Shown here one piece after another: positions 1-64,000 of a stretch of DNA of 64,000 nucleotides (positions are counted from its first letter, which is position 1; each line of letters begins with the position of its first letter). Under the pieces are notes generated by a model. The model worked only from the letters and a program-made list of their open reading frames with translations. It had not been told where the DNA came from and did no database searches. Source of the DNA: an uncultured candidatus Porisulfidus sp. (lineage in GTDB: Bacteria > Pseudomonadota > Gammaproteobacteria > Poriferisulfidales > Poriferisulfidaceae); NCBI GenBank assembly GCA_965199755.1, contig CBDASZ010000001.1:224001-288000 (forward strand), written 5' to 3'. The translations under genes were made by a program, and so were the position numbers.

Positions 1-416
1 TCATCGGCCAGGTCAAGATCATGCTGGACGACTTCACCAATGGTGAGACCGATCGCGTGTATGTGGCGGAGAACAGTTTCGTCAACACCATGTCGCAGTC
101 GCCGCGCATCCAGCCGCTGTTGCCGACTCCGCCGAACGAAGTTGAGGACATGGATTACTACTGGGACTATCTGTATGAGCCGGATGCCCGCGACGTGCTC
201 GACAGCCTGCTGACGCGCTACATTGAATCGCAGGTGTATCAGGGCGTGGTGGAGAACGTGGCCTGCGAGATGGCGGCACGCATGGTGGCCATGAAGAGCG
301 CGTCGGACAACGCCGGAGATCTGATTGACGAGTTGCAGTTGATCTACAACAAGGCGCGGCAGGCGGCCATCACCCAGGAAATTTCAGAAATCGTCGGCGG
401 CGCAGCCGCTGTCTAA
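1..416 (+). CDS. atpG: F0F1 ATP synthase subunit gamma (3' part, truncated by window)
   Basis: C-terminal motif [16 protein letters not shown]...[20 protein letters not shown]; lies upstream of atpD. Confidence 0.97.
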
Positions 417-2260
<1,844 letters not shown>

Positions 2261-2304
2261 CGCACGGCTACAATATTTCGCGCCTTTATTCTGAGCGCGC
2301 CCCC

Positions 2305-3681
2305 ATGACGATAGAAGCCATTATCCTCGCTGGAGGCAGCGGCAAGCGCATGCGGTTGCCGGTGCGCAAGCCCATGCTGGATTTGTTCGGCAAGCCCTTG
2401 CTGCAGCATGTGCTGGAAACCGCGGCCGGGGAGTCGGATCGTCGCCACGTTGTGCATGCGCCGGGTATGGAGGCGGATCTTGAGGCGCTGGCGCAAGCAT
2501 CAGGACAGGAATTCACATGCCACGTACAGCCTGAACCGCGCGGTACCGCGGATGCGTTCGCGTGCGCTTTGGGCGCGTTGGTGGATGACGCCGTCGCCGT
2601 CGCTTTGTGCGCGGATATGCCGATGCTGTCGGCGAAGACGCTGGCTACCTTGCTCGAAGCCACGCCTCAGAGCGGTCTGGTGGTTCTGACGATGAAGAGT
2701 CTGTTGCCAAGCGATACGTGTGGCCGGCTTATTCGGGATGAGGACGATCAGGTGATCGCCATTCGCGAGCACGCGGACGCGAGCGACGAAGAGAAGATGA
2801 TCATGGAGTCCAATACCGGGGTGCTGGCGGCGCGCGTGGCGGACTGGAAGCGCTGGGTTGCCAAATTGGATACGGACAACGCGCAAGGCGAGTTGTATTT
2901 GTCGGATTGCGTGGCGCAAGCCGTGGCTGAAGGTGCGCCGGTTGCCACCTGTGAAAGCATTTTGAGCGAGGCCAGAGGGATTAATACTGCAAATGATTAC
3001 GCGGATATCGCAAGCAGTTGGCAGCATCGCGCACGCAGGCGTTTGAGAGATCAGGGCGTGTTCATGGATGATTCGGGTTCGGTGCAACTGTCGGCGTACA
3101 CAGAAGTGGAGGAGGGCGCGGCGGTCTGGATCGGTCCAAATGTGATTTTCGAGGGCAAGGTTCGACTGGGCGAAGGCGTGCGAATCGGTGCGTGCACGGT
3201 GCTGCGGGATTGTGACATTGGCGCGGATGTCCGCATTGAACCCTTCAGCGTGATTGAGCGGGCGATTGTTGGGCGGCGCTGCCGGATCGGTCCGTTTGCG
3301 CGCATCCGACCAGAGACCGTGCTGGCCGAAGAAGTTCGGATTGGCAATTTCGTGGAAGTGAAGAAGTCTGAGATAGGTGCAGGCTCCAAAGTCAATCATC
3401 TGTCTTATGTGGGAGATACCCAAGTCGGACGTGATGTCAACATCGGCGCTGGCACCATCACCTGCAATTACGATGGCGCGGCCAAGCACCAGACCGTCAT
3501 CGGCGATGATGTGTTCATTGGTTCGGGTACGCAACTGGTCGCACCGGTCACGGTAGAGGATGGCGCGACCATCGGGGCGGGTTCCACCATCACCAAGGAC
3601 GCCCCCGCGGATGCGCTGACCTTGACGCGGGCCGAGCAGAAGACGGTGGATGGCTGGCGACGCCTAAAGAAGGAGTCCTGA
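2305..3681 (+). CDS. glmU: Bifunctional UDP-GlcNAc pyrophosphorylase / glucosamine-1-P acetyltransferase
   Basis: ILAGGSGKRM N-terminus, DNAQGELYL, hexapeptide repeats, GNFVEVKKS/HLSYVGD/NYDG; atpC-glmU-glmS synteny. Confidence 0.96.
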   Translation: MTIEAIILAGGSGKRMRLPVRKPMLDLFGKPLLQHVLETAAGESDRRHVVHAPGMEADLEALAQASGQEFTCHVQPEPRGTADAFACALGALVDDAVAVALCADMPMLSAKTLATLLEATPQSGLVVLTMKSLLPSDTCGRLIRDEDDQVIAIREHADASDEEKMIMESNTGVLAARVADWKRWVAKLDTDNAQGELYLSDCVAQAVAEGAPVATCESILSEARGINTANDYADIASSWQHRARRRLRDQGVFMDDSGSVQLSAYTEVEEGAAVWIGPNVIFEGKVRLGEGVRIGACTVLRDCDIGADVRIEPFSVIERAIVGRRCRIGPFARIRPETVLAEEVRIGNFVEVKKSEIGAGSKVNHLSYVGDTQVGRDVNIGAGTITCNYDGAAKHQTVIGDDVFIGSGTQLVAPVTVEDGATIGAGSTITKDAPADALTLTRAEQKTVDGWRRLKKES

Positions 3682-5516
3682 TGTGCGGCATTGTCGGCGC
3701 GGTCGCTCGCCAGAATATCGTCCCAATCCTGCTTGAGGGCTTGCAGCGGCTGGAATATCGCGGATATGACTCGGCCGGTGTGGCCGTCATTCAAAGCGAC
3801 CAGTTAAACCGCCTGCGCTGCAACGGCAAGGTCGAGGAATTGTCGCGTCAGACTGACTCAGCCAAACTCGAAGGGGAAATCGGAATCGCGCATACTCGCT
3901 GGGCGACGCATGGCCCGGCGGAAGTACGCAACGCGCACCCGCATGTGGCGGGCGAAGACGGCCGCGTCGCGGTAGTACACAACGGCATTATTGAAAACCA
4001 TAAAGAACTGCGCGAACAGCAACAGGCGCAGGGTGTGCAGCACGACTCGGACACCGACTCCGAAATCATGGCCTGCCAGATCGCGGCGCACTTGAATGGC
4101 AAGGCAGACTTGTTCGATGCCGTGTCACAGGCGGTCGGGGAACTAGAAGGGAGTTTCGCGCTGGTGGCGGCGGACAAACAGGACCCAAGCCGATTGGTCG
4201 GTGCGCGGCGCAATAGTCCTCTGGCGATCGGTCGCGGCGCGAAGGGCTGCTACCTGGCTTCTGACCCGCAGGCGCTGGTGTCCGTGGCTACCCATTACTG
4301 CCGACTGGAAAACGATGACATTGTGTCTGTCGCTGAGTCAGAGGTTGTGATCTGGAACAACGGGGCCGTGGTTGAGCGGGAATGGCAGGAGTTGCCGCCA
4401 GAGGATGCGGTGCTGGAACTGGGCGATTACGACCATCACATGCAGCGGGAGATTTTTGAGCAGCCAGATTGTGTGGCGCAGACGCTCGAAGGCCGCATTG
4501 AAACCGGGCGCGTGGACGACGGGATTCTGGGCCCGGACGCGGAGAAGATTTTGGACGCCACGAAGAGCGTGCAGATTGCCGCTTGCGGCACCAGTTATCA
4601 CGCGGCGTTGGTGGCGCGGCATTGGCTGGAGCGCTATGGAGGGGTGCCTTGCCAGGTCGAGATCGCCAGTGAGTTTCGTTATCGCCAGCATGTACGGCGT
4701 CCCGACACCTTGTTCGTGGCAATCTCGCAATCAGGAGAGACGGCGGACACGCTGGCTGCGCTGGAAATGTCTAACGAAGATCCGGCCTATCACGCCAGTC
4801 TCGCGGTGTGCAATGTGGCGCACAGCACGATGGTGCGCGCAGCCGATCTGACATTACTGACGCACGCCGGCCCGGAAATCGGGGTGGCGTCCACCAAGGC
4901 ATTTGTCACCCAGTTGGCGGCCTTGATGTTGCTGGTGTTGTTGCTGGGACGGCGGCATTCACTGACTCGTGAAGTGGAAGATGACCTGGTCGCCCAGTTG
5001 GCAAACCTGCCGACAAGAATGAGCCGCGTACTGGAACTGGATGCCGGAATTGCCGCCTTGTCGAAACAGTTCGCAGACAAGCAACATGCGCTGTTTCTGG
5101 GACGTGGGTCACACTATCCGATCGCCATGGAAGGGGCGCTGAAACTGAAAGAGATTTCCTACATTCATGCGGAGGCTTATGCTTCCGGTGAACTCAAGCA
5201 TGGACCTTTGGCGTTGGTGGATGCGGAGATGCCGGTGGTGGCGGTCGCGCCGAACAACCGCCTGCTACAGAAACTCAAAAGCAATCTGGAGGAAGTTCGG
5301 GCGCGCGGCGGGAAGCTTTATGTGTTCGCGGATCGGACTGCGGGATTTGAGAGCGACGAGTTGATGGAGGTGTTTGAACTGGACGCGCCGGAGAATGCTG
5401 TGGCACCGATTCTGTTCACCATTCCGTTGCAGTTGCTGGCGTACCACTGCGCGAAGATTAAGGGAACCGATATTGATCAGCCGCGCAATTTGGCGAAGTC
5501 TGTAACAGTGGAGTAA
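3681..5516 (+). CDS. glmS: Glutamine--fructose-6-phosphate aminotransferase
   Basis: MCGIVG start, HTRWATHG, C-terminal PRNLAKSVTVE. Confidence 0.99.
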   Translation: MCGIVGAVARQNIVPILLEGLQRLEYRGYDSAGVAVIQSDQLNRLRCNGKVEELSRQTDSAKLEGEIGIAHTRWATHGPAEVRNAHPHVAGEDGRVAVVHNGIIENHKELREQQQAQGVQHDSDTDSEIMACQIAAHLNGKADLFDAVSQAVGELEGSFALVAADKQDPSRLVGARRNSPLAIGRGAKGCYLASDPQALVSVATHYCRLENDDIVSVAESEVVIWNNGAVVEREWQELPPEDAVLELGDYDHHMQREIFEQPDCVAQTLEGRIETGRVDDGILGPDAEKILDATKSVQIAACGTSYHAALVARHWLERYGGVPCQVEIASEFRYRQHVRRPDTLFVAISQSGETADTLAALEMSNEDPAYHASLAVCNVAHSTMVRAADLTLLTHAGPEIGVASTKAFVTQLAALMLLVLLLGRRHSLTREVEDDLVAQLANLPTRMSRVLELDAGIAALSKQFADKQHALFLGRGSHYPIAMEGALKLKEISYIHAEAYASGELKHGPLALVDAEMPVVAVAPNNRLLQKLKSNLEEVRARGGKLYVFADRTAGFESDELMEVFELDAPENAVAPILFTIPLQLLAYHCAKIKGTDIDQPRNLAKSVTVE

Positions 5517-5518
5517 AG

Positions 5519-5549
5519 AGTCTTTTCTCATTCTGCATGAGACAAGACT
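5519..5549. terminator. Hairpin between convergent glmS and the GIY-YIG gene (possible terminator)
   Basis: AGTCTT-T-TCTCAT / loop TCTGC / ATGAGA-C-AAGACT inverted repeat; no clear U-tract. Confidence 0.45.
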
Positions 5550-5576
5550 GCGGACATGTCAGATTACTACAAGAAT

Positions 5577-6209
5577 TTAGTCGGAGTCATCCTCCAAACG
5601 TAATCGCATTTCTGTGAGTATTTCGCCCTGAAACAGCCAAAAATCAGAACCACGTACACCTGTCCAATCTTTTCCCCAAGACTCTTTCCCAACGTTTTCG
5701 CTCAAAATTTTCTTAGTGATTTGTGTAAGGAAATAGTCAGTGCCCTCGTAGCGGACTTTTCTGTCTTCCACAACGGTGGCAATCAGTGTCTCGTCATGCA
5801 GGAAAGTTAGTTCAGCCCCGACCGGGATATCAAGCATAGAGAAGGTGGTGATAGGCTTCCTTTTTACTTTCCGATGTAGCGAATCTTTCTCTTCCTGACT
5901 TTCAGCGATATCCTCTTGGGGGATCGCATATCTTATTGCCCACCCTTCGAGAAGGGTTTTGACTCTTTCGGGACTGATTCGGAAAAACTCCCGTTTAGGA
6001 TTGATCCTATGGTCCCCCAGTCCAAAATGGAGCCGCCTTTCAACGTCTGATCCGCTCTCAACTTCGCCGCAGTAGTAACAGTGAAATGGAACAGGGACAC
6101 CGGCATGCGAAGAAAGTGATTGTAATCGCTGCTCGATGTCTTCAGTCCGCCCGATTTTCACGAGGTCAGGGATTGTAGGGTTTGTCAATATGCATACGAA
6201 GTGAGGCAT
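5577..6209 (-). CDS. T5orf172/GIY-YIG family nuclease with RAMA-like C-terminal domain
   Basis: ILTNP.IPDLVKIGRT...QRL..L...GVPVPF...E..LH...RINPKREFF; C-terminal domain ends GSDFWLFQGEILTEMR. Confidence 0.8.
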   Translation of the reverse strand: MPHFVCILTNPTIPDLVKIGRTEDIEQRLQSLSSHAGVPVPFHCYYCGEVESGSDVERRLHFGLGDHRINPKREFFRISPERVKTLLEGWAIRYAIPQEDIAESQEEKDSLHRKVKRKPITTFSMLDIPVGAELTFLHDETLIATVVEDRKVRYEGTDYFLTQITKKILSENVGKESWGKDWTGVRGSDFWLFQGEILTEMRLRLEDDSD

Positions 6210-6258
6210 GTTTATCAGATGATTCATTAGTCAATGATCATCCCAAGGGGGGCAGATG

Positions 6259-7212
6259 TCAAGTTGCTTTTTGAAATTCCTCGTAGCGCATTTCTAGGCG
6301 ATCTTGGTCGGGATAGTCTTTCTTCCGCTTAGGCAGATGTAGTCGCAGGCCGGAAAGTTCCTTCAGGGTCTCCATCACGGGGCCATCTTTAATCTCCAGC
6401 AGTTTTTCAGACACTTTCAATTCATAATCCGGTGTGATCCCCAAGAAATTCTGATCAAAAGCAGCGTGGTGAAGTTTTGACAGCGCAAGTCCGTTCTGAA
6501 CAACAGGCTGACCAAAATCCGGGTCACGGTCGGGGATAATGTGAGCAGCATCCAGCAAATTCGGCATGGGCAACCCGGAAATAGCGCATCGTCCACTATA
6601 TGCTGACACTACGACAGCGCGGAATTTTGCTTGGTGTAAGCGCTGCTCCACTGGGCGAAGAACATATTCACGATGTTGCTTGGGACTCAGTTCGCTTCCC
6701 GGGCCTATCTCAATTGGATTTGTAATACTGTCGCATAGCAAGCCTTGACAGTTGACACGAGCTTTCTGCGCCATGTCATCACAATGAGCGATGCGGGCAA
6801 GAAGGGGCATATATAGTTGAGGCGCGATCCCGCGGAAATAAACAACAAAGATATTGTGTTTATGGGCGTTGTGCAGGTGCTGGTTTTGAGCCTTTTTAAT
6901 GCCTCCGCGCATATAGTCGTATGAGATCAGTCCATTGGGATCAAAAACTTCCTCCCGGCCCATTCTCTGATCGTCGTACCAAATCCTGCTTCCGGGCTTC
7001 TTGATCGAAGTGGTGATTGATAGCAGGAATTCCATGCCTTGCGGCCTATAAATACCTTGCTGTGGGTTTATTAGAGCGATGCGTTTCCCCTCAAACTGGA
7101 ATTTCTGTAGGATCTGTTTACGGGTGACACATCCGTCTGGAGTACGTGGCAGTTCACACACGTGTCGGAAAGCCGCTTTGCGGATTCTTTGGCTGAGGGG
7201 GTTCTCGGACAC
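6259..7212 (-). CDS. HNH endonuclease, putative modification-dependent restriction enzyme with SRA/PUA-like N-domain
   Basis: RLHQAKFRAVVVSAYSGRCAISG...LDAAHII...NGLALSKLHHAAFD HNH_2 signature. Confidence 0.85.
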   Translation of the reverse strand: MSENPLSQRIRKAAFRHVCELPRTPDGCVTRKQILQKFQFEGKRIALINPQQGIYRPQGMEFLLSITTSIKKPGSRIWYDDQRMGREEVFDPNGLISYDYMRGGIKKAQNQHLHNAHKHNIFVVYFRGIAPQLYMPLLARIAHCDDMAQKARVNCQGLLCDSITNPIEIGPGSELSPKQHREYVLRPVEQRLHQAKFRAVVVSAYSGRCAISGLPMPNLLDAAHIIPDRDPDFGQPVVQNGLALSKLHHAAFDQNFLGITPDYELKVSEKLLEIKDGPVMETLKELSGLRLHLPKRKKDYPDQDRLEMRYEEFQKAT

Positions 7213-7299
7213 AGTTGCTTTGGTTTGGATAAGTGCTGCCGTTTTATCCTACCAGGTTGCGTCGCTCCCATGACTTTCCATGCTTCATTTCCTTATTCA

Positions 7300-8357
7300 C
7301 CCAATACCGCAGCCAGTGACTTGGCTGATGACGCAGGTGACCATAGCGGACTCTTTTGAGAGGGTTCCCATAGTGCCCATATAGGGACAGCATACAAACG
7401 CTCGTCAAACTGTTCGACAAACCGTCCGTCATATAGAGCACGACACCGGCCACGAAATCTTTTCCGGCCATCTTTTGAAGTTTGCGCAACCCGCGGAAGT
7501 CTTTTGGCGTGACTGTTTCTGATGCCTTGACCTCTACACCGGCAACTTCTGAATAACTACGTTGGATCACAAAATCCACCTTTGGGCCGTCATAGTGCAA
7601 GAAGTGAGAGAAGGAGTGTTCAGTGCTGCCGCACTTGTCGATTCCCAAAAGTTCGTGGAACACGAAGGTTTTCAGAAAGCGACCGAATATTTCTCTATCC
7701 CGATATAGCGTTGGCGCACTTAACTTCAACAGGGTGCACGCGAGACCTGTGTCGCAAAAGTGAAGCTCGAACTTTTTGGAAAGGCGGCCATGTCGTGTGT
7801 CCGAATCAGACAATCCTGTCTTGATATTGCGCCAAGCTGATAATGAAGCCAGGTGAAATGTGTGAATCAGGAGCCCCAAATAATGGTCTATCGTGCCGCG
7901 GTTCAAATTAAACTCTGATGCCAGACTGGCAATCTTAGGAGGCTGCGCTGTACGAGCTGCCATCATTTTTAGAAGTTGCGGCATGACGTTTAAGGCGTGG
8001 ATGCTTGACAGTTCGCGCAACTCCCTCCGCACGACGGCTTCAACATAACCTTCAGCCCATTCCGTACGTTCCCGTTCAGAGGAAGCAGTGATCATTTCCG
8101 GGTACCCCCCCGGTGACAATCCTGTCGGCGAGGCTTTCTCCCATCCGTTCGCCTGTAGCGAAATCGAATTCTCCATTGAACAATGTATCAAGGAAGCCGG
8201 GGTGCCGCACCTTCAATTCGCCCTGAATCAGAGTCCCCATTGGGTGCATGGTCACCCGCCCGACAAAAGGCAGTTTTGGTGTAATCAGGATGTTGGCGGA
8301 CCCAACAAAAATGAAACGCCCGGGAATACGATTTGCATCCACCATGCTTTTGATGGC
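7300..8357 (-). pseudogene. AAA ATPase/DUF4143 protein, N-terminally truncated, two frameshifts
   Basis: Fragments AIKSMVDANRIPGRFIFVGSAN, GGYPE...DTGL...VDFVI...VEVKAS, and VLY/DGRFVEQFDERLYAVPIWALW lie in different frames; an extra G in a G7 run (~8105-8111) and an extra AT near 7431; boundaries approximate. Confidence 0.8.
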
Positions 8358-8360
8358 GCA

Positions 8361-8389
8361 TTGACAAGATGCGCTGACACCTACACAAT
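8361..8389 (+). promoter_or_regulatory. Putative sigma70 promoter of the cbbQ-like gene
   Basis: TTGACA-N17-CACAAT, 27 nt upstream of ATG 8417. Confidence 0.55.
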
Positions 8390-8416
8390 GGGCGCACTGC
8401 CATTGCAGGTTTTCAC

Positions 8417-9232
8417 ATGAGTGAGGCGCGTACCCTGAAGCCGGAAGAGTACCGGGTCGAGACTGAACCGTATTACGAGCCGGTCGGTTCTGAGATCGAC
8501 GTGTTCGAGTCCGCGTGGCGCAACCAGTTGCCGGTCCTGCTCAAAGGCCCGACCGGCTGCGGCAAGACCCGCTTCATGGAATACATGGCGTGGAAGTTGA
8601 AACGCCCGCTCATCACGGTGTCATGCCATGATGATTTAACCTCTTCAGACTTGGTCGGGCGCTATCTGATTGCGGGTGGTGAGACGGTCTGGGTGGATGG
8701 ACCGCTGGCGCGTGCTGTGCGCTCTGGCAGCATTTGCTATCTGGATGAAGTGGTCGAGGCGCGCAAGGACACCACGGTGGTCATACATCCCTTGTGTGAT
8801 GACCGGCGCGTACTGCCGATGGAGAAACACGGCGAATTGCTGGAGGCCCCCGATGAGTTCTGCATGGCGATTTCCTACAATCCGGGCTATCAGAGCGTCC
8901 TGAAGGATCTCAAGCAAAGCACCCGTCAGCGTTTTGTGGCGCTGGAATTTGATTATCCGCAAGCGGACACGGAGCGCAAGATCGTGGTGCAGGAGACGGA
9001 CGTGGATGAGGAGGTTGCCCGATTGCTGGTGAAGTTCGCGGAAATGACCCGCAACCTGAAAGGCAACGGACTTGATGAAGGGGCTAGCACGCGCTTGCTG
9101 GTGCATGCCGGCAAGTTGATTCAGTCTGGCGTGGATCCGGTGGTGGCCTGTTCCAGCGCGGTATCGCAGGCGTTGACGGATGACCCGGAGATGCTGCAGG
9201 CGGTCAACGAATTGAGTTCCTCGGTGTTTTGA
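8417..9232 (+). CDS. CbbQ/NirQ/NorQ family MoxR-type AAA+ ATPase
   Basis: [52 protein letters not shown]. Confidence 0.93.
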
Positions 9233-9260
9233 GTCCGCGGGTAAGTATTGACAGACGTAA

Positions 9261-11744
9261 ATGATTGAACGATTGCGCGGCTGGTACGACTGGTTAGTAC
9301 TGGACACTCCCTGGCTTCCGCTGCTGCTGCTGGCGCTTGTCGTCGGTGCGATGGGCACGCAGGTCACGGATTTTCGGCTGGACGCATCAGCCGACTCACT
9401 GCTGTTGGAGGACGACGAAGACCTCCGCTACTACCGAGACAAGGTGGCGAGCTACGGCGGTCAGGATTTTCTGATCATCACGTATCGGCCGCAGGGTCAC
9501 CTGCTGGATGAGGACACGCTGGAGCATATAGAGGCTTTGCGTGAAGACTTGCTGGCGCTGGAAGCGATCGAGGATGTGATCACGATTCTGGACGTGCCGC
9601 TGCTCAATTCTCCGCCGATTGATTTTGCGGAACTGGGCTACATCAACCGAACCTTGCGGTATACGGATGTGGATCGGAAGCTGGCGTTTGACGAGTTCCG
9701 CACCAGCCCGTTCTATCAAAACATGCTGTCGAGCTCAGACGGCAAGACCACCGCGCTAATCGCATTTCTGCCAACCGATGAAGTGGCTGATGAATTACTG
9801 CGTGAGCGCACCGAGTTGCGTGATGCGCACCGCGCGGGCACGTTGGACGAAGAAGGGCAGCAACAACTGACTGAGGTGTCCAACCGCTACGCGGATCATC
9901 AGGCGGCCGCCTCCGAGCGGCGTACTGAAAACATTGCCGCGGTTCGCGCGATTCTGGATCGCCACCGCGACCACGCCCGCATCTTTCTCGGCGGCATCTC
10001 CATGATCGCCTCCGACATGATCGATTTCATTGATAACGATCTGAAGGTTTTCGGGACCACTGTGTTTGTGTTTCTGATTGGCATGCTGGCGGTGATCTTT
10101 CGGCGGCTTCGCTGGATCGTTCTGCCGCTGATGGGTTGCGCGGCCTCGGTGGTGTTAATGATGGGCTTGCTGTCGCTGTCGCGCTGGCCGGTGACGGTGA
10201 TCTCCTCAAACTTCGTGTCGCTACTTTTGATCATCACCATGTCGATGACGATTCATCTGGTGGTGCGTTTTCGTGAACTGCAGGCACTGGAGCCGGAAGG
10301 CCGCCCGCGTGAACTGGTCGGGCGCGCGGTGCACTTCATGTTCACACCGATTCTCTACAGCGCGCTCACCACCATGGTGGCGTTCACTTCGCTGCTGGTT
10401 TCCGGCATTCGCCCGGTGATTGACTTCGGTTACATGATGACGGCGGGAATCGCCATGGCGCTGGCGGTGATTTTTCTGCTGTTCCCGGCGCTGGTCGCGC
10501 TGCTTCCTCGAGTACAAGGTGAAGAGCGCGACTTCACGCGCGGTGTCACACTGGCGTTTGCGCGCTTCACGGAACGTCGGCGCAAAAGCATTCTGGCGGC
10601 GGCGGCAGGGCTGGCCGTCTTCGGCGCGCTGGGCGCGAACCAACTGGACGTCGAGAACCGGTTCATTGATTACTTCGAGCCTGAGACGGAAATTCATCAG
10701 GGCATGCTGGAGATCGACCGCCACCTGGGCGGCACCACCACGCTGGATATTATTCTGGAGGCCGATCCCGATTGGCAGCCGGTCTTTGAAGATGAATTTG
10801 CCGAGGAGGATGATTTCTACGCCGAGTTTGGAGATGTGGAGGAAGAGCCGGAGAGTTACTGGTTCAACACATTGCGCTTGCAGGAATTGCGGCGCATCCA
10901 TGACTGGCTGGAAGCGCAGCCGGAAACCGGCAAGGTTCTGTCTCTGGACACCATTATCCGCATGGCGGAAAGCGTCAACGATGGTGAGCCGTTGGACGAT
11001 CTGAAGATCGGCCTGTTGCGCGAAGGGCTGTCGCATCTGGACGAAGACATGCAGGATGTTCTGGTGTCGCCTTATTTGTCGCAGGACGGCAATACACTGC
11101 GAATCCAGTTGCGCGTGATTGACTCGGATCCCGAATTGCGTCGCGCCGAGTTGCTGGAGCGCGTGGAGACATTCTTGCGCGAGGAAATGTCCTACGGCGA
11201 AGATCGTTTCCGGCTGAGCGGGCTGTTGGTGCTCTACAACAACATGCTGCAAAGTCTGTTCGCCTCACAGATCCAGACCATTGGCTTTGTCTTTCTGGCG
11301 ATTCTGGGCATGTTTCTGGTGCTGTTTCGCTCATTGCGTCTGGCGCTGATCGCGATCTTGCCGAACATGCTGCCGGCGCTGCTGGTGCTGGGTGTGATGG
11401 GGTGGCTGGGTGTACCTCTGGACCTGATGACCATCACGATTGCGGCCATTAGTGTCGGGATCGCGGTGGACAACACCATTCATTACATTGTGCGGTTCCG
11501 CAGGGAGTTTCCTCAGGATCGGGATTATCTGGCCGCCATGCGTCGCTGCCACGGTAGCATTGGCCGCGCCATGTACTACACCTCGCTGACTATCGTGGTG
11601 GGCTTTTCGATTCTGATGCTGTCGAACTTCACGCCGACCTTTTACTTCGGCCTGTTCACCTCGTTCGCCATGCTGACCGCGCTGGTCGCGTCACTGGCCT
11701 TGTTGCCGGCGATGCTGCTGACCTTGCGTCCATTGGGTCGTTGA
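9261..11744 (+). CDS. MMPL/RND family exporter
   Basis: Two repeats of TM + periplasmic loop + 5 TM; GIAVDNTIHY motif; 827 aa. Confidence 0.88.
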   Translation: MIERLRGWYDWLVLDTPWLPLLLLALVVGAMGTQVTDFRLDASADSLLLEDDEDLRYYRDKVASYGGQDFLIITYRPQGHLLDEDTLEHIEALREDLLALEAIEDVITILDVPLLNSPPIDFAELGYINRTLRYTDVDRKLAFDEFRTSPFYQNMLSSSDGKTTALIAFLPTDEVADELLRERTELRDAHRAGTLDEEGQQQLTEVSNRYADHQAAASERRTENIAAVRAILDRHRDHARIFLGGISMIASDMIDFIDNDLKVFGTTVFVFLIGMLAVIFRRLRWIVLPLMGCAASVVLMMGLLSLSRWPVTVISSNFVSLLLIITMSMTIHLVVRFRELQALEPEGRPRELVGRAVHFMFTPILYSALTTMVAFTSLLVSGIRPVIDFGYMMTAGIAMALAVIFLLFPALVALLPRVQGEERDFTRGVTLAFARFTERRRKSILAAAAGLAVFGALGANQLDVENRFIDYFEPETEIHQGMLEIDRHLGGTTTLDIILEADPDWQPVFEDEFAEEDDFYAEFGDVEEEPESYWFNTLRLQELRRIHDWLEAQPETGKVLSLDTIIRMAESVNDGEPLDDLKIGLLREGLSHLDEDMQDVLVSPYLSQDGNTLRIQLRVIDSDPELRRAELLERVETFLREEMSYGEDRFRLSGLLVLYNNMLQSLFASQIQTIGFVFLAILGMFLVLFRSLRLALIAILPNMLPALLVLGVMGWLGVPLDLMTITIAAISVGIAVDNTIHYIVRFRREFPQDRDYLAAMRRCHGSIGRAMYYTSLTIVVGFSILMLSNFTPTFYFGLFTSFAMLTALVASLALLPAMLLTLRPLGR

Positions 11745-11810
11745 CGCGGGCGTGTGCATTTTGAACTTCGTGCTCAAGGAAGATAGTGAGGGTGGCAGCT
11801 TGTCTGCGCG

Positions 11811-12187
11811 CTGGATGTGACCATTGATTATTTCCTCATTACCGTGGACGACCGCATCACAGTGACGACCGAAAGGCCTTTGGATTGCCAACCATACGGT
11901 CCACCAGATTGAGGAGGCGCTTCCCAAACTACGGTTCACACTGAGCGTGGATCATCAGGACGGTCCGTGGCGGACTTTGGGCCGACTGCGCTACTACGGC
12001 AAGCATTTCAACTATCACGCCAATCAATCAGCCTGAGTTCCCGCAGTCCGTGGATGCCCGTTTCCTGTTTGACGTGGATCCCTCGAAGAACGCTTATGCG
12101 TCAATTCTGGGTTCCGAATACCCGGGAAACTCCGTCGTTGATTTCAACGGCGGCTTCTACTACGCCAAGGCCACCTTTGAGTTTTGA
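11811..12187 (+). pseudogene. Remnant of a TonB-dependent receptor C-terminus (internally deleted)
   Basis: Manual translation gives LDVTIDYFLITVDDRIT, IEEALPKLRFTLSVDH..PWRTLGRLRYYG and YPGNSVVDFNGGFYYAKATFEF* (terminal Phe beta-signal). Confidence 0.7.
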
Positions 12188-12199
12188 GCCGACGCTGAT

Positions 12200-12475
12200 C
12201 TAGTCGGTATCAGGGAAGGAGTAATAGCGCGCGTTGAGATACGTGCGCATTACGCTGATTTCCTCGTCATTCCAGGACAATGGCACGCCGCGTTGGCAAT
12301 GATCAATGCGTGCGTGCAACTGTTTTAAATCGCGCACCAGTCCGCGATCACTGCGATAAAGTACCGCGCCCTCGCCGCCGGTGATGCGCGCATGACAGCC
12401 AGCGCAGTGGCTCTGATGTAAACTCTCCGCATCAAACCCGGACGCTCCGGGTGACAACAGCAGCGCTGCGAGCAA
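12200..12475 (-). CDS. Small monoheme cytochrome c (green-heme-protein-like); start uncertain (TTG 12475 or 12508)
   Basis: Hydrophobic signal [18 protein letters not shown], distal Cys in RIDHCQ, C-terminal YLNARYYSF. Confidence 0.75.
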
Positions 12476-12491
12476 TATTCCGCACTTAGCT

Positions 12492-13055
12492 ATGCCTTCC
12501 GAACACAACTTGATCTGGCTGGACCTGGAGATGACCGGGCTGGACCCGGATTCAGATCGTATTCTGGAGATCGCCACAGTGGTTACGGATTCAGAGCTGC
12601 GCCCGCTTGCGACCGGCCCGGAACTGGTCATTCATCAGTCGCGGGAATGTCTGGACGCCATGGATGAATGGAATCAGCGCCAGCATGGCGGCTCCGGCCT
12701 GATCGAGGCGGTGCTGCAGTCGCAGTGCAGTGAGACGGATGCGCAGCAGCAAACCCTGGAGTTTCTGCGCCAGCATGTCCCCGCTGGTGCCTCGCCGATG
12801 TGTGGCAACAGCATTTGCATGGATCGGCGTTTTCTGGTGCGCTGGATGCCGGAGTTGGCGCAATATTTTCATTATCGCAACCTTGATGTCAGTACGCTCA
12901 AGGAGCTGACGCACCGCTGGGCCCCAGCGCTGGCGGAGGCCATGCCGCCGAAAGGACAGTCGCATCGAGCGTTGCAGGACATTGAAGATTCAATTCGCGA
13001 ACTGGAGTATTACCGCCGGCATTTTATGGCTTCGGCTTACGCCGGCAATTCCTGA
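12492..13055 (+). CDS. orn: Oligoribonuclease
   Basis: [41 protein letters not shown]. Confidence 0.98.
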
Positions 13056-14641
13056 GACGTCTTCTCAGGGTGCAGCACTGTGTCTTGCGGGGTCGCTCGT
13101 GTTTCATCCTTGCCGGGGAAATCCAGCGTGTAATGCAGTCCACGGCTTTCGTGCCGTGCCAATGCGCAGCGGATAATCAATTCCGCGATCTGGGCCAGAT
13201 TGCGCAGTTCAATCAAATCGCGTGTGACCCGGAAGTCCCGGTAGTACTCATCGATTTCTTCTTGCAGCATGGTGCAGCGGCGTTGCGCGCGCTCCAACCG
13301 TTTGGTGGTGCGCACAATGCCGACGTAATCCCACATAAACCGGCGCAGTTCGTCCCAGTTGTGTGATACCACCACCTCTTCATCAGAGTCCGACACCTGA
13401 CTCTCGTCCCATGGCACAACTTCGGGCGGAGGGGTCGCTGTATCCAGAGCCGCATTGATATGGTGGCTGGCGGCATGACCGAACACCAGGCATTCCAGCA
13501 GGGAGTTGCTGGCCATGCGGTTGGCACCATGCAGTCCGGTATGCGCAATCTCTCCGATGGCGTACAGCCCCGGGAGATCGGTGCAGCCGTCCAGATCGGT
13601 GACTACGCCGCCACAGGTGTAATGGGCAGCCGGCACCACCGGGATCGGCTGGCGGGTAATGTCAATGTCGTATTCCAGACAGCGCGCGTACGCATTGGGG
13701 AATGATTGCCGGATGGTCGCGGAGGGCTCATGGCTGATGTCCAGATGCACGTAATCCAGTCCCAGCCGCTTCATTTCATAGTCGATGGCACGGGCCACGA
13801 TGTCGCGTGGTGCCAGAGCGCCGCGTTCATCGAAGCGGTGCATGAACTCATCGCCGCTGGGTAGCCGCAGCCGCGCGCCTTCGCCGCGCAGCGCCTCCGT
13901 CACCAGAAACGAACGGGCCCGATGGTCGTACAGGCAGGTCGGGTGAAACTGAATGAATTCCATGTTGGCGACGCGTACGCCAGCGCGCCAGGCCATGGCC
14001 AGACCATCGCCGGAGGAGGTATCCGGGTTGGAGGTGTAGAGGTAGACCTTGCTGCAGCCGCCGGTGGCCAGCACCACGCAACGGGCACGAAAGGTGTCAA
14101 TCGAGCCGGTATGGGTGTTTTTGCCATAAAACCCGACACAGCGACGTTCTCCGGCCTGTTCCGAGACAATCAGATCAATCGCAATGCGGTGGCTCATCAG
14201 TCGGATATTGGAGCGCTGGGCGACCTGGGCCAGCAGCGATTCCTGGATACTGCGTCCGGTGTGGTCGGCGACGTGCGCGACCCGGCGCTGCGTATGTCCG
14301 CCTTCTTTGGTCAGGTGCAGTTGCCCGGATGGCGGATAAGGTGTGAAGTCGACGCCTTGACGTTGCAGCCAGTGGATCATGTCGCGGCCCCGGTCGGCGA
14401 CATGCTGCACCACCGCTTTCTGGCACAAACCATCTCCGGAATCCAGAGTGTCCGCGACATGCGTCTCAATACTGTCGGAGTCGCCGAGCACCGCGGCAAT
14501 GCCGCCTTGCGCGTACGCGGTGGAACTCTCGAACGGGTTTTCCTTGCACAAAACGGTGATGCGCAAGGAGGGATCCAGTTCAAGCGCAGTGCACAGACCA
14601 GCAGCACCCGCTCCCAAAATCAGAACATCAGTGTCGTACAT
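13037..14641 (-). CDS. nadB: L-aspartate oxidase
   Basis: [38 protein letters not shown]; divergent from rpoE. Confidence 0.98.
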
Positions 14642-14760
14642 GAGGCAAATTATGTCCCAAAACCCGCAAGTGGACAATCACCCTGTGCTGGTAGGGCGCA
14701 TTCGGTGCGTGCCTGATGCGGTCGCGGCACGCAAACCTTTATAATGTGAGCGACCCTCTG

Positions 14761-14788
14761 GGAACTTGCATGACTAGTTCGGGTCTTA
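14761..14788 (+). promoter_or_regulatory. Sigma-E-dependent autoregulatory promoter of rpoE
   Basis: GGAACTT-N16-TCTTA matches the RpoE/AlgU consensus, 44 nt upstream of the rpoE ATG. Confidence 0.75.
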
Positions 14789-14832
14789 CCTCAAGATGCG
14801 ACGAACAAGGCAGTCAGAGAACGGCCAGACTA

Positions 14833-15405
14833 ATGAGCGACAAGAGTGACCGGGTACTGGTTCGCCGCGCCAAAGCCGGAGAGATCAATGCCTTTGATGT
14901 ATTGGTCGAAAAATACCAAAATCGCATCCTGCACCTGGCGGCGCGCTATGTCTCCGATCAGGCCGCAGTGCACGACATTGCTCAGGAAACCTTTATCAGC
15001 GCGTGGCGCGGTCTGGGCGGTTTCCATGGTCGCAGCCAGTTTTACACCTGGCTGTTCCGCATCGCCGTCAACACCTCCAAGAATTATCTGGCGAAGCAGC
15101 GCCGCAGAAAAGAGCAGCCGCTTCCGGGAGACGAGGAAGACGGGCCATCCTTGGAGGAGTCGCTGCCGGATTACAGCACGCCCCTGCAGGAGGTGGAAGC
15201 GGCCGATATTGAAGCGGCAGTGAACAAAGCCATCTCTGAATTGTCAGAAGAATTGCGCGTCGCTATCACGCTGCGGGAATTGGAATTGATGAGTTACGAC
15301 GAAATCGCCTACATCATGAAGTGCCCGGTGGGTACTGTGCGGTCACGGATTTTCCGGGCGCGCGAGGTGATTGATGAGAAAATTCGACCTCTGCTGGAAG
15401 CATGA
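14833..15405 (+). CDS. rpoE: ECF sigma factor RpoE (sigma-24/AlgU)
   Basis: SQFYTWLFRIAVN, SYDEIA.IM.CPVGTVRSRIFRARE; nadB-rpoE-rse synteny. Confidence 0.96.
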   Translation: MSDKSDRVLVRRAKAGEINAFDVLVEKYQNRILHLAARYVSDQAAVHDIAQETFISAWRGLGGFHGRSQFYTWLFRIAVNTSKNYLAKQRRRKEQPLPGDEEDGPSLEESLPDYSTPLQEVEAADIEAAVNKAISELSEELRVAITLRELELMSYDEIAYIMKCPVGTVRSRIFRAREVIDEKIRPLLEA

Positions 15406-15977
15406 GATTCGAGGAGGAAGCCCCCATGAAGGAAATGCCTGAAAAAGAAATGCCAGACGAGTGGATTTCCGCATATCTGGACGATGAAATGTCGCCGCTG
15501 CAGCGCCATCGTGGCGTGCAGGAATTATGCCGCGACCAGGACGCACGTGATCGCCTCGGACGCTACCAGTTGATCGGCGACGCCATTCGCTACGATTTGC
15601 CGGAACATCTGGAGCCGCGCTTCGCAATGCAGATGCGCGATGCGGTGAAAGCGGAGGTGGCGCAGTCGCATGAACCGCCGCACTGGAGTATTGAGCGCTT
15701 CTTCTACTGGATTTTGCATCCGGGCCCGAAAGTGGCGTTCGCCAGCGTCGCCGCCGTCGCACTGATGGTAGGGCTGTGGGGAATGGCCGGATTGCTGGAG
15801 GAAAGCAAGCAGATGACGGCGTACACCACTACCATCGTGGAGCCGGAACTGGTGCACAGTAAAGATGTCATCAAGGAACATCATCGCGCCGTACAGTTGT
15901 ATCTGGCAACGCATGCCGAATACGCCGCGCCGCAGGCGATGTTGCCGTACCTGCAATTGGTGGACTATGGAGACTAA
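15402..15977 (+). CDS. rseA: Anti-sigma-E factor RseA/MucA
   Basis: EWISAYLDDE...RYQLIGDAIR N-domain, single TM, YLATHAE C-terminus. Confidence 0.88.
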   Translation: MRFEEEAPMKEMPEKEMPDEWISAYLDDEMSPLQRHRGVQELCRDQDARDRLGRYQLIGDAIRYDLPEHLEPRFAMQMRDAVKAEVAQSHEPPHWSIERFFYWILHPGPKVAFASVAAVALMVGLWGMAGLLEESKQMTAYTTTIVEPELVHSKDVIKEHHRAVQLYLATHAEYAAPQAMLPYLQLVDYGD

Positions 15978-16941
15978 GGTCCTGTACGCGGGACTGCTCG
16001 GGATCGCTCTGGCGATGCCGGCGGCGGCCGATGAAGCTCTGGTCGCATGGGTGGAGCGGGCGCAAGAGGCATCGCAACGCGCCAACTATAGCGGCACACT
16101 GGCCTTGATGCGCGGCGAGAAATTGCGCGTGCTGGAAGTCCGTCAAGGCTTTGACGGCGAACGCCGCATGCGCTACCTGCGCTCGGTGTCCGGCCCGCAA
16201 ATCGAATTCTTGAGATTGGGCACCGCCAGCCGCGTGGTGTACCCAACCCACAAACTGGTGATTCAGGGTGTTGGGGCCGGCGGGCCTGCCGGCGCGGTTC
16301 TGGCGCGACTCGATGAGAGCATGCAACACGTGCCGGAGCACTACGAACTGCACGACCAAGGCGTCGAGCAGGTGGCCGGGCGCAACTGCCGCCACGTGCG
16401 TTTTATGCCGCGCGATCACTATCGCTATGGCTGTGATTTGTGCGTCGATCAACTGTCCGGTTTGTTGCTGCAGGCGCGCGTGCTGTCGCCGGAGGGTGAG
16501 ATGCTGGAGCAGTTCTCGTTTACGTCCATGGAACTGCATGAGGCGTTTTCAGACTTTTCCTCCGAAAGTTTCAAGTTGCGAACCGACATGAGAGGCTTTG
16601 CGCGCAAACAGTTGCCGCATGACGCGCAGCCGGCCAGCGCGCAATGGCAGGTGCAGGAGATGCCGCCAGGCTTTGCGGTTCGCCAGACCATGGCGCGCAA
16701 GCGAGGCGAGGACGAGCAGCCGATGCTGCACATGGTAGTGTCGGACGCGCTGTCCCGGGTGTCAGTGTTCATCGAAGGCGTGCCTGTGCACCTTCCGATC
16801 AGCCGGGCGCGGGAGCACTTCATTCGCCACGCGCATCACGGCTATATGACGACGCGCGACGGTTATCTCATCACTGTAGTTGGCAATGCGCCCTTCGAGA
16901 CGGTGCGAATGATCGCGGACTCCCTGAGGCGGAATCCATGA
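15967..16941 (+). CDS. rseB: Sigma-E regulator RseB/MucB
   Basis: Signal peptide, NYSG, VAGR.C, PRDHYRYG, SDALSRVSVFIE. Confidence 0.9.
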   Translation: METKVLYAGLLGIALAMPAAADEALVAWVERAQEASQRANYSGTLALMRGEKLRVLEVRQGFDGERRMRYLRSVSGPQIEFLRLGTASRVVYPTHKLVIQGVGAGGPAGAVLARLDESMQHVPEHYELHDQGVEQVAGRNCRHVRFMPRDHYRYGCDLCVDQLSGLLLQARVLSPEGEMLEQFSFTSMELHEAFSDFSSESFKLRTDMRGFARKQLPHDAQPASAQWQVQEMPPGFAVRQTMARKRGEDEQPMLHMVVSDALSRVSVFIEGVPVHLPISRAREHFIRHAHHGYMTTRDGYLITVVGNAPFETVRMIADSLRRNP

Positions 16942-18389
16942 ATACCAGGCGGGTGTCTCATGCCCGCGGCACGCGACTCCTGGTAGCAGGATTCGCGGGA
17001 ACCTTTCTGGCGCTCTCGGCGACTTCCGCGACAGCGCGGGATCTGCCGGATTTCAGCGAGCTGATTGAGAGGCACGCGCCAGTGGTGGTCAACATCACCA
17101 CGTTTGAAGCCGCCAAGGATTCACAGAAAAGCGAGCGCGCGCAGCCAGATAATCTGCCAGAGGATATGCCGGACTTCTTTCGGAGATTCTTCGAGCAGAT
17201 GCCGAACCAGCCCCGGTCGCCGCGCCCGCGTTCAGGTACCGGATCAGGACTAATCTACTCGGAAGACGGCTACATAGTGACCAACCACCACGTGGTGGAC
17301 GGCGCGGACAAAGTCATTGTCAAATTAAGCGATCGGCGTGAGTTCACCGCCGAACGAGTGGGGTCCGATCCACGCAGCGATCTGGCCCTGCTGAAGATTG
17401 ACGCCAGTGGCCTCCCCACAGCGCGGCTCGGCAACTCGGAACAGTTGAAAGTCGGACAGTGGGTGTTGGCGATCGGCTCGCCGTTTGGATTCGAGCATTC
17501 AGCCACGGTGGGCATTGTCAGCGCCAAGGGCCGCAGCCTGCCGAGCGAAAACTACATCCCGTTTATCCAGACCGACGTGGCCATCAATCCGGGCAATTCC
17601 GGCGGGCCGCTGTTTGACCTGGACGGCAATGTGGTGGGCATCAACGCGCAGATCTACACCCGCACCGGCGGTTTCATGGGCCTGTCTTTTGCGATCCCGA
17701 TCGATATTGTGTCGGAGGTAATCGCACAGATCCGTGCGGAAGGGCGCGTCGCGCGCGGCTGGCTCGGCGTATACATTCAGGAAATCACGCGCGATCTGGC
17801 CCAATCCTTTGGTATGGACCACCCGATGGGCGCGCTGGTCTCTTCCATTACAGAAGACAGCCCCGCGGCGGATTCCGACCTTGAGGTCGGTGACATTATT
17901 GTCGAGTTCGAAGGGCGCGAGGTAGAAAGTTCCAATACCTTGCCGCCAATGGTGGGGCAGACCCAGCCGGGCAAGGAAGTCACCCTGAAAGTGTTGCGTG
18001 GCGGTGAGTACAAGAACATTAAAGTGACGCTTGGCGAATTGCCGGATAGCGAGCAGGGGATGGCGGCACCGGGATCTGATGATGAGGACAGCGATGCCCT
18101 CGATGACCTGGGCATGACGCTGGGCGAATTGACCGCCGAAGAGCGCAAACGCTTTGAGGATGGCGGCGTGCGGGTGCGGGAAGTCACCGGAGACCCGGCG
18201 CGTTCCGCAGGCATTTTGCGCGGCGATGTCATCCAGATGTTTGCCGGCAAGAAGATCGAGAATCTGGAGGGTTTTCGTGCCGCGGTCAAGGACATGGAAA
18301 TCGACCGTCCGCAACCGGTTCTGGTGTTGCGATCGCAGGGACCGCGCTGGCTGGCGCTGCCACCGACCCCTGAGTCATCTGACGAATAG
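16938..18389 (+). CDS. degP: DegP/MucD periplasmic serine endoprotease with two PDZ domains
   Basis: TNHHVV, QTDVAINPGNSGGPL, RGWLGV. Confidence 0.93.
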   Translation: MNTRRVSHARGTRLLVAGFAGTFLALSATSATARDLPDFSELIERHAPVVVNITTFEAAKDSQKSERAQPDNLPEDMPDFFRRFFEQMPNQPRSPRPRSGTGSGLIYSEDGYIVTNHHVVDGADKVIVKLSDRREFTAERVGSDPRSDLALLKIDASGLPTARLGNSEQLKVGQWVLAIGSPFGFEHSATVGIVSAKGRSLPSENYIPFIQTDVAINPGNSGGPLFDLDGNVVGINAQIYTRTGGFMGLSFAIPIDIVSEVIAQIRAEGRVARGWLGVYIQEITRDLAQSFGMDHPMGALVSSITEDSPAADSDLEVGDIIVEFEGREVESSNTLPPMVGQTQPGKEVTLKVLRGGEYKNIKVTLGELPDSEQGMAAPGSDDEDSDALDDLGMTLGELTAEERKRFEDGGVRVREVTGDPARSAGILRGDVIQMFAGKKIENLEGFRAAVKDMEIDRPQPVLVLRSQGPRWLALPPTPESSDE

Positions 18390-18392
18390 ATC

Positions 18393-20201
18393 GTGCCTGA
18401 AACGTCTGCGCAAAGTCGCATTCGCAACTTTGCCATCATCGCCCACATCGATCACGGAAAGTCTACGCTGGCGGACCGCTTCATCGAGTTGTGTGGCGCG
18501 GTGTCCGCGCGCGAGATGAGCAGCCAGGTGCTGGACGACATGGAGTTGGAGCGGGAACGCGGCATCACTATCAAGGCGCGCAGCGTCGCGCTGGACTATC
18601 AGGCTGAAGATGGCGAGAGCTACCGGCTGAATCTGATTGACACCCCCGGCCACGTTGACTTCTCTTATGAGGTGTCGCGCTCGCTCGCTGCATGTGAGGG
18701 AGGATTGCTGGTGGTCGATGCCTCACAGGGTGTGGAAGCGCAGACTTTGGCGAATTGCTACAGTGCGCTGGAACAGGACCTCGTGATTGTTCCAGTGCTC
18801 AACAAAATGGATCTACCGCAGGCGGATGCCGAGCGCGTGTGCGGGGAGATTGAAGAGATTATCGGGCTGCCGGCCGATGACGCCATTGCGATCAGCGCCA
18901 AAACAGGCGAGGGAGTCCCGGGTGTTCTGGAACGTCTGGTGCAGGAGATTCCGCCGCCGCAGGGCGATCCCGACGGGCCTCTGCAGGCATTGATTATCGA
19001 TTCCTGGTTCGACAGCTACATTGGCGTGGTGTCTTTGGTGCGCGTGTTCTCAGGACGCCTCAAGGCCGGCGCTCGCGTGACCGTCATGTCCACCGGGCAG
19101 AGTTATCGTGTGGAATCGCTGGGTTGGTACGCCCCGCAGGCGCACAAAACCGACGAACTGCAATGCGGACAGGTCGGGTTCGTGGTGGCTGGAATCCGGG
19201 ATATTGAGGGCGCTCCGGTGGGCGACACATTGACGCATGATCGGCGCGGCGCGGAGGAGGCGCTGGCCGGCTTTCAAGTGGTGCAGCCGAAAGTGTTCGC
19301 GGGGCTGTTTCCGGTCAATTCGGATGATTATGAGCAGTTGCGCGACGCACTGGGCAAACTGCGGCTCAATGACGCGGCGTTCAGTTACGAGCCGGAGACC
19401 TCAAAAGCACTGGGCTTCGGATTTCGCTGCGGCTTTCTGGGACTGCTGCACATGGAAATCGTGCAGGAGCGTCTGGAGCGGGAGTATCGGTTGAACCTGC
19501 TGTCGACGGCACCGACCGTGGCGTGCCAGGTGGAACGGGCGGACGGCGAGGTGCTGGAGACCGGTAATCCGAGCCAGTTGCCGGAGTCGCATGAAATTGC
19601 CGAGATTCGAGAACCTTATATTGAGGCCAACATTCTCGTACCGCAGGATCATGTCGGCGCGGTCATCACCTTGTGCGAGGAACGGCGCGGCCGGCAGAAA
19701 CGCCTGCACTACGTTCACAATCAGGTGAGCCTGATGTACCATTTGCCATTGTCCGAGACCGTAACGGACTTCTATGACCGGCTGAAGTCAGTCAGCCGCG
19801 GTTATGCATCTTTTGACTATCAGTTATCGCACTTCGAGGCGGCACCGCTGGTGCGGCTGGATCTGTTGATTAATGGCGAGCGCGTAGATGCATTATCAGT
19901 AATTGTACATCAGTCCCGCGCCATGGCGCTTGGGCGAGACCTGACGCAGCGCATGAAAGACCTGATTCCGCGACAGATGTTTGACGTCGCTATCCAGGCG
20001 GCGATCGGATCACGCATTATCGCGCGCACCACTACCAAGGCTCTGCGCAAGAACGTGACGGCCAAATGCTATGGCGGCGACGTGACGCGCAAGCGCAAAT
20101 TGCTGGAGAAACAGAAGGCCGGCAAGAAACGAATGAAGCGCGTCGGCAATGTGGACATTCCACAGGAAGCGTTTATGGCTATTCTGAAGACCGACTCATG
20201 A
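18393..20201 (+). CDS. lepA: Translation elongation factor 4
   Basis: [32 protein letters not shown]. Confidence 0.99.
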
Positions 20202-21106
20202 AGTGGCTTGCAGGTACGGCGCTGGCGCTGCTGTTGGCGCAGTCGGCGGTCGCGCAGATTCTGACGGTAACCATGCTGGGCACCGGTACGCCGCGCCCGG
20301 ACGCTGAACGCTTCAGCGCTGCGGTACTGGTGGAGACCTCCGAGGGAGATCAATTGCTGTTTGACGCAGGTCGCGGCGCCGTATTGCGGATGCAGCAGTT
20401 GGCGATGTCGACCGATGAGTTGGATCATATCTTCATCACGCACTTGCATTTCGACCATGTAGTGGGACTCGACGATGTGTGGTTGGTGGCGCGGCTGTGG
20501 CAGCGCAAGGAACCGTTGCCGGTGTCTGGCCCGACCGGTACGCAAGTGTTGACCGAGCATTTGAGGCAGGCGTATATACGCGACCATGAGGTGCGATACC
20601 GTCAAAGTGGCCTGCCGCTGGAGACGGGAGATCTGGCAGGCGCGGATATTGAGCCGGGGGTGATTTATACGCGAGGCGACTTGCGCGTGACCGCGTTTGC
20701 AGTTGATCACGGGCACGCCAAGCCGGCATTCGGTTATCGGGTGGATTATGGAGAGCACAGCGTGGTGATTTCTGGCGATACGACATATTCGGAGAATCTG
20801 CTGCGTCATGCGCAGGATGCGGATGTGCTTATCCATGAAGTGGCGATGGCGAGTGAGAAGATTCTGGCGCAGAATCCGCGCCTGCAAAAAGTCATGGCCT
20901 ATCACAGCACGCCACAGCAGGTCGCAAAAGTCCTGAGTAAAACTCAGCCGCGGCTGGCGCTGCTGACGCATATGCTGCGTTACGGAGTGAGTGAAGGTCA
21001 AGTACTGCAGGCGGTTCAAGAGGGGTATTCGGGGGATGTACGGCTCGGACAAGACCTGATGGCTGTGGATATTGGTGAGTTCGTGTATGTGTATCAGCGT
21101 CGCTGA
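20198..21106 (+). CDS. Exported MBL-fold hydrolase (RNase Z/AtsA-like)
   Basis: Signal peptide, LGTGTP, THLHFDH, SGDT, HE, YHST, LTH. Confidence 0.85.
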
Positions 21107-21155
21107 CGTGGGCGTGCGGTGTAGAATGTGAGGGGTTTATCTTTAGGGCACCAAA

Positions 21156-21539
21156 ATGGGTTGGGAAGACAAAGGCAACGACGACGTCTACAGTGACGAA
21201 GAAATTGAAGCGCGGCTGAAAGAGGAATTGCCGGAGTGGTATCTCGAATCCGGCTGGATCCGTCGCAAATACCGCACGGAAAGCTGGAAGGGCACGCTAA
21301 TGGCGGTCACCACGATCGGACATTTGGCCGAACAGGCGTGGCATCATCCGGATCTGACTGTCTCTTATGCGTTTTTGATCGTGAAGTTGACCACGCACTC
21401 ACAGAAAGGGGTCACCAACCGGGATTTCGAGCTCGCCGCGCGCATTGAAGAGACCTTGATGTGGCGTCCTTCGGAAGGTTCGGCGCTGGAGGGTACGCCC
21501 TCAGACCCCCGGTTTGCCTATATTCGCCACAGCGAGTGA
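21156..21539 (+). CDS. Pterin-4-alpha-carbinolamine dehydratase family protein
   Basis: AE.AWHHPDL, LTTHS.KGVT.RDFELA. Confidence 0.88.
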   Translation: MGWEDKGNDDVYSDEEIEARLKEELPEWYLESGWIRRKYRTESWKGTLMAVTTIGHLAEQAWHHPDLTVSYAFLIVKLTTHSQKGVTNRDFELAARIEETLMWRPSEGSALEGTPSDPRFAYIRHSE

Positions 21540-22136
21540 TCAAAGGGCGCCGTCAGGACGCTCCAAATAACCACGCAGGTGCTCGCGCACCTCTTCCAGT
21601 CCGGTCTTGGTACGCGCCGAGACCAGATCGGCGGGGACGCCGCATTCCTGTTGCACCGCACGCTGTGCCTGCATAGCCTTGCTCCGCGACAACTTGTCAG
21701 CCTTGTTGAGCAGAAGATGCACGGGCAATTCTTGGCTGGCGCACCACTCCAGCAGCAGCTGGTCGCTGTCGCGCAGAGGGCGGCGGATGTCCATAATCAG
21801 CATGAGGCGCATCAGGCTTTGCCGATGCGTCAGATAGCCTTCGACCATCTTTTCCCAGCCCGCGCGCGCATCGCGCGACACTTTCGCAAACCCGTAGCCT
21901 GGCAAATCCACCAGCCGTTTCCCTTCCTCAATCTCGAAGAAATGCAGCAAACGCGTACGGCCCGGATCAGAACTGGTGCGTGCGATGCCGCGTCGCTCGC
22001 ACAGGGCATTGATCAGGCTGGACTTGCCAACATTTGAGCGACCGGCGAACGCGACCTCCGCGCCGTGATCCGGCGGGCAGTCTCGCAGTCGGGGGTGGCC
22101 GGACATATAGGTGATCCGGCGCAGATCCAGGCTCAT
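21540..22136 (-). CDS. engB: Ribosome biogenesis GTPase YihA/YsxC
   Basis: AGRSNVGKSSLIN, PGRT, DLPGYG, NKADK. Confidence 0.96.
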   Translation of the reverse strand: MSLDLRRITYMSGHPRLRDCPPDHGAEVAFAGRSNVGKSSLINALCERRGIARTSSDPGRTRLLHFFEIEEGKRLVDLPGYGFAKVSRDARAGWEKMVEGYLTHRQSLMRLMLIMDIRRPLRDSDQLLLEWCASQELPVHLLLNKADKLSRSKAMQAQRAVQQECGVPADLVSARTKTGLEEVREHLRGYLERPDGAL

Positions 22137-22303
22137 GCTTATCCTGTGGATTGGGTGGGGGGTGTCCCATTTTAAGGGCAGCTTGGCATTCCCGTCTCGC
22201 ACGTGCACTGTTTCGTTCTAGCACCTCAAAAGATCGGTTTGCGAGCGGTACGCTGTATAATTGTCCGCTCATTCAGGACGGTCTACACCTGCTTTTCTGA
22301 CTC

Positions 22304-22930
22304 ATGGCACCGCGTCACGTTTTCGTGCTGTTCGCACTTGGCATGTTGCCGGGTTCTTTGGCCGTTGCCGAAGGAGACCCTGTCAAGGGTCAGGAACTTT
22401 CGGTGACCTGCGCCGCCTGTCATGGGCCTGAGGGTAAAAGTATCAACCCGGAATGGCCAAGTCTGGCGGGCCAAAGCGCGTACTACATGATCACCCAGTT
22501 GAACCGCTTCAAGTCTGGAGAGCGTTACCATGAGATCATGGGCCCACAGGCAATGTTGCTGTCAGAACAGGACATTCATGATGTGTCGGTGTACTACTCG
22601 ATGCAGACACCGAAGATCGGGACTGCTCAGGGCGACGAGAAAACTCTCGAACTTGGGGAACTCATCTACCGGGGAGGGCTGGTGTCGCGCAACTTGCCGG
22701 CTTGTATGTCCTGTCATGGTCCGAGTGGCTCCGGGAATGATCCGGCAGGGTTTCCGATGCTGTCCGGCCAGCATGCGAACTACACGATCCAGCAACTGAA
22801 GATTTTCCGCGAGGGGTATCGTCCGCACAAGGATCACACCCGCCAGAATCCCATGATGAACTCAATCGCTGCAGACATGACGGATGCGGAAATTGAAGCG
22901 GTTGCGCACTACATTTCAGGCTTGTATTGA
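22304..22930 (+). CDS. Diheme cytochrome c4
   Basis: Signal peptide, CAACH and CMSCH; engB/c4/dsbA synteny. Confidence 0.92.
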   Translation: MAPRHVFVLFALGMLPGSLAVAEGDPVKGQELSVTCAACHGPEGKSINPEWPSLAGQSAYYMITQLNRFKSGERYHEIMGPQAMLLSEQDIHDVSVYYSMQTPKIGTAQGDEKTLELGELIYRGGLVSRNLPACMSCHGPSGSGNDPAGFPMLSGQHANYTIQQLKIFREGYRPHKDHTRQNPMMNSIAADMTDAEIEAVAHYISGLY

Positions 22931-23595
22931 TGCTGCGCACTCGCCGCTGGATGCTGCCGCTTTGCGGTCTGTTCGCGGTCTCAATCGTCATGGCGCAAGA
23001 GGAAGCGCCATCCGCGGAGGAAGCCTCCGCATCGGAAGTGGTGTACGAAGCGGGGACACACTACACTGTCGTTGACGGCCTGCCGTCGCCAGACACACCG
23101 GAAGGCAAGACCGAGTTGGTGGAGTTCTTTTGGTATGGCTGTCCGCATTGTTTCAGGCTGGAGCCGTTGCTAAACGAATGGCTTGAGGAACGCGCCGACA
23201 CCGTGCATCTGACTTTGGTGCCGGCGGTGTTCAGTGCCCGTTGGGCGATAGGGGCGCGGTTGTATTACACGCTGGCGGAGATGGATCGCCTTGACCTGCA
23301 TACCACGGTATTTCATCTGGTGCACGAGCAGGGCCGCCCGCTCAAGAGCAGCGAAGGTATCGCCCGAATGCTCGGTACCTTTGACGTGGATGCGGCCGAG
23401 TTCAGCAAAATCTATAGGTCCCAGGCGGTGACAGACCGGCTGGAAGCGGAAGCCAAGGAACTTCCGAAGCGCTATGGCATCAACGGCGTACCGGCGCTGG
23501 TGGTCGGTGGGCGCTACATGATCAGCACCCGCAATGCTTCTTCGTATCAGGAACTGCTGAATATCGCGGACTATCTGATCCGCAAGGCCCCCTGA
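22927..23595 (+). CDS. dsbA: Thiol:disulfide interchange protein DsbA
   Basis: EFFWYGCPHC, GVP cis-Pro loop, signal peptide. Confidence 0.93.
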   Translation: MMLRTRRWMLPLCGLFAVSIVMAQEEAPSAEEASASEVVYEAGTHYTVVDGLPSPDTPEGKTELVEFFWYGCPHCFRLEPLLNEWLEERADTVHLTLVPAVFSARWAIGARLYYTLAEMDRLDLHTTVFHLVHEQGRPLKSSEGIARMLGTFDVDAAEFSKIYRSQAVTDRLEAEAKELPKRYGINGVPALVVGGRYMISTRNASSYQELLNIADYLIRKAP

Positions 23596-23615
23596 AACCC
23601 CCTGCACAAAGAAAT

Positions 23616-23646
23616 CAGGCGGAAGCATCGCTTCCGCCTGTCTTTT
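23616..23646 (+). terminator. Rho-independent terminator after dsbA
   Basis: CAGGCGGAAGC-ATC-GCTTCCGCCTG perfect 11-bp stem followed by TCTTTT. Confidence 0.8.
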
Positions 23647-23809
23647 GGTGTTAGGTGGCTTCGGTACAAGAGCGGGTAACTTTGACCGAAGCCTTATCGC
23701 GAGTTGGCAGGGGAACCAACTGCGACGTTGACTGTATCTCGAAGTGGCGCTTATTGTACCCTACCTGATGTCCAAGTGTTATTCGGGTCAGACCGAGAGA
23801 ATTTCCGAC

Positions 23810-24205
23810 GTGCCAGATCCAGATATTCAGGAATTTGAGTCCATGATTGAGCGGGTCTTGCAAGAGATCCCGGTGGAATTTTCCATACACATAAAGTCGG
23901 TGATCATTCAGGTAGAGGATCTGCCGGATGAGGAAATCTGCCAAGAGATGGAACTTGACAGCCCGATGGAATTGCTCGGTCTGTACCAAGGCATCAGTCT
24001 GGAGCAGAAGTCAGTCGAAGACCTGCCTGAGGATCTTGACCATGTCTACCTGTATCGCCTGCCGCTGCTCGACTACTGGCGCGAGCAGGGAGGAGAACTG
24101 GAAGATCACGTGCGTGAAACCCTGCTGCACGAACTCGGCCATCACTTCGGATTCTCGGACGCCGACATGGAGCGCATTTGCGCACAAGCGCGCCCGCGCA
24201 GTTGA
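23810..24205 (+). CDS. Zincin-like metallopeptidase family protein (start uncertain)
   Basis: LLGLYQG...LYRLP...HELGHHFG.SD motif. Confidence 0.85.
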   Translation: MPDPDIQEFESMIERVLQEIPVEFSIHIKSVIIQVEDLPDEEICQEMELDSPMELLGLYQGISLEQKSVEDLPEDLDHVYLYRLPLLDYWREQGGELEDHVRETLLHELGHHFGFSDADMERICAQARPRS

Positions 24206-24216
24206 TTAATGCGGCG

Positions 24217-27009
24217 CTAGTGCGCCTGATCCCAGTTGTCCGCCCAGCGCGCTTCGACTTTGACGGGCACCTCCAGTGTGGTCGCCCGTTCCATACGCTC
24301 GCAGACGCCCTTCGTGATTTCTTCAGCGTGATTCTGCGGCACCTCCAGAACCAGTTCGTCATGAACTTGCAGGACCAGAGCGCAATCCGGGTGTTCCTCT
24401 TTCAGCCAGCGGTGCACGTCGATCATCGCCCGTTTGATGATGTCGGCGGCGGTGCCCTGCATCGGGGCGTTGATGGCAAAGCGTTCTGCGTGGCGGCGCT
24501 GATTGAAGTTGCGTGACTGGATCGCGTCGACGTGCAGTCGCCGACCGTAGATTGTCTCCACGTAACCCTGCTCTTTCGCCTGCTGCTTGATGCTGTCCAT
24601 GTAGTCCTTGACCTTCGGATAGCGCGAGAAATAAGTCTCGATGTAGCGGTCAGCGTCTTCTCTGGAAATATGCAACTGTCGGGCCAGTCCAAAAGAGCCC
24701 ATTCCGTACATCAGCCCGAAATTGATCGCTTTCGCAGCGCGGCGCTGCTCCGCGCTGACCGCATCGTGCGGCGTCCCGAACACTTCCGCCGCGGTGGACT
24801 GATGGATGTCCGCCCCTTCAGAGAAGGCCCGGCACAAAGTGGGGTCATGTGAAATGTGCGCCATGATGCGCAACTCGATTTGCGAATAGTCCGCGGCAAT
24901 CAGTACGCAGCCTTCAGGAGCGGAGAATGCTTGGCGAATGCGCCGGCCTGCCGGCGTGCGAATCGGGATGTTTTGCAGATTGGGATCGGACGAAGACAGT
25001 CTTCCGGTGTCCGTCCCGGCCTGGTGGAAGGAGGTGTGCACACGACCGGTGTCGGGGTTGATCATCTGCGGCAATTTTCTCATGTAGGTGTTGAGCAATT
25101 TGAACCGCTCCCGGTAGTTCAGAATGATCTGCGGCAATTTGTCTTCCCCAGCCAGTTCGGTGAGCACTTCCTCGTCCACCGAATAAGAGCCGCCGCGGGT
25201 TTTCTTGACCGGCTTCAGGTTGCGTTCCTCGAACAGGATCTGCTGCAGGTCTTTGGTAGAACTGAGGTTGAACGGGTGTCCGCATTCGCGGATCGCCTCC
25301 TCTTTGATTCCCGTCAGCTCGCGGGTTAATTCCTCGGCATGCTCCTGCAGCAGCGCGGTGTCAATGGCGACGCCATGGCGCTCCATGTCGGTTAGCACCA
25401 GTGACAGCGGCAACTCCATGTTCTGGTAGATTTCCCGCGCGGCCGATTCCGCCTCAAGTTGCGGCCAGAAGTACTGATGCAGCCGTAGGCTCATGTCGGC
25501 ATCCTCAGCAGCATAAGCCGTGGCTTTCTCAATCGCGACCTGATCGAAGCGCAATTGCGTCTTGCCGCGGCCGCGCTCGGTGACGGTTTCAAACGAAGTG
25601 GGCTCCTCATTCAGATAAAGGCGGGCCAGATCCTCAAGACTGTGGCGGTTGTTGGCGGAAGCCTTGATGACATGCGATTCCAGCATGCTGTCGTGAAACG
25701 GCCCGGCCAGTTCCATGCCGTGTCGGCGCAGGACCGTGCGATCATATTTCAGGTGATGTCCGAGTTTAGTCAGTTCGGGATCCTTCAGTACCGGCTCCAG
25801 ATGTTGCATGACCTGTTCCAGTTCCAGCTGCCGTGGATCGCGGCCCAGATTCTGTGCCGGATTGGCTTCAAACAAAGGGACATTTTTCTCAACGACGTCA
25901 TCGCATTTGGTGTGGCCGATAGGGATGTAGGCCGCTTCAGCGGCATCAACGGCCAGTGAAAGACCCACCAGAGTCGCGCGTTGCGGGTCCAGACTGGTGG
26001 TCTCGGTTCGGACGGCGAAGGTGCCGGTCTTGCGAATACGGGTGATCCATTTCTTCAACTCGGATTCCGTCAGGATGGGGGTGTACGCGCTTTGGCTGCC
26101 TTTGCCGAAAGCCGCGCTGCTGTCGGCGGTGGAGTTTTGCGCGTTGCTCGTACGCAGATTTTTCAGGAAGGTTTGGAAATTAAATCTCTCGTATAACTCG
26201 GCCAGACGCTCGTGGTCGGTTTCTTGCGGACGCAGGGCGTCGACACCCATCTCCAGTTCCACGTCGCACTTGATCGTGGTCAACTGGCGATAAAGCGGCA
26301 ACCGATCTATATTGGCGCGCAAGTATTCGCCAACTTTTCCGGTGATTTCGTCCGCGTGCGTGATCAGATTATCCAGCGTTTCGTATTTTTGCAGCCAGTT
26401 TGCGGCAGTCTTGGCTCCGACCTTGGGGATGCCCGGAATATTGTCAGCAGCATCTCCCGCCAGTGCAAGGTAGTCCACGATCTGATCCGGGCGCAGAGAA
26501 AACTTCTGCTTCACACCTTCAGCGTCCCAGGGATCGTGCGTACTGTCGTGGAGTGTGACATCCGCATCAACCAACTGCGCCATATCCTTGTCGCCGCTCA
26601 AAATGGCGACTGTCATCCCGGCTGCCTTGCCTTGTCGCACCAGAGTACCGATGACATCGTCCGCTTCGACTCCGGGAATAACCAGCAGCGGTAGTCCCAG
26701 CGCATTGATGATTTCGTGCAACGGTTCGATCTGCATGCGCAGTTCCTCGTCCATCGGCTTGCGGTTGGCTTTGTATTCGGGGTAGAGGTCATGGCGAAAG
26801 TTTTTGCCTGGCGCATCCATCATCACCGCGATGTGGTCCGGGCGGATAAGGCGCTGGTACTTCTGCAGCGCATTGACCACCCCGTAAATGGCACCCGTGG
26901 GCCGGTTTCGGTGGTCGCGCAGCGAGTTGTGCGCGTGGTAGGCTCGATGCAGATACGTGGAGCCGTCTACCAACAGCAGAATCGGGCGCGGGTCGGCAGA
27001 GTCGGTCAT
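24217..27009 (-). CDS. polA: DNA polymerase I
   Basis: 5'-3' exonuclease (LVDGS, EADDVIGTL), TGRLSSSDPNLQNIP, DYSQIELR, KAINFG, QVHDEL. Confidence 0.99.
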   Translation of the reverse strand: MTDSADPRPILLLVDGSTYLHRAYHAHNSLRDHRNRPTGAIYGVVNALQKYQRLIRPDHIAVMMDAPGKNFRHDLYPEYKANRKPMDEELRMQIEPLHEIINALGLPLLVIPGVEADDVIGTLVRQGKAAGMTVAILSGDKDMAQLVDADVTLHDSTHDPWDAEGVKQKFSLRPDQIVDYLALAGDAADNIPGIPKVGAKTAANWLQKYETLDNLITHADEITGKVGEYLRANIDRLPLYRQLTTIKCDVELEMGVDALRPQETDHERLAELYERFNFQTFLKNLRTSNAQNSTADSSAAFGKGSQSAYTPILTESELKKWITRIRKTGTFAVRTETTSLDPQRATLVGLSLAVDAAEAAYIPIGHTKCDDVVEKNVPLFEANPAQNLGRDPRQLELEQVMQHLEPVLKDPELTKLGHHLKYDRTVLRRHGMELAGPFHDSMLESHVIKASANNRHSLEDLARLYLNEEPTSFETVTERGRGKTQLRFDQVAIEKATAYAAEDADMSLRLHQYFWPQLEAESAAREIYQNMELPLSLVLTDMERHGVAIDTALLQEHAEELTRELTGIKEEAIRECGHPFNLSSTKDLQQILFEERNLKPVKKTRGGSYSVDEEVLTELAGEDKLPQIILNYRERFKLLNTYMRKLPQMINPDTGRVHTSFHQAGTDTGRLSSSDPNLQNIPIRTPAGRRIRQAFSAPEGCVLIAADYSQIELRIMAHISHDPTLCRAFSEGADIHQSTAAEVFGTPHDAVSAEQRRAAKAINFGLMYGMGSFGLARQLHISREDADRYIETYFSRYPKVKDYMDSIKQQAKEQGYVETIYGRRLHVDAIQSRNFNQRRHAERFAINAPMQGTAADIIKRAMIDVHRWLKEEHPDCALVLQVHDELVLEVPQNHAEEITKGVCERMERATTLEVPVKVEARWADNWDQAH

Positions 27010-27074
27010 GAGCTCAGGGGGAAGCGCGAGGGATTATAGGCGGTGTGCTGCAAATGGCGCATAATGCCACGCCT

Positions 27075-27590
27075 ATGGTGGACTTTCTCGCCGCGGTTGA
27101 TCGCGTACTCAGTGCGGTATCTGCGGGCGTCGGGCGTTTCGTTGCCTGGTTTACGCCGATTATGGTGCTGTTGACCTTCGCCATCGTGGTGATGCGTTAC
27201 GGCTTTGATTTTGGTCGCATCTATCTCCAGGAGATCGTCGTGTACCTGCATGGCGCTGTGCTGATGCTGGCGGCGGCCTGGACTCTGAAGCAGGACGGAC
27301 ACGTTCGGGTGGATGTGCTGTACCGGAGCCTGTCGCCGCGCCATGAGGCGTGGATCGATATTTGTGGCACGCTGTTTCTGCTGTGGCCAACCGCAGGGGT
27401 GCTGTTGGTGTTCTCTTTTGATTACGCGCAACAGGCGTGGGCATTGAGCGAAGGCTCACGAGAGACCGGCGGTTTGCCGTTTTTGTATGTGCTCAAAACG
27501 GTGATTCCGCTGATGGCCGGACTGTTGATAGTGCAGGGGGTGGCTGAACTGGCGCGTCGGATCCGACAGTTGATGGTGCATGAGCCATGA
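27075..27590 (+). CDS. TRAP transporter small permease (DctQ)
   Basis: HVRVDVLY motif, 4 TM. Confidence 0.9.
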   Translation: MVDFLAAVDRVLSAVSAGVGRFVAWFTPIMVLLTFAIVVMRYGFDFGRIYLQEIVVYLHGAVLMLAAAWTLKQDGHVRVDVLYRSLSPRHEAWIDICGTLFLLWPTAGVLLVFSFDYAQQAWALSEGSRETGGLPFLYVLKTVIPLMAGLLIVQGVAELARRIRQLMVHEP

Positions 27591-28963
27591 TGTGGCCGCT
27601 GCTGCTGTTTGGTGCCATCATTGTGGTGCTGCTGGCCGGATACCCGGTCGCGTTCACGTTGGCGGGAGTCTCTTTGCTGGTGGCCGCTCTGGCCATGGCG
27701 TTTGGTGCCTTTGAGCCGGCCTTGCTGCTGACGCTGCCGTTCCGAATTTTCGGGATTATGACCAATGAAATTCTGGTCGCCGTGCCGCTGTTTGTGTTCA
27801 TGGGGGTGACGCTGCAGCGTTCGCGAGTGGCGGAAGATCTGCTGGAGACGCTGAGTCGGCTTTGCGCAGCATTGCCGGCAGGTCTGGGCATCTCGGTATT
27901 GCTGGTGGGCACCTTGCTGGCCGCGAGCACCGGGATTGTCGGTGCGACAGTGGTCACGCTGGGACTGCTTGCTCTTCCGGGCATGTTGCGCCGTGGCTAC
28001 GATCCGGCGCTTTCCTGTGGTGTGATCTGCACGTCGGGCACATTGGGACAAATTCTGCCGCCTTCAATTGTGCTGGTGCTACTTGGTGATGTGATCTCGG
28101 CCGCCTATCAGAAAGCGCAACTGGACATGGGGATGTTCTCGCCGAAGACGGTATCGGTGGCGGACTTGTTCGCAGGTGCAGTGATGCCTGCGCTGCTACT
28201 GGTCGGTTTGTATCTGCTGTATGTGATGTTCACGGCATGGCGGTACCCGGAGCGCGTATCTGATCCGGACCATGAGGAGGAAGAGGGGCCGGAGTTGACT
28301 TTCGGACAGGTCGGCGGTGCGCTGGTCGCGCCGGTGGCGTTGATTGTGCTGGTGCTGGGGGCGATCATGGCCGGGTTCGCCACGCCGACAGAAGCGGCTT
28401 CGCTTGGCGCGGCTGGCAGTCTGGTTCTGGCGGTGCGTGAAAAATCCCTCAATATCGAGATAGTGCGCGGAGTCGCTTATGAGACGGCGCGCGTCACCAG
28501 CATGGTATTTCTGGTGCTGATAGGCGCGTCCATATTCTCACTGGTGTTTCGCGGTCTGGGCGGAGACGGTCTGGTGCATCAGGGCCTGTCGAATCTTCCG
28601 GGAGGCGTTTGGGGCGCGATGTTGGTGGTGATGCTGCTGATGTTCGCGCTGGGGTTTGTGCTCGACTTCATTGAGATCACGTATGTGGTGGTGCCGCTGG
28701 TCGGCCCGGTGCTGCTGATGATGGGTCTGGACCCGATATGGCTGGGGGTGATGATCGCAATCAACCTGCAGACGTCGTTTCTGACGCCGCCGTTCGGGTT
28801 TGCGCTGTTCTACTTGCGTGGGGTCGCACCTGCGTCAGTCGCGACGCCGGAGATTTATCGCGGGGTGATGCCGTTTATCGGCATCCAGTTGCTGATGCTG
28901 GGGATCCTGGCACTATGGCCGGGACTTGCGACATGGCTGCCGCAACAGATTTTTGGCTATTGA
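27587..28963 (+). CDS. TRAP transporter large permease (DctM)
   Basis: GTLGQILPPSIVL, TPTEAA, NLQTSFLTPPFG. Confidence 0.95.
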   Translation: MMWPLLLFGAIIVVLLAGYPVAFTLAGVSLLVAALAMAFGAFEPALLLTLPFRIFGIMTNEILVAVPLFVFMGVTLQRSRVAEDLLETLSRLCAALPAGLGISVLLVGTLLAASTGIVGATVVTLGLLALPGMLRRGYDPALSCGVICTSGTLGQILPPSIVLVLLGDVISAAYQKAQLDMGMFSPKTVSVADLFAGAVMPALLLVGLYLLYVMFTAWRYPERVSDPDHEEEEGPELTFGQVGGALVAPVALIVLVLGAIMAGFATPTEAASLGAAGSLVLAVREKSLNIEIVRGVAYETARVTSMVFLVLIGASIFSLVFRGLGGDGLVHQGLSNLPGGVWGAMLVVMLLMFALGFVLDFIEITYVVVPLVGPVLLMMGLDPIWLGVMIAINLQTSFLTPPFGFALFYLRGVAPASVATPEIYRGVMPFIGIQLLMLGILALWPGLATWLPQQIFGY

Positions 28964-29014
28964 TGGGGAGCTTTTGGTGCAAACTTCCGAATTAATCAGG
29001 AGTGTTTCCCGGAA

Positions 29015-29665
29015 TCAATAAGGCGATTCCAGAATCATCTGCATGGTGCCCGCAGCCGTGACGACCAGTCCGAAATAAATCACAGACACACCAAGATATC
29101 CCAGCCGCTTCATAGGGGGCCGGTCAGTAGTCTTGAGCGAATTGCCGATCATCCAGGTGGCGGCGGCCAAATTGGCGGCATAAAAGCCGAAATAGGTTGC
29201 GAGTTCGCCAAATGCGTTCTGCTCCATGAACACGATATAGGTGCCCCAAGCAGCGATGATTGCGGTGATGTAAGTAACCAGCCGCATGACTGTATCCGGG
29301 ATTGCCATGCCTGCGAATTTCAGCAGCATCATGACGCCGAGAATCGGCGCCACCCACATCCAGAAAACGTGAATAGTTGTCGCATCACTGGCGAAGATGC
29401 TCTTGAAAATCAAAGACGAAAAACCGGGGTCAACTACGGATTCCGGCGGCGGATATTGCGGCGGTGCGAACAAGGACACCGTGATGATGGCGTAAGCGAG
29501 ACCGATCACTGTGATGCTGGTGCGCATCAGCCACCAATCCGATTCGCGCATATGGACTGAGGCGGATGCCAACCACAGGGCTGCCATGAAATTCAGCAGA
29601 CAGGCCGCAAGATAAATGGAGTATTCAAACGTTGAGACGAATTGAAGTGGAATAAAAGTTTCCAT
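29015..29665 (-). CDS. Hypothetical polytopic membrane protein (about 6 TM)
   Basis: 216-aa ORF with multiple hydrophobic helices; no family recognised. Confidence 0.65.
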   Translation of the reverse strand: METFIPLQFVSTFEYSIYLAACLLNFMAALWLASASVHMRESDWWLMRTSITVIGLAYAIITVSLFAPPQYPPPESVVDPGFSSLIFKSIFASDATTIHVFWMWVAPILGVMMLLKFAGMAIPDTVMRLVTYITAIIAAWGTYIVFMEQNAFGELATYFGFYAANLAAATWMIGNSLKTTDRPPMKRLGYLGVSVIYFGLVVTAAGTMQMILESPY

Positions 29666-29730
29666 AAGCGCTCGTAAATTTCAGGCGGTTTTGTGGGTCG
29701 GGCGCGGTCAGCGCCGCTCACAGACGGGCT

Positions 29731-30804
29731 TTATTTTATACCATCACGCGCATTCAGATACGCTTTCTCGGAAATGTCCGTCCATTGCTTCACGCTGGCA
29801 TAGAATTTTTGGTAGCTGTCGTGTACGCGGCGGGTGAATTCGGAACTATCAGCCAATTCCGCAATCATCTCCTCGGCGTGGGTGCGCATCACCTGCAGGA
29901 CTTCATCAGGAAACTGCCGCAACTGCACCTTATAGGTGTCAATGAGCATGCGCAGGGCTTCATGGTTATGCGCGACGTAATCGCACATCATGTCCTCATT
30001 GGTGGCGCGCGCGGCCTGGCGCACAATCGCGCGAAGATCGTCCGGCAAAGCCTCAAATGCGGACAGATTGACCAGACATTCGAGCGTGGTTCCGGGCTCG
30101 TGCCAGCCGGGGTAGTAGTAATAGGTCGCGGCGCGATGCAGGCCGAAGGCCAGATCATTCCATGGGCCGACCCACTCCGTGGCGTCGATGGCTCCAGTCT
30201 GCAGTGAGACCAGCAATTCGTTGCCGCTCAAAGTGACCGGAACGCCGCCGGCGCGGCCCAGCACCTCGCCACCCAGCCCTGGGATGCGCATACGCAGCCC
30301 GCGGAGATCTTCAACGCTGTTGATTTCCTTATTAAACCAGCCGCCCATCTGAACCATGGTGTTGCCTGCGGCCAGCGGCAATACGCCGAACGGCGCGTAT
30401 GCTTCTTCCCATAATTCCATGCCGCCCCCCTTGTGCAGCCAGCTGTTCATTTCGTTGGCATTCATGCCAAACGGCATGGTGGAGAAAAACTGAAAGGCCA
30501 GATTCTTGCCTTTCCAGTAATAGGCGGAACCATGGCCCATCTGCGCGGCCCCTTGGCTTACGGCATCGAAAATCTCCAGTGCTGGAACCAGTTCTCCCGC
30601 TCCATACACCTTCACCTGCAAGCGTCCCCCGGACATCTCGCCGATCTGCTGCGCCAGCATTTCCGCGCCGGTGCCAAGACCGGGGAAATTTTTTGGCCAT
30701 GAGGTGACCATCTTCCAGCGCATTGGCTCATCAGCCTTGCTGTGTGTTGCCCAGCCAAGGGATCCGACCGCTGCCGCGGCCCCAAGAAAATCACGTCTTC
30801 GCAT
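29731..30804 (-). CDS. TRAP substrate-binding protein (DctP/TakP type, Tat signal)
   Basis: MRRRDFLG Tat motif, WKMVTSWPKNFPGLG, MRIPGLGG, EWVGP. Confidence 0.93.
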   Translation of the reverse strand: MRRRDFLGAAAAVGSLGWATHSKADEPMRWKMVTSWPKNFPGLGTGAEMLAQQIGEMSGGRLQVKVYGAGELVPALEIFDAVSQGAAQMGHGSAYYWKGKNLAFQFFSTMPFGMNANEMNSWLHKGGGMELWEEAYAPFGVLPLAAGNTMVQMGGWFNKEINSVEDLRGLRMRIPGLGGEVLGRAGGVPVTLSGNELLVSLQTGAIDATEWVGPWNDLAFGLHRAATYYYYPGWHEPGTTLECLVNLSAFEALPDDLRAIVRQAARATNEDMMCDYVAHNHEALRMLIDTYKVQLRQFPDEVLQVMRTHAEEMIAELADSSEFTRRVHDSYQKFYASVKQWTDISEKAYLNARDGIK

Positions 30805-30821
30805 CTGTACTCCTGTTATTC

Positions 30822-32987
30822 CTAGCCCGGCACCAGTTCCAGTTTGGCATAACTGTACATCAGCCATTTCGGGCCCTTGTCCTGAAAATCCACCATCACG
30901 CGCAACTGCGGCGGTCGGCCTTCGTAGCGGGTGATTATGCCTTGTCCGAGCGTTTGATGTGATACCAGCGTGCCGATCTCCGGGACCTCCCATGTGGTGG
31001 TGTCCGGCGGCGGCTTGGGTGCTGGCGCGTAGGTGTTGACTTCCGACGCGGTTTCACGATCAAGGGCGACGTACTCTCTCGGCAACTCAAACAAAAAATC
31101 CGAAGGCATGCTGGCTGCGACGTGCCCGTATTGCCAGCGGCTGTTGGCGAAACTCAAAATCAGTTTCTTCTCCGCGCGCGTCATACCGACATAGCACAGC
31201 CGGCGTTCCTCTTCGGGATCGGAATCCTCCAGCGTCATGGGTAGCAAACCCTGCTCGAACCCGGCGATGAAAACCAGCGGGAACTCCAGTCCTTTGGCCT
31301 TGTGCAGCGTCATCATCTGTACGGCGTCCCCTTCCGTTCCAGCGCTTTCCTCACCGGCATCCAGCACGGTGGTGTCCAGATAAATCTGCAACGGGCTGCG
31401 TTTATCATTGGGTTCCGTATCATGCCGCCATTCAAATTGCGCGGCCGAGTTGACCAGTTCCTTGAGGTTGTCGACGCGCTGCTCGTCCAGTTTCCGGTCC
31501 TGCTCCTGATACATGGCCTGCAGCCCTGAATCCGCCAGTGCGTGGCGTACCGATTCAACCAGTCCGAGTTCGGCAGTTTGTAGGCGCAGCCCTTCGAGCA
31601 GTTCCTGAAATTGGGCGAGCGCCTCGACTCCGCGTCCACCGTTGCCGGCATTCACAAGGGCGCGGCAGGCTGCCGCCAGCGATGTCCCGTCCTGTTGCGC
31701 CTGCTGTCGGACCCGCGCAACCGTGCTGTCTCCGATGCGGCGTGGCGGAATATTGCAGATGCGCGCCCAAGAGACATCGTCATCGGGATTGTGGCACAGA
31801 CGCAGATAAGCCAGCGCGTTTTTAATCTCGGTGCGCTCAAAAAATCGCGTGCCACCGTAAATGCGGTACGGGACGCCTTCGCGCACGAAGCAACTCTCGA
31901 AGTCCCTGGACTGCTGATTGGTGCGGTACAGCAGCGCGCAGTCGCTCCAGCGGCCATGCTGTTGCTGCCATGCCTGAAAGTGTTCGAGGGCGGCTTCAGG
32001 CTCGTGGTCGCTGCGCTCATGGTTGATAACCAGCACCGGGTCATTGCCGCGGTTTCTAGTCCACAGCGTTTTGCGCAAACGGGCCTGATTGTGTTCAATG
32101 ACGGCGTTCGCGCAATTCAGAATAGGCGTGGTGGAGCGATAGTTTTGTTCCAGTTTCCACACCTTCAGATCGGGATGCTCTTTCTTGAAGCGCAGCATCA
32201 GATCCGGGCGTGCGCCGCGCCAGCCGTAAATGGATTGATCGTCATCGCCGACAGTGAAGATCGGGATCGCGCCGCCGCTTAGCAGTTGCAGCCAGGCATA
32301 CTGCAATTCATTGACATCCTGAAATTCATCCACCAGAAGGTGGCGGAGCCGTTGCTGGTAGTGGCCTGCGACCTCAGGGTGTTCGCGCAGCAGTTCCACC
32401 GCGCCGAGCAGCAAATCGTCGAAATCCACCACGCCGCTTTCGGCGCAACGTTTTTCGTAGTGTCGCATGACGTCGATCAGATGTCCATCGGCAGGATGGT
32501 CTTTCGGCACATGTTTGGCCCGCCGGCCGCGGGATTTTTGCTGGCTGATCCATCTGATCGCACGGTTGATGTCCGCTTTCTTGTGCGGCAGGTGGGCCGC
32601 ACTGAGGCTGTCCCGAATCAGGCTCTGCTGATCTGCGCGATCGACAATCTGGAAGGACGGTTTCAGCTTGGCCTCTTTGGGGAAGCGCGCCAGCATGCGG
32701 CGGCACAAACTGTGAAACGTGCCAACCCACATCCCGCTTGCCGTGTGACCGGTCAACTGCTGAATGCGCTCGCGCATCTCGGTGGCGGCCTTGTTGGTAA
32801 AGGTGACGGCGAGGACCTGATGCGGAGATAGTTGCTGTGTTTCAAGCAGCCATGCGAAACGGTGGGTCAGGACTCGTGTCTTACCGGTGCCTGCACCCGA
32901 CAAGACGATGCAATGTTCCTGCGGAGATGACGTGACAGCGTCGCGCTGCACCTCGTTGAGCGGGTCCAGAATGGAGCGGAGACTCAT
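30822..32987 (-). CDS. uvrD: UvrD/Rep-family DNA helicase
   Basis: GAGTGKT, DEFQD, VGDDDQSIYGWRGA, EQNYRS, HKAKGLEFP, EEERRLCYVGMTRA. Confidence 0.93.
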   Translation of the reverse strand: MSLRSILDPLNEVQRDAVTSSPQEHCIVLSGAGTGKTRVLTHRFAWLLETQQLSPHQVLAVTFTNKAATEMRERIQQLTGHTASGMWVGTFHSLCRRMLARFPKEAKLKPSFQIVDRADQQSLIRDSLSAAHLPHKKADINRAIRWISQQKSRGRRAKHVPKDHPADGHLIDVMRHYEKRCAESGVVDFDDLLLGAVELLREHPEVAGHYQQRLRHLLVDEFQDVNELQYAWLQLLSGGAIPIFTVGDDDQSIYGWRGARPDLMLRFKKEHPDLKVWKLEQNYRSTTPILNCANAVIEHNQARLRKTLWTRNRGNDPVLVINHERSDHEPEAALEHFQAWQQQHGRWSDCALLYRTNQQSRDFESCFVREGVPYRIYGGTRFFERTEIKNALAYLRLCHNPDDDVSWARICNIPPRRIGDSTVARVRQQAQQDGTSLAAACRALVNAGNGGRGVEALAQFQELLEGLRLQTAELGLVESVRHALADSGLQAMYQEQDRKLDEQRVDNLKELVNSAAQFEWRHDTEPNDKRSPLQIYLDTTVLDAGEESAGTEGDAVQMMTLHKAKGLEFPLVFIAGFEQGLLPMTLEDSDPEEERRLCYVGMTRAEKKLILSFANSRWQYGHVAASMPSDFLFELPREYVALDRETASEVNTYAPAPKPPPDTTTWEVPEIGTLVSHQTLGQGIITRYEGRPPQLRVMVDFQDKGPKWLMYSYAKLELVPG

Positions 32988-34516
32988 CAGAACAGGCCGG
33001 CCCGATAGGCCAGCCATCCGGTGGCGGCCAGAAGCGCAAGGAGCCAGAATCTGAGCCATCGTGCGCTTCTGCGCTGCTCTTCAATCCGTTGCGTCAGTTT
33101 GCCTTGGACATCTTCAACAGAGGGGGGCGTTGCGAAATACGCGAGCAGTTTGGGAATCCAGTGTGACTGCGCCTCCGACAGCACCGCGCGGATACCGGCT
33201 TGTTCCCGAATCCAGCGCTTGATAAAGGGCGTGGTGGTTGTCCACAAGTTCAACTGCGGATACAACTCCCGGCTGATGCCTTCAATATTGATCAGGGTTT
33301 TTTCCAGCAAGGCCAGTTGCGGCTGAAGGTCCATGTGGAATCGGCGGGTGACCTGAAACAATTGCCACAGCAGGGCACCAAATGAGATTTCTGTGGGGGA
33401 GTACTGGAAAATCGGCTCCGAAACTGTGCGTACGGCCGCTTCGAAGTCCTCAATTCGCGTATCTGGCGGAACCCAGCCGGAACGGACGTGCAATTCGGCG
33501 ATCTGGCGATAGTCGCGCTTCAGCAAGGCGTCAAGGTTGAGCGCCAGATATAACAGATCGAAGCGAGACAGGGATCCGACGATGCCGAAATCGACGAGGT
33601 TGTAGCACGGCTTTTGGGGGTTGTCGATCGAAATGAAAATGTTGCCTGGGTGCATGTCGGCGTGAAACAGGTTGTGGTCGAAAAGTTGTCGGAAGAAGAT
33701 TTCCACCCCTTGTTTGGCGAGTTGCTCCATATCCACGCCGGCCCGCATCATGGCCTCGCGATCTGTTAAGCGGACGCCGGTGATGTGCTCCATGGTTATC
33801 ACATGGCGTGAGGTGTACTCCCAATACACGCGAGGAACGTACAGAAGGTCGCTGTCCTTGAAATTTCGGCGCATCTGGTTAGCGTTGGCCGCCTCGCGTC
33901 GCAGGTCAAGCTCGTCCAGAATGATTTTCTCGTATTCGCCGACCAGTTCCACCGGACGCAGCCGTCGGCTTTCCTTCCACAAAAACTCCAGCGTACGCGC
34001 TAGCGCATACATCAAATTCACGTCCTGATGCACCACTTTCTCAATATTGGGGCGCAGCACCTTAACGATCACGTTGACGCCATGCAGTTGCGCGACGTGG
34101 ACTTGCGCGATTGAAGCTGAGGCCAGCGCCTCTGTTTCAAAAGAGTCAAAAATTTCCGAGACCGGACGCCCCAGAGCCTTTTCGACTTCAGCGCGGGCCT
34201 GATCTCCGTCGAAGGGTGGCACCCGATCCTGCAACAATGCCAACTCGGCCGCCAGATCCCGCGGCAACATGTCGCCGCGTGTAGACAAGATTTGCCCGAA
34301 CTTGATAAACGCCGGGCCCAAATCCTGCAGCGCCAGACGGATGCGTGCTGGCAGTGGGTGGCGTTTCCTTCGATGCCAGTGCCACGGCAGAATACGCACC
34401 ACCCAGTGGACGGGCCGAAACAGCGGCATGGATAGCAGGTACTCGTCGACTTCGTGGCGGGCCAACGTCCACAAGATACGCAACAGTCGTGTCACAACGC
34501 GACCGGGCTGTTTCAT
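32987..34516 (-). CDS. ubiB: Ubiquinone biosynthesis kinase-like protein UbiB
   Basis: LGPAFIKFGQILSTR, ASASIAQVH, FHADMHPGN, DFGIVG. Confidence 0.96.
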   Translation of the reverse strand: MKQPGRVVTRLLRILWTLARHEVDEYLLSMPLFRPVHWVVRILPWHWHRRKRHPLPARIRLALQDLGPAFIKFGQILSTRGDMLPRDLAAELALLQDRVPPFDGDQARAEVEKALGRPVSEIFDSFETEALASASIAQVHVAQLHGVNVIVKVLRPNIEKVVHQDVNLMYALARTLEFLWKESRRLRPVELVGEYEKIILDELDLRREAANANQMRRNFKDSDLLYVPRVYWEYTSRHVITMEHITGVRLTDREAMMRAGVDMEQLAKQGVEIFFRQLFDHNLFHADMHPGNIFISIDNPQKPCYNLVDFGIVGSLSRFDLLYLALNLDALLKRDYRQIAELHVRSGWVPPDTRIEDFEAAVRTVSEPIFQYSPTEISFGALLWQLFQVTRRFHMDLQPQLALLEKTLINIEGISRELYPQLNLWTTTTPFIKRWIREQAGIRAVLSEAQSHWIPKLLAYFATPPSVEDVQGKLTQRIEEQRRSARWLRFWLLALLAATGWLAYRAGLF

Positions 34517-34795
34517 AAGATCAGAGTTGTGCGGGACAGTGTATGCACGGGAGACAGAGTGGCAAAAAGCGGGTTATTGTGTCGCAGGCGTAGTGTTTCG
34601 CGCCAAAACAGGGGGTTGCGTGATTAGGGACACAATATTATAAGGCAGGGGCTTGTGGTGTGCATGCGGGTCAGCGGACAAAGTGATAGAGGATGACTGA
34701 TAAAATGGTAGTTGAAGCCACCGACCATATATAAAACTGGTTCTCAGATCATGCCCGAAAACAACGAAAATGACAATGATGGCATAATTCAGGGT

Positions 34796-36538
34796 ATGAA
34801 AGGTCTCATTCATCGCCTGCTTGGGGTGTCATTTGTGTTGGCGCTGGGGGCATTTGGCGTGGTAAGCGCGGACCCGGGCCTCAATATGCCCGAGGGCAGT
34901 TTCGTGGTAGCACTGCGCATAAACCCGCAGGATACAAAGGATTTAGAGCAATCTGATACGCAAGATTCAGGGGGTACACCAACTGACGAAGCCGAAACCG
35001 CGCCGCCGCAGGATCCGCCGGTCAATTCAGGGGATCAGGATGCGGAAAATCAGGAGGGATTGCGCGATTGGTTGGCGCGAGTGCTGTTTCCGCCGCAGTC
35101 TGCAGAGCTGGGGGACGGTGATGAGGCGTCAGAAGACAGTGCGCCGCAGACAGCTGAGGCTGAAGAGCCGGAGCCGTCGCCGCCCGCTGTGACAGAGGCG
35201 CCGCCTGAGGAGCCGGAACCACCCGAAGAGGCTGAAATTCCGCCAGAAGATCCTGCTGATGAAGAATCCGAAGATGTACTAACGCGGGCCGAGCGGGTCT
35301 TGGAAAATCTGGTCGATCTTTTGTTTGGCCTCCTGCCGGAAGAGACGGCCAGTTCACTAGACAGTCAGGATTCTGAGGAAAATCAGAGCGATTCCGAGCC
35401 TTCCGCAAGTGCGGAGGACCAGCAAAGCGCTGAATCCGCGCAAAGCGTACAGCGGGGAGCAGCTCAGCCTGCATCTTCCTTATCGCCTTCCACGCAAGGA
35501 CAGGGGACGGCCGGGACACCCACTAACACGCCAGCCGGCTCTGGGGACGGCGCTGAAGCACCATCAGGCAGTCCAGGCGAGTCGGGCGCTTCACAGGGGC
35601 AAGGCACAGGGCAGGGAGCAGTGTCCTCAGCGCCTTCTTCCTCCCCATCAGACAGCGCCTCCGGCTCCGAAGGGGGCAGTTCCGGGGAATCTTCAGGCGC
35701 ATCGGGATCAACCGAAAGTGCGTCAGGCGATCCGGGCGCTTCATCTGGACAGGGCGCAGCGGCTTCCGCATCCTCTACACCTTCGCAGGGTGCAGCAAAA
35801 GCCGGGGGGGCTGCGGCTGCTGAAGCGGGCAGCGCCTCCGCAGGCAGTGCGGTGGGCGACGTACAAGTCCCAGGGGTGCCAGGAGTACCCGGTTTACCGG
35901 GGCTGAGTCCCGGAGCCGGGCTAGGCCTTGACCTTGATCTGGAGCCAACGGTTTCAGGGGATGTGGGCACAGACGCATCGGGTGACACGGAAGGGACAGG
36001 GCAATCATCAGGCACTTCGGAATCTTCGGCAAGCGCATCAGGTCAGGAGGGCGCTTCGTCTGAACAGAACGCAGGTGCACCGGGCAATGCACCCGCACAG
36101 GGAGGCTTGGAATCAGGCAGTCCTGCAGGACGCGGGGTGACTCAGGCGGAGAAACAGGCCGAGATTGCTACCCGCGCCGGCAAGATCATGGAGAATCTTG
36201 ACGCTGTCTTGTTGCAGTCTCAGAAGGATCTGGAGGCCAGCACTGCGGAAGACGCGGAACTGGTGTCGATCGATGAAAGGTCGGGCTCCGGGGAGAGCGG
36301 CGATACGCAGGCGGAACAGGAGCAAACGGAAGACGGAGAAGAGGAGATGCAGCAGGGATCCAGAGACACAACGCCAGGCAATCAGGCCAGCAAAAGAGGT
36401 TCTGGTGGCGAGCTTGACCCGGAATCGGATATAGTGGTACGCCAAGTATGCGATCTTGCGGAACAAGAAGAGAATCCAGAGGTCAAACAGAAGCTGACAC
36501 AACGTTGTGCGGACATGAAAAAAGATGCGAAAAACTAA
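34796..36538 (+). CDS. Exported low-complexity (Glu/Pro then Ser/Gly/Ala-rich) protein, first gene of the putative motor operon; alternative start 34751
   Basis: Signal-like MKGLIHRLLGVSFVLALGAFGVVSA, long disordered body, helical C-terminus DIVVRQVCDLAEQEENPEVKQKL. Confidence 0.75.
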   Translation: MKGLIHRLLGVSFVLALGAFGVVSADPGLNMPEGSFVVALRINPQDTKDLEQSDTQDSGGTPTDEAETAPPQDPPVNSGDQDAENQEGLRDWLARVLFPPQSAELGDGDEASEDSAPQTAEAEEPEPSPPAVTEAPPEEPEPPEEAEIPPEDPADEESEDVLTRAERVLENLVDLLFGLLPEETASSLDSQDSEENQSDSEPSASAEDQQSAESAQSVQRGAAQPASSLSPSTQGQGTAGTPTNTPAGSGDGAEAPSGSPGESGASQGQGTGQGAVSSAPSSSPSDSASGSEGGSSGESSGASGSTESASGDPGASSGQGAAASASSTPSQGAAKAGGAAAAEAGSASAGSAVGDVQVPGVPGVPGLPGLSPGAGLGLDLDLEPTVSGDVGTDASGDTEGTGQSSGTSESSASASGQEGASSEQNAGAPGNAPAQGGLESGSPAGRGVTQAEKQAEIATRAGKIMENLDAVLLQSQKDLEASTAEDAELVSIDERSGSGESGDTQAEQEQTEDGEEEMQQGSRDTTPGNQASKRGSGGELDPESDIVVRQVCDLAEQEENPEVKQKLTQRCADMKKDAKN

Positions 36539-37694
36539 CCAGCTGATCGGCTTGACGCTGCTGTGCGCACTGGCGACGGCCTGCAAAAGCGGGATCTATT
36601 CCGGTGGTTTCCTGTCGCTGGAGGATGATGCTCCCGCGGAGCCGATCCCGGTCGAGGCGTACATTGACGCGGGCATTGTCCGTTTCAAGGGGCCGATTGA
36701 CGAGGATGATCTAGCCGAAGGCAAAGTATTCAAGAAAGTCCGCGAAGCCGAGACGCATTATTTCCCGCAGCAGCTTCGCCAGGCGATGATTCGCAGCGGC
36801 GGCTGGCGACACGTCTGGGTGGTGCCCGAGACGTCGGTGGTGGATCTGAAGGTCGAGGGCTTGATCATCACTTCGGACGGTGAGGATCTGGATTTGCGGA
36901 TTATTGCCACTGATGCGACCGGCCGCAGATGGCTGGACAAAACCTACGACCATGAACTCACGGAGGAGAATTTCGCGCCAAGTCAGGGTGTGCAGATGCC
37001 GGACATGCTGTTTGACCAAATCGCCGCAGACCTGTTGAAGTTGCGCGACCGCCAAGGGGTGGAAGCGCTCAAGGAAATTCGCACGGTGGCGGAGTTGAAG
37101 TTCGCCAGAAATTTCGCACCGGAGGCGTTTGAGCGTTATGTCGGGCGCGATGGTGGCCGAGATTATCTGGTGTCGTTGCCGGCTCAGGACGATCTGAAGT
37201 ACCAGTTGGTGCTGCAGATTCGGGAATACGATGACCGGTTTATGGAGCAGTTGCAGGCCCACTCCATGAAGTTTTCCGACCGGATAGATTCCTCCTATCG
37301 CGATTGGCTCAAGCAAAGTTACTTTGAGCATCGCGCCCGTTCGGAAGAGGTCACCGACAGCGTTGTCCAAGGCGTGCTGAGTGTTTTGGCGCTGGCGGCC
37401 GGGGTGGCGATAGCGGCGGACGGCGGGCATCCTGACACACGCAATGCCGGAGTGTTGCTGGCGGCTGCCGGAGCGTATGGTGCTTACGAAGCGTATGGGA
37501 AATACGAAGGCACTGAAATTCACGACGCCGCATTGAAAGAACTCGGTCACTCACTCAATCTGGAGGTTGAGCCTCAGATCATTGAGATAGAAAGCGAAAC
37601 CTACACGCTTCGCGGTTCGGTCGAGGAGCAATATCAGCAGTGGCGCGACATCCTCAACGACATCTACGCATCGGAACGCGGCCTCCGCAATTGA
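36525..37694 (+). CDS. Putative lipoprotein of unknown function
   Basis: Lipobox LATA-C after a basic/hydrophobic leader; glycine-zipper-like hydrophobic hairpin near the C-terminus. Confidence 0.75.
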   Translation: MRKTNQLIGLTLLCALATACKSGIYSGGFLSLEDDAPAEPIPVEAYIDAGIVRFKGPIDEDDLAEGKVFKKVREAETHYFPQQLRQAMIRSGGWRHVWVVPETSVVDLKVEGLIITSDGEDLDLRIIATDATGRRWLDKTYDHELTEENFAPSQGVQMPDMLFDQIAADLLKLRDRQGVEALKEIRTVAELKFARNFAPEAFERYVGRDGGRDYLVSLPAQDDLKYQLVLQIREYDDRFMEQLQAHSMKFSDRIDSSYRDWLKQSYFEHRARSEEVTDSVVQGVLSVLALAAGVAIAADGGHPDTRNAGVLLAAAGAYGAYEAYGKYEGTEIHDAALKELGHSLNLEVEPQIIEIESETYTLRGSVEEQYQQWRDILNDIYASERGLRN

Positions 37695-38425
37695 TCCGCA
37701 CCATCGGGGCGCTTGCGCTGGCGGTTTGGTCGGCGGTTGCGGTCGGCGCGGAATCCGCGGTGCCGCAAGCCGTGCTCGCGGCCATGGCTCGCGGTGACTG
37801 GGCGGAAGCGGCGCGACTGTTGCAGCCGCTTGACGGCGAGCGGGTGCGCGCCTACCGAAGTCAGGCTCTAGCGGAATTGCAGCATCTTGATGCCCGACCG
37901 CATATGCAGCAGGCCGAACAGGCGCGACAAAAACAAGACTGGAACGCTGCGGACGCGGCTTATGGCCGCGCGCTGGCGCGGGCTCCGTTGCTGGCGGCTG
38001 CGCAGAAGGGTCGCGCGCAAATCAAACCCTATATCGATGCGCATCAGCAACTGGCGGCACTGAAAGTGGATGAGGGTTTGTTTGATCCGGTGCTGCGGGC
38101 GCGGGCGCGGGACTGGCTGGCGGCGGTGCAGAAGCAAAAACTTTCAGATCCCAAAATCAATGCGGCGCTACGGGTGATCCCGCAAGTGGTCCAGCGTGCC
38201 GAGACACCGGTGTTTTTCACGCTGACTTCCGACGGCAAATCAGAGGTGGAGATCCATGGTGTGGGCAAGCTCGGACGTCTGCAGGAGCAGACCCTGAAAC
38301 TTGCTCCGGGGGATTATGTGGCGGTAGCGTTTCGTCCCGGCTATCGGGACACGCGCAAAGTCCTGCGGGTGCGACCGGATGAGACGTTGAGCGTGGACAT
38401 CCGCTGTACGGAGGAGATCCGGTGA
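37691..38425 (+). CDS. Exported TPR-like helical protein with C-terminal PEGA-like beta domain
   Basis: TTG start overlapping the upstream stop; signal peptide; AxxAYxRAL TPR-like segment; LAPGDYVAVAFRPGYRD. Confidence 0.7.
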   Translation: MIRTIGALALAVWSAVAVGAESAVPQAVLAAMARGDWAEAARLLQPLDGERVRAYRSQALAELQHLDARPHMQQAEQARQKQDWNAADAAYGRALARAPLLAAAQKGRAQIKPYIDAHQQLAALKVDEGLFDPVLRARARDWLAAVQKQKLSDPKINAALRVIPQVVQRAETPVFFTLTSDGKSEVEIHGVGKLGRLQEQTLKLAPGDYVAVAFRPGYRDTRKVLRVRPDETLSVDIRCTEEIR

Positions 38426-40236
38426 GCGTTCCGATTCGTGAGCAGCCGTATGTGCCTCCGGCTTCCGGTGGCGGGCCAAGGAAGCGGCGGCGCTGGTGGC
38501 CGGCTTTGCTGGTGTTGCTGGCGGCGCTGGTGGTCGGCGTGCTCGCCGCCACGATGGGGCGATTGCAGACTTTTGAGGTGACCCCGGCTGAGGCGACGGT
38601 GCAACTGGATCCGAAACCGTTGCTATCAGGAGATGACTGGGCCTTGCTGCACTGGCACTGGACCTATCAAGTTGAGGCGACGGCAGAAGGGTATCGTTCC
38701 TTGAAGCAGGAGTTGCTGGTGGATGACAGCAGTCCTTCAGTGTTGCGTCTGGAACTGGAGCCGCTGCTGGGTGCCTTGCGTGTGGTGACAGACCCGAAGG
38801 TGACAGGAGAAGTAAGTCTTGAGGGCAAACGGGTCGGACTGACAGGCAATGTGATTGAGGAGTTGGAGCCTGGAATTTACGACGTAGAGGTACGCGCGCG
38901 CGGTTATGAGCCGGGGCGCGCTGAGGCGAAGGTACATGGCTATGGCGCAGTCGATGAGATCACGCTGGAATTGGTCGCTTTGGCACTGGTTGGGACGCTG
39001 ACGCTCAGCAGCGATCCTGCGGGCGCGGATCTGCTCATCAACGGTGCGGCGCAAGGGCGCGCTCCACAGACGTTGACGGGGGAAGTGGGTGCGAAGTTAC
39101 AGGTGGTGGCGCTGTATCCGGGACATGACGTGGCGCGCGCGACGCTGACTGTGCGCGAAGGGGCGCAGAAACACACTTTGCGTCTGCCGGCGCGTGTCGG
39201 CACAGTGGAGTTGTTTCCGACGCCGACCAATGCGATGATCCGTATTGATGGTGAACTGGAACTGCGCCGAAAACTGGAACTGCCGCAGCGCGAGCACCAG
39301 ATTGAGGTCTCCGCTCCGGGGCATATCACCCGAACCTATCGTCTTACGCCTCATCCAGAGTCTGCGGCGCGGCTGAGCGTTCGTCTGTTGCCGGAGTCCG
39401 TTGCGGCTACGGGACGGCGGCAGAAATGGGAGCAGGAGCAGAAGTTGCAGTTTGTGTCGTATCGGCCTTACGAATCGTTTGCCATTGAGACGACGCGGCG
39501 CAAAATCCCGGTGCGCCTCACCCGTCCGTTCGCGATTCTCGATCGCGAAGTCAGCAACAAGTTGTATCGCAAGTTCCGCGACAGTCATGATTCCGGCAAG
39601 TTCAAGGGCAAGACCCTCGACAACGGGTCGCAACCGGCGGTGCGGATGTCGTGGAATGACGCCGCGCTGTTTGCGAACTGGGCGAGCGAGCAGGCCGGAG
39701 TGGCACCGTTTTATCGAATGAAGGATGGTCAGGTGAGGGGCTTTGATGCCAGTGCCATCGGTTACCGCTTGCCGACGGACGCCGAGTGGGTATGGTTGAC
39801 GCGGCGTGAGGGGCGTTTTGCATGGGGTGATGGCCGGCCGCCAAACCGTTTTGCCAATATGGCGGATCGCACGGCCTCAAAACTGTTGTCGCAGGTGAGC
39901 AAGGAATACACTGACGGATTTGAGGTCAGCGCTCCGGTCGGCAGTTTGCAGCCGGTAACACGAGGGAAGTTGTATGATTTGCCGGGGAATGTGGCGGAAT
40001 GGATACACGACGTGTACGGCAGTGATGTTAAATTGTTGATTGACACGGGGGGCCGCGGCGTTTCCGAGGAACGGGTGGATCCCTTGGGGGTGGCGAAGGG
40101 GCAGTTCCATGTGGTGCGCGGCTTCAGCTGGCGCACTTCAAGCCAGCGAGAACTCAGTCTGGCGTACCGGAATTATGGTGCGAAAGGCAAGCTCGATGTG
40201 GGTTTTCGGCTTGCCTACTATTTGGATCCAAAATGA
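38422..40236 (+). CDS. Membrane-anchored PEGA-repeat protein with C-terminal FGE-sulfatase (SUMF1)-fold domain
   Basis: N-terminal TM, PEGA-like SDPAGADLLING, FGE motifs PAVRMSWNDA, YRLPTDAEW, LYDLPGNVAEW, VGFR. Confidence 0.88.
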   Translation: MSVPIREQPYVPPASGGGPRKRRRWWPALLVLLAALVVGVLAATMGRLQTFEVTPAEATVQLDPKPLLSGDDWALLHWHWTYQVEATAEGYRSLKQELLVDDSSPSVLRLELEPLLGALRVVTDPKVTGEVSLEGKRVGLTGNVIEELEPGIYDVEVRARGYEPGRAEAKVHGYGAVDEITLELVALALVGTLTLSSDPAGADLLINGAAQGRAPQTLTGEVGAKLQVVALYPGHDVARATLTVREGAQKHTLRLPARVGTVELFPTPTNAMIRIDGELELRRKLELPQREHQIEVSAPGHITRTYRLTPHPESAARLSVRLLPESVAATGRRQKWEQEQKLQFVSYRPYESFAIETTRRKIPVRLTRPFAILDREVSNKLYRKFRDSHDSGKFKGKTLDNGSQPAVRMSWNDAALFANWASEQAGVAPFYRMKDGQVRGFDASAIGYRLPTDAEWVWLTRREGRFAWGDGRPPNRFANMADRTASKLLSQVSKEYTDGFEVSAPVGSLQPVTRGKLYDLPGNVAEWIHDVYGSDVKLLIDTGGRGVSEERVDPLGVAKGQFHVVRGFSWRTSSQRELSLAYRNYGAKGKLDVGFRLAYYLDPK

Positions 40237-40457
40237 AGTACCTCTCTCTCGGCCTGTTGTTGTTCGCGGGGACGGCGATGGCGCAGGAGCCGCCTCCGGC
40301 AAAGGATTTAGACGCGCCGGATACGCCGTTGCTGGTCGATGTGCTCACCGGAGAGGAACTGGAGGAGATCTCGAAGAATCCCTCGCTGGTGCGCGCGCCG
40401 GCGCCGAAAGAGAAAATCACTGCGGATGAAGCAGTGGATATGCCGCGGGACATCTGA
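40233..40457 (+). CDS. Small exported protein
   Basis: Signal peptide with AMA cleavage site; overlaps both neighbours (ATGA, TGATG). Confidence 0.7.
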   Translation: MKYLSLGLLLFAGTAMAQEPPPAKDLDAPDTPLLVDVLTGEELEEISKNPSLVRAPAPKEKITADEAVDMPRDI

Positions 40458-41335
40458 TGCGTTTGCCGAACTGGCGTGACAACGAAGTGGTCTGGCAACT
40501 GCTGGCGCTGTTGCTGAGCATCGTGCTGGTGCATGCGGCGTATGAGCTGGTGGTGCGTCCCACCGCGGCGGTCGAATTGCAGCGTCAGGCGGTGCTGGCG
40601 CAGGCCGAAGCGCCGGCGGATCTGCTGGAGCCGCCTGTGTCAGTGAAGGCGGCGGTTGTGATCAAGGATTACGAACAGGAAGCCTGCTTCATCGCGCTGT
40701 TTTGGGCTTTCGCCATCATGTGGATGAAAGTAATGAAATTACAGTTCTCACGGCGTCTTCTGAGCTGGCCGGGACGCGGTGGAGAGGAGAGTTTTCTGGA
40801 AACCACCGACACGGATGTGATCCTGCCGCAACCGCAGGATCGAGCGCGCTTTGCGGAGATACGCGAACATGCCCGTCAGCATGGCTTCGGCGGCGCGGTG
40901 TTGTTTCAGGCGGTCGATGCCTGTCTGGACCGGTTCTTCACCACGCATTCCGTGTCGGATGCGACCGCGGCGATGAAGGCGCGCTGTGAAATGGAAGCGG
41001 AGCGTCAGGACACCGAACTGGCGCTGGTGCGTTATCTGACCTGGGCGATTCCGTCCTTGGGCTTCATTGGCACGGTTCGCGGCATCAGCGCGGCGCTGGG
41101 ACAGGCGGAAGAGGCGACGCGCGGCAATATTGGGCCGGTGACCGAAAGTCTGGGCGTGGCGTTCAATTCAACCTTTGTCGCCTTGCTGATCAGTCTGATC
41201 ATCATGCTGCTACTGCACAAGTTGCAGGAGGCCCAGGAATCCTTGGTGCTGGATTCGCAGGAACATTGTCAGCATCACCTGTTGCGCTACTTGCGCGGAC
41301 GGGTGCGCGCGGATGAACCCTCTGCTTCGGATTGA
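40457..41335 (+). CDS. MotA/TolQ/ExbB proton-channel family protein
   Basis: WAIPSLGFIGTVRGI and LGVAFNSTFVAL helices typical of the family. Confidence 0.92.
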   Translation: MRLPNWRDNEVVWQLLALLLSIVLVHAAYELVVRPTAAVELQRQAVLAQAEAPADLLEPPVSVKAAVVIKDYEQEACFIALFWAFAIMWMKVMKLQFSRRLLSWPGRGGEESFLETTDTDVILPQPQDRARFAEIREHARQHGFGGAVLFQAVDACLDRFFTTHSVSDATAAMKARCEMEAERQDTELALVRYLTWAIPSLGFIGTVRGISAALGQAEEATRGNIGPVTESLGVAFNSTFVALLISLIIMLLLHKLQEAQESLVLDSQEHCQHHLLRYLRGRVRADEPSASD

Positions 41336-42275
41336 CGGCTATCTTCTGGCGCACGCCCAAGGCGAGCGTTGGGAGGCCGAATGGTGCGCCGCACATAGGC
41401 TCGAAGGCCGCAAGCGCTGGCAGTTTGGAAGCGGTAGCCTGTTGCCGGTCAAGCATGACGGCAACGAGAACAACAGTTATTTCGAGCGGCTGGAAGCCTA
41501 CGACATCGGTAGTGGTGGCTCCGATCTGGATATGGCGTATTGGCACCTGCAGCAGTTTTCTTCTGCCACGAACGATGCGTCTTTGGATTTACTGGTCAGC
41601 GCGACCTTAAATCAGGCGCGTCTGGAACGTCTGATGGGCGTGCTGTCCGCTTTGGGGCATCGCCCCCGGCGTGTGCTGCCGCATGCGTTGCTGGCCGCAT
41701 GGCAGGAAGCCCGCAGACGGAGTGCCGGGGCTGGCGGCACATATCAACTCATTGAGCTGGGGCGCAGCCACTGCAGCATCAGCACGGTTCGGGTGGATGC
41801 GAATGAGGTGGTGCTGTCCTCTCCGCATGCGCGGGAGTACGAGTTCGGGTTTCAGCAGATCTTCTCGCAATGGATGGAGCAGGCGGCGCAAGAGTTTGCC
41901 GCGCGTCAACGTTTCGACATTCACCGCAATCTGGTGGCGAACCGCGAACGCCTGTTCTTGCAGATGCGCCGGGCATCGTACGACGAGGACGCGCAATCCG
42001 AGTCACTGGAGCTGGACTCTCATGTAATTGCGTTAGATCTGGAGTCTTTCGCAATCAACTGGCCCGCGGATATGCTGGAAGCGGACGCGGACCACTGTTG
42101 GCTAGTGCGGCCCCTGACTCAGGAACTGGCCTTGTACCCGCCCGGCGTTAGTTATCAGGGGAAGGTGTCGTGTCTCTGCCCGGAAGGGTCGGTTGACGCG
42201 GTGCGTCAAGCGTTGGAGAGCGTACCTGAGGGCGATGGGCCTGAGTTGATTACGGAACTGAAACTGGGCTCGTGA
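41313..42275 (+). CDS. Hypothetical cytoplasmic protein (possible degenerate actin/Hsp70-like fold)
   Basis: No signal or TM; overlaps both neighbours; fold guess from secondary-structure-like pattern only. Confidence 0.6.
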   Translation: MNPLLRIDGYLLAHAQGERWEAEWCAAHRLEGRKRWQFGSGSLLPVKHDGNENNSYFERLEAYDIGSGGSDLDMAYWHLQQFSSATNDASLDLLVSATLNQARLERLMGVLSALGHRPRRVLPHALLAAWQEARRRSAGAGGTYQLIELGRSHCSISTVRVDANEVVLSSPHAREYEFGFQQIFSQWMEQAAQEFAARQRFDIHRNLVANRERLFLQMRRASYDEDAQSESLELDSHVIALDLESFAINWPADMLEADADHCWLVRPLTQELALYPPGVSYQGKVSCLCPEGSVDAVRQALESVPEGDGPELITELKLGS

Positions 42276-43315
42276 GTGTTAGAAACCGCCAACGTTTTCT
42301 GAACCCGTTTGGGTTGGCGTTTCTGGATGTGATGTCCTGCGGCCTAGGGGCTGCAGTGCTGTTGTTTCTGATTATTGATCACAACCTGACCGAGCAGGCG
42401 GTGGCCTCGGAGACCGGGGAGGAGGACGTTCAGGTCATTGAGGAGGCCATTGAGCAGCAACAGAAACTTTCTATACAACACCGCTTGCAGACGAAGCAGT
42501 TGCAGAAGGAACTGGAGCAGTTGTCCGATGAGCGCGTGGAGACGTTGGTCGCGCTGGCTGAAGCACGCTCAGGTAGCGCCGAGGAAGTGGATACGGAAGA
42601 ACTTGAGCGTCAGTTGCGAGAGAAGCAAGAGCAACTGCAGCAAGCCAAGGAAAGTCAGCAGTTGCGTGATATTTCCGGGGAAGGGCAAAGGCAGTACGTG
42701 GCGGGGTTTCGGATAACCGGAAAGCGTGTTCTGTTTCTGCTGGATAGATCAGCCAGCATGCAGGATGAGAAGATTGCCACCATCATTTACAACCAGTTTC
42801 TGCCCAATGAAACGCAGCGCCAAAGCTCCAAATGGCTTTGGGCCCGTTCTATTCTGGAGTGGATGTTGGCGGCGCTGCCAAAAGACGCGCAATATCAGGT
42901 CTGGGGTTTCAGCAAGAAATATAGCCCGGTTATTTCGAGCCGTTCCTGGATGAATGCCAGCAATGAAGAGGATATGCGGAAAGTGATTGAGGCGGTGGGC
43001 CGATGGGTGCCCAAAGACGGCACACGTCTGGATAAGATGCTAAACAAGGTCAAGAATATGCGCCCGGCACCGGATACCGTCTACATCATTACAGACGGGC
43101 TGCCGACACAAGGATCCAGTTGGTTTAAAAAATCCAAGGTTAGCCCGGAGAAGCGAAAGGAATTCTTCCTTGAGGCTACAACAAAAATCATGTTTCCAAG
43201 GTTCAATGTGGTGTTGCTGCCGCTGGAAGGAGATCCTGAGGCGGCAGGGTTGTACTGGCGTTTTGCCATGCGAACAGGCGGGCAGTTTCTGGCTCCGTCG
43301 AAGGAATGGCCATGA
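42272..43315 (+). CDS. TM + coiled-coil + VWA domain protein
   Basis: AFLDVMSCGLGAAVLLFLII TM, coiled coil, MIDAS DRSAS ... ITDGLP. Confidence 0.88.
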   Translation: MSVRNRQRFLNPFGLAFLDVMSCGLGAAVLLFLIIDHNLTEQAVASETGEEDVQVIEEAIEQQQKLSIQHRLQTKQLQKELEQLSDERVETLVALAEARSGSAEEVDTEELERQLREKQEQLQQAKESQQLRDISGEGQRQYVAGFRITGKRVLFLLDRSASMQDEKIATIIYNQFLPNETQRQSSKWLWARSILEWMLAALPKDAQYQVWGFSKKYSPVISSRSWMNASNEEDMRKVIEAVGRWVPKDGTRLDKMLNKVKNMRPAPDTVYIITDGLPTQGSSWFKKSKVSPEKRKEFFLEATTKIMFPRFNVVLLPLEGDPEAAGLYWRFAMRTGGQFLAPSKEWP

Positions 43316-44274
43316 AGCGCGCGCGACGTAATCAGGACAACAATTTGTCCTTTCTGGATGTGATCAGTTGCAGCTTTGGCGCAATCATCTTGCTGATCCT
43401 GATCTCCAAACCTGCGGATGGGCCGCCGATTGAGGATTTGAGTCTTGAGATTGAAGCCCTGAAGGAAGCGCTCGTGAAAATCACCAGCATTCGGGAAGCA
43501 CTGGCGGAGGAAGAGGACAAAACCGAGAAAAAACTTCAGGCGCAACGGCAGCAACTGATCGAGGACAAGGAATCTCTGCAGGAAGCGAAGCGCGCGCAGG
43601 CAGGAGCCGAAGCGCAAACCTTGATTGCGGGCACTCTGAAGGCGGCATTGCAGCGCCTTAATGAAGAGATGAAGCGTCTGGATCTGAAGCCGTCGGAGCC
43701 GGATGTGATTGGTGGTATTCCGGCCGATAGTGAGTATCTGATTTTTATTATTGACACTTCAGGGAGCATGAAGCGCTACGTGTGGGAGCGCGCCAAGAAG
43801 CAAATGGTTGAGTTGCTGGATGCGTACCCGAAGGTTCGCGGCATTCAGATCATGAATGATATGGGGGAATATATGTTTAGCGGCTATCGCAGACGCTGGA
43901 TTCCTGACACGCCGTCACGTCGCGAGATCATATTGAAACGCTTCGACAGTTGGAGTTCCTACAGCAACTCCAGTCCAGTTGAAGGGATCTTGGAGGCGAT
44001 TGAGCGCTTTCGCATGAAGTCGGACAAGATCAGTCTATATGTTTTGGGTGATGAGTTCACTGGACAGTCGCTGCAAACAGTGATCGACACCGTTGAGAAA
44101 CTCAACTATCAGGATGGCGAGCGTCAGGTGCGCATTCACGCAATTGGATTCTTCCCACGTGCGGTTGTGGCGCAGTTCCCGGACTATGCGCATACGACGA
44201 CCCGTTACGCCGCATTGATGCGCGAACTGACCCGCCGCAATGGTGGATCATTTTTAGGGGTGCTGGTGAATTAA
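43312..44274 (+). CDS. TM + coiled-coil + VWA domain protein (paralog)
   Basis: SFLDVISCSFGAIILLILI TM, coiled coil, MIDAS DTSGS ... LGDEF. Confidence 0.88.
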   Translation: MKRARRNQDNNLSFLDVISCSFGAIILLILISKPADGPPIEDLSLEIEALKEALVKITSIREALAEEEDKTEKKLQAQRQQLIEDKESLQEAKRAQAGAEAQTLIAGTLKAALQRLNEEMKRLDLKPSEPDVIGGIPADSEYLIFIIDTSGSMKRYVWERAKKQMVELLDAYPKVRGIQIMNDMGEYMFSGYRRRWIPDTPSRREIILKRFDSWSSYSNSSPVEGILEAIERFRMKSDKISLYVLGDEFTGQSLQTVIDTVEKLNYQDGERQVRIHAIGFFPRAVVAQFPDYAHTTTRYAALMRELTRRNGGSFLGVLVN

Positions 44275-44368
44275 ATGGGGCCTCAAGGCTATGTGTAGGG
44301 TGGAGGTCTTCGATAGAAGTTAGGTCTACTACGGCAGAAGTGGCTAGTCTTTATAAAATCGAATCTGG

Positions 44369-44669
44369 CTATTCGCACTCGTATTGAACTTCTGCCATAT
44401 CGATGACTTCTTGGCGGGAATAGCGACTTAATTCTGCGGCAGTTCTTAAATCCACTTGGCGTCTTCCAAACAAGGCCGATAATTCGATCTCCATGCCGGC
44501 CATACCAAAGAACCCATTCGGTCTGGAGGAATTCAGCCAGCAAGTCAATATCGCTGTTAGGACCAAAATTATCCCGCAATGCTGAACCAAAGATGGAAAG
44601 TTTTCGAATACCGCTATCGCGACAGAACGTACTCAATTCGGCTTCTCGGATCGATAAGTTGGGATTCAT
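44369..44669 (-). pseudogene. Frameshifted minimal nucleotidyltransferase (MNT antitoxin)
   Basis: IRKLSIFGSALRDNFGPNSDIDLLAEF in one frame, continued by FFGMAGMEIELSALFGRRQVDLRT..ELSRY in another. Confidence 0.78.
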
Positions 44670-44767
44670 GGCTGGAACCCACAAATTTGGGTTGATAGTG
44701 ATTCTAATTTCACCTTCCAATCAGGATGCAGAGAATTGGGCATCCTTCACTGACTAACAACCTACCG

Positions 44768-45622
44768 TTACTGTACTGGATCGACAGCCACCCAAGTTCC
44801 CAAATCACGCAACAATTCCGCTTCCTCTCCAAACCCTTCCAGCGCGGCCAAAGCCTGTTCTCCCAGCCCGGCAAGAAGCTTGCAGGTTTCCGCGTGTCCG
44901 AGTAAAGAAGGATAAGTCGGACGCTCTTCATCAGTGTCTTGCTCAATATCTTCAAGATCATCGCGCACCTGAAATGCCAGACTGACATTCTCCGCATACT
45001 GTTTGAGTGCTTCGCGACGCGGATCTTCTGGTGGGATCAATGTCGTGGGCATCATCACCGAAGCATAAATCAGACAGCCGGTTTTGAGTCGATAGATCTG
45101 CTCCAGCATTTCCACCGTGCACTCAGGCGCATCCAGCACACTCATATCCAGTTGTTGTCCGCCGATCATGCCGCAAGAGCCGCTGGCCTGACAGAACTGA
45201 TCCAGAATGCTGCGTGCCTCACTGGCGGACAAGTCGGGATCGGAGGCAACTTCATTGAAGGCGCAAATCAGCAAGGCATTGCCGGTCAGCAGGGCGGTGG
45301 CTTCACCGAATGCCTTGTGACAAGACGGTTGGCCGCGCCGGATATCGTCATCGTCCATGCATGGCAAATCATCATGGATCAGAGAGTACGCATGCACCAG
45401 TTCCGTCGCGCAGGCGATGCGGTCCAGACGCGATGCGTCGATGCCGGTCGCTTGGCCTGAGGAGTACACCCAGCAGGCGCGCACACATTTTCCTGGACTG
45501 GCCGCACCATGGCGCATGGCGGCATGCAAGCGTTGTGGTGCTACCTCTGCAGGAGGCAGGACTTCTTCAATGCGAGCAATAACCCGCTGCCGCAGCGGGG
45601 CCAGTTTAGCGATCAGGTCCAT
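44768..45622 (-). CDS. ispA: Farnesyl diphosphate synthase / geranyltranstransferase
   Basis: HAYSLIHDDLPCMDDDDIRRGQP, GGQQLD, KTG, FQVRDD. Confidence 0.92.
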   Translation of the reverse strand: MDLIAKLAPLRQRVIARIEEVLPPAEVAPQRLHAAMRHGAASPGKCVRACWVYSSGQATGIDASRLDRIACATELVHAYSLIHDDLPCMDDDDIRRGQPSCHKAFGEATALLTGNALLICAFNEVASDPDLSASEARSILDQFCQASGSCGMIGGQQLDMSVLDAPECTVEMLEQIYRLKTGCLIYASVMMPTTLIPPEDPRREALKQYAENVSLAFQVRDDLEDIEQDTDEERPTYPSLLGHAETCKLLAGLGEQALAALEGFGEEAELLRDLGTWVAVDPVQ

Positions 45623-45674
45623 ACGAGGAGGCCGCTAGCAGCAGGCAGGTAGTGGCGTTGATTCCAGACCCGGA

Positions 45675-45998
45675 TTACGCCGCGGAGCCGCTACCGCTTT
45701 TCGCTTTAGCGGGTGCTTTCCTGCGTGTGGTTGTTTTCCGTCGTCCGGTGGCGCGTTTTCTAGGAGGCTTGATGGTGTCCAAGCGTTTCTGTATTTCCTG
45801 CACGCGATCGCACATCTGCACCAGCAATTCGGATTGCGCGGAGAATTCTTCGCGGCTCACGATGTTGAGGCGCTTCAGTACTGTGTCAATGCCGCTTTCC
45901 GCAGTCTTTTTAATTTCCTTGCGGGAAGTCTTCAGTATATCTTCGACATCGACTTTGCGCACTAGGTCATTTATTTTGTCCCAGTCTATATTGATCAT
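45675..45998 (-). CDS. ubiK: Ubiquinone accessory factor UbiK (YqiC/BMFP) with basic tail
   Basis: LNIVSREEFSAQ..LL coiled-coil motif; adjacent to ubiE. Confidence 0.7.
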   Translation of the reverse strand: MINIDWDKINDLVRKVDVEDILKTSRKEIKKTAESGIDTVLKRLNIVSREEFSAQSELLVQMCDRVQEIQKRLDTIKPPRKRATGRRKTTTRRKAPAKAKSGSGSAA

Positions 45999-46074
45999 TT
46001 TGAGCGAGTCCTCTGTTTCACATAAATGAGACAGTGTTGTTATTCCCAAACAAAACGATAATTCGTTTTGCCTA

Positions 46075-46821
46075 TTATTGTTGGATGGTAGGGGTTACTC
46101 GTGCACCTCGATGAATGGCAACGATACCTGCACTCATATTAGCATATTGGCAAGCATAGAATCCTGCGGCGCGCATCATTTCGCGCATGCTTCGCTGATC
46201 AGGATGCCGATCAATGGATTCGGCAAGGTAGTGATAACTTGCAGAATCATTAGCGATGACCTGCCCCAGAAGCGGCAAGGCGAGATGCCGATACGCATGA
46301 TACCAGGGCGCGAGCCAGGACTCCGGCTTTGAAAACTCCAGCACCAGTGCCCAACCGCCGGGGCGCAGCACGCGGTGCATTTCACGCAGACAGCGTGACG
46401 GCTCGGTGACATTGCGCAGGCCAAACGCGATCAGCACTCGGTCAAAAGAAGCGTTGGGAAATGGCAATTCCGAGGCATCGCCTTGCACAAAAGGCACGTC
46501 CACTATCCCGGAATCCAGCATGCGATCCCGTCCGCGCGCCAGCATGCTTGCGTTAATGTCGCACAGGACAACCTGACCATCGTCGCCCAGCATCGGGCGC
46601 ATCCAGTTTGCAAGATCGCCGGTTCCCCCAGCCAGATCCAGCACGCGATAGCCCGGCCGCAATCGCGCCTGCAGCACCAGCGCTTGCTTCCAGAATCGGT
46701 GCAGTCCGCCCGACATCAGATCGTTCATCAGATCGTAGCGCTGCGCGACGGAATCGAAGACGTCGCCGACCAGATGGGTTTTCTCTTCGGGCGTGACTTC
46801 CGTGTAGCCAAAATGAGCCAT
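46075..46821 (-). CDS. ubiE: Ubiquinone/menaquinone C-methyltransferase
   Basis: HFGY, YDLMNDLMSGGLHRFWK, LDLAGGTGD, FGLRNVT. Confidence 0.97.
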   Translation of the reverse strand: MAHFGYTEVTPEEKTHLVGDVFDSVAQRYDLMNDLMSGGLHRFWKQALVLQARLRPGYRVLDLAGGTGDLANWMRPMLGDDGQVVLCDINASMLARGRDRMLDSGIVDVPFVQGDASELPFPNASFDRVLIAFGLRNVTEPSRCLREMHRVLRPGGWALVLEFSKPESWLAPWYHAYRHLALPLLGQVIANDSASYHYLAESIDRHPDQRSMREMMRAAGFYACQYANMSAGIVAIHRGARVTPTIQQ

Positions 46822-46822
46822 T

Positions 46823-47188
46823 CTAGTTCTCCATGACCTGCCTTGTGACGCCGGCTTCTTTCAGTCGCCGGAGGTAGTCATTCCAGCGTTCGGTGTAGTC
46901 CCGTCCCAGTTCGTACAGATAGTCCCACGAATAAATTCCAGTGTCATGGCCGTCGCTGAACACCAGTTTGACCGCGTAATGGCCCACCGGCTCAATGGCA
47001 TCGATGGCCACGTCTTCCTTGCCGATCTGCAAGGTTTCCTGTCCCGGTCCGTGGCCCATCACTTCGGCGGAAGGGGAATATACACGCAGGTATTCGCAGC
47101 TGAGACGAAAGCGTTCTTCGTGGAACGAAATCTCCAGGACTTTGGAGCGCTGATGCAGATGCAGTTCGGTGGGGGTGTGTTGCGCCAT
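46823..47188 (-). CDS. DUF971 (gamma-butyrobetaine hydroxylase N-terminal-like) protein
   Basis: EYLRVYSPSAEV.GHG, VGHYAVKL.FSDGHDTGIYSW. Confidence 0.9.
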   Translation of the reverse strand: MAQHTPTELHLHQRSKVLEISFHEERFRLSCEYLRVYSPSAEVMGHGPGQETLQIGKEDVAIDAIEPVGHYAVKLVFSDGHDTGIYSWDYLYELGRDYTERWNDYLRRLKEAGVTRQVMEN

Positions 47189-47200
47189 GATTCGAGTTCT

Positions 47201-48109
47201 TTAGTTGCGTCGCCGTTGCGCGCGCGGATGCGCGCGGTCGTACGTTTGCGCCAGATGCTGGTAATCGAGGTGTGTGTAGATCTGGGTGGTGCTGATGCGG
47301 CGATGTCCGAGCAACTCCTGCACCGCGCGCAGATCCCCGGAGGATTCCAACAAATGGCTGGCGAAAGAATGGCGCAGCAAATGCGGGTGCAGCGCCTGAT
47401 TGCTTTGATAGTGCAAACCGAAGCGGCGCAGGCGGTACTGTACGCTGCGCGCCGACAATCGCTTGCCGCGTTTGCTGATGAACAAGGCGGGTTCGTCCGC
47501 TGCCGCCCAGGTGTTGCGGATTTTCAGCCAGCGCGTAATGGCCTCATGCGCTTTTTGTCCGATCGGCAGTTTGCGCTCCACACGCCCCTTGCCCATCACC
47601 CGCATCTCATCGCTTTCCAGATCCAGATTCGGACAGTCCAGTCCGACCAGTTCAGATAAACGCAAGCCGCTCGAATACAGCAATTCCAGCATGGCCAGAT
47701 CCCGACTTTCCAGATCATCTTTGGGAGGGGTGTCCAGCAGGCGCATCAGGCCGTCAATGTCCAGTACCTGAGGCAGGTTTCGGGCCGGGTGCGGCACGCT
47801 TACGCCGCGCGCGGGGTTGTCAGCGCGCTGGCCCAAAGCGATCTGGTGCTCGTAGTATCCGCGCAAGGCCGACAGGCAGCGCTGAATGGTGCGCGGGGCA
47901 CGCCCGCGACGAAACAACTGTGCGGTGTAGCGCTGCACATCGTCTTCTTTAGCCTCGGCCAGAGGCAACGATTGATCCTCAAGCCAGGTGGCAAACTTGC
48001 GCAGATCACGCAGATAGTGGTTGCAAGTGTGCGGTGAATAATTGCGCTCCCAACGCAGAAAATCATGGAATTTCTGCAAGGACGCAGCACTCGCGTCACG
48101 GTCGCTCAT
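47201..48109 (-). CDS. xerC: Tyrosine recombinase XerC
   Basis: SGLRLSEL, GKG, HPHLLRHSFASH, ELLGH...TTQIYTH; dapF-DUF484-xerC synteny. Confidence 0.95.
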   Translation of the reverse strand: MSDRDASAASLQKFHDFLRWERNYSPHTCNHYLRDLRKFATWLEDQSLPLAEAKEDDVQRYTAQLFRRGRAPRTIQRCLSALRGYYEHQIALGQRADNPARGVSVPHPARNLPQVLDIDGLMRLLDTPPKDDLESRDLAMLELLYSSGLRLSELVGLDCPNLDLESDEMRVMGKGRVERKLPIGQKAHEAITRWLKIRNTWAAADEPALFISKRGKRLSARSVQYRLRRFGLHYQSNQALHPHLLRHSFASHLLESSGDLRAVQELLGHRRISTTQIYTHLDYQHLAQTYDRAHPRAQRRRN

Positions 48110-48813
48110 GAGGCGTCCTCCGCCAGCGCGCAAAAGCGCTCCAGAGTGGCCGCGATGCACGAGGCCACATGTGTCAGTAGTACAAACCCGTAGGCGTCGT
48201 CCAGTTCCTGTTCAGTGACGGTGCGGCACAACACCCCGTAGCGCCGCTTGCGCTTGAGTGGTGACAAAATCAGCACGTCCGTGTCGCGTTGTTGCTCTGG
48301 CCACAAGGCCGTTGCGGCCTCGGCGCTGCTGAGGCTTTCGGAACCCTTGCGGAACACGGTGCGCGCGGCGCGCTGCAGGTCGGTATGCTCAGGCAGCAGG
48401 AACGCATCCGGTGCGTTTGCGATTTCCGGCAGCAGCCGGATGGCCCAAACCGCCGCGGGGAAATGTCGATTCAATCGCTCCTCATGCGCCGTGAGCATGT
48501 CCTGCAGGGTATCGCCGTTGTCTTCAAGAATTTCTGCCACCATCAGCAGGATGTGATCAATCAGCCGCTCGTTGCGCTGGCCCTGTTCAAGGCAGGCTTC
48601 CAGTTCCTGATTGCGTGCCTGCAGACGTTGCGCCTGGTAGGTCTGAAACGACAAGGTGCCGTTCTCATTCTCGTGGTGTGGCAGGAGCATGTGCTCCAGC
48701 ACTTCCGGGAAAGTGGCCAGAAAGTTCGGATGTGCGGCCAGCCACTGCAACACTTCTTCCGGGTCCAGTTCCGGGGGCTTATCTTCCGCCACCGCGCGGG
48801 CCTTGGTGTTCAT
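48106..48813 (-). CDS. DUF484 (YigA-like) protein
   Basis: WL..HP.FL...PE.L..M.LPH N-terminus; lies between dapF and xerC. Confidence 0.8.
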   Translation of the reverse strand: MNTKARAVAEDKPPELDPEEVLQWLAAHPNFLATFPEVLEHMLLPHHENENGTLSFQTYQAQRLQARNQELEACLEQGQRNERLIDHILLMVAEILEDNGDTLQDMLTAHEERLNRHFPAAVWAIRLLPEIANAPDAFLLPEHTDLQRAARTVFRKGSESLSSAEAATALWPEQQRDTDVLILSPLKRKRRYGVLCRTVTEQELDDAYGFVLLTHVASCIAATLERFCALAEDAS

Positions 48814-49640
48814 AACTGAATGTTTCCGGTGAATGAGTATTCGGCGCTGCCACGCAGTTGCACGGATTGCGTCTCATCGCCACTCCATTGGACTTCCAGA
48901 TCGCCGCCCGGCAGGGAGACAGTGACCGTGTCTTCCAGTTTCTCAAGCAGGCGTCCGGCCACCACCGCGGCGCACGCGCCGGAGCCGCATCCCGGTGTTT
49001 CGCCCACTCCACGCTCCCAGACGCGCAGGCGCACATGGCGCGGCGTGACAATTTCCATGAAGCCGACATTGGTGCGTTGCGGGAATCTGGGATGGGACTC
49101 AATGCGCGAACCGAGGGTGTGCACAGGCGCGCTGTTGGTGCCGTCCACTTCAAGCACGGCGTGCGGGTTGCCGAGCGACACGGCCGAGATCTGATATGAG
49201 TTGTTGCCGAGGTCCAGAGCATAGGAGGGCTGCCGCTCCCGGTGGACGAATGGAATGTCGTCCGGGATCAGTCTGGGCGCGCCCATATCGACGGTCACCG
49301 AGTCATCCTCATGGATGTGTATCGCGATTGGTCCGGCGGGTGAGTCCGCTTGCATTTGCAGTTCGCCATAGCCGCGATCCAGAGCGTAGCGCGCCAGACA
49401 GCGTACGCCGTTGCCGCATTGCTCAACAGACTGGCCGTCGGCGTTGTAGATCAGATAAGAGAAATTCGAGGTCTTGTTCGAGGGAAGGTCAATCACCAAT
49501 ATCTGATCGCAGCCGATGCCGGTGCGGCGGTTGGCCAGATGCTGGATATGATTCAGTGTCAGGATGACGTCTTGCTTGCGCGCGTCAAGCACCACAAAAT
49601 CATTCCCCAAACTTTGCATTTTGGTGAATTGCAGACGCAT
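48810..49640 (-). CDS. dapF: Diaminopimelate epimerase
   Basis: FTKM..LGNDF, EQCGNGVRC, GNPH, ERGVGET..CGSG. Confidence 0.97.
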   Translation of the reverse strand: MRLQFTKMQSLGNDFVVLDARKQDVILTLNHIQHLANRRTGIGCDQILVIDLPSNKTSNFSYLIYNADGQSVEQCGNGVRCLARYALDRGYGELQMQADSPAGPIAIHIHEDDSVTVDMGAPRLIPDDIPFVHRERQPSYALDLGNNSYQISAVSLGNPHAVLEVDGTNSAPVHTLGSRIESHPRFPQRTNVGFMEIVTPRHVRLRVWERGVGETPGCGSGACAAVVAGRLLEKLEDTVTVSLPGGDLEVQWSGDETQSVQLRGSAEYSFTGNIQL

Positions 49641-49678
49641 GACGGCATTGTACTTGACGCGGCGGTCAAACGCCGTCG

Positions 49679-50350
49679 TCAGACCGCCGCCAGTTCTTCG
49701 CGCATATCGTGCAAAGTGGCGGTGTAGTCGTCGGTACCAAAGATGGCCGAGCCGCACACGAAAGTGTCAGCGCCAGCCTGTTTCACGGCGCGAATATTGT
49801 CGATGTTGATGCCGCCATCGACTTCCAGACGAATGTCCTGATTGGTGGTGTCGAGCAACTGGCGCACCGTGCGCACCTTGTCGTAGGTTTGCGGGATGAA
49901 CTCTTGTCCGCCGAAGCCCGGATTGACCGACATCAGCAGCACCAGGTCGACATTGGGCAGAACGTGATCGAGCGCGTTGATTGGCGTCGCCGGATTCAGC
50001 ACCAGTCCGCTTTTGCAGCCCATGTCCTGAATCAGTTTCAGGCTGCGGTGCACATGCACCGAGGCGTCCGGGTGGAAACTGATGTAACTGGCACCGGCTT
50101 TTGCGAAATCCGCGATCAGACCGTCGACCGGCGTGACCATTAAGTGGACATCGATTGGCGCGGTGACGCCATGCGCGCGCAGGGCCGAGCAGATCATGGG
50201 ACCGAAACTCAGATTCGGCACGTAGTGGTAGTCCATCACGTCGAAGTGAATCATGTCAGCGCCCCCGGCCAGTACTGCATCCACTTCCGCGCCGAGTTTG
50301 GTGAAGTCGGCGGACAGGATGGACGGGGCGATATAGTCGGGCTGAGCCAT
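49679..50350 (-). CDS. rpe: Ribulose-phosphate 3-epimerase
   Basis: [36 protein letters not shown]. Confidence 0.98.
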
Positions 50351-50421
50351 GGTCGAAAAAGCCTTGAAATGCGAGAGTGAGTATACAATGAGCCGCCATT
50401 GAAATTGTATGTTCAGTACGC

Positions 50422-51138
50422 ATGCCGGATCTCACCAACATCTGTTGGAGCTATGTCGGTGCGGAAGGCCCGGAACACTGGGGCGAATTGCATCCCGACT
50501 GGAAGTTATGCGCCGAAGGCTTGCGGCAATCGCCGATTGCGCTGCCGGAAGATTCGACTGCCAACATTTCCGCTGCGCCGCAGGCGTTGCGCTTTGACTA
50601 TGCGCGCGTTGCCGCGCGCCTCACCGAGATGCCTTATCTGGTGCGCGCTGAGGTAGATTCCGGGTTGGGTATTCGTTTGGGGGAGCAGGATTTCGCGTTG
50701 CGGCAATTCCACTTTCACACGCCTGCGGAACACCGCTGGAGGAATAGCACGGATGCCGATCCGGCAGAATTTCATCTGGTGCACCGCAGCGATTCCGGCG
50801 CGATTGTCGTGCTCGGAATCCCGTTACGTTATGATGCGGAACCTCTTTTGTCGCCGGCGCTGTGGGATGATATGCGGACGCACGAATCCGGCGAGTCTTT
50901 CACCGTTGACTTGCTCGAGATGATCCCAGCCACTGCGAGTTACTTCAGTTATTCCGGGTCGCTGACGACGCCGCCGTGCACCGAGGGGGTGCGCTGGTTG
51001 CTGGCTGGCGAGGCGCTGGGGATCAGCCGCGAGAGTGTCACGTGGTTGCAGCGTCAGACCGGTGCCAACGCGCGACCACTGCAGCCGTTGGGAGACCGGA
51101 TGGTGCAGCGGGTCAGCTGTTGCAGTACACATGAGTGA
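50422..51138 (+). CDS. Alpha-class carbonic anhydrase
   Basis: [52 protein letters not shown]. Confidence 0.93.
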
Positions 51139-51793
51139 CAAGACGCTTGGTTTGAGTGAGACCCTCCGGGAGTATCTGCTGGAGGTCTCGGTACAGGAAG
51201 ATCCGAGTGCGCGGGCTTTGCGCGAGCATACCGCCACCTTGCCGGAGCATTACATGCAGATCAGCGCGGAGCAGGGGCAATTCTTTCGTGTGCTGATTCA
51301 GTTGATTCAGGCGAGGCGCATCATTGAGGTGGGCACCTATACCGGTTACAGCGCCTTGTGCATGGCGCAGGCGGCCGGCCCGGACGGGCGGTTGGTCTGC
51401 TGTGACATCAGTACGGAGTGGACCGATATCGCTCAGGAGTACTGGACGCGCGCCGGGGTGCGCGAGCGCATTGATTTGCGCATTGCGCCAGCACTTGAGA
51501 CCTTGGCGCAGTTGCGCGCGGACGGTGAGCCAGAGGCCTTTGATTTCGCGTTTATTGACGCCGACAAGGAAAACTATGACGCTTACTTCGAGTATCTGCT
51601 GCCGCTGATGCGTCGCGGCGGGCTGATTGCAGTGGACAATACCTTGTGGTCCGGGCGGGTCGCGGATCCGGCTGAGCAGGAAGTCGATACGATGGCCATT
51701 CGCGCGTTCAACCGCAAGTTGGCGCAGGATTCGCGGGTGCTGATCTCATTGATTCCGATCAGTGACGGCGTAACCTTAGCGATCAAGCAGTGA
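51131..51793 (+). CDS. Class I SAM-dependent O-methyltransferase (CCoAOMT-like)
   Basis: MQISAEQG, EVGTYTGYS, FIDADKENY, VDNTLW. Confidence 0.9.
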   Translation: MSDKTLGLSETLREYLLEVSVQEDPSARALREHTATLPEHYMQISAEQGQFFRVLIQLIQARRIIEVGTYTGYSALCMAQAAGPDGRLVCCDISTEWTDIAQEYWTRAGVRERIDLRIAPALETLAQLRADGEPEAFDFAFIDADKENYDAYFEYLLPLMRRGGLIAVDNTLWSGRVADPAEQEVDTMAIRAFNRKLAQDSRVLISLIPISDGVTLAIKQ

Positions 51794-51829
51794 TCTGACA
51801 TAGAATAGAGCGACACTCACGTTATTGGC

Positions 51830-53482
51830 ATGAAAACTTCCGACCTGTTCGTTCGCTGCCTCGAACTTGAAGGCATTGAATATGTGTTTGGCGTTCCCGG
51901 TGAGGAGAACGCCGACTTCGTGATGTCTTTGGAGCAGTCGGACAAGATTCGCTTTATTCTGACCCGGCATGAGCAAGGCGCGGCGTTCATGGCGGAAGCC
52001 TACGGCCGCTTGACCGGCCAGCCGGCGGGGTGTCTCGGCACGCTGGGGCCGGGCGCGACCAATCTGCTGACGGGTGTCGCCAACGCCAATATGGATCACT
52101 CGCCGCTGCTGGTGCTGACCGGGCAGGGTTCCACCGCCCGCATCCACAAGGAGTCGCATCAGATTATGGATGCGATCGGGATGTTTCGGCCGATCACCAA
52201 ATGGACCACCAGCATCATTCAGCCCTCAGCGCTGCCGGAGATTGTTCGCAAGGCGGTGCGCATTGCGCGCAGTGAGAAGCCCGGTGCCGTGCATCTGGAG
52301 TTGCCGGAAGATATTGCCAAGCGTGACACTGATGTCGAGCCGATTGACCCAGTGCGGTTTCGCCGCCCGGTACCGGCGGCGGAACAGGTGGATAAGGCTT
52401 TTGACATGCTGGCGCGGGCGAGTCGCCCGGTGATTCTGGCGGGCAACGGTTGCATCCGCATTCGGGCCAGCCAGCAGTTGCGCATGTTCTGCGAGACTAC
52501 CGGGGCGGGCGTGATGAGCACCTTCATGGCGAAAGGCTGTGTGGATATGGACGAAGACTACTGCCTGTTCACCATTGGATTGGGAGCCAAGGATCTGGTG
52601 ACGTGCGCGATCGATGCGGCGGATGTGGTGTTGACGCTGGGCTACGACATGGTGGAATACCACCCGCACTTGTGGAACCCGGATGGCACCAAGACCATTA
52701 TTCACGCGGATTATGAACCGGCGGAAATTGACTTCCACTACCACCCTGATGTGGAACTGGTCGGCGATCTGGCGCAGACGCTGGCGATGCTCAATGAGCG
52801 GGCGCGCGAGCATGGCAGCATGGGTTGGGACCTGGATCAACAGTTGTGGGTGCGCAATGGCATGCTCGAAGAGCTGGCTCAGTACAAGGACGATGATGCG
52901 ACAGGTGCGCTGAAGCCGCAGAAGGTGCTGTGGGACGTGCGCGAGGTGATGGGGCCGGAGGATGTGCTGCTGTCCGATGTGGGCGCGCACAAGATGTGGA
53001 TCGCGCGTCATTACCCCTGTCACGAACCGAACACCTGCCTGATTCCGAACGGCTTCTGCTCAATGGGGTTCGCGCTGCCGGGCTCAATTGCCGCGCACCT
53101 GGTGCATCCGAGTCGCCACATTCTGGCGATCTGCGGTGACGGCGGGTTCATGATGAATGTGCAGGAGATGGAAACGGCGAAACGGCTGAATGCCGACATC
53201 ACGGTGATGATCTGGGAGGATGGCGGCTATGGACTGATTTCCTGGAAGCAGGAGCAGGAGTTCAAGCACCACACGGTGCTGGAGTTCGGCAATCCGGACT
53301 GGATGCAACTGGCGGCCGCCTTCGGCTGGCATGGACATCATGTCACTGAAAGCCAGCAATTGCTGCCGACGCTGCGCACCGCACTCGAAGAATCCGGGCC
53401 CTCGCTGATCGTGGTGCCGATTGATTACGAAGAGAACATGCGTCTGACCAAGCACTTGGGCGAGATCGTCTGTCGCATTTAG
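51830..53482 (+). CDS. ThDP-dependent acetolactate synthase-like large subunit
   Basis: FGVPGEEN, RHEQGAAFMA, TLGPGATN, GDGGFMMN; no adjacent small subunit. Confidence 0.88.
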   Translation: MKTSDLFVRCLELEGIEYVFGVPGEENADFVMSLEQSDKIRFILTRHEQGAAFMAEAYGRLTGQPAGCLGTLGPGATNLLTGVANANMDHSPLLVLTGQGSTARIHKESHQIMDAIGMFRPITKWTTSIIQPSALPEIVRKAVRIARSEKPGAVHLELPEDIAKRDTDVEPIDPVRFRRPVPAAEQVDKAFDMLARASRPVILAGNGCIRIRASQQLRMFCETTGAGVMSTFMAKGCVDMDEDYCLFTIGLGAKDLVTCAIDAADVVLTLGYDMVEYHPHLWNPDGTKTIIHADYEPAEIDFHYHPDVELVGDLAQTLAMLNERAREHGSMGWDLDQQLWVRNGMLEELAQYKDDDATGALKPQKVLWDVREVMGPEDVLLSDVGAHKMWIARHYPCHEPNTCLIPNGFCSMGFALPGSIAAHLVHPSRHILAICGDGGFMMNVQEMETAKRLNADITVMIWEDGGYGLISWKQEQEFKHHTVLEFGNPDWMQLAAAFGWHGHHVTESQQLLPTLRTALEESGPSLIVVPIDYEENMRLTKHLGEIVCRI

Positions 53483-53488
53483 GGGGAG

Positions 53489-53564
53489 TGGTGCCCCCAG
53501 GTGGGCTCGAACCACCAGTCCGGGATTAGGAATCCCGTGGTTTATCCAGTTAACCGATGGGGGC
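53489..53564 (-). tRNA. tRNA-Arg (anticodon CCT)
   Basis: Reverse complement GCCCCCA...CGGGA-TTCCTAA-TCCCG...GTTCGAG...TGGGGGCACCA forms a cloverleaf. Confidence 0.92.
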
Positions 53565-53597
53565 GTATCCGCAGAATCTGTTGTGACGCCGCAGGCG

Positions 53598-53672
53598 TGG
53601 TGGGCGATGCTGGGATTGAACCAGCGACCTCTGCCGTGTGAAGGCAGCGCTCTCCCGCTGAGCTAATCGCCC
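53598..53672 (-). tRNA. tRNA-Val (anticodon CAC)
   Basis: Reverse complement GGGCGATTAGCTCAGCGGGAGAGC..CTGCC-TTCACAC-GGCAG..GTTCAAT..TCGCCCACCA. Confidence 0.95.
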
Positions 53673-54045
53673 TGCCGCACAGTCTAGCAAAATTGGGGGT
53701 CGGAGCACCGGTTCAACTTCAGCCCGTTTGCGGAAATCCCATCCCTGTCACGCTTAATCGGGTGTGACATCAAGGCAATACATCGGCTACACGTGTAAGT
53801 TCATTTCCGTATAATCGCCCGCCCAAGCAAAGTCATGTCCGCAGTTGCGCGCGAGAGTTAGGTGGCGCTTGGGATGCTGTCTCCATTTAATTTAATGAGG
53901 GGTGTGGGGGTGGTGCCTGTGTGGCGCTGCGCGGATCAATCTGAATCTGCAGTGGTAGGGCACGATTGACAAGACCCCCTCCATAGCTCCCGGCATTCCG
54001 GGTGTGCAACAAGATCTTGGTATTTGGCGTGTTAGAATTTTCGCC

Positions 54046-54423
54046 ATGGATTCAGTCACCGCACCTGTGATGCGTCGTACACTATTCACCCTGACCTTGA
54101 TGGGAGCCATTGTGTCTTCTCTGGCACAGGCCGATGACGCAGGCAGCAGCGCGGCGGTTGAGGTGGGACGTGAGATCGCCTTCGATGTCAAGAAGGGCAA
54201 CTGCCTGTCCTGTCATGTAATCCCCGGAGGAGAGTCACCGGGCAGCATCTCCGTGGCGCTGGTGGCTATGAAAACTCGGTTCCCGGACAAACAGGTGTTG
54301 CGTGCCAATGTCTGGGATCAGACTCAATTTCGCCCACATGCCATGATGCCGCCGTTCGGCAAGCACGGCATCTTGACGGAAGAAGATATTGACAATATTG
54401 TAGAGTTCCTCTACACCCTGTAA
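54046..54423 (+). CDS. soxX: Sulfur oxidation cytochrome SoxX
   Basis: KGNCLSCH, MMPPFGKHGIL; first gene of the sox cluster. Confidence 0.93.
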   Translation: MDSVTAPVMRRTLFTLTLMGAIVSSLAQADDAGSSAAVEVGREIAFDVKKGNCLSCHVIPGGESPGSISVALVAMKTRFPDKQVLRANVWDQTQFRPHAMMPPFGKHGILTEEDIDNIVEFLYTL

Positions 54424-54433
54424 CATTGGAGCC

Positions 54434-54874
54434 ATGCTTATGAATCTGAATCGCAGAACTTTTATCGCAGCGGGATTGGGCGTGCTGTGCGCGCCGGTGC
54501 TGGTGCGAGCGTGGCCGCAAAAGGCGTTTGAGGCTGAAAAGGCTGACGAGGTGCTGGCGGAACTGGTAAAAAACACACCGGAACACAGCGACGCGATCAC
54601 CATCACCGCACCCGACATTGCGGAGAATGGCGCAGTGGTCCCGATATCGGTTTCAACCAGTCATGAAGAGGTCACCCGGATCAGCATTCTGGTGGAGAGC
54701 AATCCGCTGCCGTTGACCTCAAGTTACGAGTTGAGCGCAAATGCCGTGCCTTACGTTTCTACCCGCGTGAAAATGCTCAAGACATCAAACGTGGTCGCGC
54801 TCGTGGATGCGGGCGGCAAGACCTATACCGAAAGCCGTGAAATCAAGGTCACGATAGGTGGCTGCGGCGGCTAA
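54434..54874 (+). CDS. soxY: Sulfur carrier SoxY
   Basis: Tat motif RRTFI, APDIAENGAVVP, C-terminal VTIGGCGG. Confidence 0.97.
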   Translation: MLMNLNRRTFIAAGLGVLCAPVLVRAWPQKAFEAEKADEVLAELVKNTPEHSDAITITAPDIAENGAVVPISVSTSHEEVTRISILVESNPLPLTSSYELSANAVPYVSTRVKMLKTSNVVALVDAGGKTYTESREIKVTIGGCGG

Positions 54875-54903
54875 ACAACAACCAGTCACAAGGAGTCGAT
54901 ACG

Positions 54904-55212
54904 ATGGCAAAAACAATGCGCGTGCGGGCCAAGGAAAAGGACGGCATCGTGACCGTCAAGGCCCTCATAACCCACCCGATGGAAACCGGCCTGCGCAAGG
55001 ACAGCGACGGCGAGATCATTCCGGCGCACTTCATCAAGGAAGTCACCGCTACCGTCGGTGACAAGACGGTGTTCACGGCGAACTGGGGCACTGGGGTGTC
55101 GAAGAACCCGTATTTGTCGTTCAAATATCGAGGTTCAAGCGGTGACGTACTGACCCTGAGTTGGACCGACAACAAGGATGAATCTGACTCAATTGAGGCG
55201 ACCGTCAAGTGA
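54904..55212 (+). CDS. soxZ: SoxZ
   Basis: HPMETGLRKD..G..IPAHFI, VSKNPY. Confidence 0.97.
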   Translation: MAKTMRVRAKEKDGIVTVKALITHPMETGLRKDSDGEIIPAHFIKEVTATVGDKTVFTANWGTGVSKNPYLSFKYRGSSGDVLTLSWTDNKDESDSIEATVK

Positions 55213-56057
55213 CAACACGCCTCGCCATAGCCGGTGTGCTGGCGGCGGCCTTGACAGCCGCGGCGACGCTCGGCGTGAGCGCGGACGCCATTGATCCGCA
55301 AAAGGATCTGGAGAAGATACACGGCTTCTTCAAGGAAAAATTCCCGTCCCTTCCTTGGGAGGAGTTTGCAAATGGCTCCTACGCGCTGGATCCGTCCTGG
55401 CGTGCCAACTGGGAATTAATCGAAGAGTTCCCGCCGTATGAAGTCGCCATTTCAGCCGGTGAGGAAATGTGGAACATCCCGTTCGCCAACGGCAAGACTT
55501 ACGCCGACTGTTTCGGCGAGCCGGGCGTGCAGCATCACTATCCGCGCTGGGACAGCGAACAGGGCCAAGTGGTCACATTGGCGCTGGCCATCAACCAGTG
55601 CCGCGAGGCGAACGGCGAGGATCTTTTGCAATACAAGAACGGCGCGATCGTAGACATTCTGGCCTATATGGCCTACGAGTCCCGTGGTCAGATCATCAAT
55701 GTGGTGGTGCCGAAAGACGCCCCTGGCGCACTGGAAGCCTACCAAAAGGGTCGCGAGTTCTACTTCACGCGCCGCGGCCAGTTGAATTTCGCTTGTGCCC
55801 ACTGCCATTTCAGCATGGCTGGGCGCAAGCTGCGCACGGAATCTCTTTCTCCGGCCCTCGGACAAGCGACGGGCTGGCCGGTGTACCGCTCCAAATGGGG
55901 TGCCATCGGTACTCTGCATCGCCGCTACACTGGCTGCAACAAACAGGTGCGCGCCAAACCATTTGAGGCGCAGGGCGAAGAGTACCGCAATCTTGAGTAC
56001 TTCCACACGCACATGAGCAATGGGCTGCCTCTGAATGGCCCGGCCGCGAGGAAGTAG
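55209..56057 (+). CDS. soxA: Monoheme SoxA
   Basis: TRRGQLNFACAHCH, WPVYRSKW, GCNKQVRA; first heme site degenerate (YADCF). Confidence 0.96.
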   Translation: MTTRLAIAGVLAAALTAAATLGVSADAIDPQKDLEKIHGFFKEKFPSLPWEEFANGSYALDPSWRANWELIEEFPPYEVAISAGEEMWNIPFANGKTYADCFGEPGVQHHYPRWDSEQGQVVTLALAINQCREANGEDLLQYKNGAIVDILAYMAYESRGQIINVVVPKDAPGALEAYQKGREFYFTRRGQLNFACAHCHFSMAGRKLRTESLSPALGQATGWPVYRSKWGAIGTLHRRYTGCNKQVRAKPFEAQGEEYRNLEYFHTHMSNGLPLNGPAARK

Positions 56058-56061
56058 TCAA

Positions 56062-56382
56062 ATGAGACTACGCTATCTGCACTCCGCTCTGATCGCTCTG
56101 GCGTTGTGCGGTATCGTGCCGGGTGCGCTTCAGGCGGCGGATCAGGAAAGTTTTGATGATGCGCTTGCGGTGGCGCTGGCTGCGCAGGAGAAAGCCGCGT
56201 CCGTCAGTGGTGAGTGGCGCGATGTTGGCCAGTTCCTCAAGGATGCTCAGGAGAAAGCGGCCGCGGGTGATTTTGCTGGTGCCATCGCCCTAGCGAAGAA
56301 GGCCGAGCATCAATCCTTGCGAGGCTATGAGCAGATGACCTCGCAAGCCGGAAAGGTCGGTCTGGACCCCTACCTGCAATAA
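56062..56382 (+). CDS. soxK: SoxAX-binding protein SoxK
   Basis: Signal peptide, GEWRD motif, position between soxA and soxB. Confidence 0.82.
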   Translation: MRLRYLHSALIALALCGIVPGALQAADQESFDDALAVALAAQEKAASVSGEWRDVGQFLKDAQEKAAAGDFAGAIALAKKAEHQSLRGYEQMTSQAGKVGLDPYLQ

Positions 56383-56396
56383 GCCACAGGCCGAAC

Positions 56397-58139
56397 ATGA
56401 GCCTGAGCCGACGCGAATTCCTGTCGGTGATGATGGCCGCCTCAGCGGCCGGCATGTTGCCGCACCGTGGTGCACTGGCCGCGGATTCCCTCTACGATCT
56501 CCCGCCCTTCGGCGATGTGCGTTTGCTGCATTTCACTGATTGTCATGCGCAACTGCTGCCAGTTTATTTCCGCGAACCGAGCACCAATCTGGGCGTGGGC
56601 GCGGCGTTCGGGCGTCCGCCGCATCTGGTCGGTCAGGCTTTCCTGGAGCACTTTGGAGTCACGCCCGGAACGCCGGAAGCGTATGCGCTGACGCATTTGG
56701 ATTTCTCCGAAATGGCGCGCCGGTACGGAAAACTTGGAGGATTCGCGCATTTGACGACACTGGTGCGTCGACTGCGTGAAGAAGTCGGTGAGGGGCGCAG
56801 CCTGCTGCTCGACGGCGGTGATACCTGGCAAGGCTCCGCCACCTCCTTGTGGACGCGCGGCTCGGATATGGTGGAAGCCTGCAACCGTTTGGGTGTGGAC
56901 GTTATGACCGGACACTGGGAGTTCACTTATGGTGAGGAGTCCGTGCGCAAGAATATCGAGCAGTCTCAGGCCGCGTTCGTCGCGCAAAATGTCCGCCTGA
57001 CAGAAGAGGCGTTGTTTGACGAACAACCGGCTTACGATGAGGAGACCGGACATGCGTTCGCGCCATACACCTTGCGCGAATGCGCGGGTCACCAGATCGC
57101 GGTGATCGGACAAGCCTTTCCATACACGCCGGTCGCGAATCCGGGTCGCTTTGTGCCGAACTGGAGCTACGGCATTCAGGAGGCGGCGCTGCAGGCGCTC
57201 ATTGAGACCATTCAGGTACAGCACAACCCGGCCTTGATTGTGCTGTTGTCGCACAACGGCATGGACGTGGATCTCAAGTTAGCGTCTCGCGTATCGGGGC
57301 TGGACGCGATCTTCGGTGGGCACACGCACGACGGGGTGCCTGAGGCGATCGAAGTCGCCAACCCCGGTGGCATGACGCTGGTGACCAATGCGGGATCCAA
57401 CGGCAAGTTTTTGGGCGTCATGGATATTGAGTTGCGCAACGGTCGCCGCGCCGGCGTGCGGTATCGACTGCTGCCTGTGTTCTCTTCCCTGTTGCCGGCA
57501 GACCCGGAAATGCGTGACTGGATTGAGGAGGTACGTGCGCCGTATCTGGACAAACTGAGCCAGCCGTTGTCGGTGGCTGGTCAGACCCTGTACCGCCGTG
57601 GCAATTTCAATGGCAGTTTCGATCAGGTGATCTGCGAGGCCTTGCTGGAGCACTATGACGCGGAGATCGCGCTGTCGCCCGGATTCCGGTGGGGTCCCAG
57701 CGTGCTGCCGGGAGATGTGCTGACCGTGGAAGACGTTATGGCGCAGACCGCGATCACGTACCCTGAGACCTATATGAACGAAATGAGCGGTGAGATGATC
57801 AAGTTAATTCTTGAGGATGTCGCCGATAATCTGTTCAATCCAGACCCGTATCAGCAGCAGGGCGGTGATATGGTGCGTACTGCGGGGCTGGAATACAGTC
57901 TGGACGCCACGGCGGACATTGGGAATCGGGTTCGGGATTTGCGCCTGCGCGGCGGTGAGCCAATATCTGACACGCGTCAGTACAAAGTGACTGGCTGGGG
58001 TGTGGTCGGACAGGTGGCACCTGGCCCGCCGGTGTGGGAGATCGTCACCGACTGGCTAAAAGGGCGCGAGGAGGTCAACCTTCTGCACCTGCACACTCCG
58101 CGTCTGCTGAACTTGCGCGACAATCCGGGAATCGGGTGA
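56397..58139 (+). CDS. soxB: Thiosulfohydrolase SoxB
   Basis: Tat SRREFL, TDCHAQL, DGGDTWQGS, GHWEFT, GGHTHD, QGGDMVR. Confidence 0.97.
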   Translation: MSLSRREFLSVMMAASAAGMLPHRGALAADSLYDLPPFGDVRLLHFTDCHAQLLPVYFREPSTNLGVGAAFGRPPHLVGQAFLEHFGVTPGTPEAYALTHLDFSEMARRYGKLGGFAHLTTLVRRLREEVGEGRSLLLDGGDTWQGSATSLWTRGSDMVEACNRLGVDVMTGHWEFTYGEESVRKNIEQSQAAFVAQNVRLTEEALFDEQPAYDEETGHAFAPYTLRECAGHQIAVIGQAFPYTPVANPGRFVPNWSYGIQEAALQALIETIQVQHNPALIVLLSHNGMDVDLKLASRVSGLDAIFGGHTHDGVPEAIEVANPGGMTLVTNAGSNGKFLGVMDIELRNGRRAGVRYRLLPVFSSLLPADPEMRDWIEEVRAPYLDKLSQPLSVAGQTLYRRGNFNGSFDQVICEALLEHYDAEIALSPGFRWGPSVLPGDVLTVEDVMAQTAITYPETYMNEMSGEMIKLILEDVADNLFNPDPYQQQGGDMVRTAGLEYSLDATADIGNRVRDLRLRGGEPISDTRQYKVTGWGVVGQVAPGPPVWEIVTDWLKGREEVNLLHLHTPRLLNLRDNPGIG

Positions 58140-58208
58140 ACCATATACTGCCGATCAGGTCAAAACCCAGAGGACATTCCATTCACTTCGATTCACACGG
58201 AGATTCTT

Positions 58209-58676
58209 ATGTACCGAATTCTGACCTCTTTTCTGATCCTTTTGCTAACCGGTCCAGCCGCGGCATCCAACACCGTGTCGCTCAAGTTGATGAGCGTGGA
58301 CATCGTCCACAGAATCGCACAGCACGCACTGCAACATTGCGCTAATGAAGGCTATCAGGTGAGCGTGGTTGTGGTGGGCAGAGACGCCCGTCCGCGCGCC
58401 TTGCTGCGTCATGCGCTAGCTTCTCCGGTCAGCTGCAAGATTGCGGTCAGGAAAGCCAAAACCGCAGCCAATATGCGCATCCCCAGCGCCGATCTCGACG
58501 AAGCACTGGCTCGCGCCAGCCGCAAACTGGTACGGATGCGCGGCGGCTTGCCGATTGAAGCCGGCGGGCATTTCTATGGCGGTGTTGGGGTCTCCGGTGC
58601 GACCGGTGAGATTGATGAGGCGTGTGCTCAGGCTGGTATTGACGCGGTTCTCGATGATCTGGAGTTTGAGGAATAA
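58209..58676 (+). CDS. Exported GlcG/HbpS-family heme-binding protein
   Basis: Signal peptide, VSVVVVG, KAKTA, GGLPI...GGVGVSGA..EIDEACA. Confidence 0.82.
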   Translation: MYRILTSFLILLLTGPAAASNTVSLKLMSVDIVHRIAQHALQHCANEGYQVSVVVVGRDARPRALLRHALASPVSCKIAVRKAKTAANMRIPSADLDEALARASRKLVRMRGGLPIEAGGHFYGGVGVSGATGEIDEACAQAGIDAVLDDLEFEE

Positions 58677-58682
58677 CGTGCC

Positions 58683-59717
58683 TTGAAGACATCGGCGCTC
58701 CCGTTTGTTCTGGTTGGCATTCTGATCGGAGCGTCGGGTCCTGCACTCGCGCAGGAGGAGAAGTTGTCTGCGGACATGAGCAATTCGGGCTATGTACCGC
58801 ACCCGGAGTGGTTCAAGCAGTCATTTCTGGAGTTATCTGAGGATATTGAAGAGGCGAGCGATGCCGGCCGCCATTTGATGCTGTATTTCTATCAGGACGG
58901 CTGTCCGTACTGCAAGATGTTTGTCGAGAACGGCCTGGGACAGCATGACATTGCCGCATATGTGCGCACGCATCTGGATATGGTAGCGATCAACATCTTC
59001 GGCTCGCTTGACGTCGTGGATGTGGACGGCGAAGCGTTGCCTGAGCGAGACTTCGCAATGAAAATCGGCGTAATGTTCACGCCGACGCTGGTGGCGTTTG
59101 CGCCGGACGGTTCGGTCGCGTTTCGCATCAATGGCTACTATCCGCCGCCGAAGTTTCGTGCGGCGATGCGCTTTGTCGCGGAGAAGCGCTATGCGACGGA
59201 CGAGCGCTTTGTCGAGTTTTATCGCACTGCGGACAAGCGCGCCGGAAGCGGCACCCTCCATGTGCAAAGCGCGACCATCGATGGGCCGCCTTATGACTTG
59301 TCAAATCACGACAAGCCCCTGATGGTCATGTTCGAGCAGCAGGAATGTCTGGCTTGCGACGAATTGCACGAGGATCTTCTGCGTCGGGAAGAGACGCAGG
59401 CGCTGTTGCAGTCACTGGAAGTCGCGGTGCTTGATATTCGCGTACGGGAGCCGCTGGTGACCCCCAAAGGCAAGCAGACCAATGTGCTCGACTGGGCAAG
59501 GGAGTTAGGTATTCAGGCGGTGCCGACTCAGGTGTTTTTTGACGGGGAGGTGGAAGCGATCCGCAATGAAGGCCATATCAAGGCTTTTCACATGCAATCG
59601 ATCATGGACTATGTGATCTCCGGGGACTGGCGCGAGGTGGAGAATTTTCAGCGTTGGCTGCAAGAGCGCGCGGATCATTTGCGCGAGCAGGGCGTGGACA
59701 TCGACTTGATGCAGTAG
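58683..59717 (+). CDS. soxW: SoxW-like tandem thioredoxin-fold protein
   Basis: Signal peptide; two thioredoxin domains (CPYC and CLAC); FTPT; within the sox cluster. Confidence 0.78.
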   Translation: MKTSALPFVLVGILIGASGPALAQEEKLSADMSNSGYVPHPEWFKQSFLELSEDIEEASDAGRHLMLYFYQDGCPYCKMFVENGLGQHDIAAYVRTHLDMVAINIFGSLDVVDVDGEALPERDFAMKIGVMFTPTLVAFAPDGSVAFRINGYYPPPKFRAAMRFVAEKRYATDERFVEFYRTADKRAGSGTLHVQSATIDGPPYDLSNHDKPLMVMFEQQECLACDELHEDLLRREETQALLQSLEVAVLDIRVREPLVTPKGKQTNVLDWARELGIQAVPTQVFFDGEVEAIRNEGHIKAFHMQSIMDYVISGDWREVENFQRWLQERADHLREQGVDIDLMQ

Positions 59718-59727
59718 TCGTGTCCAG

Positions 59728-60978
59728 TCAGAAACTGTAATTCAGCCGAAACTCGAAGTAACTGTCGCGGCGGATGCCGTGCATGAGAATGTCCCGTTCA
59801 TCGGCACTCAGCACGTGTAAGGATTCCGCCACGATAGACCACTGTTCGGTCATTCTCCAGTTCGCTTCCGTGGTCATAATCGTGCTTGAGTGATGGCGGT
59901 CGGTCAGAAAACTCAGATAGAACTCCGTGTCGTCAGCATCATTGAGCGCGTAACGGAAGGCGAGCAACAGGTCGTCATTAAACAGCATGGTCGCTTTGTC
60001 GCCGCGCTCGTCGTAGTTCCACTCTGCAAGCACACTGATGTCCGCGTCTGAATCAAACACGCCGTAGAAGGTGTATTCCGTGCCCAATGCCAAAGCGGCG
60101 TAATCATCCTCTTGGAGGAGCAGATTCTGCATGCCGGCGCGGTGGATGGCTTCGAGTTTGAACAGCCAGGACTCCGTGGTCATTTGCGCGTCCAGACCGT
60201 ACTGGCGGATCTGTTCGTAATGCGGCACCGCCACAAGTTCAGTCCCGCGTAAGGTCGGGCGCAGCGTCGGCTCTCTGCCGGTGCCGTCGAACACGCTGAG
60301 TCCGATATCAAAAGGCCCGGCGCTGACGCTATAACGAAACGCGAAATCCGTGTGCCATTGCTCCGCGGAACTCTCATAGGTCGGATGGTCTGAATCCACT
60401 GCCAGACCGCCGCGCAGACGGCCTTCCACGCCGCCGTAGGTGCGTTCGCGATGATGCGGCAGCACAAAAAACTCCGCTGTTCCCCACTCGCCATTGAGGT
60501 TGAGGTAAGCCATCAGTTGTCCGAGTTCGTCTTCCAGGTCCGGCTGCTCAACCTGATCCACCTGATTGATGATGTCGACCAGATGATTGGCTTCAACCAC
60601 GCCCCAGAACACGCGATCCACACCCACGCGAACCTCCCATCCCCCTTCGCCCAACTCGCCGTAGAACAGGAAATACGCCTCGCGAATATCCGCATGCGTA
60701 CGCTCCGCATCACCGCTGTCATAGCGCAGAAATGGCACAAAACTGAACTCCCAGTCATCGGTGTAGACGTCAAACTCCGGCTCCAGCACTACGCCGCTGC
60801 CGTAATTGGACTGCCGATCATCGGATGCGGGATCGTGATACCAGCGGTTCTCGATGCCGATCTTGCCGGACAGCTCCCACTCAATATCAGATTCCGCTAG
60901 CGCCTCCGATGTGCTCAATGCTCCGGCGCATACCGCTGTCAGGGTGAGCGCGATGGTCGCGACGTTCCAGACGTGCAT
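59728..60978 (-). CDS. Hypothetical outer-membrane beta-barrel protein
   Basis: Signal peptide, alternating beta-strand pattern, VFWGVVE..HLVDIINQ motif, C-terminal LNYSF. Confidence 0.75.
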   Translation of the reverse strand: MHVWNVATIALTLTAVCAGALSTSEALAESDIEWELSGKIGIENRWYHDPASDDRQSNYGSGVVLEPEFDVYTDDWEFSFVPFLRYDSGDAERTHADIREAYFLFYGELGEGGWEVRVGVDRVFWGVVEANHLVDIINQVDQVEQPDLEDELGQLMAYLNLNGEWGTAEFFVLPHHRERTYGGVEGRLRGGLAVDSDHPTYESSAEQWHTDFAFRYSVSAGPFDIGLSVFDGTGREPTLRPTLRGTELVAVPHYEQIRQYGLDAQMTTESWLFKLEAIHRAGMQNLLLQEDDYAALALGTEYTFYGVFDSDADISVLAEWNYDERGDKATMLFNDDLLLAFRYALNDADDTEFYLSFLTDRHHSSTIMTTEANWRMTEQWSIVAESLHVLSADERDILMHGIRRDSYFEFRLNYSF

Positions 60979-62357
60979 CAGTGCTTGTGCCCCTTCGCGC
61001 AGTCTCGAACAAAATCGACAAAGTACTGCACCCATGCGCACCGCTGCGTATGGCGCAAGTGACAGTAGTTCGCGAACAGATTGCCGAGCACCATCCCGTC
61101 CTTGCCGCCAGTCGCGCCGACGCCCCGCGTCACCTGCCAGCCCCAGCGCAAGTTTGCGTCCAGATTCTCCAGGCGCGAATAATGAAATTCATGCGCCGGT
61201 ATGCGGGAGCCTGCGGCAATGCCCGGCCAAAGGAAGTCGGATGAGGCTTCCAGTGTAACCAGTCCGCGCCCTTGGGGTCGTTCGTTCATAATGCAATCGC
61301 CGGGAATGAAACCCACCATTCTATGGGTTTGCCCTTGCCACGTCAGATTTTGGCACAGATACATGAGTCCGCCGCACTCCGCATAAGTTGGCAGACCGGC
61401 GCTGATTTGCTCATGCAACTGCGATTTGAGCGCTGTATTGGCGGCCAATGCGCCGGCTTGAGTCTCCGGGAAGCCGCCACCGAGCCACAGTCCGTCAATC
61501 TTCGGCAGTGTCTGTGCCTGCAGCGTGTCCACAGGCACCAGTTCCACGCCCTGTTGCGCGAACTGCTCCAGATCGTCCGCGTAATAAAACCCGAATGCCG
61601 CATCCCGCGCATAGCCGATGCGCAGATCCGGCTTCGTCGAGGGCGCAACTTGCGGTGAGAGCTGTATTTGCGGGCCGTTCGCTTGCTCCAGCAGCCGCTC
61701 CAGTTCCACGCCTTCGGCAACACAGCGCCCCATCGCGGTGATGCAGAAATCCGCATCATCGTGTTCAGAGTCAGTAATCAGTCCTAGATGGCGTTCGCTC
61801 AGTTGCATGTCGGAGGACTTGCCAACCGCACCGAGCACTGCAAGATCGGTGTGTTGTTCTATTGCCTGCACCAGCTTGGATTCATGACGGCTGCCGCCGG
61901 TGCGGTTGAGAATAATGCCGGCCCACTGCAAGTCTGTATCGAATTGCTGATACCCCAGCACTAGTGGGGCAACGCCGCGCGTCATGCCGTCGCAGTCAAG
62001 CGTCAGCAGAACGGGTGCCTGTAACAGTTTGGCCATGGCGGCATTGCTGTCGGAGCCGTCTTCGGCCACGCCGTCGAACAATCCCTTGGTGCCTTCAATC
62101 AGCGCTGCGTCCTCCCCATTGCGCGCGGCAGTACGTTGGATTTCCTCCGGCTCTTGCGTGTTGAAGTCCAGGTTGTAGCACGGCCTTCCCGCGGCCCGCG
62201 CAAGCCACGCGGGGTCAATGTAATCCGGGCCTTTTTTGAACGGCTGAATCGCAATGTTCTGTGCGCGCCACGCATGCAGCAAGCCCAGCGCCAGACACGT
62301 TTTACCGCTTGATTTGCGGCTGGCGGTGAGGTAGAGCCGGCGGTATTGGCCGGACAT
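60978..62357 (-). CDS. dsrN: Siroheme amidase DsrN (CbiA/CobB family)
   Basis: KSSGKT, FKKGPDYID, ERHLGL, GGGFPE, YAECGG, HEFHYS; directly follows dsrP. Confidence 0.88.
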   Translation of the reverse strand: MSGQYRRLYLTASRKSSGKTCLALGLLHAWRAQNIAIQPFKKGPDYIDPAWLARAAGRPCYNLDFNTQEPEEIQRTAARNGEDAALIEGTKGLFDGVAEDGSDSNAAMAKLLQAPVLLTLDCDGMTRGVAPLVLGYQQFDTDLQWAGIILNRTGGSRHESKLVQAIEQHTDLAVLGAVGKSSDMQLSERHLGLITDSEHDDADFCITAMGRCVAEGVELERLLEQANGPQIQLSPQVAPSTKPDLRIGYARDAAFGFYYADDLEQFAQQGVELVPVDTLQAQTLPKIDGLWLGGGFPETQAGALAANTALKSQLHEQISAGLPTYAECGGLMYLCQNLTWQGQTHRMVGFIPGDCIMNERPQGRGLVTLEASSDFLWPGIAAGSRIPAHEFHYSRLENLDANLRWGWQVTRGVGATGGKDGMVLGNLFANYCHLRHTQRCAWVQYFVDFVRDCAKGHKH

Positions 62358-62361
62358 GAGA

Positions 62362-63558
62362 TCAGTCCGCTGGTTGCGGATCAGACAGATCTTCCGGCAG
62401 GAATCCCAAGGCTCCCATCCCGGCAAGCAGCGCCATCAAGCTGATGGTCACACCCATGACACCAAGCATGAATTCCCAGAAACTCGGAATATAGGAAGCG
62501 ATCACGCCGTCGAAGAAGCTGCTGCTTTCAATCATGCCGGGGAACATCACCAGCGGATACGCCTGCCCGCCAATGATGATGACGTACAACTGAAACATTC
62601 CGCCGACGATGACCAGCACCGCACCGACCATGGTGCTAACACGGCAGTGGCGTGTTTTGGGGGAGTAGAACAGCGCCAGCGGCAGCAGCGCGCCGATGCC
62701 AATCTGGCCGAGCCAGAAGATTTTCGAGTACAGGCTCTCGAAGTTTAGAATAAACGCCTCGTAGCCGTGGTGCTCGGTCGCGTACAGATTGGTCAGGTGG
62801 TAGGCCAGCACGAAATACAGCACGGTCGCGACGAAGATGCCCAGCAGGTTTTTGAGGCGCAGCACCAAAGCATCGCCCAGCGCACGGCCTGAGGCGCGGC
62901 AGCTGAACTCCAGAACCAGCAGAAAGACCGCGGTGCCGAAGGAGAACGACATCATAATGAACAGCGGTGCCATAATTGCCGCGTCGTACCCCTGTCGCGC
63001 CACCAGAAACCCGAAGATCGCACCGGTACCAGTGGTGAGGATCAGACGCCAGAGCAGGGCGAGGATGCCGGCGGCGCGGGTGTAGCGCGCTAGCGCGGGT
63101 TGAAACAGCACCCACAAGTACACCGCAATGACCGCCAGCAGGCCGGTATACAGGAAAATATTCCAGGCGAAAATGGACTTGAAGTTGTAGTAGGTCATCG
63201 CCACGATCAGACGATCCGGGCGACCCAGGTCCAGCACCAGAATGGTCAGTCCGCCGATCAGCAAGGCACCCGCCAGCAACCCGGACAGGCGCGCCAGCGG
63301 CTTGTAGTCAACTTTACCGAATACCGAAGCGATAGAGGCGACATTCAGCGCGCCGGAGGCAGCGACAATCAGGAACACCGCAAACACGTGCGGAATGCCC
63401 CACACGATCTGATTGTTCATGCCGGTGATCCAGTGGCCTTCATGCTCCAGATGCAGAAATCCCAGAAAGCCCAGCCCCAGCAGTGCGCCCATCACCGCGA
63501 GCGTACCCCAGTAAGGACGCCCGGTATCCAGCGTGGCATAGCGAACCGGTACCATCAA
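62362..63558 (-). CDS. dsrP: DsrP (NrfD/PsrC family membrane subunit)
   Basis: TGM.NQIVWG.PHVFAVFLIVAASGALN, DLGRPDR, about 10 TM. Confidence 0.92.
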   Translation of the reverse strand: MMVPVRYATLDTGRPYWGTLAVMGALLGLGFLGFLHLEHEGHWITGMNNQIVWGIPHVFAVFLIVAASGALNVASIASVFGKVDYKPLARLSGLLAGALLIGGLTILVLDLGRPDRLIVAMTYYNFKSIFAWNIFLYTGLLAVIAVYLWVLFQPALARYTRAAGILALLWRLILTTGTGAIFGFLVARQGYDAAIMAPLFIMMSFSFGTAVFLLVLEFSCRASGRALGDALVLRLKNLLGIFVATVLYFVLAYHLTNLYATEHHGYEAFILNFESLYSKIFWLGQIGIGALLPLALFYSPKTRHCRVSTMVGAVLVIVGGMFQLYVIIIGGQAYPLVMFPGMIESSSFFDGVIASYIPSFWEFMLGVMGVTISLMALLAGMGALGFLPEDLSDPQPAD

Positions 63559-64000
63559 AATAGTCCCTGATAGCGCACGCCGGTATTCAGTCGCAGATCA
63601 GCACGGATCTGGGTCGCGCCGAACTGCGCGATGCGCTTGGCAATCTCACTGTCCGGATCGTTCAGATCGCCGAACAAAATAGCCTGATGGCCGGCCTTCG
63701 TGCAGGCATCGGCACAGGCCGTGCTGTGGTCGTTTTCATCTTGCCGGTGCACGCACAGTGTGCAACTCTCCACGCAGCCCTTGCCGCGTGGCGCATGCGG
63801 CAGTTGCTCGTCCAGATTCTCGTGAATGAAGGACCGCGCCTTGTACGGGCAGGCCATCATGCAGTAGCGACAGCCGATGCAGGTGTGCTTGTCCACCAGT
63901 ACGATACCGTCTTCGCGGCGAAACGACGCGCCGGTCGGGCAGACGTCCACGCAGGGCGGGTGTTCGCAGTGCTGACACATCATCGGCATGGAGACGCTGC
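63555..64000 (-). CDS. dsrO: DsrO 4Fe-4S protein (3' part, truncated by window)
   Basis: CQHCEHPPCVDVCP, CIGCRYCMMACPY, upstream of dsrP. Confidence 0.92.
   Translation of the reverse strand, partial: SVSMPMMCQHCEHPPCVDVCPTGASFRREDGIVLVDKHTCIGCRYCMMACPYKARSFIHENLDEQLPHAPRGKGCVESCTLCVHRQDENDHSTACADACTKAGHQAILFGDLNDPDSEIAKRIAQFGATQIRADLRLNTGVRYQGLF

Follow-up and report, generated by a model that had tools for sequence, protein, structure and literature searches.

Two paralogous VWA proteins as probable axle subunits of a MotA/TolQ-like motor encoded in a conserved operon

We conclude that two adjacent paralogous genes, VWA-A and VWA-B, in a 64,000-nucleotide stretch of DNA from an uncultured candidatus Porisulfidus sp. 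(the window) probably encode the B (axle) subunits at the centre of an ion-driven, MotAB/ExbBD/TolQR-type motor. The first-pass annotation had proposed the core of this reading, and it is supported here by a conserved Asp-bearing helix in both proteins, by a neighbouring MotA-like gene with pore threonines and by the failure to find an ExbD, TolR or MotB gene in the surveys described below. The idea of a motor with such an axle is not new: on the basis of synteny and AlphaFold 3 models, the same was proposed in 2025 for the 'TPH-vWA' family (PMC12204202, Mol Biol Evol, section 8, Fig. 4c-d). The worth of the window is thus confirmatory; what is added is quantified conservation and a conserved operon with PEGA/FGE-fold, TPR, lipoprotein and Hsp70-like genes, which supplies concrete partners to test. 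PEGA, sulfatase-fold and Hsp70 partners each have 0 occurrences in the main text of PMC12204202.

Results

Genes, layout and paralogy

VWA-A (42272..43315; this and all genes below lie on the + strand) encodes 347 aa and begins at a GTG within a 4-nt overlap (GTGA) with the stop codon of the preceding gene. A basic N-terminal tail (residues 1-13) leads into a transmembrane (TM) helix (residues ~14-36, nt 42311-42379), a helical stalk (residues ~49-137) and a VWA domain (residues ~150-347), and the C-terminal end carries an invariant W-P. VWA-B (43306..44274) likewise has a basic N-tail, a TM helix (nt ~43342-43407), a helical linker and a VWA domain; it comprises 322 aa when read from 43306, or 320 aa if the ATG at 43312 is used. 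The ATG is more likely the true start, since it overlaps the stop codon of VWA-A as ATGA and gives the 320-aa length of the database copy. The 4-nt overlaps suggest that the operon genes are translationally coupled.

Each protein has one hydrophobic segment on the Kyte-Doolittle scale (VWA-A: residues 17-35, VWA-B: residues 15-33). That the two are paralogues is borne out over their full length by profile-profile comparison (hhalign: 99.8% probability, E 2.4e-27, 318 columns), and BLASTP finds 25% identity over 158 columns (E 5e-7). Their stalks are alike in length in the alignments. A long coiled coil had been proposed for this region; it is seen only as long helices predicted in VWA-A (residues 49-101 and 108-137, pLDDT 46-80), whose coiled-coil pairing is putative, and AF2 confidence is low across the TM helix and stalk of VWA-A (pLDDT 40-80).

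The transmembrane helix and its Asp

In both proteins an Arg/Lys-rich tail precedes the sequence [A/S]-F-L-D-V-[M/I]-S-C, as had been noticed. The Asp of this sequence (VWA-A: D19, codon 42326-42328; VWA-B: codon 43357-43359, D18 counted from 43306 and D16 from 43312) is retained at 80 genome loci in 74/74 intact VWA-A and 79/80 VWA-B orthologues; at the locus of the sole exception (L070), VWA-A is frameshifted. Among the database matches listed, 119/120 VWA-A and 119/120 VWA-B homologues have it, and both that lack it are N-truncated fragments. A profile of the TM helix matched 2232 representatives at E<=1e-3 (1226 at E<=1e-10), and the Asp is found in 150/150 of the best 150 of the 2232. Conservation in each protein peaks in the TM helix (VWA-A: 3.48, VWA-B: 3.59 bits per column, compared with 2.77 and 3.23 for the respective VWA domains); across 52 VWA-A and VWA-B sequences its F, D, C, G and A do not vary, and the Asp is followed by an invariant C-G-x-G-A patch. 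The invariant TM Cys (VWA-A: C23, codon 42338-42340; VWA-B: codon 43369-43371) is at i+4 from the Asp and so on the same helical face, a placement that argues against the Cys-Cys bridge between the VWA-A and VWA-B helices that had been entertained.

The description of this segment as an Asp helix of the ExbD/TolR type holds for its layout but not for its sequence statistics. The N-terminal arrangement and F-x-D-V-M are shared with E. coli ExbD and TolR, but sequence similarity is not statistically detectable: Pfam gave no match on the N-terminal 45-50 aa of VWA-A or VWA-B (ExbD is absent even at E<=10), the TM profile matched no ExbD, TolR or MotB chain in the PDB, and hhalign against E. coli TolR, which aligned Asp on Asp, returned a probability of just 1.7%.

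The VWA domain

VWA-A matches Pfam VWA_2 at 28.1 bits (cut-off 27). VWA-B scores below the Pfam cut-offs (VWA: 20.9 against 23.8, VWA_2: 21.6 against 27), and its VWA domain is assigned through its 99.8% hhalign tie to VWA-A. The AF2 model of VWA-A has a block-mean pLDDT of at least 90 across most of residues 150-347, and Foldseek matches it to VWA structures (E ~1e-7). The claim that the MIDAS is intact agrees with alignments of 31 sequences for each protein. In VWA-A, D158, S160 and S162 (the D-x-S-x-S at nt 42743-42757) and D275 are invariant and T251 is nearly so; in VWA-B, the D-T-S-G-S (nt 43753-43767), an S-N-S-S-P segment and D247 are all invariant, giving D148, S150, S152, S220/S221 and D247 as the MIDAS in the numbering from 43312. 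The Thr position of the VWA-B MIDAS appears to be held by Ser. We regard both MIDAS motifs as predicted metal-binding sites. The VWA head occupies, as proposed, the position that an ExbD or OmpA-like domain would otherwise take: Pfam finds no ExbD, OmpA or MotB_plug match in either protein, with no ExbD domain at E<=0.1 over their full length.

The MotA/TolQ-like partner and the search for a canonical B subunit

Two genes upstream of VWA-A, positions 40457..41335 encode a 292-aa channel subunit, presumed to be pentameric, that from its sequence is a distant member of the MotA/TolQ family. Pfam MotA_ExbB (PF01618) is matched at E 6.4e-12 (45.8 bits, cut-off 22.9), and the protein has four hydrophobic or amphipathic helices. 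P199, T206, S238 and T239 are invariant among 29 MotA-like sequences, and in the alignment of the family profile with TolQ (8odt_A, E 6.4e-4) the pore threonines T206 (41072-41074) and T239 (41171-41173) fall on T145 and T178. The gene was found in 66/66 loci whose upstream flank measures 3.7 kb or more.

Narrower assignments of the 292-aa protein were rejected. NCBIfam equivalogs fail (PomA: 18.6 against 341, TolQ: 18.4 against 221; E ~1e-3). For Zorya ZorAB, PADLOC ZorA models reach just E 0.0051 and 0.025 with ZorB, ZorC and ZorD absent, and the NCBIfam model ZorA_4 yields 12.5 bits where 500 are required.

Pfam searches detected no ExbD, TolR or MotB among the nine operon proteins (E<=0.1), 55 other ORFs of the window (E<=1e-5) or the 15 ORFs of locus L017 (E<=0.01). 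When E. coli TolR, ExbD and MotB were compared by phmmer, at single-sequence sensitivity, with 12251 ORFs from the window and the 80 loci with their +/-10 kb flanks, they gave 0, 0 and 1 weak match, the last at a single locus (L077) ~3.7 kb downstream of the operon. The constant presence of a MotA-like gene with conserved pore threonines, together with the lack of an ExbD, TolR or MotB gene in these surveys, fits the reading of the VWA proteins as the axle.

Other genes of the operon

The VWA genes belong to an operon of 8-9 genes that is conserved across loci. Its first gene (34712..36538) is a 608-aa ORF for a secreted low-complexity protein, acidic and Ser/Gly-rich, which has no Pfam match and whose final ~40 aa are a diverged copy of a conserved acidic motif. 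The ORF has a hydrophobic segment at residues 36-54, and the real start may be later, near there. A gene occupies this position in 49/53 loci whose upstream flank measures 9.4 kb or more; BLASTP between the 608-aa ORF and its L017 counterpart is not significant, and orthology across loci is based on position and the C-terminal motif. The second gene (36525..37694, 49/53 loci) encodes a putative lipoprotein of 389 aa with a Cys-containing, signal-like start and a hydrophobic Gly/Ala-rich segment (residues 280-298); it belongs to no Pfam or NCBIfam family, and in the Atlas it falls in clusters named 'Lipoprotein family protein', which carry no Pfam domain. The exported 261-aa protein that follows (37640..38425) is a short form of a TPR protein (50/53 loci) that elsewhere is ~500-780 aa long and whose L017 orthologue bears TPR repeats. 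A TM-anchored protein of 604 aa (38422..40236, TM residues 28-46, 52/53 loci) combines PEGA repeats (E 3.6e-15) with a C-terminal FGE-sulfatase domain (E 3.6e-24) in Pfam. The 74-aa ORF at 40233..40457 has a signal-peptide-like start, belongs to no Pfam or NCBIfam family and finds BLASTP matches in L001, L003 and L004 only; the ORF may be spurious.

A cytoplasmic Hsp70-NBD-like (actin fold) protein of 320 aa is encoded at 41313..42275. Its AF2 model (pLDDT 85, pTM 0.86) matches Hsp70/DnaK NBDs in Foldseek (E 2e-11, TM-score 0.5-0.6). The protein is a short form; at other loci it has 410-480 aa and in some ends in an FHA domain (Pfam FHA in 2/10 scanned). Short and long forms are tied by hhalign (98.8%, E 6.4e-17), and a profile of the long orthologues matches both Hsp70 NBDs and FHA domains in the PDB. 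This gene position is empty in 12/73 loci.

Discussion

A motor model and its alternatives

What follows on pore insertion, the 5:2 stoichiometry, pairing of A with B, coupling to protons, the ligand of the VWA heads and the output of the motor is inference. The MotA/TolQ-like protein would form the outer ring, with one N-terminal helix from each VWA protein in its pore. The Asp of each helix would lie near the cytoplasmic end, opposite the ring of Thr206 and Thr239, where it could be protonated and deprotonated as ions flow, a cycle that would produce relative rotation or a power stroke. AlphaFold 3 models of the TPH-vWA family place the Asp pair inside the Thr ring (PMC12204202). The stalk of ~90-100 residues would lift the MIDAS-bearing VWA head into the periplasm, where it presumably grips a carboxylate of a partner through the metal; the co-conserved PEGA/FGE-fold, TPR and lipoprotein gene products and the secreted protein that ends in the acidic motif are candidates for this role.

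The first-pass annotation held that VWA-A and VWA-B are heterodimeric. Their obligate co-occurrence agrees with this, and complex prediction, made for the A:B N-terminal pair only, weakly supports it. In 79/79 testable loci VWA-A immediately precedes VWA-B (of the 80, VWA-A is intact in 74, frameshifted in 3, cut by a contig end in 2 and untestable in 1). The predicted A:B complex scored 0.59, against 0.01 for the best of 3 controls, with at least 79% of contacts common to the runs and a partner pLDDT of at least 72. The mark used is passed by 116/157 solved complexes and 2/215 mismatched pairs, passes scoring <=0.60 comprising just 18 of the 157 solved complexes and both passing mismatches; as the A:B prediction was run on custom alignments, these benchmark counts apply to it only approximately. 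Alternatively, each protein is homodimeric, and 5:A2 and 5:B2 motors share one MotA-like ring and carry heads for different targets. Solved relatives such as TolQR contain homodimers, PMC11761067 sets a TolR homodimer against the predicted AglQS heterodimer, and A:B, the only pairing folded, obtained no more than weak support. We nevertheless consider separate homodimers unlikely: the two proteins occur one-to-one, adjacent and in fixed order, their stalks match in length and the A:B score is well separated from the controls.

A second alternative removes the VWA proteins from the pore altogether and makes them membrane-tethered scaffolds or adhesins, of the BatA/BatB kind or like TolA/TonB-type transducers. 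The MotA-like protein would then act alone or pair with a TolR/ExbD from elsewhere, and the Asp would have another role. Such an arrangement would accommodate a helix with no significant similarity to ExbD, TolR or MotB and the presence of BatB-type VWA domains among the Foldseek matches (e.g. 3ibs_A, E 1.1e-5), and the gene survey covered the 64-kb window and the +/-10 kb flanks only. However, a plain anchor poorly explains an invariant charge in the best-conserved segment, and Pfam finds no MoxR or DUF58 partner in the operon. TolA/TonB-type helices carry an S-H-L-S motif and a His, which are absent from TPH-vWA (PMC12204202); judged by eye from the printed N-termini and the consensus, the TM helices here have neither an S-H-L-S-type motif nor a His. 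Moreover, a tolQ-like gene without syntenic tolR or exbD is highly atypical (PMC12204202). Scaffolds outside the pore are in our judgement improbable. A third alternative, in which the hydrophobic segments at the N-termini are signal peptides that are cleaved off to leave soluble periplasmic VWA proteins, we regard as scarcely credible: the basic tail and hydrophobic stretch give a superficial resemblance, but the sequences of signal peptides are little conserved and their hydrophobic core lacks charged residues, and a segment better conserved than the rest of the protein, in which the Asp and C-G-x-G-A are invariant, does not appear to behave as one.

Returning to the axle, we suggest tentatively, and at somewhat less than even chance, that the VWA pair belongs to a larger, undescribed trans-envelope machine built from the conserved 8-9 gene operon. 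In the inner membrane, the MotA-like ring would surround a heterodimeric VWA-A/VWA-B axle; the PEGA/FGE-fold, TPR, lipoprotein and secreted acidic-motif proteins would lie on the periplasmic or outer-membrane side, and the MIDAS heads could clamp the acidic C-terminal motif of the secreted protein. The Hsp70-NBD-like protein, often with FHA, would sit at the cytoplasmic face as a regulator or a driven partner.

Distribution and significance

The VWA-B family comprises at least 7992 database clusters, and at least 483 genome stretches with the family were confirmed. The proposed motor system is widespread in marine Gammaproteobacteria and occurs also in Desulfobacterales, Kiritimatiellia and Acidobacteriota. 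Sponge-associated gammaproteobacterial relatives keep the family in chromosomes of ~1.6 Mb, and it is therefore probably important to them. To our knowledge, the B subunit of every characterised MotA/ExbB-type motor ends in an ExbD, OmpA-like or GldM-type domain. An axle with metal-dependent VWA heads, if true, would be a different output device, and the larger machine, if true, would add a fifth functional class to the proton-driven envelope motors of flagella, Ton/Tol, gliding/T9SS and Zorya.

Comparison with known systems

The VWA pair resembles ExbD/TolR in its short basic cytoplasmic tail, its one TM helix, the Asp in [F/L]-[L/I]-D-V near the cytoplasmic side and a TolQ/ExbB-like partner with two pore threonines. 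It differs in having a ~100-residue helical stalk and VWA head where ExbD has its periplasmic domain, and two paralogues with an invariant C-G-x-G-A after the Asp where ExbD/TolR has one gene. With MotB/PomB it shares a TM Asp as presumed ion-binding site, and its partner has the MotA topology (an N-terminal helix pair, a cytoplasmic domain and a second pair), whereas the plug and the OmpA-like peptidoglycan-binding domain are absent here (no Pfam match); no flagellar genes were found near the operon within the window. BatA and BatB are also N-terminally anchored VWA proteins from adjacent paralogous genes, but the Bat operon carries MoxR and DUF58 partners, which are absent from the operon here, and we know of no MotA-like partner or conserved TM Asp for Bat proteins. 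GldLM/PorLM of type IX secretion is an inner-membrane motor whose dimeric inner subunit extends far into the periplasm, and the FGE-sulfatase-fold protein of our cluster recalls PorK/GldK, in resemblance only: it is tethered to the inner membrane by a TM helix and carries PEGA repeats, and no GldL, GldM or GldN homologues were detected. As a GldK candidate the 604-aa protein was rejected (49.8 bits against a cut-off of 350; GldJ 20.4).

AglR-AglQ-AglS of Myxococcus xanthus is similar in that two different B-type proteins are proposed per pentamer, an AglR5:AglQ:AglS complex being predicted (PMC11761067). AglQ/AglS had been cited as an established precedent for heterodimeric B subunits; these are indeed proposed, but from an AlphaFold model and not a solved structure (PMC11761067). 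In the Agl system, too, an FHA domain (in GltG) lies near the motor, and one component of the machine, CglB, is a VWA adhesin. AglQ and AglS, however, are TolR-like without a VWA domain, and CglB is no motor axle but a lipoprotein of the outer membrane. The closest match is TPH-vWA, a computational description seeded on Idiomarina loihiensis and reported from Proteobacteria and the PVC group (PMC12204202). A single N-terminal Asp helix and a C-terminal vWA domain are common to that family and the window's pair, heterologous gene pairs are tightly linked to a tolQ-like gene without tolR or exbD in both, and the Thr ring of the TolQ-like partner is found again here, as are both host groups, with a Kiritimatiellia locus on the PVC side. 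By the described features, the genes of the window look like ordinary members of TPH-vWA, with no difference in kind.

Results

The VWA pair

We consider it probable that the two VWA proteins, each with its helix Asp, form the axle of an ion-driven, MotA/TolQ-like motor, with VWA heads that couple to periplasmic or outer-membrane partners. Their genes come last in a dense run of nine + strand ORFs, most of which overlap (window 34712-44274). VWA-A (42272-43315, +) encodes 347 aa, and VWA-B (ORF 43306-44274, +) has a start at 43312 that overlaps the VWA-A stop as ATGA and agrees with the 320-aa database copy. An Arg/Lys-rich tail opens both proteins and is followed by [A/S]-F-L-D-V-[M/I]-S-C, exactly the layout and string given in the first-pass annotation, and hydropathy shows one strongly hydrophobic segment in each. 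The paralogy claimed there holds over the full length: BLASTP aligns the two at E 5e-7 (25% identity, 158 columns) and profile-profile comparison at 99.8% (E 2.4e-27, 318 columns).

VWA-A passes Pfam VWA_2 narrowly (28.1 bits, cut-off 27), and VWA-B scores beneath the Pfam VWA cut-offs. From an input alignment of 31 sequences, AlphaFold2 models VWA-A as a helix at residues 13-45, two long helices (49-101 and 108-137) with modest confidence, and a confident VWA fold at 150-347 (pLDDT ≥90 in most 10-residue blocks). By structure search, this predicted fold resembles the solved VWA domains of inter-alpha-inhibitor heavy chain, TFIIH p44, and BatB (E ~1e-7 to 1e-5). In both families the MIDAS residues show little or no variation, in keeping with the earlier description of an intact MIDAS in each protein. 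VWA-A terminates in Trp-Pro in 31/31 sequences (last two codons, window 43307-43312), usually preceded by Asp, which suggests a docking motif.

Possible pairing of VWA-A and VWA-B

In every testable locus among the best 80, A and B adjoin in a fixed order and one-to-one, and their stalks are of similar length. Complex prediction with residues 1-150 of A and 1-140 of B returned a verdict of weak support, with a score of 0.59, against 0.01 for the best of three controls; the predicted contacts were shared between runs to at least 79%, with a partner pLDDT of at least 72. Of 157 solved complexes, 116 reach the mark for such predictions, as do 2 of 215 mismatched pairs; at scores ≤0.60, 18 of the 157 and both mismatches that passed do so. 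Because custom alignments were used, these counts serve only as a rough benchmark here. Adjacency and the prediction together hint at a VWA-A:VWA-B heterodimer; that A and B instead form homodimers in separate motors we regard as unlikely.

The invariant Cys, for which a cross-link between subunits had been proposed, sits four residues past the Asp and shares its helical face. In solved relatives, the Asp faces the ring protein; if it does so here, the Cys, sharing that face, would not point towards the partner helix. More likely, the small-residue patch C-G-x-G-A allows tight helix packing.

The MotA-like partner

Two genes upstream of VWA-A lies a protein of the MotA_ExbB family (40457-41335, +; Pfam 45.8 bits, cut-off 22.9). 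As a PomA, TolQ, MotA, or ZorA equivalog it was rejected, every score being far under its cut-off. Among 29 aligned sequences (28 of 70 complete orthologues and the window), little or no variation occurs in the motif A-I-P-S-x-G-F-x-G-T-V-R-G-I or in the segment F-N-S-T. The profile matches Escherichia coli TolQ (8odt_A) at E 6.4e-4 and places T206 on T145, T239 on T178, and P199 on P138 (numbers counted from the alignment). Of the best 80 loci, 66 extend at least 3.7 kb upstream of VWA-B, and all 66 contain this gene.

A canonical B subunit was sought in the same neighbourhoods. Pfam detected no ExbD, TolR, MotB, or OmpA-type protein among the nine operon proteins, 55 further window ORFs, or 15 ORFs around the Pseudoalteromonas denitrificans locus (L017). 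With E. coli TolR, ExbD, and MotB as phmmer queries (single-sequence sensitivity) against 12251 six-frame ORFs from the best 80 loci and the window, the matches numbered 0, 0, and 1, respectively; the sole match (E 0.003) falls beyond the operon of another relative's locus, L077, ~3.7 kb downstream. That the VWA proteins are peripheral scaffolds, with a B subunit encoded elsewhere, we judge improbable. The proposal that the VWA pair are themselves the B subunits is supported in its core, by conservation of the Asp, by the MotA-like partner, and by these searches having found no canonical B subunit. A defence system was rejected because PADLOC gave only sub-threshold ZorA matches.

Conservation of the Asp helix

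The F-L-D motif is present in 119 of the 120 best VWA-A homologues (952 at E≤1e-3), the exception being an N-truncated gene call, and the Asp in 119 of the 120 best VWA-B homologues (at least 7992 significant, from 8000 candidates), the exception being a 202-aa fragment. With one genome scanned per species, at least 483 confirmed stretches emerged from 589 pattern matches. Translated ORFs from the best 80 of these loci carry the Asp in 74/74 intact VWA-A and 79/80 VWA-B, so the invariance that the first-pass annotation wished to see checked by alignment passed that check. The VWA-A count omits L011 and L032, where a contig end cuts the gene; L037, with 126 bases upstream, where the "hit" is the B gene itself; and L068, L070, and L078, where VWA-A is frameshifted. 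VWA-B of L070 (L070:8400-10966) is the sole case with Ser in place of the Asp. A frameshifted VWA-A and a fragmentary Hsp70-like gene in that locus point either to decay or to errors of assembly.

In alignments of 31 sequences (the window and 30 of the best 80 loci, picked for spread), conservation peaks in the transmembrane helix in both proteins: in VWA-A it scores 3.48 bits per column, with 2.77 in the VWA domain and 1.93 in the stalk, and in VWA-B 3.59, with 3.23 and 2.34, respectively. Five residues, F, D, C, G, and A, do not vary among 52 A and B N-termini. A 47-column N-terminal profile searched against 1.84 billion representatives returned 2232 hits at E≤1e-3 and 1226 at E≤1e-10, with the Asp in 150/150 of the best; these 150 are mostly short fragments (median ~115 aa), seven being ≥300 aa. 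A cleaved signal peptide is not expected to show this conservation; the helix appears to behave unlike one, and we give that reading of the N-terminal segments almost no weight.

The wider operon

BLASTP of the window's proteins in the 53 loci, from the best 80, with at least 9.4 kb upstream recovered VWA-A and the MotA-like protein in 53/53, a TM-anchored PEGA/FGE-sulfatase-fold protein (38422-40236, +) in 52, a TPR protein in 50, and a putative lipoprotein of 389 aa in 49. The first gene (34712-36538, +), which has a conserved C-terminal motif and was searched with the L017 protein as an extra query, was also found in 49. The PEGA/FGE-fold protein shares its fold with PorK/GldK of the T9SS, but its score against the GldK model is far under the cut-off. 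An Atlas search with the 389-aa protein matched unnamed lipoprotein clusters.

The first gene encodes a low-complexity secreted protein whose sole conserved part is this motif of ~40 aa (L017:398-1495 and counterparts), D-D-D-[IV]-V-A-R-Q-[LI]-R-E ... K-L-W-x-E-Y-x-K-Y-K, of which the window copy has diverged. BLASTP between the 608-aa window protein and its L017 counterpart was not significant, the short C-terminal motif being all that they have in common. The acidic start of the motif would suit a MIDAS ligand, which is speculation on our part.

In 61/73 loci the interval between the MotA-like gene and VWA-A could hold a gene, and 60 of these have an ORF there; in 12/73 the two genes abut. 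The intervening ORF is mostly 410-480 aa and sometimes ends in an FHA domain (Pfam FHA in 2/10 scanned), and a profile from 21 of the 60 matches Hsp70 nucleotide-binding domains (SSB1, E 3.2e-5) and FHA domains. The window has an Hsp70-like cytoplasmic protein of 320 aa (41313-42275, +), related to the longer orthologues at 98.8% by hhalign, whose model (pLDDT 85) predicts an Hsp70-NBD-like fold (Foldseek E 2e-11). By eye, its canonical Hsp70 phosphate-binding motif looks degenerate. GspL was rejected for this ORF (NCBIfam 18.4 bits, cut-off 65) and the Hsp70-NBD-like fold preferred. A 74-aa ORF with a signal-peptide-like start (40233-40457, +), between the FGE-fold and MotA-like genes, may be no gene, since BLASTP matches only three close relatives. 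Between 34300 and 44800, a scan predicted 6 promoters (3.4 expected) and 9 terminators (9.4 expected).

Two ORFs that overlap in different frames directly after the operon (44289-44720, -) have no Pfam match at E≤1e-5; taken together, they look by eye like a single gene of nucleotidyltransferase type broken by a frameshift. Loci of Cellvibrionales/Alteromonadales type carry, downstream of VWA-B, two unknown proteins of ~200 and 224 aa (L017:11049-13922 and counterparts; 36/80 and 30/80 of the best loci) and then an M48 peptidase (24/80), all absent from the window.

The surroundings are the ordinary chromosome of a sulfur-oxidising gammaproteobacterium, with atp, glmUS, polA, TRAP transporter, and sox genes. 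The sox cluster (cytochrome c, SoxY, SoxZ, SoxA, and SoxB-like; 54004-58139, +) and the TRAP transporter (DctQ, DctM, and DctP; 27045-30993) are the basis for assigning the window to a sulfur oxidiser. Among the matches listed, the closest loci belong to MAGs labelled Gammaproteobacteria or "candidatus Porisulfidus" (65-66% VWA-B identity). Three ORFs with T5orf172, HNH_2, and DUF4143 domains (5577-8191, -; G+C 0.49 versus ~0.58-0.61) look like a small mobile or defence-type islet.

Discussion

In the motor that we favour, the Asp-bearing pair would serve as the axle and the VWA heads would link it to partners in the periplasm or outer membrane. The obvious leads to its biological output are the envelope proteins conserved alongside it and the Hsp70-like/FHA protein.

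The family was first described, by computation, before the present work; we found no experiments on any member in the literature. The available part of PMC12204202 (Mol Biol Evol, June 2025) describes proteins with a TolR/ExbD-like trans-pore helix and a conserved Asp, predominantly in heterologous pairs, from Proteobacteria and Verrucomicrobia, and its AlphaFold 3 models predict that conserved threonines form a ring around the Asp pair. The window's genes match every feature by which that description defines the family. The motor-axle idea is thus right as far as testable and already published as a prediction. The main text of PMC12204202 has no mention of PEGA, sulfatase, or Hsp70 (0 occurrences each), and in literature outside subscription journals we found no other paper describing the gene set. 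The vWA system of Kaur et al. 2020 (PMC7159879) was set aside as of another kind, MotA and TolQ having no mention in its available part. AglQ/AglS had been cited as an established precedent for heterodimeric B subunits; in the available part of PMC11761067 that heterodimer is an AlphaFold prediction.

The description of the helix as ExbD/MotB-type fared unevenly. Membership of the ExbD/TolR family was rejected, statistical similarity being absent: Pfam gave 0 families at E≤10 for the N-terminal 45-50 residues, the helix profile matched only NDUFB4 (E 0.39) among PDB sequences and no ExbD, TolR, or MotB, and hhalign against E. coli TolR pairs Asp with Asp at a probability of 1.7%, too low to be used for homology. 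By eye, the likeness is near: after a basic tail, E. coli ExbD reads P-F-I-D-V-M-L-V-L-L and TolR P-L-L-D-V-L-L-V-L-L, compared with A-F-L-D-V-M-S-C-G-L in VWA-A. What stands is the part that concerns position, conservation, and context, from which it is well supported that the VWA helix works like that of ExbD and TolR.
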